DNA from: Gnetum montanum
Taxonomy: Eukaryota > Plantae > Gnetophyta
Length of the DNA: 64,000 nucleotides
Assembly (NCBI GenBank): GCA_015680685.1
Contig: MNCI01001832.1
Location: 67,404-131,403, forward strand
Direction of reading: 5' to 3'
Below the pieces are notes generated by a model that had not been told where the DNA came from, did no database searches, and worked only from the letters and a program-made list of their open reading frames with translations. Position 1 is the stretch's first letter. Every line of letters starts with the position of its first letter. Below, in pieces: positions 1 to 64,000 of this stretch. The translations under genes were made by a program, and so were the position numbers.

Positions 1-692
1 TGTGTTCCTAATCTATGCTACTCCTAAAGGTAGCTGAAAATAATATTAACTAAGCTAAGCTAGGAGGAGAAAGGTGAGAGAATCTAATCTAGCCTAAGTG
101 CAACGAGCAACCGATTCCTTGATCAACCGTACACATCTTGGACCTCGTGCACGACTACCACTAGGATTACCAAGCGTAGATCCTAGGTATGCCACTAGGC
201 TACCAAGTAGTCACACTTAAATGCTCGTAATCAAGTCGTACGTGTTCCACGTTGCGATGAGTAGCCGATTCCTTGACTAACCGTACACATCCTTAGATGC
301 TCGTAATCAAGTCGTACTCATACCACATTCTAGGAGTTTAAGGGTAAGAGAGAAAGCAGTAAATAACAATTAAATAAACAAATAAATAACAAAATGACTA
401 CTACAATGATGAAGTAATCTCGATCTTTATTGCTGGTCATGTGCGTGTCCAAGTACGTCACACTCGAATAAGACACCGTACAATTACATTCACCACACTG
501 CGAGTAGACACGGGAAAAATGATCTATCTCTGGAGTGGTCAAACTACCAGAGCTTTACTACTCCTATTCTATCTATGTTAAACAAGGGAGAGTCGTGTCT
601 TATTTATAGATATGGCGACGGATTGCGAAATCGCGTACGCGATATCGTAGGGAAGATGCGATATCGTGGCCTATGCGAATCGCGTCTCATCA
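1..692 (-). mobile_element. Athila-type LTR (left end outside window), same family as the solo LTR at 28528-29568
   Basis: Ends in cgcgtctcatca (minus TGATGAGACGCG), identical to the end of the solo LTR. Minus-strand TATA (tatttataga, ~601-610), minus AATAAA (~425-430), CGATATCG repeats and the same hairpin modules. CpGs are retained, so it is relatively young. Confidence 0.85.
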
Positions 693-1151
693 AAAGTTGA
701 TAGAGAAGTATGAATTTCAAAAACAATTAAAGGATCTTGTAGAAAAAAATGACTATCTAGTTCAATTAGTCCAACTAGAATAAAGAAAAAGTTCATGTCA
801 AGTCATGCATGTAAATGCAAGTTATCATTTAAAGATGATAGCTTTGTTTGTCCCATTTTGGAGAAGGTAGTGCTTTAATACGAAGAAAGTATATGTATTC
901 TTAGTTATTTATCTCATGTCTTTATTTGATTTTTGTAATTACATTTCTAAGCACATTTTTTATTTGTTTCTATCATTTTATAATAATTAACATTTTGTTA
1001 TTTCATTATAGCAAGGATCTCGGTGAGGACTAGAACACATAGTTGATGTTATGTTTTTGGTAAACAATTTATTCAACTTTAATTTTAAAATATGCATACT
1101 ATGTAATCAAGCACTTTGAAGATAGATCTTGTAAATATCAAATTTCATATG

Positions 1152-2544
1152 TGAAACATCACCAAGAAAACACATGTTGTAACTTATAACCTTCACCACC
1201 CAACTTAAGGCAAGATCTTATTGTAAATGTAAGGTTTGTGGACAATAAGCTACAATCTTGCATACTTTAACTTTTTGGGGCTGAAAAATGCCTCATAAGT
1301 TGCTATTGCCTCACTTCACAAGTTGAAAAAGTGTTGTTATGTCTATATGGGCTTGGGAAGGCTAAAAATGCCTTAGATACTACCAAATTTATCATTTTCA
1401 TGGGTTTTTTGTGGGGATATAGCCTTGACTACGTTGGAACTACCTACCCCCAATGTAGATGATGTTGGCTATTCACTTTTCCAACAAAACCCAACATAGT
1501 TACCACAAAATCCAACATAGCTACAAAAATCTAACATTGGATTTATTGGGTTTTCCATTTTCCTAGCAATGGCTAGCGTAGTCATGATAGTTTTCTAGTG
1601 GTAGTAGCATAGCCAACATAGTCATCATGGATTTCTAGTAGCTATAGTATGCCTAGCATAGTCAACATGACTACAAAAGATTCTAACAAATTCTAGCATA
1701 GTCCTCCGAGGCTAATGTAGTTGAGGTGAACACTACTGTAGTAACCAAAGTCCATTTACTATTTTTAGTATACAAATGGGTTTTGATGACTTTGATGTAT
1801 CAAAACTTACTATAAATGATCAACTACATGAGAATCATAGCCATTGTGCCTACAAATAAACACCAATCTATTAGTAATCATGACAGAAATTTGTAGCCTT
1901 ATATCAACAAGCTAAAACCTATAAAAGCCAAACTTGAACACCTTATTCATGTCTTGAAAAAATTTTGTTCTGAACCTTTGCAACCTAAATCATTTTACAC
2001 CCATTTTGACATTTTTAATAATTTTGAAAGTAATTAGCATCTACTTGAGCACCAAAGACTCTCAATGTAGTCCCATTGCTACCAAACTCAAACACCATTA
2101 TTCATGCCATTTCCACCCAAAGTTGTAGATCCAAGAAAAACTTAGCAAGATGCTTTTGACAATTGGAGTTGGGAAGCACCTGGATCATGGAGTTTGACTA
2201 TAGAACACAACCTACCAGCTCCAACAAGCTTCAAGCTCCAACTAAGCCAGCTTCTTATGCATTTGAGTACATAATTTGTACTTCTTAAACTTTACACTTT
2301 CATTCAATAAAGTTTTTAGTTCATTTATAGTGCATATTTAGTTTCATGTTTAATTCTATGTTAATTTATCATCATTTGAATCTACAATTTCATTCCTATT
2401 TACACTTTCTAGGTCCTTGGGTGATCGACCAAACTATTTAGGCCGCCTTGGATCATATTTCTTGAAGGCCCTTAGTATCCAAGGTTAGGCTATTTGGCCT
2501 AGATTTTTTGGTTTTTCCAACAACCAAATTTTTTAAGCACAATA
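1152..2544 (+). repeat. 5' LTR of Tat-type element
   Basis: Colinear homology with 23060-24453 (tgaaacatcacc.../tgaaacaccact... to ...cacaata/...aacaata). TATA-like cctataaaag at ~1918. Confidence 0.88.
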
Positions 2545-2549
2545 GTTTC

Positions 2550-2566
2550 TGGTTCTAGAAGGAGGA
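2550..2566 (+). promoter_or_regulatory. Primer-binding site, tRNA-Asn type
   Basis: tggttctagaaggagga resembles TGGCGCTAGAAGGAGGG, the complement of the plant tRNA-Asn 3' end, just downstream of the LTR. Confidence 0.7.
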
Positions 2567-3827
2567 CCTCTGCCCAAATTCTCAGCCCAAAAATCTATTC
2601 CAACATTTTTCAAAACCAATTATTATGCATTATGAGCTTAAGACCTATAAGTATTTACCATAAAAGTCAATGCTGGTGTCCAATTTCCTACATGCAATAC
2701 CTAGTGTAGTTGTGGTTTGTGATTTTGGTTTTTACTGCATTGTTGTAGCAGTTTCAGGATCCTTTGGAAATCAACATACTCAACAACAAAACTTGTAATT
2801 TTCACCTAGTAAAACCTACGTTTGGAGCCTAAACACCAACATCGATCCACCCTAAACTCCAAATACCTCTACTATGAAATCCTATAGGAAAAGCTAGCAT
2901 AGACACTACCACGACTCTAGCATAGTCCTTGAAAAATCCAAGATTTTCACAATTAATTTCTTAAAACCAATGTACACACCCTTTGGAGAAAATATTTCTA
3001 ACTTGGTTTTACCAAGTGAAAACCCATTCTCCACAATCTACTTTAGCATAGTAAGCTAGGAAACCACTGAAAAAACCAGCATAGTTGGTCTTACCAACTT
3101 TAAAACCATAACACTATTTTCCCAAGTGTAGTATACACCACTTCCACTACAATAGCACTTTCAACCATTTTTTTCATTTATAGTCAACTACACTATTGGG
3201 AAATCCTGCTTACTAAAATTTTAACTAAAAATAGTAAAAGGTCAAAACAACATCTTTGATAATGCCTTTTAGTAACTCCAAATTTTTGCTCGTAGACATG
3301 AGAAACATGGCATCCAACCAAGATGAAGTGAGGATCTATGATCCAAAAGACCCCACTGTGGCTAAGTGTAGATAGTCCCTTAGATAAAGGGGACAAAGCC
3401 CAGACTTTGCTATACTCAACAAAGAATACTACAACTATAATTACATTAAAATCCATGATCGATTACTCCTTCCACATGTAGAGGTTGAAGCCAAACATGA
3501 GTACAAGTTAATTCATCACAATGCAAAAGAGCATATACCCTCTCCCTATGACAATATACCACTTACTAATGCTAAGGAAAACATAATTTTTCAATTAATT
3601 GAGATAAACAAATGGAGTGAAAAGCTTAGTTCAAAGGGTCAGCATGAAAAACATGATGAGTTAGAGGTAGAGCCTAAATCAGATAACTTCATAAGGATCC
3701 TATTCCAACAATCAGTCCCTCAAACTACCATAGCCACTTAAACCCTTCCTATCTCTTCCATTCAATAGGCATCTCAACCATCATCTCTTGTATATCCCAT
3801 AGTTTTTGGGACTATACCAATTATAGC

Positions 3828-4868
3828 TATGAATCATTGAACTTAGAAGGGGGAGGGATGAATAAGTTCTCCATATTAAAATTATTTGAGACAAAGCACA
3901 GGCCAACTCGAATGTGGTTTCCCAACTTGGGTAGTCCACACTCATAGGATAGTTCACAAGCACACCTCTGGACTTTGTTGCTCTCAAATGTGGTTTGAAG
4001 GGTACCATACCCTATACAACCTCTAAGCTCTACTCAGGAGTGATTCAATGCTACGAATCCACTTAGCCCCGTAAGGTCCTGAGGAGCTTAGAATATGGTT
4101 TCCAAGATCCCACAACCATTACAACTTGAGCTTCACTCCAAAGTATTATGGCACTACACAAATAGTCAATCCTACAAGATCTTAACAAGCTCAAGCAAGA
4201 TGCCTTCCCTTAAGAACTACATCAACCCTATAGGGCAACAAAAGAGAATAACAATTACAAGGGATGAATGCAACTAAATTAGCTAATCCTTGTACTTGAG
4301 ATAAAACTCACATAGACCAATTACAATAGACAAAAGATTGTACAATGAGGAGCAACAATGATTACAATGATTGTCAAATGATTGCAATGGATAGTACACA
4401 ATACATGCACATTTCCCAATGATAATGAAGTCTTCTTATAGCCACTATGTTTTCAAATTCATCTTGGAATTCGTGCAATGAATAATTAACAGTTATTGAA
4501 AATGTCTTCTTCATGACTAAGACATCTTTCTGCATGTGGCCTTTATTCTAGAAAAATGTCTTCGTGTGCTGAAAGACATCTTTTTGTAACTATCCTTCAT
4601 TTTGGAAAGATGTCTCTCTATTTAGACACGCATCTGCTATTTTGCAAAGACATCTTCTCCTATGCTGCCTTCAATACTACCAAGACGTCTACTTGGAGAC
4701 ATATTTGTTTACACTTGAATTATTCATTCCTTGTCCATGCCCTTAAGCTTCTTCAAACCTTCTTGTCTCAATCCAAGTTCTTATCATACAAACACAATAA
4801 CCACATAATCACACAAACATCCTTGTTCTCCATTTTCCTTAACATTTTGACATACCAAAAGGTCCATA
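3828..4868 (-). repeat. 3' LTR of copia element
   Basis: Colinear with 9092-10150 and adjacent to the PPT at 4869-4882. Confidence 0.88.
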
Positions 4869-4965
4869 ATCTCCCCCTTTTTGGTGATGTTCAAAACTTA
4901 ATAAAATGGGTTAGTAAACATACAAATATCCAAATATATTTATAACTATACTCTCCCCCTTTTTG
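4869..4965 (-). promoter_or_regulatory. Multiple polypurine tracts (Sirevirus-like)
   Basis: atctcccccttttt at 4869-4882 and ctctccccctttttg at ~4952-4965 (minus AAAAAGGGGGAG). Confidence 0.7.
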
Positions 4966-5309
4966 AATAATAGCAAAAAAGGATAAAGCACATAAGTAAA
5001 GCACTAAAAATATAATAAGATATATAAATTCCTATGGTAACCAAGGATAAGGATAAGTGCTGATGTTCGATAGTATGTGAAACGATGAAAAGTAAAGAGC
5101 AAAGGTGTATCACACAAAGAAAATAAAGAAAAAAATCATCTTTCCATAACTCATCCATAAACTATCACATACTACATTGTCCATACATCACATCACAATC
5201 ATCTGCAATTGTCACTTCACATCAATCACATATGTGCAAAGTCCCAAAATCACATATGTGAGAAACAAAAAATATCTCCTCAACAAAAGGAGAGAGAAAA
5301 TAATCACCT

Positions 5310-6882
5310 AAGGCATCAATCACTAGCCTTGGTTGCATCCTCAAACATTGATCCCTCTACTACTCTTGATGGACAATAAGTCTTCTCTTCATCTTCATCA
5401 CTGCTGGTGCTATGATGACTCAATCTCTATGTATCCTCATCAAATGACTCAACCTCCTAAATAGGAGCCTGCCTGGGATGAAGCTTCACTCAAAATTGAG
5501 ATGAAGCTAAAGAATCTAACAAAAATTAAGGTTTTTGAGCTAGGACCCATTGGGACATGCTTTCAAAGATACTCTCCATAGCACACTACTCAAAAACATT
5601 GGGAGCATCAGCTAATAGAGGTACTAAGTGAACAAGTGATGTAGGATCATGATGCTCCCCCTCAACATGAGCCAATGGTGCCTCAGCCTCTAAATCAGAC
5701 TTCATACCTAAGTCATAAGCATGCAAAGGACCTACTACTATAGAATGTCATGGTGGGGTAGGAACATCCTCCTCACTATCAAAAATAGAAGGAGTAATGA
5801 CCTCCTCAAAGGCCTATTCATCAGAAGATGATGGAATGCTAACTATGTCTAAACTCATACACAAGTAAGAGAGGTTTCTCCCAAGCTTATCAATAGCTCA
5901 TGCAAAGGGCCAAAGAAGTTTCTTTAGTAACAAATTGATCTACGCACCCATATATTTTGATCTTTTCAGCTATGGAGATGCTTCCATCTTCTACTTCTAT
6001 GATCTTGTGCTAGGTCCTACTCTATCTACATGTGAAAGATCCTTCTTCTCAACATTTTCCTTAGGACTCCTCTTGCCTTAAAGTAACGGCATCTCTAGAA
6101 TACATGCATCCCTCTGCCTGATCAACAAGCTAATAAAATAAGGATTTCTAAGGATCCTTTCCTTGGAAAATAGAATTAGGATGTCTTGATAGAGTGTATG
6201 TTCCAAATCAAATGACAATCTTATGAGAAGACAATAAAGCACATATGCCTGTGGTGGTAGCAAATAACTATAACTTTCCCCTTTAACCATAATGTTATAC
6301 CATACAACAAGAGAAAATTTGAAAGCATTAGAAGTCATTAGGCTCCTTTCAACATGACCTCTTTCAAATCCTGAATAATACATGACAAAATTCATCATAT
6401 GCAATGGGCATGATACCATTAGAATAGATGTCCTACATGGAATCCATGGTTACCCAAAAAACATCAGAACTAGAGATCTCAAGGATTATATTTACAACTT
6501 GCCCCCCACCCCAAACCATGGAAGTAAATGTCCCAAAAAAAGCATTTGTAATGATAATATTTTAATAAAATTCTCTAATTAAAACTTCAAGAAATAGAAA
6601 ATTCATTGCAATGAGGGTTCTCTAATTCAAAGCTTTGAAGTAATCCATTAATGTAGCTTGTCTATGAGCAGGGAAAGACAAATATCTTTTAGTAATGATG
6701 CTTGTGATTCTAGTAGCTTCAAACCTATGTTGTGCATTGCTACTATGAAATTGTGGCATGTAAGGGGGTGGCACACTATTGGAACTACCTTTGGATTTCT
6801 TATTTGATGGCACCCTAGACGTTCCACTCTTCATGTGGGCAATCTTTGATAAAATCATTGCTAATGGTGGAGCCCTAGTCAT
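5310..6882 (-). pseudogene. Accessory (env-like position) ORF of copia element, disrupted
   Basis: ORF fragments 6622-6882 (MTRAPP...KKSKGSSN...) and 6078-6419, with an acidic tail toward ~5310. Located between gag and PPT; no pol motifs. 3' end approximate. Confidence 0.55.
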
Positions 6883-7449
6883 CTCTATGGGTCAAATGAG
6901 AGAATACAATAAAGAAATGAGGGTCTAGCCTTTAATAGCAATGTCGAATGAAGGCTTTGAATGAAAAATAAGACATCTTTTCCATGATTAAAATTCATAG
7001 TAGATGTCTTTCATGTATAATAGACATCTTTCCAAAAAGATACAACAACTTAGAGACATGTCTTCACTTATCAGAAGACATCTTTTATTTTTCGAAGATG
7101 TCTTTGCCAAAAATAGGATGGGGTTTGGAAAGGATGCCAATGGACTATATTCTAAAAGAAAGCTCTCAAAAAAAACTTACCTCTACTTACCTACTACACT
7201 ATTGAAGTAATGATATTTAAAAGGCTAGAGGATCAGTTTCCTCCTCAAAGGATTCTCTTATCAACAAAACTTCTTCAATGTCCAAAGCTTAGCTCCCTCT
7301 TACAAATTTTTTGATGAGAGTATCTTGATTTCTATGATCTTGCTATTTAATTCTTTATTCTTTCCTAGTTCCTTTAGTCTTTTGAGTTGACATCTGGTCT
7401 CCCTATGATTCTGCACAAAATCCTTTTGGTGCACTTTGATACGACCAAT

Positions 7450-9031
7450 GAGTCCTATGATATGACTGATTATGATAATACTTAAGATTACAATCTCATT
7501 GTTTATGTCCTAACTTGTAATAATAATAGCATCTAATCCTCCAATGGTAGTATGAGAGATTAGAATGATCAAACCTTTTAGGACCTTTTTGAAAAATGGG
7601 TGCTTCATCTAATTTTAATGTATTGGCTTTTCCTTTCAGAGGATCGTTTGATTGTGATGGGTCTGTAGAAGGTGATTTCTCTTATGTGCAACATCCTAGA
7701 CCACTCTTTTCATGAAAATTTCATCCTTATCCCAGTATCATTTGAAGGGATTCCTTTCCCTTTGCCAATCTTTCATTTATTAATTTGACATCTGCAACTT
7801 CCACTTTGGCCTGTTCTAGGAATGAGGTTAGCATTTCATTCTTAGCCCTTAGGTTTGAGAACTATTTAGTAAGATCAAAAATAGCCAAATTCAACAAATA
7901 TATTTCTTGATCTTTAGACTTGACTTGTTTATTTAACTTATTGCAAAGACTTTGAAATGAGATAAGCTCATTACATAAAAGATCAAACCTTTCTTCATCA
8001 TTAAGATCATGATCTGATGAATTAGCATCATCATTAATAAGGGCCATGCAAATAAGATGTGAATTTTTTCCATCATCCTTCACTTCTTCCTCACTCTAGT
8101 CCCCATCATCCCAACTTGTATAGAAGTTGGTTTTCTTTAACTCATCAATGTATTTATTCTTGGACTACAACTTGAAATTACTAGGACATTCAGAGACCAT
8201 ATGGCCTCTTCCACCACAAATCCAACATTATATATAAGAGAAGTCTAAGTTAGAATTCAAAAAAAATTTACCTCTTTCTTTACCTTTGAGTTGATTGAAT
8301 CTTTGTTGACATGTTCCCTTGTTCCTTCTCATTATTAGTCTTTTTAGCTTCCTAGTGAGAAAGGCAATCTCATCTTCACTGCCTGCATCATGTTCATTGA
8401 GCTCCTTCTCCTTAGAGGTAGTCTTTAGAATAATGGGTCTTTCTTGGATGGCTCCTTCACTTATGAGATTCATTTCATAGGTGATGAAAGCACTTTGAAG
8501 TTCTTCAAATTTCAAAGTTGAGAAATTTCTAATTTCTTCCATAACTATGACCTTTGGTCTAAACTACAATTGAAGACTTCGGATCATTTTGATGATGACA
8601 TTACTCATGGGCAAATCTTTACTTGTACCTCTAATAACTACAACAATATCATTCGCTCTAGAAAAGAAATCTTTTATTTTCTCACCGTCTCTCATTTTTA
8701 GTTTATCATATTCGCTTTGCAAAACTAACAATTTAGATTAGTTGATAATAGAGGTTCCTTCATACGTAGCTTCTAAAGTTTGCCAAATTTCTTTGGCTGT
8801 TTTACATCCTACTACTCTATTAAATTCACATTTATTAAAACTACAATATAAACAATTATTTGCTTTTGAATCAAGCATGAACTTATCTTTCTCCTCTTGA
8901 GTCAATTTATTACGAGGCTTGATGATGCCAGTGGAGTTATCGATAAGCAAAGTGTAGCCTTTAACAATTAAATCCCAAACTTCAAATTCCATGGATGTGA
9001 AGATGCGTGGCTTTGTATAAGTCGAATCCAT
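7450..9031 (-). pseudogene. Copia gag (UBN2-type), disrupted
   Basis: FEVWDLIVKG...EFNRVVGCKTAKEIWQTLEATYEGT; IEEIRNFSTLKFEELQSAFITYE; zinc knuckle WICGGRGHMVSECP (~8185-8225) and a second knuckle near 7490-7535. Confidence 0.85.
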
Positions 9032-9077
9032 TGAATATGGATGGCTTTGTATAAGTCGAATCCATTGAATATGGATG

Positions 9078-9089
9078 GCTCTGATACCA
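9078..9089 (-). promoter_or_regulatory. PBS complementary to tRNA-iMet
   Basis: gctctgatacca reads TGGTATCAGAGC on the minus strand, 2 nt from the LTR end. Confidence 0.92.
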
Positions 9090-9091
9090 CT

Positions 9092-10150
9092 TCTAAATCA
9101 TTGAACTTAAAAGGGGGGGGAGCGAAGAAGTTCCCCAAATTAAAATTCTTTGAGATAAAGCACACACTATCTTTAACATGGTTCCCCAACTTGGGTAGTT
9201 CATACTTAGAGGATAGTTCACAAGCACACCTCTGGACTTTTTTTCTCTTAAATGTGGTTTGAAGGGTACCACACCCTGTACAACCTCTCAGCTTCACTCA
9301 GGAGTGATTCAATGCTATGAATCCACTTAACCCTGCAAGGCTCCAACAACCTTAAAATGTAGTTTCCAAGATCCCACAACCTTTACAACTTGAGCTTTGC
9401 TCCAGAGTGTTGTGGAATTATACCAACACTCAATCCCATAGGATCCTTATAAGCTCAAGCAAGATGCCTTCTCACAAGAAGCACATCAATCCCACAGAGC
9501 AACAAAAGAGAATAATAATTACAAGGGATGAATGCACCTGAATTTGCTAATCCTTGTACTTAAGGTACAACTCACATAGACCAATTATGATAGACAAAAG
9601 ATTGTACAATGAGGAGCAACACTTATTACAATAATTGTCAAATGACTGCAATGGATAGTACATAATACTTGCACATTTCTCAATGATAATGAAGTCTTCT
9701 TATAGCCACTATGTTTTCAAATTCATCTTGAAACTCATGCAATGGCTAACTAATAGTCATTGAAGACATCTCATTCATAACTGAGACACCTTTCTACATC
9801 TAGGCCTCCATTTGGAGAGATATCTTCTTCTAGTGAAAGACATCTTTCTGTAATTGGCCTTTATTCTAGAAGGATGTCTTTGTCTAAGGAAAGACATCTT
9901 TCTATCTAGAAAGGCATCTATTATCTTGTAGAGACATCTTCTCCTATGCTACCATTAATTTTGCTAAGACATCTACTATTCCTTGGAGATTTCTTTCTTT
10001 GCACTTGAGTTCTTCATTCCTTGTCCATGTTCTTGAGCTTCTGCAAGCCTTCTTACCTCAATCCATGCTCTTGTCCTACAAATACAACAACCACACAAAC
10101 ATTCTTGTTCTTCAATTTCCTTAATGTTTTGACATACCAAAAGGTCCACA
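9092..10150 (-). repeat. 5' LTR of copia element
   Basis: Starts TGTGGACCTTTTGGTATGTCAAAA (minus) and is colinear with 3828-4868. Confidence 0.88.
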
Positions 10151-10448
10151 ATAGCAACACACCAAGCACAACTTGTGCCTCAAAAAAGCTCTCTATTTTT
10201 GTCCATGCTTTTTTCTCATGTAGCCTTAGTCTGCACGACCTTCACTAGTGCTTCTCACCATCACTCACCCCTTCTCTGTACTGGCCTCACACCAAGACTA
10301 CAAGTAACCCAGGGGACACATACACCATTTGTCCCCTTTGTACCTTAAGTACTAGCACAAACATCCTTTTCACTATTAAGCCCATCCATGACCACCATAA
10401 CCTAGCATCTCTCTTCTATACCATAGCCCATAGCGAGGCCATAGGCCT

Positions 10449-13135
10449 CTTAATTAACACCTCAACCATGGGGATACCCCAAGGATTAGATCAATTATTC
10501 GAAATGATTCAAGACCTAATAGAAGAGTTATAGAAGCTTAAAGCCTCCATAACATAAATTGTAAAAATAATGAATTTCTATCAAGATGATCTAATTAGTC
10601 CTACTTTTCCATCCATAACTCTTCCCCTATGCATCCCCATTCCTCAATTTACTAAGTACAATGGTAAAGACAATCCTAAAGCCTACTTGATAATCTTAAG
10701 TTTTGAGTGTCTATTGCTGCAAGCCTAGTCACATATCATAATGCAGATTTTCCCTATGTCCCTTACAAGAAAAGCTTTGGACTAGTACTGTACACTGCCA
10801 AGAGGATCTATATCCTCACTAGAAGACCTGATTCCATAGTTTATTAACCATTTCAAGTAAAACTTAAAACCTGACACGATTCTTAACCAACTAATGAAGG
10901 TCAAGCAAGGATTCCTTGAGCCAATGTAGAACTTTATACAACAATGGAATGCTCTTCTTAACAAGATTTCAAAATCGATATCCAAAACTCACCTTCTCAC
11001 TATATTCAAGGGGGTGGTTAACAATTTCATTAAGTCGAAACTATACTACCTAGATCCATGGTCACTTAGCCAAGCCTTTGCCCAAACAATGAACATAGAA
11101 AATGCGGTCAAGGCTACCCATGACCCTACCTACATGGCATACAAAAACTAGCACACATGGAAGGATAAGAAAAAATGGAGTTAAAATAATGTAACTCTAA
11201 CCATAGTGACCAAAGACAACAAGACAACTACACAGTGGTCCAAAATGAATCAACCCAAGGCTTCTATCAACAAAAATCAGCCTTCAACATCTGGGGCATC
11301 TACATCAACTACTACGAGGTCCAACTTTGAACAAAAAGACTAGTTGAAGTATACTAGGTTACCATTGAAACCATCAGAAGTCCTTGATCAATTGTTAAAG
11401 AGTGGAAGAATATAATACAAACAAATGACTAAAAATGTTTGTCATAGGCATGATAGACTATGTGAGATAGCTAAAAATCTCACTCTTGTAACCAAGGATG
11501 ATCCCCAAGTACCTAAGTAGCTCAAGCTTGACTATTTTTTCCACTACCATCAACTGTCAGGTCATGACATTGATTTTGTCCTAGCACTAAAGGATGACCT
11601 ATAGAAGATGATAGACAAGGGTGAATTGATCATTGATGCCTCCAACCTAGTCAAACTATAAAACCAATCCATGTAGGTCTACAAGAACCCATTGAATGCC
11701 AACAACAACCCATACACTATCATAGCATTCAATGTGACCAAGAATTCTAGACCTACGTAGGAGCCATTTGTGATTCATGTACCTCCTCACAACAACAGGG
11801 GCCCTTTAGCTTCAACTAGCTCAAGGCCCCCTTTTGTTGTAAGGATACCATCATGCATGCCTTCCAAACATTCTTTTGTGATTAGGGTGGCCCCTCTTGC
11901 TAAAGCAATAACCACCCTTACAACTAAAAAACATCCTCTTGTAGTGGCCAATGCAACAACTTCTTCATAACCAACCAACAACAAGAAGAAATCTCTAAGA
12001 AAACAATGCAATAAGCTTGCATTGAAGCCTAAGAACAATGATAATAAGTAGTCCAAGGCATGGAAGGAAGTGGGCCTATCAAAGCCCACTCTCATCTCAT
12101 CTATTCCAATGAGCTCTAAGGCTTAGGTTACCTCAACCAGTTAACCATGAGAGGACCCCAAGCCACAAGGGAAGGAAAAAGAAGCCAAAACAAAGCCATT
12201 GAATTATGAAGTTCACATTTTGGGGCACATGGAGGAATTCAAGAATGCTAAAAATAAAAAGGCTACAACCAATGATAAGGACTTTCGCAATGCAATGGAA
12301 TAGGTCAAGCATTCGCTAAAAGAAAAAAATACTTTCCTTAGCCTGTATGACCTTGTGATGACTTCTACTGTGCACTAAAACATTAGTCAAGATGTTGATC
12401 TCTATTCTTGTTAGTGTAGACATCCTTTCTAGTGAAGAGTTCATCCATGAAGTGAGGGTACCACCTTCACCAAACAAAGAAACAAGGTTAATGGTACTAG
12501 TTTTTTGCAATAGCAAAGTCAAGACCAACCTGAGAGATGGTAAGACAACCAATGCTTCCCTCTTCATAACCATAAGGATAGGATAGTACAAAGTGCATAA
12601 GGTACATGTTGATGATGGAGATGCAACAAATGTAATATCATATACTCTCATAGAACGTTTAGGCCTAACCAAGCATATGCAACATACTTCAACAACCACT
12701 TCTTCAATAGATGATGAACTATCATAAAAAGCTTCATTTCTTTAGACTTTGTGATAGGGGAAAAATTCCCCACAATGGCCAATATCTTGGTGGTGGAAGA
12801 GATACCAATATTCAACCTTATCCTAGGAAGACCTTGGCTAGCTCAATTACGATTTCTTTCCTAACTAATCCACCAAGAAATTCACCTGCCTTACAAGCTA
12901 GGTGAAATAATCATCCATGGTGACAATGTGGCTCCTATGGTAGTCAACAACATTGACATAGAACAAGGATCCAAAGTGAAATTTTAGGAAGAAACTCCTA
13001 TTATTAATCAAAAATTTGAGAAGTCTAATTGAGCATGCGAGGCTAAAACCAATAACGATGGCTCCATGAATGCATCATGGGAAGAGTTCCTCTTCAACAT
13101 TATGAGCGAAGGAAATGGGGAATACATAATTGTGC
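10449..13135 (+). pseudogene. Tat gag and aspartic protease remnants
   Basis: PQFTKYNGKDNPKAYL...FPMSLTRKALD.YCTLPRGSISSLEDL (retrotransposon gag); Tat-like knuckle HYHQLSGHD at ~11540; protease VHKVHVDDGDATNVI...NLILGRPWL at ~12590-12840. Many stops; boundaries approximate. Confidence 0.8.
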
Positions 13136-13494
13136 AAAGTAGACTGTACACATTTTCTAATCTATCATAGATTAGAAAACACTTGCACAATTGATGTATA
13201 CCCTTGATTCATTCACCCTTGCAGTTATAACTATGTGGCCTTCTTAGCTATAGCCTTTTAGCCTAGTTTACACGTTACTTGTATGCACCATTTTTTTTAC
13301 TCTTATTTTACTTTGTTTTAACCTTTAATTCATGCATAGCCTAAGATTCGTTTTCATTTATAATTTTCATTTTATGCCTTTTTCTTTTAGAACATAAAAT
13401 ATGAAAATTATCATAAAAACCTTAAAACTTGAAAAAAAAACTCATAAAAACTTTGAAAACATAAAAAATTGATTAAAAGTTTTCTTTTTAAAGC

Positions 13495-13740
13495 ATATGG
13501 CCCACCATGGTCTAAAACTAGCACAACATTGCACAACCTACCACTACCAAAAACTAGAAAAATGTATGGCCTACTATGGCCTAAAATTAACAAAACATCG
13601 CATGGCCTATCATGGCATAAAACTGGCAAAACGTATGGTCTGCCATGGCCTAAAACTAGCAAAACACCACATGGCCTGCCATGGCCTAAAACTAGCAAAA
13701 TACCATGTGGCCTGCCATGGCCTAAAACTAGCAAAATTTT
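13495..13740. repeat. ~31-33 bp tandem repeat (CATGGCCTRCCATGGCCTAAAACTAGCAAAA), about 7-8 copies
   Basis: Directly visible, and it generates the repetitive ORFs at 13411-13813. The same unit recurs at ~20910-20968. Confidence 0.9.
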
Positions 13741-14039
13741 TATCACCATTTACAACTTATCTTATGCCTTAGTATCCAACATGTCGCTAATTTCACCTTT
13801 TTATAACCAATGACAATCACATAAGTTAACCAACGTATCCTATGAGATGAACAAAATCATAAAACATTAAACATTAAAACATGTAAACCAAATTAAAATT
13901 TAAAAATAATAATAGTTTAAATGTTTGTCACATAGCATGACAAAAGTCTAAATAATACATGAAACAATAAATTATCCATCAACCGATCAAATTCCTAACA
14001 CTAGAAAATACTTCATGACGACAACATCAACATAACAAA

Positions 14040-17000
14040 TGAGACAACCAAAGATAACAATCCAAGGATGGTGTTAAGGGGCCACTAGAAGAGGCTAAGG
14101 AGCATTTTAGTCTTCATCACTAGGGTCGTCAATGTCACCTGGTACCTGTACCACAACAAAACACAAGTTTAACCAATCAACAAAGTATGAAGCTGAATTA
14201 CAAACTATAAATTAAATCAAACTAAAATGAAATGTGTTAAAGTACAAATAAAATAAGAAAACCTAGGAGGGCTTGGGTGCAACATCTTCTGGTGGGAGAT
14301 TTTGAAAGATAGCCTTCAAATGATGGAGGATTTTTTTTGTAGTCATTTGGGCCCAGTCCACCTCCCCTAGATTCATACCTATCAAGATGTTGCTTTCATC
14401 AATATCAGTCCATGTCAATGGAAGCCATGAAAAGTTCCTAGTAGTTACCTCCCCAAAAGTAGTAGAGACCTAAGGGAATGGCAAATCAGCAACAATTAGA
14501 GAACCTTCAAATAACTTGAAGACATCCTCCACTTGAATTCCCTTCACGAATAGCTCCAACTTGTGTCATTTCATGGACTCCTCCTTTAACCACTTAAGAT
14601 AGGCTTTATGTTCAGCCTTATATTTCTTCTTATGGTCTTTCTGTATCCAATCCCACTTAAGAACCTAGGCACAATAGTCTCTCCACTCCCTAACCTTATG
14701 CATTAATAAGTCTATATAGAGTTTCTACTCAACAACCTCTCTAGCAAGGGAAACCTTACCATGGATGGCATTCCAATATCATGTCCATTCAATCTCTTTA
14801 GTTCATAAGGAACTTTGATTGGACACTTGGATCTCCATAAATTCCTTATAATATTTGAGATCTCTATTCGCCTCAATGAGCTTTTTGTTTTTCCATTTCA
14901 ACATTACAACTCGTTCCCATAGGAACTCACTGGAACATTGGGTTTCCCATGAAATTTTGGTGCTTGAAAATGCATATTCAATGGCACTTTCCTACAACTT
15001 TCATGGAACATTCTCCACATCTGATGGTAATTTGGATAAGGCGTTGATCTCAACAAGGCAATTAGGATCCCATCTAAGCATAGGCACTAAAAACAACACA
15101 ACAAAACAAAAAAAAACAATGAGTGATTAAATAACCAAGAAAAAAATAACAAGTATAACAAATCAAAAAAATAAAATCATTTACACACTTAAAGCCTAAG
15201 TAATTTATAACTATGCAACCATGACAATGTTGACATAAAAATAAAACCAAAAACAAAAATGCTAATTCTTATCTTTCTTACTAGAGAAAGGTGGCATGGG
15301 GGCCTTAATGGGTATGTGGGAAAGATTTGATTTGTACCACAAACCATGTGTTATTCCATTAGCTACAAACTATTGGTAGGCATTGGAATAACATGTCATG
15401 TACTTGCCCAAGTCACCTCTTAGTTGTTCCACCACTACGCATCTCACTATGGGGCTTTTCGCAAAAACCTCCAACATTGTTTGGGCTAAGGGTAGGTGTT
15501 GGTCACTTTTGATGAATCCCTTATCATCCATCCTATACTTGCAAAGATACCAATTCAAGCAAGAAAAACCATTAAAGCCAAGTAACCTAATAAAACTAAT
15601 AAATAAAAATAGCAAAATGAAAACTTAAAGCCAAGCTTACCCTTCCACACAGTAGATAGTATCATGATGGTTTTAAAATAGCATGTGGGCTCGGTGACCA
15701 ACTAGTAGTGTGTTGTTAGCATTATACAAGTTGAACTTGGGCATGTTCCAAATCTTGGATAGCTTATGAGTGCCTCTTGTATAAGTTCCATCAAGAACTT
15801 CAACCTTCACATGTGTTCTAAGATCATCTTTAAGAAACTTGATGATCAAGTTGGAGGACCTAAGCAACAAAGTTTCAACAATGATAGTCATCATGTGAGA
15901 TGATAAGTGTGACCATACCATCACACTAAAGTTTTACAGTAGGAAGGCCAGAAACTCCTTTGCCCTTGATCTAAACCACAATGAGTCACACTCCAATGTC
16001 ATGTGTGTAGTTAGAGTGTGGGAGCTTGATGCATGAATGTAACAGAGTCTCCGCACCAGCTTAGAGACCAATAGGATGGGCTTGAGAAAAGTCTTGCACA
16101 TAAAAACAATAGTTAAAGACATAAATACCCATAACCAAATATTAGCAAGTGCTAAATAGCCAAAATAACTACAACTTCAAAACCAATGTTTTCATGAAAA
16201 CCAAACAACCAAATCCATAGTTTCAACACTTAGAACCAAAACCAAAACCAGAATCAACCAAGTGGTCCACTAACAACTTATGGCAGTTTTCATGGTAAGA
16301 TATACATAAAACATCATGAAAATTTTCATGTAGAAACATCAAAAACATGAAAACTAGCTTGTACCTACAACAAAAATCACAAAACACCAATTTGAATTTG
16401 CCAGAATTTTACTAGAAATCCTAGTTAATGGTAAGATTAGTCATAGTAAAAACTCTAAGAAGACTAGTTAAAATTTTCTAAAACTTCAAATGATTATTTA
16501 GAACCAAAATCAACATGTAAAAAACTTGTAAATCATTGAACATAACCATAAAAATACAACAACACTAACATTGCTCATATAGATAGGGAGGTTTGTAGTT
16601 TTCATAGCCAAAACTACAACTGTATGGAATAGTTTACAATGGGATGAAAATGACAAATTAGAACTAAAAAATTTTTCCCTAAGGCTAGGAATTGCGTGGG
16701 CACAAAATTCAAGAAAATTTAACATCTATGTTAAAATTCCAAGTTGGGAAAAATTTTTCAAACACAACCCAAAGCCTTAACAAAATTCAACAAAATTGCA
16801 TAAACAACCAAAAACTATAAAAAATAGCTACAATAGATAACTGATAAAAATCTTTAAACAAAAAAATTTAACTTGGCTAAAACCACTTCCAAACCCTCCC
16901 TAACATCTCAGAGCATCGCTAAGAACTTGGGACATTCACTGGAAAAATCTTTCAAGCTACCAACATTACCCCACCTTCACAGGGGTAAAACCGTGAAAAC

Positions 17001-17878
17001 CAAGAATCCATTTTGCGCAAGTTCACGAAAAAATTCACCAAAAATTAACCGTGTAACCAAACCTAATGATTCCATATCCATTTGAATCTTTAAACAATAA
17101 GATAAAAACCCAAACTAGAAAACACAAAAATTCTTAGCCATTTTTGTAGGAAAAAAATGCAAAAGTAACATAAACAAAACCATAACAACAAAACCCCACT
17201 TTGTGCAAGTTTAACCACACATTGGAATTTAGTGATTCCATAGCCATTGGAATCATTAAAATAAAAATCAAAATCAAAAACCTAAAAACTATAAAATTCT
17301 TAACCATTTTGACATAAAAAATACCAAAGTACCATGAAAAATATCCAAAAACTAAAAACCCACATTGAACTAGCTTACAGAAAAATCCATAAAGAATTCA
17401 CCCTAAGTCATAATCTGGTCGTTCAAAAATCCATTTTCCCATTAAACATAGTATTAGAAATTAATTTTCAGAAAAAACTAAATTTCTAAACTATTTGAAC
17501 ACAAAAAAATACAAAAGTGGTGTTGCTTTTTTGCCCAAAACTACAAAAAAACACATAGGAAAGACTGAAAAACTTTTTTAGTTCAATTTACACCAACCCC
17601 ACAACCAAAGCAACATTGAAAACCCATAAACATAGCCTAGATCTAATGTAGTAATTTTACCAAATTTAAATCTACCCAACAAAAAATTCCACACAACCAA
17701 AAATGCCTAGGATTCTAATGAAAATTCAAATAACATAATTAGGGTATGTGTACCTAGGAGTCATGGCGATATAACCTTAACAAATCAGTGGCTATGGGAG
17801 GTGGGAGAGGTTCTTAGTAGCTACATCCACCTCCTCTAGGGCTAGATTCTCACTGGTTGAAGCCTTCTTTTTCAACAT
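14040..17878 (-). pseudogene. Antisense multi-exon accessory gene inside the Tat element (unknown protein, disrupted)
   Basis: Coding-like blocks at ~17754-17878, ~15642-16090, ~15272-15538, ~14262-15072 and ~14040-14144. They are separated by minus-strand T-rich segments with donors GTACAC (~17753), GTAAGC (~15640) and GTTTTC (~14261) and acceptors TGCTTAG (~15073) and GGTACAG (~14145). Confidence 0.55.
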
Positions 17879-18499
17879 GCTAACGAATGATGCAAAAAAC
17901 TATTGAACTCCTTGAGTTTCTACGAGACCTTTTGGTAGCTATGTTGGTCTGTTAGTGTAGAATGGCTAGACTACACTAAGGATGAAGGCAATAAAGGTTG
18001 GAATAGGATTAGAGCTCTATTGCTATGCACTAAAGGATGGGAATGGTATGGCAAGAATGATTTGTACAAAATTGAAGCAAGAAAAACACTCCCAAACTTA
18101 TGTGCCTACCTTCAAAACCCTAGTTTTTCCAAACATTCATCTAAGTCACACCAAACTGCATGATAACAATTAGAAAGTGGTACTACAATGGGCAAGTGGA
18201 AAATTAATTCATGCAAAAATTCAAATTTAAGGTGGGCCCCACTAGGTGCCTATGTAACAAGCTAATGGAAATCCTAAAACACTTGGGTTTTCATCTTTTC
18301 ATAGTAACTACACTAGGGTTTTGAGCATCCAAAAGCCTTGAAGTGGATTCCAAAACCCAAATACTACTAAAACCCACATCCCAACCATCCATACATGTCA
18401 TGAAACCTTATGCCCAAATTGGAAAACCATGTGTTGACATTGGTAAAAATCAAACAACAAGCAAGGCCAAAACTCACACAAAAACTTGATATTTGGAGT

Positions 18500-20510
18500 A
18501 ACTATGATGACCAGCAACCTGACTACACTGGCCAATGTAGTCACAAGTGGGATGATGTCTACTACCATCAACCAAACTCCTGATTGACTCTAAAATTACC
18601 ACATCATGCACCAAACCCTAACCAAAGCTTCCAACAACTTTGAAATTTCATAAAATTGGTCAAAAAGCACCAAAAATCATTTTTCTTACATGGACTACAC
18701 TAGGGGAAACCTCAACTATGTAGTCCATATGTAGTTGATCAAGGAATGAACACCAAAATTCAAATATAACCTTCAAAATAACATATTTTTACCTCAACAC
18801 TTCTTTGGAACCTCTTATGCTCTTAAAATAACAAACAACTGATCACGAATAAGTCGAATTCCATCCCAAACCTATGACAAACATAGATGGGTATGGAAAG
18901 GATGACAAAGGCCAAAAATAGTAGTTAAAATACCTTAGACACCACACCTTCCCATAGCTCTTGGTAAGCCTAAAATGTTAAATAACCAAGTAAAAGGTAG
19001 ATGAAACCTACTATCATTTTGGTACTATGCTGGGGGTGACCTTAAATACATTAGCTAGTGTAGTTCCATCATAGTTGGATAAGATTAAATGACTAAAATC
19101 AAATAATAACCTCCAAATTTTCATATCTTACATTCACATCCTTCCAGGATATCCAATGATCTTGAAATGCCAAGTAGTGGAACCAAATTCATCCAAAACA
19201 CACAGGAAACCTATGACTACACTGGAGAAGCCTAGGACTATGCTAACTAGCATAGTCCCAGTGTAGTCATCATGTGAAAACATAACCAAAACATACATGA
19301 AACCTATGACTATACTACAGAAGCCTAGGACTATGTTAACTAGCATAGTCCTAGTGTAGTCATCATGTGAAAACATAAAAATAGGTCACCAACATGTCAA
19401 ACCAAATTTGAGAAGCATCATCTCAACTCTAAACCCTATCAAAGACTTTAGAGACCACTAACCCTACAGCTTGAGTTGAAAGATGACCAAAACTCAACAT
19501 GCTTCCTACATCTATGTTGGGACTACATTGGCTAGTGCAGTCCAATGGTGTATGACCATTTTGACATTCAAACGACCATCAAAACTAACCATTTTGAGGT
19601 TGAAACCCTAGTTTCAAACACTAGTAACTTAAATACCCAGAAACCCAGTTAATCGACCATTGAATTTCATAAAAATCTATTATTCATGTTATGAATATGC
19701 TAGAGGAGGCCTAAACTATGCTGGTTAGCATAGTCCTAGTGTATTCATGGTCCTATGAAGCATTAACCAATAGTTTGACACTTCAAATAGCCCAGAATCT
19801 AAATTGGAAATTCAAAACCTTGTTTAGCCCCTCCCAACTACAATTCCACCTTGTTTTAACCATGAAAACACTAGATTCCATTCATCTATGCTAGGGAAAG
19901 CATGGGACTATGTTGGCTAGTGTAGTCCCAACATAGTCCCTACCCCAAGGTGATTTAACCAACAGAATAGCACTTAGAATGGCTAAAAGGCTTGATTTTA
20001 GATGACTAGAACCTTGAAATCCTAGAGCTAGCTGTAATTTGACCTTGCTTAATCATGAAAAATCTAAATTTTGATTCACCTACACTAGAGCAATCCTCAA
20101 CTACGCTAGCTAACATAGTCATGAGATGTATGTGCTAAAACTTCACTCTTAGTAGCCTACTTTGATTTTCAAATGGTCTATTTTGTCTTTCCCATACCCT
20201 ATGTTTCCCTAGCAAGCTAATGAAATACCAACAGCAACTTTGGAATTTCATAAACCCATTTCTCACATGCATCTACATTGGAGCAGGCATGAACTACGCT
20301 AGCTAGTGTAGTCACTAGTTTTGACATCATTTCCAACTTCTAGAGGGTGAAAACAAAGTCAAAATGCACCAATCTTCAATGCCAATTTACTGCACTCATA
20401 ATATAGATCATCGAGGACTCAAAACTAGCCACAATTGAACTAGAAAATCACCTACTGGTGTTGACTACACTAGGGCCTATCCTGACTATGCTAGCCAGCG
20501 TAGTCCCTAG
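18500..20510. repeat. ~192-bp periodic array of palindrome GACTACGCTGGCCAGCGTAGTC (decayed)
   Basis: Palindrome starts at 19044, 19236, 19329 (after a 93-bp duplication), 19521, 19714, 19906, 20099, 20292 and 20484; also at 18521 and a partial copy at 18714. Confidence 0.85.
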
Positions 20511-21375
20511 TTCAGCCTAGCCTAGTCATCAAAGGTGCCATTTTTACCTTCAAATATTCCTAAAACAACTTCATTATATATCCAAACTCTTCTATAAGCC
20601 CTATAGACCCACACTATGTCCTACTAAGGTCTAAACCTAGCAACGTTTAGCTATATTTGATCAATTTGACCTTCATTTACCACATTTTTTCCACCCTAAC
20701 TGATTTGGCTTTGTTTCATGGTGTTTTGACTTATTTTGACATTGCAATGCATGGATGACTCTTAGAGATCATCAATTGACCTCATTCAACTTCTACTCCC
20801 TCCAATCTCATTAGATCCACCTTATTCTCTCTCTTGTGGCCTCCATTGATCTTGTTAGCCTTTGGTTCATGTTAGGTGATGTATTTTGACCATAATTTGA
20901 CACCATGTGACTCACTAAGGCCTAAAATTGGTAAGACCATGGCCCACTAAGGCCTAAAACTGGCAAAATCTAGCCCTGATTGACCAATATTAACCATGTT
21001 TTAGCATGTGTTTTACACCTTGATTGATTTAGCCTTGTTTCATTGTGCTTCAACTTATTTTGACCTTGTTTTCAATTGTTAACCTTCATTGTTCAACCTT
21101 TGTTTCATTTTTGTTCATTGGAGCATCACTTGGCTGCATTCCACCAAGTGTTCCCATCATTTGTCCTTCATTTGACCTTATGTAGCCTTTGTTTCATTTT
21201 ATTTGTCTTCACCTACCTCTTGTAGCCTTTGTTGATCTTTTTTGCACCATGTTTGACCATGAAATAGCATGTTTTGGCTTATCCATGCATAGTTGATAGA
21301 GTATTTTATATTATTTTGGCATTATTCACTCATTTTACCCAAGTGCCACTTAAGGTGCTTATGGTTGATATGCAG

Positions 21376-22300
21376 GATTGGAGTATGGATACTTGAAAGT
21401 AAATTAGTGTACCATTGAACCTAAGTGGACCTCATGATGAAGTTGAATGATTTATTAACCTTAATTTCCTAGATCTTGAGCCTAAGATTCTTTTCAAACA
21501 CATAGCATCAATAGAGAAACCTTTAGAATGGCCTAAAAACCTATTCAAAATCTTTGACCTTGAGGCTGGTGACATTACGAAGGACTCTCTAGTTGAGGTT
21601 CTTATCACGACACATAGTGATGAGGATAAAACACTAAAATTAAGTCTCTTGCTAGAACCTAAGTAGGATCAAGACATCACCAAGGTCCTCCAACACAATA
21701 TTAAGGTATTTTCCTAGTCATATGAAGATATGTTGGGTCTTGACCCATGCTTGGTGCAACATAGCATCATACTTGACAATAGTATCAAGCCAATGAAGCA
21801 AAAAGTGTCCATCTAGACCATAATGGTGAGGAGAAAACACATCAAACCAAGTTCTTTGCCACTATTTAAACCTACTTAAGACAACATCAAACCCTTATTA
21901 TACAACATCAAAGCCATCACATAGCCCTAATTACATCTAACATTCACATTTTTGCTCGTAGAGTTGTTTATTATTGATGATAGGTAGGGAGGAATGACCA
22001 ATGTTAATGACTCTAATGATCTACAATAAGTGAGCCAACATTCTTTTCTCTATCTCTTTTTTGCACAATAAATGGATTGAAAAACTTTGTAACTTCTATA
22101 AAGCAAGATGCAGATCCCTTTTGGGTGTATCAATTGTAACCTTCGGTGGTCTTGTTTGTTGATACTTTCATGTAGTCCTATGCATTATATTATGAAAACA
22201 TGCTCTCTTTGTCTTATTTTGATTATTCTCTTGGAGTTGTGCTTGCAAGATAAATCCTAAAGTCATTGTAAAGGTGCAATTCATTATGGCAGTAAGTCAT
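21376..22300 (+). pseudogene. Eroded pre-RT/RT relic of Tat element
   Basis: After a T-rich tract and tatgcag|g (~21375): ...KVLQHNIKVFS.SYEDMLGLDPCLVQHSIILDNSIKPMKQK, typical of Tat RT N-terminus. Later only faint traces (atcccttttggg resembling MPFG). Confidence 0.6.
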
Positions 22301-23059
22301 CATGTGACCTCAATGCACAAGATTTGGTGAATTTATCTTGTTGTACCAAGAGTGCTTGTTTTGTAATCCCATCATTACTCTTCTTAGAACCTAATCCTAC
22401 AACCTGATTGTGACCTTCATTACCTTAAATGATAATGGTAGCCTATGTTTTGACACTCACACATTATGGTCATTTAAAATCTTCTTCGTCATACTCCACC
22501 ATCAAGTCTACTAAATGTAACACATCTCATTCAATAGGAAAACCAAATCAAACTTAGCCTTGATAATGAAATCCTATGAAGGCTTCACTCCAAAAAAACA
22601 AAGGGAAAGTAAATTTCCAAGAATCTAAATAGTCAACAAGAATCAAAAGATAAACCAATGGCTCCAAACATGTAAGGGAGAAATCTAATGGCCAAAGAAA
22701 CCTTGGAGTGAGGTGTCGATCCCTCAAGAACATTATTAACTTTCCAACACTTCAAAACACGAAGCATAAAGCCTTAATCGATTGTGCAACATGTCAACAC
22801 CATATCATAATCATGATGTCAAGCTATGGAACTCATTGTTAATCCTCAAGACCATTTCTTTGTATAATAAATATAACCTACAAATTTTACCACCTCATCA
22901 TAACTTTATCCCCTTATCGCAATGAACGTTTTGGCATGGTTCAACACTATAGGATTAAGCATGAAGTAGAAATATTAGTGATGGGCTCATAGTGGTGTTT
23001 TGTATTCTTTGTTAATGTCTCTCGAGTTAATCCTCCAAAAATCAATAAAGAGGGACTAA

Positions 23060-24453
23060 TGAAACACCACTGAGAAAACACATGTTGTAACTTGTAACCT
23101 TCACTACCCAACTTGAGGTACGATCTTATTGTAAATGTAAGGTTTGTGGCCACTAAGCTGCAATCTTGCATAATTTAACTTTTTGGGGCTATAAAATGCC
23201 TCATAAGTTGCTATTGCCTCACTTCCCAAGTGGAAAAAGTGATGTTATGTATATATATGGGCTTGGAAAAGATAAAAATGCCTTGGAGATTGCCAAATTT
23301 GGCATTTTCATGGGTTTTTTTTGGGATATAGCCTTGACTACACTGAAACTACCTAACCCCATTGTAGATGGTTTTAGGTTTTTACTTTTCTAAAATAACC
23401 TAGCGTAGTCACACAAAAATCAACGTAGCTACACACATCGAACGTTGGAGTTGTTGGGTTTTCCATTTTCCTAGGAATGGACAACATAATCATGATAGTT
23501 TTTTAATGGTAGTAGCATGGCCACCATAGTCATCATGCATTTTTAGCAGCTATAGTATGGTCAACATAGTCACCATGACTCTAAAAAATTCCAACAAATG
23601 TCAACATAATCCTCTAAGGCCAACATAGTTGAGCTAAAGGCTAGCATAGTAACCAAAGTCCATTTACTATTGCTAGTATGTGGATGGGTTTTGATGACTT
23701 TGGTGTATCAATACTTACTATAAATGATCAACTATGCTAGAATCATAGCTATTACACTTGCAAATAAACATCAATCTATTAGTAATCATGGTAGAAATTT
23801 GCAGCCTTAAATCAACAATCTACAACCTATAAAAGCCAAACTTGAATACCTTAATCAAGTTTTGAAAACATTTTGTTCTATACATTTGCAACATAAAGCA
23901 TTTTACATTCATTTTGGCATTTGTAAGACTTTTGGAAGTAATTGGCATCTACTTGAGCACTAGAGACTCTCAACATAATCCCATTGCTACCAAAGTCAAA
24001 CACCATTTTTCATACCATTTCCACGCAAAGTTGCAAATTTGAGCAAAAATCAACAAGATGCATTCAACGGTTAAAGTTGGGAAGTACCTAGATTGTGGAG
24101 TTTAACTACAAAACACAACCTTCTAGCTCTAACAAGCTTCAAGATCCATCCAAGCTAGCTTCTTGTGCATTTAAGCACACAATCTGTACTTCTTGAACTT
24201 TACACCTTCATTCAATAAATCTTTCAGTTCATCTATACTACAAATTTAGTTTCAAGTTTAATTCTATGTTAATTTATTTTCATTAAAATCTATAATTTCA
24301 TTCCTATTTACATTTTCTAAGTCCCTAGGTGATTGACCAAACCATCCAAGGTACCTTGGATCTTGTGTCTTGAAGATCCTTAGGATCTAAGGTTAGGTTG
24401 TTCCCCCTAGAATTTTTTGGTTTTTATAGCAACTAAATTTTTTAGGAACAATA
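23060..24453 (+). repeat. 3' LTR of Tat-type element
   Basis: Preceded by PPT aataaagagggac, homologous to 1152-2544, and followed by TSD atatg. Confidence 0.88.
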
Positions 24454-24989
24454 ATATGTTATGTCAATTTTTGGGTATGTCAAAAATCAAATTAAGATAA
24501 AATTTTTTTATCTTAAGGATTTTCTAATGACTTTTTTAGTAGATATAATATTAAATTCTTGTAGGAACAAACTGCATTAGATACACTTAATCTTGTACTT
24601 TCTTTTCCATTTTTTTGACAAATCCTTTGATTGGTATCTATAGGGATGACTATGTCCCACCACATTGCATCTACAATGATGTATGTAGAGCTATGATATT
24701 GTAGCTACAATATTGTAGTAATGATATTGCAACCTCACATAGTAAAGGTTTTATCATACCCCCATGATTAACTCAAAACTCATTCTCAAGTTTAAAAAAC
24801 GTAGGATAGAGTTCTTTACAAATTTATGAGGTTATATACATACCTTGACATTATGACTTATATACATAACTATCTTTACTATGAATGTTGAATTGTGGTT
24901 TGAATGGTGTTTACAAAATTATCATGAAGCGCATGATTGACACATGATAAAAATAAGTTAAAATAAAATAAAACAAACAAAGTCCAATG

Positions 24990-27752
24990 TAGTCCTTATG
25001 TTCCAAGTAGTGGTGGCTCCTCCATCAACTTCATTTCCTTATCATCAAGCTTCTGAAGCTAAGACCTATTGAGTAATGCCTAGAGCTTCTCTTCCTTAGA
25101 TCTCAGATCATGTACCATTCAAAAAAATTTAGTAATGTTTACTAGAGTTGGTACTTCCCAAGGACACAACTTGGAAAACATCTTGTTGGATTCATAAACT
25201 ATCTTCATTTCTCTTTAAAATCCCTAGCCATTTTCCTCAATTCTTAATAATCAATCATTCTTCTAGCCAAGTTTGCTAATACATCCTGTTGATTCTAGTA
25301 GCTAGCTTTAACCACTTAGGGTTCAAAATTTGCTATGTGAAGCTTCTATTATGCATCCTTTCTACCTATAAACTCCTTCTCATACATTGTGTAAACTATG
25401 AACACTTGTTGCTTCAATTCTATTCTAGGCCTACCTTCTATTAACATGGCTAAGTTAGCATATCGAAGATTCACTAACCCCATGTACTTTATCAAATCTT
25501 TAATCTATAGGTCTTTATCCTTCTTTTTTAACTTTGTGTACATGGAAAAGACTGTCCAAGATGGACTGCCAATTAAGTATTTGTATTGTGATGGAGTTGA
25601 TTCTAGCTTTGGCCATCTAGATTTCTTTTTCATTGATTTACTTATACATTCCCACTTAATCTCTAAAGTGTTCCTTTAGCCATTCATGATTCTTAGCCTT
25701 ATTTTACCATGCATTAATCTCAATGGTTGATTTCTAGCATACAGCACCAACTTCTTCTATGGATAGGAATCTATTTCTTTTGGCCAATTTTCTAACGTCA
25801 AGGTTGATCCAAGAAAATTGCTCTCTTAGCTGATGGATGCTCTCTTCTAGCACATTCTTTTATTTCTCTCTGTCTATCAACCTTACATTCTCTACATCAA
25901 TTCTCTTGTTTTCTTCTTCAAGTGTAGTTAGGACTTTGACATGGGCATATACCACTAAAGCGTTTCATACCACCTTCTCTTTCTCCATCTCCATTTGGGC
26001 ATACTTGGCCACTAGTTGACCAATCTATTCATTCCTAAATTGATCTAGTTGGTTAGGCACAATGTATTTTGTAGGGTTTTTCCTATCTGCTCTCAATGTG
26101 GATAATTTCTTCTATAATATTTGCACTTAGTTTTTAGCATGCTACATTCTAGTTTTAGCCATGACTAGCTTATCCTTAGATGAGATTAGTTTTGAATGAA
26201 CTATAGTGATTTCACTAGGAATATCAAAGAGATTTTGCATAACTTTTTCTATTTGTAGTAGTTTGTCCAATATATCCTTGTGCTCTACTGAGGTCATTAA
26301 CATTCTAGCTATAGTTTTTACATCTCTTGCTCCAGTGATATCAGTCGGTGGCATAATGAGAATATTAAAGAATTCTTTTATATGATCAACGATGAATTCA
26401 GATACTCATGTTTCATCATAATATTGCATTACTACTACTGTGGCTCCTTCTCTTGTTTCCAACATCACCTATAAAGATGCAATGTTCCTAGATCTTTTTT
26501 GTGTTCAATGCTCATCTTCTCCTATTTGCAATGACACTTGACCACTTTCAAGTCCTATTGATATGGCAACATTATTGGAACTATCCTACACTCTATACAT
26601 GCTTGAGACCTCATGGCTTCCCCAACTTATTATCTCAGCAATCTGCTGCAAATGGCTCATTGAGGATCTATAATCATGTTATGCCAATGGAGCACTTTGT
26701 CCTAGTTTATTCATGGCTAGCGTTGATCCTCTAGGTCTTGCTTATTCCATTCCCATGACTGGGATGCTTCCTACCAATGTAGATCCTACTACTTCCTCAA
26801 TGCTTGCTATCTTCTCTACTTAATCTTTCTTTGGTGGCACTAGTTTAGAAATTTTAGCATAAGAGGGATTTTGGAATTTGTAGGGTACATCATTCATGTA
26901 GCCCAATATTCCTTCTTGTCAGCATAATCTTCTAATGAAACAAGGAAATGATAAAGTAAGTTTCATTGTCTTCTTTTCCTCGAATCTTCTTTGTATTTTC
27001 AAAAATAGTAGATGAGCTATATCAGCTTGGAATTTCCCCATCAAGATGGCTCTTCCTCTAGTAGCATAGGTGGAAAGTCCATTTAGTCTTTTTTTTCTTT
27101 TTGGGAATAGATGATATGTTTCAACCTTGAAGTATATTTTCTTAGCCATGGATAATCCACTATACTCTTTTTTCCTTGTTCCATAGGTTCTCTATATGCA
27201 TAATTTCCTTACCTTTATGTTGAACCTAGTAAACATTTGGGTAATTTAAGCTCTAACGATTGGAATATTTAGTCCCTTAGCTATTGCTTCAACTAACTAT
27301 GGCACTATGATCCCCTCTACTTTCACATTAACATCATCTTGTTTATTCTTTTAGACTTGGTAAACTTCTCCCAAGTACCATTCATTATTACTTAAGATGG
27401 TGGGTCATAAAGGAGAGGCTTGTAGCTATTCATGAACTTTGGTAAGAGAAGACTCCATAAATAGTCCAAAATTCAATTTTAGTATGACAATTGACACAAT
27501 GGACCTTTCCTATATGGCTTCAAGATACTCATTGGAGAGTGTAAGATGTTGTCCTTATTCTTAATCAGGCAATGCATCAGCTTCTACATACGTAGATTGT
27601 CTTGTTGTAGGTATGGGTTGATGGATGTTGTAGGATTGGGTCTCTTGCTCCATAGGAGAAGTCTGTTCTCAAGTTCTTCCTCTACCTCTTCCCCTAGGTC
27701 TTTTCTCTCTTATCTATGAAGGCCCTTCTACTTTGGGTCTTTTTGGAGGCAT
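24990..27752 (-). pseudogene. Athila accessory (ORF2/env-like) gene, disrupted
   Basis: Starts MPPKRPKVEGPS..REKRPRGRGRGR directly after a TTGTAG acceptor, with a coiled-coil-like C-terminal half. Homologous to 60741-63577 (REKRPR; YFKV/I..YHL.P; L.FPC.IR.LC). Confidence 0.7.
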
Positions 27753-28527
27753 CTACAATCATGAACAATTTTAAGATTCAACTAGCTCAAAAAAAATCTC
27801 TAACAGTTCATAACCCTTCCTCAAATTCTTGGGTTTTGATCAAAATCATACCTTACTATGAAGTTTAGTTCTAATTGGAATTGTAGAGTTAGAAAATTTG
27901 TAACTTGGATAAATTTTTCTACAAGAAAACCCCCTTAATTAAAAATTTTTCTAATGTTTACAATAAAATTTATCTTTTATGACCCATCACAATCATTAAT
28001 TTCTTATTTAAAGTATGTTTGAATGGCTATTTGGAAAGAATCATTAAGTTTATTAGATTCTATTAGGTTAAAATATAATCATTTCTTATTGTTCTTATCC
28101 TTTCTTTGTTCTTCTAGGTGTTAGAAAAATTTGATGCAATTTTCACAAACTATACAGAGTATTCTCTTCCATGACTAAGTTGATCACTCTCTAAGCAAAA
28201 GAAAAAAAGAATGACTCAAATCAAAGTTGTAGTAAGGAAGATATGCATCTCTAAAGCTTGGAGGTCAAAAAAGAAGCATCAATTCCCTATGTGTGAAAGA
28301 GAGAATGAAATTTTTTTTAAAACCTCATGTGCATATGTAGATTTTTTTTGGGGATACATCATAGATATGACAACATGGATGCGATATCGTGGGGGCTCAT
28401 ACATTATATCTACAATATCACCATAAAAATTTTCAAGATTTTGTGTGATTTCTGATGGAAAAATTGGATAAAATGAATGTTCTAGAAGGTATAGAGATGG
28501 TCCAATGGGTTCTTAATCATAGGTGAT

Positions 28528-29568
28528 TGATGAGTGGCGAGGTACCCCTACACTCCACCATACGAATATGAGCGTACACGCGGGATCCGGTCGAACTCCG
28601 CAGACTAAATGCCTTAACGCCACAAGAAACACTTGGGGTTAATCGTTCGTTGTCTTCCCAGGCTTGCTTGTATGTGTCACGGTGTATGGTTAAGCAAGTC
28701 TGAGGTATGTGATTTTTTTGGTATTTTCGGCTTATCTTCTATGCTACCAGGAGAAAGGGTTGAGAAAACTAAACTAACTCTAACTAAGATCTAAGTCTAA
28801 ATTAACTAGCGTCAGCATCCGTTCCCACTTACCGGACACACCCTGAACTATGCAACTGCAGCTTACCAAACGCTAATCGTTACTGGGATCGCCACACGTA
28901 ACGCAAGTGCTCGAAGTGGTCGTACTGAGGCACCTATTTAGCCTACGTGTGATAAGCAGCCGATTCCTTAGCCAGCCGTACACACCCGTGGGTGCTCGTA
29001 ACTAAGTCGTACTTATCACACGATCTAGCCTAGCAATGAGCAGCCGATTCCTCAACTAGCCGTACACATTAGACCCGGGAGTTACCAAGCGCAGAATCCT
29101 GGAATACGCTACTGGGTTACCAAGCAGCCAATGCTCGTAATTGAGTCGTACTCATGCATTGCGTCAAGCAGCCGATTCCTTGACTAGCCGTACACGTCCG
29201 TAGACGCTCGTAATCAAGTCGTACTTGAACGCACTAGGAAAGCAGTAAATGAAAGCAATAAATGAAACCACGTGCTGCAAGGTTTATCCAATCAAGTTCG
29301 TCTTTATTGCCGTACACAACTTGGGTTCAGGTTACAAGCTGCTCGAATAAAGAGCCGTTCACTCTAGGACTCCTACTGCGGGCACATGGGGAAAAATTCT
29401 AACTCTGGAGTGATCAATCTGCCAGAGCTTCGCTACACTAGCCAGGATTGGGAAATGAAGGGAGTGCCGCCTCTTATTTATAGATATGGTGGCGGGACAC
29501 GATATCGCGTACGCGATATCGCAGGGTAAGACGCGATATCGCGGCCCAGTGCAAGTCGCGTCTCATCA
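28528..29568 (-). mobile_element. Young Athila-type solo LTR (1041 bp)
   Basis: TGATGAG...CTCATCA termini with perfect TSD GTGAT (28523-28527, 29569-29573) and no PBS or PPT. CpG-rich, minus TATA at ~29475-29484, minus AATAAA at ~29303-29308. Confidence 0.93.
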
Positions 29569-31499
29569 GTGATGCTTAAAAGGTAAGAATTTATCATCGA
29601 AGTCATGTGAAAGAAAGAGTTTGAGCAAGGTAAGTTGATTAAGTATTGTAGGATGTGGTTGGTTAAAACTGTTGAATGTATGAATAAAGATAAGTTTGTA
29701 GGAAAATAACAATGATCGTATAAGTGTTCTAGAGGCACAAGATGATGTGGAATTGATCATCAAGTATGAAACACAAGAGTTATACAGTGGGATTCTCCCC
29801 AAAGCAAGCTCCTACCCTTAATGTCCTGGTATAACCATACTTACAAATGTCCATAGGCACTTAAGGAGATGAACATAAAATATATGTATCTTCCAAAAAT
29901 ACACATGTTAGTATTATCTTAATAAGAAAATAATACTATATTATACAAAACCATTAAGTTATGATTGCATATAATAGTAAGGTAAAATGCTAATAATAGG
30001 GATTGCAAAAAATGAGACGTAAGGTGTCTTACCATAGGCATAATGAATTCTATGTGTTATGCATGGTTAGAATGATCATTAGCTTTTCCGTCCAAGATCC
30101 AAATCAAGTCCATACCACTTACTAATGACATCATATTGTATCATCCCAAGACTAATAACTATAAGACTACCATGGCTACAAAAAATATTAACACTTGTCA
30201 ATGACATACAACGAAGCAATTTATTAACAACACATTTTATTTTTAAAGGATACTTGACCATTGGACAGAGGAGCACCTTCAGGCCTAAGTAACATGTCTT
30301 TCTAGTCCCATAACCAATGGAAGTCTAAGAAATCTTGAAATTTCTAAGAAGTCACTTACCTTTAGGCATGGGTAACATGTCTTTCTAGTGACATGGTAAG
30401 GTAGCACTTATTTTAGAATAGACTTTAATTTTTTGTTAAAACTCAAGTAAATTAGACAACTTAGTAGCCAGATAAGACTTATAGTAGTAACCTTAGAAAA
30501 TCCATAAATTTCCTTGATGTCACACCCTTTTCATTCCCACTTGGTTCTTCACTTTTTAATCTGGGCATAATGATTATTAGTTTATTTTAATTTTATTGTA
30601 AAAATAATGTCATTATGTCCATGGTAAGAACCTCTTATTATTGAAAATGACTAGATGGATGACATGGTCTCACTACATATACAATTAGTTCTTTAATGAT
30701 TTGATAATATAAAGTAAAATTCTCATTGTTTTGACCACATCTTATTTATTTCTTTATACTCTATTAGAAAATCAAAAAATATGTACATGAAAAATAGTAA
30801 AAATTACTAAAGAATGAGAAATAGATAAGGAAAAATGTATAAAGAATTTGAAAGATATTCAAGAATGAAAGATGATTAAGAAATGTGGAAAGTATAAAAG
30901 AATAGGAATGATATCAAAGAATGTAAAAATTAGTAATAAATGTAAAAAGTATAACAAAAAATTATAAACCAAACAATTATAAAATAAAAATGTTGAAAAG
31001 CACTTATCAATTCCTGATTCAAGATAAGGTATCTCCCCCATGACTAAACTCATGGGTGAGTATTCAAAAAATAGACCCTAGATCCACAGGATCATACACT
31101 CTAGGTTTCTTATTTATCATCCTTAATAATTTAGATTTTCGCTTATTATCCTATGTAACATTGATGATTATCAAATTTTAATCATTAGGAGACACATATC
31201 TTGTTGGACTAGATGATATTCTTATTTTAGATGGTCCAAATATGTTTTAGTATTCATTCTTAATTTTAGGTTTTGAGTTTCCGTGCTCACTACTTGTTCT
31301 TAATGTATGGTCATGTTTTAGGATATCCTTCTCTAAGTTTTTGATTTGGGTCATTTTCTTAGTGTAGGATTTGATAAGTGGACTAGATGTTTCCATGCAT
31401 ATTTTGAGTAGTTTCATGTTCCCATTTCTTAACCATTGGGTTTCTTTTGGTTTAGTGGCCATTTTTTCTTTTTATATAAACACTTATTATTCACATTTG

Positions 31500-34230
31500 T
31501 TGTGGGCTAATGTAAGGATCTTGTTGACATTTTGAACTTTTGGTCCATAACTACACCCTTCTTCATTGTAAGTAATGCATGGAATTCATTGCAATTATAT
31601 GGCTCCTTGTGCATATTCCTTCTAAATTTCCAAGAACAAGTTTGTCATTCCTAACTTAGCATCAATTATGCTAAGCCATGCTCTCCCCATGATGATACGA
31701 AAGTCTCTATTATCATTCTTCACATCAATCACCAGAAAATCTACTAAATAAGACCACTCATTAATAGTGGTCACCATGACTTCTACCTATCCCAAAGGAA
31801 TGGTAACTAATTGATCTGCAAGGTCTAATCTTATGTTGCATTTCTTTAATGATGGTAGGTTCCATGGCTTGTATGTTTCTTGAGATATTAAGTTAACTCC
31901 AAAACATGATTCTAGCAGATATTTGCATGATAAATTTCCAGCAATTTGTAAATAAATCATGGGATTTCTAGAATCTATTCTTTTCTTGTAAAGTGCTCCT
32001 ACTTTTATCCAATTTGACATTGTTTTAGTTAGTATGATAGTTGTAATCTTTTGGTTTGGTTGTTGTGGAAGCACAGTGAATGTAGGAGGCTCGATCATAG
32101 AAGGAACTTGATTGGATGAGCCTGTTACTCTACCAACCTTTTTTGAACTTGTCCTAAAGAAAGGAAATTTCTTAGATGTACCTTTAGTATTGTTGATATG
32201 ATCCTCTTTCTGCATACTCACTACCCTTATTGCACTTTCCTATTGTGGTTGTGTTAGCAATTCTCCTTGCATAATTGGTGGCGGTACTGGTGTTAATGCA
32301 TTGGGAGCTTGGAAAAAGAAACTAGTTGCTGGTTGAGGTATGTAAGAATTTGGATTCATGCATAAAGTAGTGGGTCTATGGTACTTTGGTGGATAGTAAG
32401 AAGAGGAAGTATGAACATAAGTGTTTCTGAGAGAGATTGGACATTATACGTAGTATCCATAGGGAACATGTTGCTTATATGGATATTGTTGCCTTAGTGG
32501 TAACATTCCCCATGCTTGTGGTTGTTACCGCTATTGTTGGTATTGCTCTTGCTATTAAGGATAAGCCCAGCTTGAATATTATGATTGCTAGTAGGATTAT
32601 CTAAAATTACCTTGTAGATAAGATAATTTTCTAGGCATTTGTTTCTTGACAAATCTTAGATTGCGTACATATATCTTGAACTCTTTTAAGTGGGCCATAA
32701 CAAGGCAACATTCTTTATGATGTTCATATTAGTATACTTTACATCCTTCATCATCATCTGAATTGGAGTCTATTACTTCCTTCACTATAACAACTTTTCC
32801 TTTACTTGTGTATTTTTCATGTCTATTGTCTATTTTCTTCTTCTTATCCTTACTTCTATTTACGACTTATTTATTCCTTTCCATAACTATCTTTAGTGCT
32901 ATAGTAAACTTCTCATCTACAAAATCCTACATTTTCTCTACCTCTGTCGTACTATCATTGACTGATTTCTGGATCGGAAGAGTCTTTCATTGGATCATAT
33001 CTTCTAGGGTTTCTTCTTCTTATGATTCACATATTCTTATTACTCGGTCTCTATTATATTCTTCTTGCTGATTCTCTTTTCCTTAGCTTTCATTTCTCTT
33101 TTACCACTTGGTTTATAAGTTTTTGGATTTGATGATCTATCATCTCAAAAAATCTACCTTGGGCACATAGCCCAAGGATTTCTCTTAACTTGTTCCTTAG
33201 CCCATTGATGATATGTCGTAGTTCCTATTGAGAGAATCCATGGCCTAAACACCTATGAAAATAGTACCTACCCATTGCTATGTAAATGGATTCATGTGTC
33301 CCTTGTTTCCATACTTGGATCTATTTTCTCAAATTTAACACTATGGAGTAGGTTTGATATTTTTCATTGAAGAATTCTAGCATGGTACTCCATCTTCAAA
33401 TTGATTACAGTTCTAATAATTTGTATGAGCTCTTAGTTTCTTTTATGAATTTTCTAGGAAATAACTTCAACTTTTGCCAATTATATTCCATGTTTTGGAA
33501 AGCGCAGGCATCATGGAAGGCCTAAAGATGGTGTTGTGGATCTACATTGTATCTACCTTTAAATTTTAAAATATTATTCATATCTAGTCACTTGATGTGA
33601 CTATCCCTTACATGCTTGGTGGAAATGTACATAGACTCCCTAATATTGATCATGTTATGAGTGGCCAACAAGGGTTCTTCATAGTCTTCAGGTTCATAAG
33701 ATCTATTGTAGTGATGATCCCTTCAATTCTCATGATGCTTTTTCACTTCATGTTTGATTCTTTCTACCCTTTTGTCATGATTATCTTCCTCTTCATCAAG
33801 ATGCCTTCTTCTCTGTGCATGTCTCTCATGGTCTCTTCTTCTTCATCCATCATGATCCCTTATTCTTCATTCTCTCTTGCCATAATCTATAGATGAATGT
33901 GAGGAAGAAGATGAAGGAGTTGAAGAATGGTGCTAGTTAGTTTTCCTTCAATGACTCCTTGATTCATCTCTTTTGGATTCATTGGAGGTCTTAGGCCTTG
34001 AATTTATCCTTAGTTTAGAGTCCTCCTTATTCCTTCCTAGGGTTTCTGCAAGAATTAAATGTAGTTTTAATTTAATAGGATCTTCAATGTGGATGATTAG
34101 TGTTTGGGAATTAGACCAATGAGTTTGGTAACATTTCTCATTTTGGAATACAACATCTTTCTTTTCTTCTAGGACAACTATTTGAGGTGCTTTCTTTCAT
34201 TTGTCATGTTCATACCTTGTCTTCATGATG
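31500..34230 (-). pseudogene. Athila gag and protease remnants
   Basis: ORF 31787-32221 (...KYLLESCFGVNLISQETYKPWNLPSLKKCNIRLDLADQ...) and IIMGRAWL, homologous to 54933-55496. gag core is homologous to 53330-53900. Confidence 0.8.
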
Positions 34231-34717
34231 GCATCCCTTCTTGCCTAATCCTCTATTGGCTAGTATGAAATAGTCATATTTTTAGTGACTTGATAGCCTT
34301 CTTGCACATGGCCAAGGTTTGACCTCATAAGAATTACATGAAGCATTGATGATGCTGAACATTCAAGTATTAAGACAATGTTACCTTGCAAATCTCTCCA
34401 TCTAAGCTGTTCATCCTAGTGAAAAATTAATATAAAATTAAGATAATAAGGATTAGTATGAGCATAGGAAATCCTAGTTTGCATTAGTGCATTCCAATAT
34501 TCTTCATTGTAATCCTTGTCATGTCTTTCAGTAAAATCAATAGTAGGTGGAGATTTTCTTTAGTGGTAGAAGCAATGTTAATTGTTTTGATACTTAAGTA
34601 TGTATGTTTGAGAAATTCTTCTAAGTATGAAAGATGTGCTTTGTGTTTCTTGATATAATGAACTTTGTAAAATCAATTAACTAGCAAACATTGACACATA
34701 CCTAGCAATGGCACTAA

Positions 34718-35587
34718 TGATGAGCAATTGGGTATTTCAACACTCAATCATACAAGTGACAAGTGTTCACATGTGACTAGATTGTAATCCATGGATGGGA
34801 AATGTAAGTATACTAGTAGTTGATGTTAGGTTTGTCATCGTTGTCTTCCCACTTAGAGTTAGTGAGGTGCAAATCATACAGTTTAACTCTTAGTAAGGTA
34901 TATGATGTACTAATGTTGTTCGATTCGAAATATACTAAGTGCCAACATAGTAAAAATGATTATAAATTCTAAGTGCAGTAAAAATGTAAATCTATTTTAT
35001 CTTATTGGCAATAAGAATTCATTCTTAGTTTTCTATACACAGCCTAGGCTAATGCAACTATTACTAGGATTACCAAATAACTTTACTACTGAGTGAATCA
35101 AGCAAAGTCACTACTTGGTTACGAAACAGTTACACTTCACACTCAAAATAAGTTGTACTTATTTTGCCTCACTAATAGACATTGGAAAAGTAAAGGACTT
35201 AGCAAAAATAAATCACTTAGTAAATGTAAATAAGATGGAAAAGTAAAATTATGCTAAGTGAATTGCTACAATGATGAAAAACAATCTTGATCTTTATTAT
35301 CATCCATGAATTATATCCAAGAATAATCCACTCGAATAAAGATTTCGTACAACTATAATTCACCACACTGTGGTATTAACTTTAACTCTAAATCACAAAA
35401 ACAAATTGCAAGAATTTCACTAAGTATCAACAAAAAGTTATTTTTTCAACACAATGGTGGATTGGTATTTATAGATATGACCATGGCTAACTATACTGCA
35501 TCTATGATGATGGATGCAGATCTACGATATCATAACTATGGTATCGTAGATACAATATTTTAGGCTTGCATTATAAAGGTTTTATCA
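34718..35587 (-). repeat. 5' LTR of minus-strand Athila element
   Basis: tgatgagc...ttatca termini, adjacent PBS, minus TATA tatttataga at ~35466, and decayed hairpin module at ~35030-35165. Confidence 0.82.
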
Positions 35588-36071
35588 ACTTCTATACAAT
35601 ATACATCAAGTGTATCTTGTATAAGGGACTTATTATTATCTTTATACCTACATTGATGATGCCTTATGTTTTTTCCTTAGCTACCTTCATTCCAAGCCTA
35701 CATCGAGTAAATTTTATATGCTATGCTTAACAACCTACAATGCAAAAGCAAAGTAAATTTTATTGCTTGCAATGATGACTCTTTTATTTTACTATTATTT
35801 CCTTCCATTTTTATGTTTCCTTTTCTACTACGTTAGAGCTTTATATTTGCTCTTGTAATTCCTATAATTCTCTTAACTATTCATAAATGGGTTAAGACAA
35901 ATGATGATCATGATCAATCATTTTTTTTACTAATTTATTTCCTAAACTAAGGATTCCTTTTTAAGGACACTCTTTTATTAGTTCCTTCTACTTTTGTTTC
36001 ATTAGGATCTTGTTAGATAATGTTACTTTCAAGGGTTTTCAAGCAACTTGTATAAATTTTATGTTCTTATG

Positions 36072-36093
36072 TATATATATATATATATATATA
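36072..36093. repeat. (TA)11 microsatellite
   Basis: Directly visible. Confidence 0.95.
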
Positions 36094-37510
36094 TTGTAAA
36101 GAACAAAACAATGTATTCATTGCTTGATTCATGCCTTCAAATTTGATTATCCTCTTAAGATACCATTACACATTTCACTTTGTATAAAATGGGAAAATTA
36201 AAATTTTTCCTACATGGTTGAAGTGTTGAGCCAAAATTTATCCTTCCAAGGAAAATGAGTAGAGACCTTGAATATTTGTCCTTGATTGTAGGCATCCTTC
36301 AGAAGTCATTTTTTGTATAAAAATATCATTATTTAAATATTGATTATCTTATAAATTAATCATCATCAAGATTGATTTCAGCATATTACCTTTCCCTTCG
36401 CAAGCCATGCTAAAATCTAAAGAATGCATGAAGACTTTATATGTCAATAAAAAATGTTCACATTAATACCTTTAATGTAGGAAAATTTAAATTGCATTAA
36501 GATTATATCAATAATCCATGAAAAAATAGTTTTAATAAATTTAGGATTATTGTCTTAAATATTCAATATTGTTTACTAATACCTTTAGATAAATATAACA
36601 ATATAATCCAAATTTATGAGTGTTTTATCATCTCAAAAAATAAACTAATAACAAAAGTAGAAAATACTATACACCATACAATTAAGAAGGTTGTTATCAC
36701 AGTGTCACTCAAAGTTCTATTTAAACCTTATATATTATGATGTTTAACACTTCCACCAGGAGAAAACAACTCTTGTCATAGCAAGAAATGTTGATTTAAT
36801 TTCTCAAAAATTGCTTAAAAATCATTTACAATATATATATCAAATAGGATTAGGATTCAGCTGTTGTCTTTCACAAGTAACTTCAAACTTTGAATGAAAT
36901 AGAAAGCCAAGTCTAAATTGATCATCCTTGTTTTGTCATAATGTTCAATTCAATGTTGGCCTTTGTTGTCTTTGGTATAAGGCTTTCCTTGTAGCACTCC
37001 ATTCCATGTTGAACTCTATTATTTTTGTTTCATAATCTTTTCAGATTCACATCAATAATAATGCCTCTATTTTGTTCATCAACTTTAGGAGTAACTTTTA
37101 TATTTAAAAATAACAAAAGTACATTCAAATTTCTCTTTTGTTACTTCTATATTGAAAATTTATGTAGGTGGTAACTGAAATCACAAACATATTAGAATGT
37201 GATTAATTTTATATTCAAGATATAAATAACAATTAACAAATAAAGGATTATTTTCATTTACAATAATATGTAATAAACCACTTAGTTCTCAATTTCATTT
37301 TCCATAACTAGAATCACTTACCTAGTAGATTTATAACACCAAAATGGATAGGTAAGATACTATCTTTAAATATAATTCAGAATGGAAAAGCAAGGTAAAC
37401 CTATAAAATAAAATGAAAGCGGTAGATATTACCCAAAAATGGAGGGTGTTGGAACCCAAAATAATTGACACATAAGTATACCCCAAGATTTATAGAAGTT
37501 TATAACTCAA

Positions 37511-37582
37511 TGCTACCTAGTAGAATCTGACCTATGACTTGGGGTTACTAGGCTAAGACCCGCACCACTAGGCTGACACCTC
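37511..37582 (-). other. Possible tRNA-derived SINE head or tRNA pseudogene
   Basis: Minus strand gaggtgtcagcctagtgg...aggtcagattct resembles Pol III A and B boxes at tRNA-like spacing; degenerate. Confidence 0.35.
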
Positions 37583-40174
37583 ATTAACATTATTAAAAAA
37601 TGATATAATTAGAGGGCAAAAGAAATCAAATAAATTTCAATTTTATAAAAACTTAAAACAAACATTAAAATACCTACATTAGAAGAATTTGTCTTAAGAT
37701 AATTTCTTTGCATGTAGTTCCCTTAATAAGATATTCGAGTATGTCTTAAAATTGCACAATATCTTTGATGTCCCCTTCCAAAATGTCACAAGACAAGTGG
37801 CACTATGTAGATTTCTAAAATTGACAGCTTGTGCACATGATACCATTTTTGAATTTTATCTTGAACTGTAACCTTTGTAGATGTAGAAAGCTTTTGGGTG
37901 GCAACAACCCTCTTTAGCAGACTTACAAGGGCTCAAGTCCTATTGTGAGGTTTGTTCATTCATCAACTCCAATTCTTCTTTCTTGTGCACTTTCCTATGT
38001 TTTAAGGAGACACATACTCAGTCAAAGGATCATCTTCTTCCAATTTTCTATTAGGCCCCAAATGAATTACCTCAACCTCTAAGATCTTGTATAAATGAAC
38101 TTTAGTATTCTTTCAAGGATTCCTTGGAAAAAGGAACTTTAGTGTTATACCATGATCAACAATCTCCTCTTCCACATAAGCATATAATTGTTTGATGTAT
38201 TGCAATGAAGAATTTTGTTGTTATGGAGATAAAAGGTAAATAAAGCATATGAAGAAATTTAAAAATAGGAGTTAAACTAATATTTGATGTAATGCTACAT
38301 TTGAGCTTTTCCTTATGTAATCTAAGTATAAATCATCAACCCCTCAAAAATGGAGAGGTTATGAAAACCAAAACTTTCAAGCAAAATTGAAATCTTCCAT
38401 GCAAAAAAGAAAAATCATGAAAGAGTATTTAGAAACCATTTTTATTTATAAAAAAGAAATGGACAATCTATAAGAAAACTGTTAGAAATAGCAATGTCTT
38501 GAAGTGCTAAAAAGGATTGAGATCACCTACAAGATGAACTCTAAGTAAAGATCTAGATGACTTTAGAAAGATCTAATCCAAAGATAACTTACTATGATTG
38601 AAAGAAAGTTTGGAAGCTCCACCTAAGCTAGAGAAGAATGGAAGATTATAGAAGAGTTAAGAAAGCTATGAGATATCTCAAGATAAACTTAGAAATAGCT
38701 TGCTTGTTGTACAACAAACTACTTATAGTAAAGATAATGGAATTACATTGCCTCATCATTTGCCACGGTTTGTCAAAGGTTTAGGAATCACTTTCTTTTT
38801 TATTATTTTTGTCACAATGACTTTTGATGTGAATGATTTTCTATTAAATATTTATCCTTTGTTTTGTTGATTGCTTTGTCATATAATAAATAATTAATGC
38901 AAGTTTTACAATGGTTAACACCAGAATAAAAACTAATAAAGGACACATAGCAGTGCCAAGATCTTCAATTGTTGCGATCCTCAATTTGGTTCACAACTGA
39001 AATGCAAAAAATGGTAACAGCGCAATGTTGTAGAAATCAGAAAAAAAAAAATGTAGCCTGGAAACTAAATCTAAACCACCGCAGGCCGGCTCGTTCGTTA
39101 CCCACCGCAGGCAGATACTACCATCGATCGGACGGAGCGGAACAATTAGAGGAAGAAGTGAATAGAAATGCACTATATATTTCTTCGTGCAAGTTTTACG
39201 ATCCTCAACATGGATATGGAAAATGAAAGATACACGCACCAATGTCATCTTTGATCTTCAATTGGGCTTGCAATTGAAATGTAATGCAGCAGGGTAACAG
39301 CTATGCAATTAGAAACCCCTGTGCAGCAATAAAACAGCTATGGCAATAAAAATTAGAAAAGAGAAACATGGCGTTTTTTTTTGCAGGAAGCATGGTGTTT
39401 TTTCCTTCTTTTTACCGATTTTTATCCAAGACATGCATCCAAACAATACGTGGCCTCCATGATGCTCATGATGTAGCTGCCATGGCAAAGGATGAGAACG
39501 CACAAGGGGATAACGCACGGCGGAACGCCAAGCTGTAAAAAAAGTTAATGTTTTCATCCGATGCTGCCGGAATTTAACCGCCCACAGCTAGTATCATAGC
39601 TTCAGAAAAAGAAAATAATAAAAATGACTATTCAAAATATTGGAAAAAATATAGATTTTATTTTTGATACAGTAGAAAAAATCTATCTATTGAAAACGTT
39701 TAAGCTTAAGATAAACATCCTTTGAGTAAATAATCTCCGTAAAAAGGCTCTACAATTTCAAAAATTTGTAATAAAAGAAGGTTTTAAACCACTCCTCTCA
39801 CCTGAATGATCCTCGAAAAAAATGCGTATGCTAAAAATACTTTGGCCAAAGAGTAAAGACCAAAACTATGCTTGAAAACGTTAAACCTTCCAAACCTTTG
39901 CTCTGAACAGTGAAACACTGGAGTTCTAAAATGGAATCCTAGAACTTTCTGGGAGGAAAACTCGCTTTGATTGATGCAACGATTTTCTTGGTTCGTGTTT
40001 TTCTACAGTCAGTTTAAAACTTTTTGGTTGTTTCTGCAGTGGAAATCAGTGGGTTGGCCAGCACTGCGAGGGGCATCGGACGAAAAATGTAAAAAGATAT
40101 TAGCCCATACCATCGACACGCTCTTACGAGTTTCGACCATGTTAAAAGGTTCCAAACAAGTAGGGCCCAATAGC

Positions 40175-40335
40175 CACTGAGCCCAACAATAATGGGCATT
40201 CATAAAAATTTAACGATGGATAAGCGTCACTGCAACAGGTACACAATCCAGTTCCAGCACTGAGCCCAACAATAATGGGTATTCATACAAATCTAACGAT
40301 GAATAAGCGTAGCCGCAACAGGTACACAACCCAGT
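40175..40335. repeat. 83-bp tandem duplication in the 3' flank of the GAT gene
   Basis: cactgagcccaacaataatggg...caacaggtacacaa.ccagt occurs at 40175 and 40258. Confidence 0.9.
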
Positions 40336-40502
40336 CACGCAACCCATGTTTCCGCCTCCCACGTTTCCGCCTCCCACGCGCCCATTAAATGCCGCCAATC
40401 ACGGAGACGCAATCGGCTTCGGTTTGCGTTTTCACACGACGAACACGAAAAATGCCATCGCTCTCTGCAAGGAAGGAAGAAACGAACGAACGAACGAACT
40501 AG

Positions 40503-41450
40503 TCAGTCAAAAGCGTGGCCACTGAAGAGGTGGAAGCGGTGCACGTCGAGCACGATCTGGCGAACGGAGGCCACGACGCCGAGCGCGCCGACGCAGGAGA
40601 AGACGCACATGATGGCCACATTGACGCAGTACACGGCGCTGTTGCGCGGGGGGAGGAGCGCCATGTTGTACAGCAGCATGGGCAGCACGAAGTCCAGAGG
40701 AATGAAGCCGAGGGAGCCCACGAGCGCGTTCACGTCGCCGAAGAAGGGCAGCATGGCGGCCAACACGGCGCACAGCGCCACATACGCGCCCCGCAAGGCC
40801 ACCCGCGCCAGCACATTCCGCCACGCCATGACGCCGAGCCGTGCGTCGGCGGCGCGCTTCTCCATGATGTCGTAGGCCACCTGCGAGTACACCAGCGCTA
40901 TGGCCAGCAGCTGCACCAGAATGCACGCCACCGCAAGTCCCAGCAGCCACTGTGGCGCCAGCGCCGGGCCGGAATCCGGCGCCAGCGATTTCAGAATGTT
41001 GGCGTCCGCGGCGTTGCCGAGCGCCCAGTAGCCCGACGCCGCCACCGAGTAAAACGTCGCGGCCACCACCGCGTAGCACATGCCCAGCGCCTTCAGCATC
41101 TTGCCCTGCGCCGGGGCCGCCAGCGTTGCCTGGATTTCCGGCAGGATCCCGTTGCCCAGAATGGTGCCCAGAATCGAGAGCGCACTGAAGGCGTTCAGCA
41201 TTCGGATGCCCCCCGTTTTCCCCTTGAGCGAGTAGTCCTTGGGCGGCGCCCGCGCCGACTTCCCCGCCATCACGCACGCCGCCACTATGCAGAAGCTGTA
41301 CGTCACGCTCAGCAGCAGCGAGGCCAGGTTTATGTAGCGCAGCGAGTGGAACGACGGCAGCTGCGACAGGATCATCATCACCCCCGCCACCATTGCTATG
41401 AAGTGGTACAGCTTCAGCTCCCCGTTGCTCACCACGTTATCGTACAGTAT
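40503..41450 (-). CDS. GAT2: GAT2-like coding exon 3
   Basis: Acceptor TTGCAG| at 41451; ILYDNVV...FSGHAFD then TGA. Confidence 0.93.
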   Translation of the reverse strand: MLYDNVVSNGELKLYHFIAMVAGVMMILSQLPSFHSLRYINLASLLLSVTYSFCIVAACVMAGKSARAPPKDYSLKGKTGGIRMLNAFSALSILGTILGNGILPEIQATLAAPAQGKMLKALGMCYAVVAATFYSVAASGYWALGNAADANILKSLAPDSGPALAPQWLLGLAVACILVQLLAIALVYSQVAYDIMEKRAADARLGVMAWRNVLARVALRGAYVALCAVLAAMLPFFGDVNALVGSLGFIPLDFVLPMLLYNMALLPPRNSAVYCVNVAIMCVFSCVGALGVVASVRQIVLDVHRFHLFSGHAFD

Positions 41451-43314
41451 CTGCAACGCACATGACCAGAATTATTGTCCGGGCCGTCCGTTGGAGGCAG
41501 AATTGGGATGAAAATACTAGAGATAATCGGGTTTCAGGTGACCTGTAGGCACTCCGCGGCCAGCAGAATACAGCCTATGCCGACGCCCATGTTGATAACC
41601 GTCTGCACCGACACCACGAAGTAAAACATCCGACCTGAACCTGCATTCACGCGGCGGCAGCCCCCAAATCCGTGCGTTAGTCAATTTTTCATTAAAAAGT
41701 CTGCCATTAAAGACAGCGAATTCGAAGAGTCCGTGACAAATATTGGTGGTATACAACATGAATTTTATATGAAAAAACTATAGTATTAAAAATCGGTCTG
41801 TTTGACTCAATCAGATTTGCATAAATCGTCATACAGCGATTTATTGGAATTCTGTCCGAACCAACGCTTTCCGGAAACGGAAATTTACCGGTTATCACGC
41901 AATACTTCATCCTAAAGATTTCATTATGCAAAGAAACACCTGTACGGCTGCACTGGAAGCCCTCAGTTTCCCCCTCAAGGTACCTCCACTAGTTCCTTTG
42001 TCAACAAATCCCCGGAAGTTTGGGTTTTAATTAACCCCCAAGAAAAAATAGTTAATGGAATTTCTTTCATCTTCGCATTCAGGGCAAACTGCCGAGATAG
42101 TTGCGAGATGTGCTGGCAGATAAACTCCCGAAAACGTTGCGAGCCGTGATAGTTGATAGCTCTACAGACTGTTTAAAAAAAGGTCAGGGTCATCACTCTA
42201 CACTCAGACCATGCTTGAGATAAACTGATATTTCCGGTCCACCCTGCCGAACTTGCTGGTCTATTTTCTGCTGAAAATATATGCTTTGATACAGTTCAAT
42301 ATTTCCCGTTCGGAGTGCTCGACGATGACGAACTCGTAGATAAAATAGACGGCCACTATGCCCAAAAGCCCGGAGTGCTCGACCTCCAAGATAAAATAGA
42401 CTGGCAGTATGCCCAAAAGACCCGCTGCAATATGCTGAGGTGTAATTACTTCGTAGGGAGGGTTAAATTCCTGAGCCCCGAACGTGGATTTGCCGTTGTA
42501 TTATTCAAATCAGTTCAGATGAGCTCAGAATTCCAGGGCCATATAGCTTTTGTGGAAGCTTGGATGAATGTAGGAAAAGCTGATCTTTAAGATTAAATCT
42601 AGGTCTTACCAATAAATAATCACTTCATCATGTCTGTCATAATTACACATTTTGAAATTTCATTACGTCCCTAGACCTTCTGAAACAATATAAATACACA
42701 TGCTGTAAATTTTGAAAAAATCCTTAAGAAAACTACCGGTATTCTTACTAAGATTTGCAATAAATCAGCCATCTATCAACCGCTGAGATGGATGAACACA
42801 TACCCATTTTCATACTGGGTTGAAGGGTCGCGTAACAGTCACAGTTTGCAGACGAAAAAACGAGGAGTACCGTGCATTGGTTGAATAAAAAAAATGAAAG
42901 AGATTGCAGGTAGGTGGACAATGGAGAAAGCCTACCAAGAACGTCAGCGGCGAGCTCACGGAAGCGGATATGGCGACGGCCCTGGGATTCGCAATGGTCG
43001 AGAACGCGAGACATGAGAAAGTAGGCGTACAGAGTAACAGCAGCGGCGACTGTGAGCGCTACGAAGCCAGGCGCCCAACCTAAGGCAGCCATGGCGTACG
43101 GCAGCGACACAAGCGTTGGTCCTACGATGGCCGTTGTGAGGTGAAAGCCGGCGTGCCACCATTTTCCCTTTCCCTGCAACACGAAAGCAGCCCCCGCGTC
43201 TCCCTGCGCCTCCTCCTCCTCCACCATTACCAGCCGCTGCCCTGTTTCTGCCTCCGTCATCGCCCCGCCTTTTTCCATGGCAGGCAGTTTCTCAGCGTCG
43301 CCGTTGTGCGCCAT
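40503..43314 (-). CDS. GAT2: Probable GABA transporter 2-like (AAAP/ATF amino-acid transporter, GAT/ProT branch), 474 aa, join complement(42936..43314,41543..41640,40503..41450)
   Basis: Motifs [44 protein letters not shown]|SGRMFYFVV...CLQ|[34 protein letters not shown] and [14 protein letters not shown] closely match plant GAT2 (Arabidopsis At5g41800-type). Introns are GT-AG and the frame is conserved (379+98+948=1425 nt). Confidence 0.93.
41543..41640 (-). CDS. GAT2: GAT2-like coding exon 2
   Basis: Acceptor ATGCAG| at 41641; encodes (G)[32 protein letters not shown]; donor CAG|GTCACC. Missed by the ORF track in this frame. Confidence 0.9.
42936..43314 (-). CDS. GAT2: GAT2-like coding exon 1
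   Basis: ATG at 43314 (MAHNGD...); donor G|GTAGGC at 42935, phase 1. Confidence 0.9.
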
Positions 43315-44272
43315 CGAAATCAAAAGCTATATCTTCCTGCAGCACCTCATAAATATGAAACGGAAAATTCAGTCGTGGCCATGGAAACATCGTCTTGTAT
43401 TTGCTCAAATGTCAAGAGTCTGCTGTTCTGCAGTTTGCTATCCGTAATATACTTGACTAGCGGCACTAACTAATGATCCGGTGAAACTTGCAAAATCCAC
43501 GCAGTTTGCCATCGGTAATACTACTTAACAAGCGGCGCAAACTAGCGATTGGGTCAAGTTTTCCAAATTCAAGAGAGAATGCCTAAACTTCATATCAAAT
43601 CAGAGTCAAAAAGTCTGCGAGTAATTTTATTGCAGTATGGTCTGCGTTCAAAGTTCATACATGTCGTGGGGGTTGATGCTAGAGTAGACTGCACGTGTAC
43701 GTACAGTGCACGCATTTAACGCCAGCAAAAACAAATATTACCACTTCCATATTGCTGCAGGTAAACACGAGCTCATGCGAAGTCCGATGCCCAGGCGGCC
43801 AGGCCCAAGCTACAAGTGTAAAGAAAGATTGCTGGAACAGATTACATGGCCCTGATTTTGCGATTCTAGGCTGGATCCGCAGGCAGTGCCGCGCTGTTGT
43901 GTGTCTTGAAGCCGCTTTTCCTCCCTTTTTGTTAGCAGGCCTTGCTGTTACGGCCCAAGTGCTTCTTGCATTACTGCTTTTTCTGGGATTCCATTCGTTC
44001 AATAGTTGTTGTTGGCAAAGCCTTTTCGTAAAGAACTCTGCGGCTCTGGTATTCTGGTTAAGAAAAGAATCCTGTCATCATTAGGTTGACGTGTTTTTTA
44101 TGAAAAAGAAAACTCTGCAAAATAAAAGACCAAAGAAAAAGAAAAGCTTGAAAAGAAGGTAGAGGACCAAGTACATGTATATAAATTAGACGGGGCGACT
44201 TCGAAGTTGCAGATCCGGATCCGGCCTCGGCCTGCAACACGATCGAGCACGATCGAGGAGCGAAGAATGAGT

Positions 44273-44540
44273 CCACCCATCTTATTATGGGGGGTTGTTA
44301 AGGTGAGCTACAAGCTGGAGAAGAAAAATAATAACCAAAACCTTAACAGAGCCCAATGACCACCCATCTTATTATGAATTACATGACCACCCATCTTATT
44401 ATGAATTACATGAATTACATGAACATGCATTGGGCCCTTTCAAAGGTCGGGCGAGGTGATTTGTACAGATTTGGGGGTTGTTAAGGTGAGCTACAAGCCG
44501 GAGAAGAAAAATAAAAACCAAAACCTTAACAGAGCCCAAT
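44273..44540. repeat. Mosaic of short duplications upstream of the GAT gene
   Basis: 68-bp direct repeat at 44290-44357 and 44473-44540; 27-bp tandem pair at 44357-44410; ccacccatcttattatg occurs three times. Confidence 0.9.
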
Positions 44541-45710
44541 ATTGCAAGATGACCCCCAGTCACCTGCAACAAGACAAAAGCTTATGGCACCCCCGGGACG
44601 ACAGCTGAAAAAAGAGACCAATACAACTAATTCAAAATTTAGAAAAAGGTAATATTAGTGATAAAGCCTAGTTCTCGACATTGAAGTTGAACATTACTAG
44701 CAATAGAGCATTTCATACCGTAGTCAAATTCATTGTAGTTTGTGTTGTGATACCAAGCATCTAGGCGACATTTCCAAATAAAGAAGATAATCTCGAATAA
44801 GAGGATTTTCCAGGCTTTTTGAAGGTGACGCTTAACACAATCATCTTGATTTGTACAGATTTGGTTACAGTCTACGAGCGCTGTTTATATAGAAAGCGTT
44901 GGAAATATATAGAAAGGCCTGAAAATATACAATCAGGTATGGTTCCCAGCCTGTATTATGCGTTTTATTTTTTCACAAAATGGTAAGAAAATAAGTTGTT
45001 TTTAGCATGTGGCTTGTAGTCTCCAAGTATTAGGTAAGGCAGCAAGAAGATATGTGTGAAAGGTGTCTTCTGTGTAGGGATAAAGTATGTTAATATTCGT
45101 GTATATCGAAGGTCTGAGTAGCTGCGAGAGACTGCCGTGTGTGAAAAAATAGAATGATAGAAAATATGGATGAAAATAACTGCATTAGGATAAAAATATC
45201 CTAATTTTCATCTATATCTACGTTTTGACAAACTCTGAAAGGCGGTCGCGTGTGGAAAAAATTATCGCGTTGACTTTGATTAAACAAATGGATGCCGTTG
45301 CGATACCGTGTTATGTGATATTATTTTGAGTTCTTTGACACACTCAAATGGATACTGTTGCATTTTTGGCAGGTTCGCCGGACGCCATTACTCCACACGG
45401 ACGGAAAGTAGACAAAGTAGGTCGATTCTGGATTTATGCGCGGGCCCTGCGGTCATTAGGCTGGGCCAGTAATAGCATACCTTATGACCGGATTTTTAGT
45501 TACATGTCTCCCGACTTTCTTAGAGACGGGACTCTTAATATTAAAGGACTTATGGGACCCTTACGTATATATGATACATCTGTATGAAACTAATGAAAGT
45601 ATTACCATGGAAAGAGACATTAGGGCTGAATTTGAGCCTTGCACGTTGGAGGACGAACTTTAAGGTGGAGCATGTTTGATGTTCCAGGTCACATGGTCGT
45701 ATCTCTCTCA

Positions 45711-46967
45711 CTAAAATAATTTGCAAAGTGTATTGATGGAGATGGTCTTTGGATGACTTATGCTAAGAATAATAATAGTTGATTTTCTAATAATTTTCTT
45801 CATTGTTTTCTCTTTTCTCATGTCATTTCTATTCTTGTTTCTCAAGTTCTTAAATAAATTTGAAAGACATAGTGCAAGCTTAGCAGGTATTGGAATTACA
45901 ACCATATTACTAAAAATATGCTTAAGCAAATTAGCCCATGGTGACTTTAATAAAGGGACCTGGGCTACTAATTCATCTAGATTATGTACTGTTAAAGCAA
46001 ATTTGGTATCACTATAGTTTCTTGTCTACTTATGCATGATAGATGGATTGCATGGAAAAAGGCTTCTAGCCTTTATGGTTTGAATAGAGAGAAAAAAAGT
46101 TTTTGAAAAATTAATTTTTGATGTTGAGAATTTATTTACAATTGACAATAGTTTGCATCAAGCTTTTCTAGACATTTTTTGGAGGGATGGCAACTCAGTT
46201 TTTCCTTTTGACTCCAAATTTGCATATGATACCACCACACTTTTTGGAAGGATGGCAACTCAATTTTTCCTTTATAACAAATTCAATGAGGCTTTGAAAA
46301 TGTGGTTACCACCACACTATTGGATGAGGAAAATGGAAGATATTTGGAGAGTTTTAACCTTTCCAAAAAAATTGTATTTTTTTTTGGGTGTCTTATTCAT
46401 CAAGGTCTTCCTATTGGCACTCATCCTTGACATATGGGAATTGTTTCTCCTCAATATCCTCTTTGTGAAAGTGAAGACTCATTTTCTTATGTTTTTATTT
46501 TTATTTTTTATTTTTTAGAACATCTTGTTGCACACCATGCTTGAAAATGGACATCTAGAATTTGTAACAACTTTCAACCAAATATCAACAATATCATTCT
46601 TAGTGTTCAACCTACTTGGTCTACTTCCTTTTTCTACATTTGGAAATGCCTTAGGCCACTTGTTCTCTATTCTATTTAGAAGCTTTAATGTGCAATTAGG
46701 TTTCAGCAACAAGAGCATAACTATGTCATTTCTTCAAAAGTTAAATATTTGATTCTTAAAGGTGTTGCTTTTCAATTACAACTTCAAGCAAAAAAACCTT
46801 CCAGTATTACTATTATTATTATCTGTTTTTATTTTAGAAGGTTTAAGGATGTGAAGTTGTCAACTTATATTGGTTTTTGTTTATTTTTTTTCTTATTGAA
46901 GCTTTTTTTATCTTTAAAAAGAGAGTTTTCTCCTTCATTTTATAAGAAGCTCTTTAGTAGAAAGTGA
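45711..46967 (-). mobile_element. Probable highly degenerate retroelement fragment
   Basis: Abrupt return to CpG-depleted composition, Lys-rich minus-strand ORF fragments and a knuckle-like CGGNH at ~46310; no diagnostic domain. Confidence 0.3.
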
Positions 46968-47730
46968 AAATTCATGAGTGCTTCCAAATAAGGGCAAGCT
47001 ATGATCTTTTTACTACCCTAGAGAGAATTTTGTAGGATTGGTTAAAATGATGAAAATCTAAAAAGACATCTCAAAACCATTGGAATCCTCTAAATTCTTT
47101 CTTTGTTGATCTATTGTACTTTGAATTTTTTTAATATTATTATTCATTTTTTTGGTTTGACACTCCCTCTCCCTCCCAACAAAAAATATCATATCAAACA
47201 AAAACTCTCTACATCGTCACATGGAAAATTTCACATTGGAGTTTTTGGGTTTAGTTTTGAAGTAGTGATGAAAAATATGCAATGTCTTCATGTCATCTAT
47301 AAAATTCACAACTTCCAATGTAATAACAATTACGAACTTCAATTAACATCTCCAAGCCACAACTCTACCTAGGCTTATACTATAACTTCTACAAAGAACT
47401 ATCTTAGGTACTATAAAGAGTCATTTTATTAGTTGAAGCTCACTTTTATGTTCATGTGACTCGGCCATCCATGTGTGTAAGTAATGCTTACCATCAAAAT
47501 ACTTACTTGTAGGTTTAAGTATAGTCTCAATGCAACATTGAAAAGTTATTATAAGTGGATGAGGTGTTAGCATAATAGTAAAACTCTTGATTTGATAACT
47601 ATAAGTAATGGGTTATTGGATATAACTCTTTGATTTTATATATGTTAAACACCAAAAATAAAAGTTATCACGAGAACTTGAACTAGCTAAATCATTTATG
47701 AATTGTTTATATTTCTACTATACTACTACC

Positions 47731-49087
47731 TATTGACCTTTTGGTATGTCAAAACCTTAAGGAAAATGGAGAATATAGAATGTATGTGTGTGATTGTGAT
47801 TCTGTAGGGCATGAATAAGAAATTCACAAAGAAATTTGAGAACTCAAGCAAATGAAATATATGTTAAGATGTCAAAATGAAGACTACATGAGCAAGATGA
47901 GAGCATGGATGAAAACGAAGTCTACAAATCAAATGAAGATGCTTCGAGGACTATCAAGAAGACAAATTGAAAAGAGAATGCCTCAAATTTCAAAGTTTAA
48001 AAGTTGAGTATATGTCTTCAAAAAATAGCAGACATCTATCTTCCACAATTGATGTTTCACTTTCCAAGTAGATGTCTCTCCTGCATTAAGGGTAATCTCA
48101 TATAGAGGTCTAAACTTCAAAGTAGATGTCTACACTAGCCATTTGGTAGTTGTTGCATGAATTCTAAGGAGTTTGCAAAAACTTTGAGGCTATAAGATGA
48201 TGTCAAAATCTTGGCAATTATGCAAGCACTGTAAACATAAAATTCTTCATTGTTTATTCTAAGCAACTCTATTCTTGCTTTTCATTGTAACATCATTTAC
48301 TTGATTGTAATTGTACTAAGCTTCAAGTACAAGGATTTGTAGATTTAATTGCACACTTTCCTTATTTTTTTCAAATCTTTCTTCTTTCTTCTAGCCCTAT
48401 GAGGTTGATGTGCTTCTTGTATGAAGACATTTTTATTGAGCTTGTCAAGATCCTACGGGATTAAGTGGTTTTGTGGCATCAAAACACTTCGAAGCGGAGC
48501 TCAATTTTGTAAAGGTTGTGGGATCCTCTAAACTACATTTTGAGCTCATTCGGACCTTGCAAAGTTGAGTGGTTTCATAGCAATGAAACACTCTAAAGTG
48601 AAGCTCAAAGCTTGTATAGGGAGTAATGCCCTTCAAACCACATTTTTTTTGTAGAAACAAACTTTGAAGGTATGCACAAATTCCACCCTTCAAGTGTGGG
48701 TGTACCCAAGTTGGGGAACCACCTAAAATCTGGTATGTTTTTGTGGTTGGTGCATTTTCAATAGGAGAACTTATTTATCCCTCCTTCTAAGTTCTCAATT
48801 CACAAGTGGTATCAAAGATCGATAATTTCACTTAGATAATGCAACATGAACATGGAAGGGGCAACTAATATGAGATCATTAGCAACTGTCAGATTCAATT
48901 GGATAAATAGACTAATATGCTTCATAAAATTCTTGAAGAGTTACATTCAACTCCTCTACTACATTAGTAAACATAAAATTTCTATTTCCTCTTCTACTTT
49001 CAATTGGATATGTATTAGAAGAGGTCATATGGCCTCTAAAAGAGATTGTAACTGTAGGTCCAGTAACATCTATAACAATTTGGATAA
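47731..49087 (+). mobile_element. Copia (same Sirevirus-like family) 5' LTR (47731-48804), PBS (48807-48817) and internally deleted gag stub
   Basis: Reverse-complement homology to 9092-10150 (gaccttttggtatgtcaaaa; cccaagttggggaacca); tggtatcaaag PBS; MNMEGATNMRS... then WICIRRGHMAS knuckle. Interrupted by an Athila LTR at 49088. Confidence 0.8.
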
Positions 49088-51439
49088 TGATGAATCATCA
49101 TTTGGCTAAGATATCATAGATGCTATATTGCTGATGCTACATCACATCTGCATTGTAGCATCCTTGTCGATGCATCTCAATTGGCTACTACATCACAGAT
49201 ACTACATCACATCTGCTATAACTTAGCTATGTCAATGCATCCTCGTTGACGCATGGGTTGACACATTGACACATATGCATTGATGCAATCTCTATCTTCA
49301 CCTATAAATATGTGAGTACCCACTGTGTATTTGACATCTTTCAGTCATTTTAGTAGCTAAACTCTTGCAGTTTCATTTCATGATTTTAGTAAACAATCAG
49401 TGAGTGACCGCAGTGTGAATTTGAGTGAGTTGTATGACATCTTATTTGAGTGGCATTATACGTGGACATAATCCATGAATAACAATAAGACCAAGATTGA
49501 TTCATATTCATTACAGTAATGTAACTTAGATTAGATTTACTTTCCATGCAATTTACTTTTCATTTACTTAGTTAATATTTACATTTTCACACATATTAAT
49601 CAATTGGCAAAATAAGTGCGACTAGCTTCAACCATGAACATGTATTTGCTTGGTAATCCCAGTAGTATTATTGCTTAGCTTGCCCAGTAGTGTAATGCTT
49701 AGTAATCCCAGTAGTGGATACATGGGTTCAGGACATGTACAACAAACTGGGAATGGACACTCATCATCCATAGGCTATTTTAACATTTATCTTCCTGTTT
49801 TAAATTAGATTAAATAATTAATTTCTCTATTATTGTTAAGATTAGCATAAGGTAAAAATAACATCAACCATCATATGCCTCACGTTGGACTAAATCATAT
49901 GTGACAAAGCTACCAATAGTCCAAGTGGAAGACAATGTCCAGTGATCAACACTTAACAATTTAGATGCCACAACTAGTTCCATCCATGGAATTCAAACAA
50001 ATTACACATGAATGCTCATGATTCATATGGTCAGGCATAGGGGACACCCACCGCTCATCATTGGCACTATTGCCAGGGATGGTGCTAGTTATCTAGATTA
50101 GTTATATTATAAAAAATCATTGTAAAAGTAATAACGATTTATCTTTCAAAAAATATTAATATTTAAAGTCACACACGCTATCAAATAAAATCATGTCTTC
50201 TTTCTATAGAACCAAGAATGCATCACATGATGAAAAGACTCATAGGAGAAATGATAAGATTTGTACTAAAGAGAATTGGAGTGAAAAACCTCAAGCAAGG
50301 GTTTCATATGCTCATTTAGATCCTTACTACACTCAAAGACTATGTTCAACTAACATAAGCAATCTTAGAAGTGATGGAGTAATTCCTAGAACAAGGAGGT
50401 CCTAAAGGCCTAGAACCACCTCCAAACCTAGAAGAGATAAATCAAGGGATTACATAAAAAGATATAGCATCCATGGAAATTCTTCGATTTCACCATCTTT
50501 CTCTTTGTCTTCCATGTCTAGTTCTAATGAAGATGAATGAGGTATAAAGATAGAGCTCCACTAAAGGGTCAAGATGGAGATAAAAATACAATGTAAGGAC
50601 AAGATGAAAGACATCAAAGTGAGCATAGACAAGAATAGTGTAATAAAAAAAATAAAAATAGAGATTATCACTATGACATTTATAATGCTAAGGAACCCTT
50701 GTTAGCTACTAGGGGCATGAATTAGATTAGGGAGGTAGTTCAAATACCTCATAGGCGTCAAAGGGAAAGTTACATCAAATAGCTTTATATGAACAAGATT
50801 CCTAGATTTAAGGGAGGCTATAATTATGATTCATAACATCATTAACAAGCCTTCCATGATGCTTGCACCTTGCAAAATATCAAAAGTAAGTGGAAAAAGC
50901 TTAAGCTCTTTCCTAGGATACTAATAGATAAATTTAAAAGTTGGTATAAATTGTTGAAACCAGATTCAATCCATTGGTGGTCCACAATGCTAGAACGTTT
51001 CAACGAAAAATACCAAACCTATGCAAGAGTGTCCAATCTGAGAAAACAAATCCAAGGATGAAAGCTAGGACAACATGAATTCTTGGATATGACCTTGGAT
51101 AGATAATATTTCCTACTACATAGATATCCATGCCATGATTTTTCTCAAAAAGAGCAGCTTTTCCCCATCATAGATGAAATTTGTAATCAAATGAGCAAGA
51201 CCCTTGGGATTTATGCCCAAGGTCAGTTATTCAAATTGAAAGCCCATTAGATACAATGGTTGATTAAGTAGGTGGCAAAAGAAGAAGGAGAACTATGTAA
51301 ATGAGAGAATGTAGAGGAATATAATGAGGGACCAACTCTTCAAAAGAATGAGGTCCATATCTATAATACGAAAAAAGAGGCATCTCTTGATGAGGTGATT
51401 TCATAAAAAACCTTATCAATACAAAAGTCTATTGCTAAG
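49088..51439 (+). mobile_element. Athila-type element 5' part: LTR 49088-50060, tRNA-Asp PBS 50062-50079, gag remnant 50193-51439
   Basis: tgatgaat...gctcatca; tggcactattgccaggga is a CpG-decayed TGGCGCCGTTGCCGGGGA; gag LKLFPRILIDKFKSWYKLLKPDSI. Interrupted at 51440. Confidence 0.85.
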
Positions 51440-52488
51440 TGATGAGTCATCATTGGTTGGCTGCGTCGACGAGGCCCCGTCAATGCATTTTGTCCTATGT
51501 CAACGAGGCCTTGTTGATGTAGTGTTTATCCATTACCTATAAATACATGCCTACCAGCCACATTTATGGAGAGTCCAAATTTTAGTAGTAGTAAAGCTCT
51601 TACATTGTTTGCATTTGAAGTTAGAATCTTTTCCCTGAGTGCCCATAGTAGGAGTCATTGAGTGTATGGATCTTTGTGCGAGCATTGTTGTACTTAAGCA
51701 TGATAGTGTGTGTGGCAATAAAGATGAGCTTTCTGATAAACCTTGTAGCACTTTGGATAGATTACCTATTTTATTTATGCATTTAATGTTTTCAATTATT
51801 TATTAAATGCTTTCAATTAGTTATCAAATATTTTTTAGTTATTACATTAATGAGACAATTAAGAGAAATAGATTACACACATAAGTACAACTGCTTCAAA
51901 TGTAACACATATTCACTTGGTAATCCCAGTAGTGTTATCACTTAGTACACCCAATAGCATAGCGTTTGGTCGCCCAGCAGTGGATATGTGGGTTCATGAC
52001 ATGTACGAAAAGTGGGAACAAATACTTATGTTGGGATTAGCTAAATGATTAGTTAATTAGTAATTTAGATTAGTTAATTAAACTCCTTTTATTTGCATTT
52101 CAAGCACCAAAATATAAAATACAAAATGATAAAAATTGGATGCCTTAGTTACACTTAACCATACCAACATACATCATAAGTGTAATTGGGAGGACAACAA
52201 TTGACCTTATGGCTAAATTCACTTCCTAAAGGGCTAGTGCATTGAAAACAATAAAGTCTGTAGAATTTGACTAGATTGTGCGTGAACACTTGTGATTCAT
52301 ATAGTTGGGTGTAGGGGTACCTTGCTACTCATCATTGGCACCATTGTTGGGGACTTTGTTTGTGGAACATGTGCTATTTAGGTCTAAGTGGATACCACTA
52401 ATATAATTGTATGAACCTAAAGGTTAATAACATTCCCACTATACATAAATTATAAAAGCACACTGATAATTTCATTTTGTTTTACAAA

Positions 52489-55400
52489 ATGTCTTCTTCT
52501 TCTTGTAAGCCTAAAGATACTAAACCATCGATCCCACAAGAATGCAAGGTGGTATACACTCATCCAGATGAGTTTGTGCGAAATTTCACCTTCATCCTAC
52601 ATCAGGATGAATAGATGCAATGGTGTGATATGGTGGGCAACATCATTTTGCCCCTTGATAGATCTATGCCTGGAATACCGTTTAAAATCCTTAAGAAGTT
52701 GGGCATAGTAGATCTTCACGAAGAGTACATTGTGGATGGATATGACACTCGGAACTATTATCCCATTGAAACACAATGTAAATGAGATAAACGTCAGGAG
52801 AGACTCCATGAAGCCACAAAGGGGAAACATTACACTAATCCCTTGTTCCTACTAGATCAAGTGGACAATGAGGATCCTCCCTTAGAAGGTTCTCAACATG
52901 AAGATTCTCCACCCCTCGCTACTAATGGTGAGGGTGTGAACTTGACCTTGTGATCAACTATTCATAAACTAGGTTCAAGAAAGAGTGATAGCCAAGGTAG
53001 GAACTTGGGTGAACATCGAAATAACAAGGAATCTAATGATGGTGATCATAAAAAGTAGAAGAGTGGTGGTGGACATGATGATGGCGGTGGCAGTCCACCT
53101 TCCTCTTCATCTGATTTTGAACATTCCTCTTCATGTGATGGTTCTCATGGAAGTCATCATCAAAACAACTATGATGAAGGTGATCGACAATATAATAATG
53201 ACTGTGAAGGCTGCCAAAATCAAAGGGATGGCCAAAACCATCATCGACTTCATCAACATAGCAATGATGATGAACCTTTACTGGCGAATTAAAATATTCT
53301 TAACATTGCAGAGGCAATGAAAATCCCAACCAAGCATATGAAGGATAGTCAGATTAAGTGCCTAGATATGAACAATATTCCAAGATTTGAAGGGGGATAC
53401 AATTTTGATCCATAAACACATCTACAAGCTTTTCAAGATGCCTGTGTCTTACAGAACATTGAGAATGAGTAGTAGAAACTCAAGATTTTTCCAAGGATAG
53501 TCATTAAGGAAGCTAAAAGTTGGTACTAGTCCTTAGAACTAGAATCTATCCAGAGATGGAGTACCATGTTAGAATTGTTTAATGATAAATATCAAACGTA
53601 CTCTAGAGTGTCTAATCTACGAAGGCAAATCCAAGGCTAGAAACAAGGAACACACGAACCCTTGGATGCTGCCATGGACCGATACTATTCACTTTTACAT
53701 AGGTGCCTTGGCCATGATTACTCTCAATGGGAATAACTTCGCTACATCATAGATGGGCTCAGAGCATAAATAAGAAGAACCCTTAGGGTGTATGCCTAAG
53801 GGAGGTTGTCTAAAATGAGAGCTCATTAGATCTAAAGGCTAATTGAGCAAGTAGCAAAAGAAGAAGGTGAGTTATGAAAAAGGGAGAGTGTTGAAGAGTA
53901 TAATAGGGACTCATCCATCAGAAAATAAGAGGTTTGATTTTGTGATGAGGAGGAGTAACCATTTGATGAAGTGGTAAATAGAAAGACCTTGCCCATCCAA
54001 AAATCTATTTTTGACATTTTAGCCAAGGTTCACAAGTTATGGAACTCTTTGGATAAAATTTTTGAACCACTTTGAAGATTGTTGAAGAATCCAAAGAGCA
54101 AAATAATGATTGTAATTATAGATGGTGAAAAGAAGCTGAATGTGCCTACCAAAGAGGTAAGGGCAAAGTTGCTGCAGTAGAGGAAGTTGTGGAATCTAAC
54201 TCTAATGATGAAATTGAATGTGACATTTGTCAATATGAACATCCAAAGGGATGCTGCTTTGTGGTGTTACACTTAGAAGAGTTTAGAGTGTATGCATTAA
54301 ATCCTCGCCTAGCATATAGAAAAGCTCCAAGATGATTGCCTTACCCTCAAGGTAGCCCAAGGCAATTCCACCACCAACAACAAGTTTACTACCCAAGTGG
54401 AACTCCTCCACAACCTTATGAATAGTACCAACAGTGGTGCCAACCACAATTGTGGGGAATGCCACTGCCAAGATAGCAGTATCCTTATAGGCAACCATAT
54501 CCATACAAGTACTATGTTGAGCAACTCGTCTCCCCTAGAAGTTCATCAAGTCATGCATCATTCCAACATCATTATTACCCTCCAGAGTACCACCAAACAC
54601 ATTCACCATCTACTTGAGGGGAAAACCCATATCCATATCCTTATCATCCTCCACATCCCTTTGCACCTACACCTCCACCTTCAACTTAGTTACCTCCTGC
54701 TCCATCCTTGTAGGGTGAAATTCCTCCACAATTGCAACAATGAAATGCTACAAGGGCTGTACACTCACAACCAATTTTTCAACCAAGTGGTTAGGATAAT
54801 TGATTAAGAAAACAACCTTTCTTCTAGTCCAGTAATCCTTTCCAACACTCACAACCTACTCCAACTGATCACCCTACATCTCCAGTACCCTCATCCTCTA
54901 CATCAAATACCTTTCAGCACCCTTCAAACCAAGTGCTACCTAGGATTTGCACTATAATGCTAAATCATGTTGTTTCTAATTGGATCAAGGCTAGCAATCT
55001 TCTTATAAAAAGATCTGATCCTGTAAGTCCACTCATCTTTCTACAGATTTTTGGAAAAGAGCCATGCAAGGCTCTTCTTGACTTTGATTCTAGAGTTAAC
55101 CTCATCTCCCATGATATGTACAAAGCTTGGAACCTACTACCTCTTAAGAAGAGCAAAATCTGTTTAGAATTAGCAGATCAGTCAATTATTGTTCCCTTGG
55201 GATTAGTAGAGGACATTGTGACCACAGTCTATGGGTGGTCCTATCCTACTAATTTTCTGGTAATCAAGGTGGACAATTACAAAAGTGACTTCCCCATCAT
55301 TATGGGAAGGGCTTGGTTAAGTGCGGTCAATGCACGAATGGGTATAAGGGACCTATCTTTCAAAATATCTAAGGAAAATGACTTAGGAAAAATTAAGAAG

Positions 55401-58400
55401 AAGCGTATTCCATGCATCACATACAACAATAATGGGTGTAATTATGTGCAAAAGATTTCGTCAATCAAAAGCACATACATTAAGGCATGCAATTAGTGTG
55501 CAAAAGAAATTAACATTTAGAGGTGTCTGTATGTAGTAGCCACAAAGTAGGAGGGCACCTAGTGGCTGATAGCTGATTCAGATAGCAGCACAATATGCAT
55601 GGAGCCAACTGAGAGCTTAACTTATGCATATGTAGAAGGGATGGACAAAATTGAATAAGTCCATTCCCAACTCTCTAATGAAAATGATGATAACTATTGG
55701 GGAGAGTTGAAGATCCCAAATAACTTTAAGCAGGAGCCCTCAGAACTAAAAAATTTACTAGTCATATTGGAGTATGCATTTTTAAAGAATGGTAAACTAG
55801 TCATCATTAATGTCAAACTTACTCTTGAACAAAAAGAACGTTATTGAAAGTGGTGAATAAATGGTCAACAACCTTTGCTTGGTCATATCTAGAGCTAACA
55901 GGAATTAATCCAAGGGTATGCTAACATCGCATCTACATTGACCTGACCATGAAACTTAGAAGATAGTTGCAGAGGTGATTAAGTCCCAAATTGAAGTAAA
56001 TCATTAAGGAGGAGATAGAGCAGCTCCTTAAGGTGGGATTTATCTATCCAATCATGGATAGTGAGTGGGTTAGCCCACTCATAATTGTACCAAAAAAGGA
56101 TGGTAAATGGTAGGTTTGCATTGACTTTAGGTTGTTAAATATGGCAACATTTAAGGATCACTTTCCTTTGCCATTTTTGGATCAAGTATTAGGCATCATA
56201 TCCAGGAATTGTTATTATAGTTTCTTTGATGGTTATAATAGCCATAACCAAATCCAAATTATGCTAGAAGACCAAGCCAAGACAACATTCATGAGTCCCT
56301 AGGGGACTTTTACATACTGTAAGATGCCATTTGGCCCATGAAATGCCCCTGCAACATTTCAATGCTTGGTCCTTAGTATCTTTCAACAATAGACCGGTAG
56401 TGGTGTTGAAGTCTTTATGGATGACTTCTCCACCTATGGAGCTACCTTTGAGCAAGCCTTGGACCAACTTGAGCAAGCACTGAAGAGATGTGTTGAGACA
56501 AACCTATGGCTCAACTAGTAAAAGAGCCATCTCATGGTCCAAGAAGGCATTGTGCTAGGGCACCGAATTTTGTAGAAAGGGATTGAGGTAGACCTAGAAA
56601 AGATAAGGGTCATCCAAGGAATAACATGGAAACCAGAGATCATTAAAAATATTTGATCATTCCTTGGACACACTGGTTACTACCGGTGCTTTATTGAAAA
56701 TTTCTCGAAGATTGCAAAGCCATTGGTAGAACTTACAAAGAAAGATGCACCTTTCATTTAGACCAAGGAATGTGAAAATGCATGTCAACAATTAAAAGAG
56801 AAACCCATAGAAACATGAATCCTATAAGCACCAAATTGGTCCAAACCATTTCATATCATGACAGATGCATCTAACTATGCTTTGGGATTAGTACTCATGC
56901 AAATGCATGAGAAGAAACATCCATATTATATCTACTACATGACTCGAAGCATTGTGGGAGCATAGTTAAATTACACCACCATAGAGAAGGAATTAATGAC
57001 AATGGTGTACGTGTTAGAAAAGTTTAGACATTATGTCCTAGGTTACAAAGTATTTGTACAGACCACAATGTAATTCACTTCCTTATGAATAAGTTGACGG
57101 TGAGCCCTTGTGTTATATGGTGGCTTATGATCTTGCAAGAATTTGATCTTACTATGGTAGATCGAAAAGGAACTGAGAATGTGGTCACTGACCATCTTTC
57201 TCACTTAAGATGGGAGAACAAAGATGAGGAGAGCTTGCTCTTTGATCATTTTCTAGAAAAACTCCTCTTTATTGGAGTAATAAATGAACAAATGCTTGAA
57301 AAACCAATATGGTATAATGGCATTCTCACATATCTTCTCACTCAAGAGATGCCACAAGACTTGAATTTTAGGAAAAAGCAACAATTTCTTCATCAGGTCA
57401 AATACTTTATGGAAATTAATGGATACCTTTACAAGGTATGTGCCAATGGCTTGATTTGTTGGTGTGTCCCTGACGAAGATCAACTATGTGTTCTCCAAGG
57501 TGCTCATGAAGGACCTTGTAGAAGTCACCATGTAGGGAGACACATGGGCATAAAAATATTGATGGTAGGATACTATTGGCCCATAATCTTCAGGGATGCC
57601 TACCAGTTTGTCAAGTCATGTGAACATTGTCAATGTGATAGGGGATGATCGCTTGTATGGAAGATCCTCAATAGTGGATTCAACCACTAGAACCTTTCAA
57701 CATATGGGGCATTGACTTCATGGATCCCATCACATCCATGTCTAAAAGGAAAGAATATATTAGAGTAGCAGTTGATTATTACACAAAATGGGCTAAAGTG
57801 GTAGCCGTTATAGATTGCACATCATCCACTACTACCATATTTATACAACAACATATTGTAAATAGGTTTGGGGTGTCGTGTTCACTAATTTCTGATAATG
57901 GGACTCATTTCACAGGTGCGACATTTAGAAAATTAATGCAATGCTTTGGGGTAGAACATAAATTAACAACACCTTACCACCCCTAAGCCAATGATCAAGT
58001 AGAGGTAACCAATTAGAAGATTACAAAAATATTAATGTGAACCATTAGCAAATATAGGAAGGATTGGAGCACAAAACTTAATGATGCTCTCTAGGCTTAC
58101 TAATCAACTTGGAAACTTCTATTGGATATTCTCCCTATGAGTTAGTTTATGGAAAACTTCTAATGCTCCCAATTCAATCTGAGCTTCGTACACTGTCAAC
58201 AACCTATGAACTAAACCTTGACCTAAGTTTAGCACAAAAGGAAAGATTGATCAATCTGAATGTGCTAGAAAAAAATCACTTAGTCTCCCTATCTTTTAAT
58301 GAGGTAAACAAGGCATTTAGTAAGCAATGCCATAGCCTTAGAATTAGGAAAGTAAGGTTTCAACTGGGAGATAAGGTCCTCTACTAGAACCCCATACATG

Positions 58401-58640
58401 TACCTCAAAAGGAAAAATTTCAAACATTGTGGAAGGGACCTTATATAATTGATCAAACCTTTTCCTCTGAGGCCATGATAATTTACAAACCTGATAGCCC
58501 AAATAAAAAGTAGTTGGTCAATATCCAACAAGTTAAACCTTTCTTAGAACCAAGATTGGCTAGTGTAGCTATCACCTCAACTAATGGACACCCATGTTCT
58601 ATTTTTCAGATCTCCTCCTTCCAACTCAGTTGTGGGGGAG
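52489..58640 (+). pseudogene. gag-pol polyprotein remnant
   Basis: gag core ~53330-53900; PR ALLDFDSRVNLI/IIMGRAWL; RT SEWVSP, KDHFPLPF, EVFMDDFS (~56408); RNaseH TDASNYALG, NYTTIEKE; INT HHCC, WGIDFM, SDNGTHF, TTPYHP. Many stops and frameshifts. Confidence 0.92.
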
Positions 58641-60740
58641 ATGGCCATTTGTGCTAACCATTACCATGGCTTCTTAGCTTTTCTACCTTTTGGTTTTTCA
58701 CATTTTTTATTTTACAAATTTTTGATTTTTGAATGTTTATAATTTTATATCATTTTTAGTACCTTTAAAATTTCTTTCTTATTTTACACTTTCTTATATA
58801 TTTTACTGTATTCTTTTTCTTTTGTTTCTTCTGATTAAGTGTGATATTTTCTCATTTTTACTGATAAATCTGCTTTATTGTCATAGGACATAATGCTGTT
58901 GTTACTATTTGCTAATGATGGATTGTGATTGTCGATGTCTGGTTTCTATTTTTGAATTATGATGTCTAATGACTTGACATGGTTTATTTTTCATGGAACA
59001 GGTAGTGAATCCACATCATTTGCCCATCCAATGAGCTTTATGGTTTTCTTTGTTCTAGAAATTTGATATCCCTTTTTCATTAAAGAAACTTTTAATCAAT
59101 TAGTGACCTTGGTAGTTCTGGAATTAGGAAGGATTCAAAGGTTTGTAAAGGGTGTGACTTCAAGGGGACTCAATACTCTTTATACTCTTCTTTTTGCTTA
59201 AGTGCTTGAGTGTTTTTTCATAGACTTCTTATCATTCCATACCACCCAATGATAGAAAGAAAAATAATATCATTGCATGGTGTGGTTCCCATCATTCAAA
59301 AGAAAAAAAAAACAATAATGGAAATTCAAAGCACATCCCTTTGACATGAATAAGTCCTCGCATCGTGTGGTTTCCATTTCAAAAGAAAAAAAACAATGGG
59401 AATTTAAAGCACATCTCTTGGACAAATAAAAGGGCTGCAAGCATTGCTTATGGGACTTGAAAGACATACACCTATGCCTGAAGATCCCCTCTAACTAAGG
59501 CCCTCTCTCTCACACTTCCTACTTCTCTCTCCTCTTTGTGGAATGGTGGTTGTCTTGCAGGGACACTCTTGTGTCTCAAGTGGATGGATTAGTCTTAGAG
59601 TGGTGATGCGAAGTCACTAAAAGTAGATGGCTTTGGTATGGACTAAGGTGGAACTTCTTGGGTCATTTTAATCACAATTCCATAAGGGAATTCTTATGAC
59701 CTCAATTTGGAACTCCATTCCACCTTCTCTATCATCCATCCATGTTGCCATAACTCACCTCACTACTAAGTTCTATGTTATGCTTTGTCTTAGTCTGACG
59801 TATTAGGATTCTTGAGTGGATTCTTTTGGGTTGGTTCTTAACTTGTCATGATCATTAAAATTGACTATGGGGCCCACAGACTCTTTAGTTGAGTTTAAGC
59901 AAGGGCAAAAAGGGCATGAGCTTGCTATGGGGAGGACCCACTTGCATAGCTTTTGGCTTGATTAGTTAAGGTTCCTTACCTTTGACATCGCTACAATCTT
60001 ATATTTCATATTTTCCATTGTGTAAACCACTCAGTACTCCTTAATCTTTCATTACATTCATCCATTAAATTGATTTTTCTCCATTTTTTCAAATTTATGA
60101 ACTTCAACACCCTCTTTTCATGATTTCATACTATTCTTGGTCTTCTAAGCTTTCATTTGATCCCAATTTCATCAACAAAATTCTTGTATTTTGAAAGTTT
60201 GACCAAAGTCAACAATGGTCAACAGCTACGTTGACAAGGCCTCGTCGACAAGGCCTTGTCAACACAGTGCAAAAATACTATATATACCACCAGAAACTTT
60301 GGAATTTTTTACAATTTGCTCATAACACACTGAGAATTGTTGTGATTTTTCAAAGTCCAAAACCTTCCAGAGTCCATAACTTTCAAACCGTTTGTCCAAA
60401 TCACTCCATTTTTCAATCCTGCACTTATTGGAGGTAAGATCTTTATTGTGGGGCCACAAAATTTAAGGTTTCTGATGCAATTTTTGAAATTTTTTTCTAA
60501 TTCTCCCAAGGGTTAATAACCTTAATCATATGTAAACATCAATTTTTTCCAAGTTAACCCTTCCAACAATCTCTAGGATGATTTATCAATGATAAGGCAT
60601 AAATAGAAATAACAATTGAGTTAATTAAATCAGCCATAATCACAACTTAGCCAAGTGTAACTACCCTCAAGAGTTAAGGTATCCTAATTTTTTTAAGGTT
60701 ACAAAATGATTGCTAATCCATGGTTTTATTGTGATTATAG

Positions 60741-63577
60741 ATGGCACCCAAACAAAAATGTCCATAGGAAGGAGAACCCTCACAACCACGGGAGAAGCGA
60801 CCTAGAGCTAGAAGGGGCTAGTAGGAACAAGATCAAGAACAACAAGAGGAAACCCATGCAATGAGACCTATTCGTGAGGAGCTTGATGTGGAATCTATTC
60901 AATAGATTCCAAAAGAAGAAGTGCCTATAGAACAATCCCAATGAGGAGAAGTTCCTAGACCTATGCTAAGGCCTAAGGTCACTCTGACTCAAGCTTGCTT
61001 AGACATCATGAAGTCCTGAGAGATCCAAAGATCAATTCTTCAAGAAATAAACTGCTGGGCATTTTTGGAGAAAGCTCCAAAGGATGTTAGGACATAATTG
61101 CAAGCCTTTCCCATGTGGTTAATCATCATGACTAGTGGGGAGTGGTACATGGAATAGACCTATCTCTTCTGGAATAGTAGAAGGCCAGGGTCTATTATAA
61201 AAATCAAGGACATTCAAGTGTCCTACTCAGTAGAGGCCATTGCATAGGCATTGGGGTTGCCAGTCATTGGAAGATATCAACAAAAGGCGATCCTAAGGCA
61301 AAAAGTGAGTGGACCCAATGATGTTACAGGGTGAATAGTAAGAAGTATAATGCACTCACACCAACGAAGTGAATTTATTTCAAGATTGCATCCTATCACC
61401 TCAATCCAATGATGAGGCCAAGCAAAGTTACTACTTTTTCAACTTGAGCATGCGTCATTCTAAGCGAAGAATTTCCCGTTAACCTTTCATAGTTGATTTA
61501 TTTAGAGATCGAGAAGTGCTTCAAGGAGAATGAATGTGGAAGGAAGACCCTACGCTTTCTGTGCCTTATTAGGAAACTTTGCAAGAGGATAGGTATTTTT
61601 CACTAGTCAAATGACACTCTTAGGCATGTTGCCTTGGCATCATGGGTAGAAATCATGAAAGATAAAATGCCAACAACTATTCAAGAAGAGGAGCCACCGC
61701 CATCACCACCCACTCAAGAGACAACATCGGAGGCCTGCGTAGTCGTTGAGCATGCACGACAAATTTGAGAGTAGCTCTTGAGCAAACAAGAGTAGCAAGC
61801 AGGAATGACTGGGGTGGATCCATTTGTGTATTGACTAGCAATGAGTCACCTTAATGAGGTGGCTCAAATAGTTAGCTAGATGGAGAGGGGTGGTTCGATT
61901 TTCTTTGCCTAAAGAATTCAATTGCCTTTGAGGTTGAATCCCAATGCTCGGGAGGTGACGCTGTCATTAGCAAAAAATCATCTATTCCTAGAAATCTATA
62001 GGAATGTTGCCACTTTCTCGGTGAGGTTGGAGGAAGGTGAAGAGGAAATTGTCTTGGTGATGTAGCACCAAGGGAAAAAGATAATGACAGAAGTGGTAGT
62101 TGACTATGTAGCTAAAGCACTGAATGCACCGACGACATCTATACCAGATGTATCTACACTCCAAGATTTGCAAACGTCTGCAGGCATGGTTAGTGGAAAA
62201 TTGAATGCAACCTAGCATGAACAATTACTGGAACAATTGGTAGGAACCGGACAGCCAACTCTGAATATCTTTGATCTTCTGGAGAACATCATTGCAACCT
62301 AGTGAAAGCTACTGAATGTAAGGGGTAGATGCATCATTTTGGAGGGGCAACTAGAAACATCCTAAGAGCAAAATTAATGCTTGGCCATGGAGCTTGCTAA
62401 ACTTCATGCCCAACTTGTTGAATAAGTAATCCTAAGCTTGGCAATGATAAGAGATGAAGCTATCAAACCGCTTCAAGAATAATTTCAAAAGGCTGAGGAG
62501 GAAGTAGTAATGGCCATCTTCAAACAGTCCATGGTAGAAGCTAAAACACACTTAATTAAAATGGACTTGAATTAGATGCACCAAGGAAATGAAGCATTGA
62601 CCATGGAAAATCATCGCTTGTGAAATGTTGATGCTCAAAGATATCAAATGTAAGAATTCATTCATCAACAACAGGAGTAGCTTACTAGAGTCAACATTGA
62701 ACTAAGGAAATTGACTACAAAGAACTACAATTTGTTAATGGAGGAGGTATGCATCTTGAAATAAAAGTCTGCCATCAAAATCATTGCCTAGAAGAATGAA
62801 GCTCTTAAATTTGAGAGAGTGAAAAATCACTATAGGAACTAGGTTGGCTTGTAAAAGGAAATTAATGAAAAAGAAATCCAGATGGCAAAGGCTAAAGTAA
62901 ATGAAGCCTTCTAGCAACTTTAGTAAGGAAGAGAGATGTGGTAGCCCATCTTTGATGGGATTGATGCCTACAATAAAGTAGAGATCTAGTTGAATGAGGT
63001 GCAGATCAAAGAAATGATAGAGTATATGGAGTTGGTCAATCTCTATTATGCAAACTTAGCAATGCTAACAGTTGGATGGCTATGGTTAAAATTAGAGAAA
63101 TAAGTGGCTAGCTTGTATTTGCTATACGAGGCTGAGTTCAAACACCACAAGGACTCTAAGAAAAAGCTTGAGATTACTAATGCTAAACTTGAAGTCCTTA
63201 AAGGATGATTCCTAGATTAATGATCCATTGTTGAGGACCTAGCCAAATGGATGAATGACTATCAGGAGCTAAAGAACATAGTGTGAGGGTTCAACATTGA
63301 ACACAAATAGTTTGCTACCTAATTTATCAATGTCAAGGAGTTGTTTTGAGCAATCCCATATCCTTGGGATGTTCCCATTCCAACCTACATTGGGGAAGCT
63401 GCGTGGACAGTGTATGATCCTATGAGTAAGGAGAAAAAAATGAAAGCATTACTAGATGTTTTTCACCTCCCACCTGAAGTTGCAGCAACAGCAAGACAAC
63501 CATAGCCACCTTAACCACTGCCAAATGCATGAAGTTATTGAAGGTCGCTCGGAGCCTCAGGAACCACCATTACCTAG
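60741..63577 (+). pseudogene. Athila accessory (ORF2/env-like) gene, disrupted
   Basis: ttatag|ATG GCA CCC AAA (MAPKQK...REKRPRARRG), with a long coiled-coil-like C-terminal half. Homologous to 24990-27752. Confidence 0.7.
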
Positions 63578-64000
63578 GATCATTTGATCTTCTCCAACAA
63601 GCTTCACATCATCAATGAATGTGTTGTCTAATTTTTGAAGAGTCGTGTCATGTGTTCAAGTTTGTGTCCTGAACACCACTATTTTTTGTAATGTGTTGAT
63701 CTATACACCCGGGCACTCCATTTTTTGCCAAGTTAGTCAAGTTTATTATGTTGAAGCAAAAAAAATTCAATCAATAATTCCATACCTTCCCAATTTTGTA
63801 AAAGAACTCAAGGACTAGTTTTCATTTAGTTGTGGGGGTATGATGAGTAATTGTTGGTTGGCAACATCAATGAGGCCTCGTTGATTTAGTGTCTGTTAAT
63901 TGCCTATAAATACGTGACTACCAATCGCATTTATGGAGAGTCCAAATTTTAGTAGAAGCAAAGCTCTTGTATTTTTTCCATTTGAAAGTTAGATTTTTTT

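Follow-up and report, generated by a model that had tools for sequence, protein, structure and literature searches.

An apparently undescribed tandem array of predicted RNA hairpin modules in an Athila-type LTR of Gnetum montanum

It has been reported that the Athila clade is defined by RT-RH-INT phylogeny (PMC6317226, in the part available), and a 13-nt PBS motif has been given for ATHILA (10.64898/2026.03.20.713144, in the part available). What is understood of how LTR retrotransposons choose their RNA for packaging comes largely from yeast Ty1, the 5' end of which has structures for packaging, dimerisation and the binding of Gag (PMC5454406 and PMC6844567, in the parts available). In the literature we found no account of RNA packaging selection in plant Ty3/gypsy elements, which fill large plant genomes. 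Among structured RNA elements, the CTE of MPMV has repeated identical internal loops on long stems, its two loops being inverted. The locus described here lies in a window of 64 kb, the whole stretch of DNA that was analysed, in which a solo LTR, called LTR A, carries four tandem hairpin modules (Table 1). Judged from its sequence, the array is real, and as a multimerised RNA motif of an Athila-type LTR it seems to be undescribed; a putative function is proposed below. No description of a structured tandem RNA array in an Athila LTR was found in the literature searched, which was mostly that outside subscription journals and supplements.

Table 1. Features of LTR A and of the related LTRs in the window
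Feature	Position	Strand	Remark
Solo LTR A, 1041 bp, TG...CA	28528..29568	-	terminal inverted repeat TGATGAG/CTCATCA (7 bp)
Target-site duplication ATCAC (5 bp), 5' copy	29569..29573	-	
Target-site duplication ATCAC, 3' copy	28523..28527	-	
U3 CG-rich palindromic repeats of LTR A	29495..29545	.	strand-symmetric fold
TATA-like word of LTR A	29477..29482	-	
AATAAA word of LTR A	29303..29308	-	followed by U-rich tract; putative R/U5 border just downstream
Predicted outer helix, 29238-29234 with 29029-29033	29029..29238	-	closes A1+A2 as three-way junction; pair probability 0.62-0.85
Module A1, short, UACG tetraloop	29160..29233	-	helix probabilities 0.63-0.99
Module A2, long	29033..29158	-	apical sub-hairpin RCU-U-GG-UAA-CC-Y-AGU near 29128-29108
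Module A3, short, CACG tetraloop	28946..29022	-	helix probabilities 0.71-0.98
Module A4, long, 6-bp central helix, variant loops	28809..28931	-	20-22 template pairs all complementary; poor by energy
Related LTR B, cut by window start	1..692	-	67% identical to A over 616 columns
Module B1, UAAG loop	about 250-328	-	in LTR B
Module B2	about 97-250	-	in LTR B
Decayed LTR D, start approximate	49130..50060	+	PBS-like site 10/13; one long module about 49608-49772
5' LTR C of decayed full-length relative	51440..52334	+	one long A4-type module, about 51876-52034
Internal region of element C	52335..63840	+	PBS-like site 9/13 to ATHILA motif

LTR A and the related LTRs of the window

The first-pass annotation had placed the array in the U5 region of an Athila-type LTR whose sense is the minus strand. 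At 28528 the loose ends of 79 contigs of sequencing run X9 are equal to the 13-nt ATHILA PBS motif (as given in the available part of 10.64898/2026.03.20.713144). Sister-copy contigs place this PBS, which is of the tRNA-Asp/Asn type, directly after the LTR, and at 29568 sister-copy contigs of the same run enter a polypurine tract (PPT). These loose ends identify the minus strand as the transcript sense of LTR A independently of any folding, as had been claimed. Of the features by which Athila elements are recognised, LTR A has the TG...CA ends and the target-site duplication, and its sister copies have the PPT before the LTR. The Ty3/gypsy domain order was seen in the related broken element C and not in family A itself, and on rescanning a single RNase H region was seen in 3/27 protein relatives, an additional RNase H being a marker of Tat. 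Judged by means other than an RT-RH-INT tree, the family is likely of the Athila type within Ty3/gypsy, and the PBS, the PPT and the target-site duplication uphold that assignment. The location in U5 is putative, the R/U5 border having been drawn from the TATA (29482) and AATAAA (29308) words and not from mapped RNA ends.

The family is abundant, the LTR or a part of it being contained in 20 of the 24 runs listed. On 491 bases of LTR A four DNA runs gave 24,500, 29,673, 23,748 and 308 contigs, and three of these four runs may be the source of the window. The whole of LTR A is covered by contigs of runs X13, X18 and X9, and one contig of X9 joins 28524 to 29572 as an empty site, the flank itself being a repeat. 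A further hairpin is present in the 3' part of LTR A (28651-28710, z -3.4), and it had only a weak Rfam score.

Three LTRs of the window besides A carry modules, which the first-pass annotation had not noted, the number per LTR being 1, 2 or 4, and there are contig joints of low depth at which an entire module is skipped or repeated; both observations agree with the claim that the modules were multimerised. The single-module relatives were amplified as well and therefore four modules are not required. A scan with arm profiles found no further full module within the 64-kb window. The U3 regions of LTRs A and B are identical at 72/85 positions, and CG-rich palindromes at the start of U3 occur also in LTR B (624-670) and LTR C (51455-51520). 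In element C (51440-64000) gag-pol is broken; pieces resembling protease, RT and integrase follow each other as in Ty3/gypsy elements, and a word like a Cys-His knuckle is present at 54219. Some 5 kb separate integrase from the PPT, which precedes the second LTR, starting at 63841.

Elsewhere in the window, another repeat at 19193-20506 has near-perfect nested palindromes in dispersed and tandem (93-nt) copies, which are likely DNA-level features since they are strand-symmetric. There are also strong isolated hairpins at 11776-11850 and 60201-60300 (-41 and -37 kcal/mol in 75 nt), and GC-rich exons of a GABA-transporter-like gene (PF01490) on the minus strand at 40506-41471 and 42751-43326, the best named matches of which are 63-67% (Ginkgo).

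Architecture, pairing and strand of the modules

Read from the outside in, a module begins with its outer stem, which is followed by a G-Y bulge, a CG/CG stem, an A/GAA(U) loop and a central helix of 8 bp; in the inner half the G-Y bulge and the CG/CG stem recur, and an A/GUA loop leads to the apical stem. All the extra bases that form the bulges are on the 3' strand. Each hairpin has the repeated unit twice, namely a G-Y bulge and an A/GWA(U) loop that are separated by a CG/CG stem of 2 bp, and the spacing of the two units on the 5' strand is 11 nt in the 8-bp modules and 9 nt in A4. In LTR A the modules are in the order short, long, short, long at 280-705 nt before the PBS end. About 70 nt separate AATAAA from the start of the array, which has U-rich tracts on both sides. 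The short modules end in c(UACG)g and c(CACG)g, as had been noted, and in UAAG in LTR B, and we take these caps to be YNMG-type tetraloops. Eight apical sub-hairpins with the pattern RCU-U-GG-UAA(U)-CC-Y-AGU, a feature absent from the first-pass annotation, were parsed in 4 of the 5 long modules and none in A4. The module consensus of the first-pass annotation describes A1-A3, but A4 departs from it in having loops GAA/GA/GUC/GU, that is, GA as the first bulge and GUC for GUA, and a central helix of 6 bp. The predicted outer helix around a module pair is weak in LTR B and none is predicted for A3+A4.

With the coordinates, helices and bulges that had been claimed, the 105 pairs set by hand in A1-A4 are all complementary on the minus strand (92 Watson-Crick, 13 G-U and 0 A-C), and the central helices pair as CUUGAUUA/UAGUCAAG, CUCAAUUA/UAGUUGAG, CUUAGUUA/UGGCUAAG and CCACUU/AAGUGG. 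When the five young 8-bp modules (A1, A2, A3, B1 and B2) were aligned, A4, C1 and D1 being excluded because the aligner misplaces the shorter helix, 118/120 cells were paired (98.3%) and 8/24 pairs were changed on both sides. The observed pairing and covariation were reached by 0/500 shuffles, and slid registers pair at 21-38%; this is not a probability because the five to eight modules aligned in all share descent within a single genome and the structure was drawn from the same sequences. Among the 40 of 73 family variant rows listed, 19 are at paired sites, of which 13 keep the pair, 2 match a change in the partner and 4 break it, and these rows carry no linkage and may include contigs from sister modules. 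The partner change is at 29205/29196, where G-C goes to A-U at 58-65% and 48-61%, respectively, and B1 carries both changes. Three of the breaks are G-to-A changes at CG/CHG (6-12%), as expected from decay after insertion, and the fourth is in the outermost helix (31-40%). The cores of A1 and B1 are identical at 54/62 positions compared to 118/177 for the stretch from TATA to AATAAA. A two-armed descriptor with a pairing demand picked out 6 modules across the window, which lie in two LTRs and without exception on the minus strand, and 0/6 chance 5' arms in retrieved loci passed the pairing demand.

It had also been claimed that non-Watson-Crick positions are G-U on the minus strand and would be A-C on the plus strand. 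The 13 G-U pairs with no A-C agree with this, but they trace to about four homologous sites, and a count of 4 against 1 distinct sites gives p 0.375. In young copies there are 17 G-U to 1 A-C and in the old copies C and D 4 G-U to 9 A-C, the sites not being independent, and the CpG o/e is 0.37 in LTR C compared to 1.18 in the array.

Folding energies give a less even picture of the four modules. The z values of single-module folds are -1.99 for A1, -3.90 for A3, 0.10 for A2 and 0.73 for A4; the prediction is firm for A1 and A3 and varies with the settings for A2 (helix probabilities 0.11-0.87), and A4 is not favoured by energy in its LTR A copy (0-0.23). Forcing all four modules costs 8 kcal/mol. 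The array as a whole folds to -153 kcal/mol on the sense strand compared to -111 kcal/mol on the antisense strand, whereas the U3 palindromes of LTR A fold alike on both strands (-33.3 and -34.2), which marks them as DNA-type and makes them an internal control for the array. Duplexes between the arms of one module are at -17.6 to -18.9 and those across modules at -7.7 to -15.1, the own 3' arm being the best partner of each 5' arm by at least 2.5 kcal/mol. Folds of the entire LTR did not stand out (sense z 0.39), and a scan of folds in fixed 80-nt windows missed the modules.

We consider it very probable that the modules are a selected RNA structure, given that pairs keep complementarity, that changes occur on both sides, that the loops are near-invariant and that family variants mostly preserve pairs. 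It is improbable, by comparison, that the array has no RNA function and is an imperfect inverted repeat which was duplicated by template switching and acquired its paired changes through hairpin-templated repair, or a set of CG-rich DNA binding sites. Such an origin would fit the gain and loss of whole modules at contig joints, the other hairpin arrays in repeats of the same genome (19193-20506) and the strand tests by distinct sites alone, which are not significant (p 0.375 and 0.125). However, templated repair would erase bulges and G-U pairs and both persist, the true DNA palindromes of the window are strand-symmetric, and old copies decay to A-C while young copies do not.

Contigs of one run recorded as RNA cover 28901-29290, with the strand undefined and DNA carry-over possible, and they therefore speak for presence in an RNA library only. 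In this run, X19, which is small and from a differently labelled organism, there was no contig outside about 28900-29290, and library type or divergence could account for that limit, which we do not use as evidence. The presence of RNA-run contigs over the array would be in keeping with a role in stability or silencing evasion, in which a compact fold resists nucleases and the spacing of the bulges denies Dicer-like enzymes a clean duplex; any 21-nt stretch of stem has at least 7 asymmetric bases. Bulges of any sequence would do for this, yet those of the array are near-invariant, no xrRNA family matched in Rfam and no pseudoknot partner is evident, so that we find such a role quite unlikely.

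Possible roles of the array

By analogy with described leaders, we propose that the array is a set of multimerised protein-binding sites on the genomic-RNA leader, most likely for Gag and packaging, and we give this a probability of about 0.45. The four bulged hairpins would serve as repeated protein-docking sites, and the protein may be the Gag that the element itself encodes, whose binding would single out full-length RNA to be packaged; Gag is a guess made from retroviral and Ty1 leaders. Near-invariant loops on variable stems suggest a ligand that reads the loops. The 11 nt between two units is about one helical turn and would put both sites on one face, and since the central helices differ between modules each 5' arm would prefer its own 3' arm, so that the modules may be separate folding units. 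The Cys-His knuckle-like word encoded by element C, presumably an RNA binder, is a candidate for the binding partner. Provided that the poly(A) site comes after the AATAAA at 29308, the array belongs to U5 and is confined to the leader, and each genomic RNA would carry the modules a single time, on the 5' side of the PBS; if instead the array is in R, it is at both RNA ends and the argument for packaging is weaker. The Ty1 5'-end packaging structure, taken with the position of the array before the PBS, and the second hairpin array described below, at the same PBS distance, were counted for this reading, as were the RNA-run contigs over the array. The energies that disfavour A4 and partly A2 were counted against it, together with the non-significant strand tests by distinct sites, the four pair-breaking variant rows and the amplification of single-module relatives. 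Since the module is self-contained at 60-75 nt, has compensatory variants built in and exists in a very large number of natural copies, the question is open to direct tests.

An unlikely alternative is that the loops are recognised by an export factor of the host or by an accessory protein of the element, as in a CTE or RexRE, or that the fold controls the upstream poly(A) signal in the 5' LTR. Identical internal loops repeated on long stems resemble the CTE layout, but the two CTE loops are inverted and not tandem. The RexRE is an LTR-encoded stem-loop, whereas the CTE sits at the 3' end of its RNA (PMC12789967, in the part available). Athila makes a spliced subgenomic RNA and its unspliced RNA would need export (PMC7197481, in the part available), and the start of the array about 70 nt past AATAAA would suit poly(A) control; Rfam, however, gave no match to an export element.

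The first-pass annotation had further offered translation and catalysis. A shunt or IRES-like element that carries ribosomes past a long leader might be suspected from the long structured leader, the seven AUGs in the LTR and the U-rich tracts on either side of the array. The shunt layout requires a short ORF ending before the stem (PMC5902531, in the part available), but the nearest short ORF comes to an end about 140 nt before it, and LTRs B and C do not preserve the AUG of this ORF. A caulimovirus-type shunt was rejected on this ground, and a translation element is very improbable.

The hammerhead core is CUGANGA, a word that is absent from the sense strand. A new small self-cleaving ribozyme built of internal loops would have precedents in minimal two-internal-loop ribozymes (PMC11620745, in the part available) and in plant LTR elements that can carry ribozymes (PMC11722881, in the part available). 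Against this, the 5-/6-nt loops have no conserved CA cleavage site of the twister-sister type (PMC11620745) and the PBS is not of the tRNA-Met type of retrozymes (PMC11722881), and both identities were rejected. Rfam gave no ribozyme match to E 10, and multiple cuts in the leader would separate the cap and R from the PBS. Catalysis is thus scarcely to be expected.

In bacterial genome records, 31 loci (L127-L157) encode plant-type Ty3/gypsy pol, probably through assembly contamination. Arm profiles found no full module in these 31 Athila-like loci, of which only L128 has a PBS and an LTR, so that the result is weak on range. L128, an Athila-like contig from another plant within a bacterial assembly, with its PBS at 2080, has four tandem C(GAGA)G hairpins at 1448-1730, 368-620 nt before the PBS, with 3-bp stems UUC/GAA, UUC/GAA, CUC/GAG and GUC/GAC. 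Four hairpins compare with 0.17 expected and 0/1000 shuffles, for a pattern chosen post hoc in a single comparator. The pattern is absent from the other strand, 1/4 hairpins folds better on the opposite strand, and there was no Rfam match. This is a different motif from that of LTR A at the same place relative to the PBS, and it suggests a lineage-wide feature overlooked by LTR annotation. As a tentative and rather doubtful extension, Athila LTRs as a lineage may carry multimerised RNA aptamer arrays in U5, each family with its own protein-binding motif (the double-bulge unit here, a bulged-G GAGA hairpin in L128), with stems diverging to stop mispairing and the whole co-evolving with the Gag or accessory protein of the family as a packaging code.

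Comparison with known systems

When 28400-29700 was searched against Rfam 15 there were 5 matches to E 10, none over the array and all far below gathering, in agreement with the first-pass annotation, which had not recognised the array as a described family. In collections that contain little plant DNA, viral sequences gave 3 chance matches, unpaired, in one scan and 0 in another, prokaryote sequences gave 0 module matches, and a metagenome match (3 contigs of one bacterial locus) was dismissed as chance, being the reverse strand of a coding frame with the central helix unpaired. No Athila relatives were found in viral contigs.

Several structural identities were also rejected. A kink-turn has a 3-nt bulge followed by tandem G-A/A-G pairs, whereas the GAA bulge here is followed by UC or CG. 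In a sarcin-ricin-like bulged-G motif AGUA is opposite GAA; both words are present, but the covarying flanks put AGUA opposite UGCU/UACU. A plant miRNA duplex of 21 nt has at most about three asymmetric bases, and the one-strand bulges of 2, 3, 2 and 2 nt do not fit such a precursor. In group II intron domain V the register differs, and there was no Rfam hit.

With the ATHILA lineage (Ty3/gypsy, OTA) the family of LTR A shares an identical PBS, a 5-bp target-site duplication, the PPT and an LTR of about 1 kb; the protease-RT-integrase order is that of the related element C, and one RNase H region was seen in those of the nearest proteins that were rescanned. Like retroviral psi and Ty1 TIPIRT, the array would be a structured cis-element near the 5' end and the PBS, but each of those is one fold, built with pseudoknots, palindromes or kissing loops, whereas here one bulged motif is repeated up to eight times and the number of modules varies. 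With the MPMV CTE and the HTLV-1 RexRE, the latter in an LTR, it shares long stems and conserved loops that a protein reads, binding at the array being putative, and it differs in having no sequence match, tandem and not inverted loops, and a position upstream of the PBS. Plant retrozymes and twister-sister-like ribozymes resemble it as conserved RNA structure in a plant LTR and in internal-loop architecture, respectively; unlike in them, the catalytic core residues are absent and the PBS is Asp/Asn, not Met. The caulimovirus leader, with its shunt and capsid-binding site, is likewise a long structured plant leader upstream of the PBS, but the array has no adjacent short ORF and consists of four modules in place of one large stem-loop.
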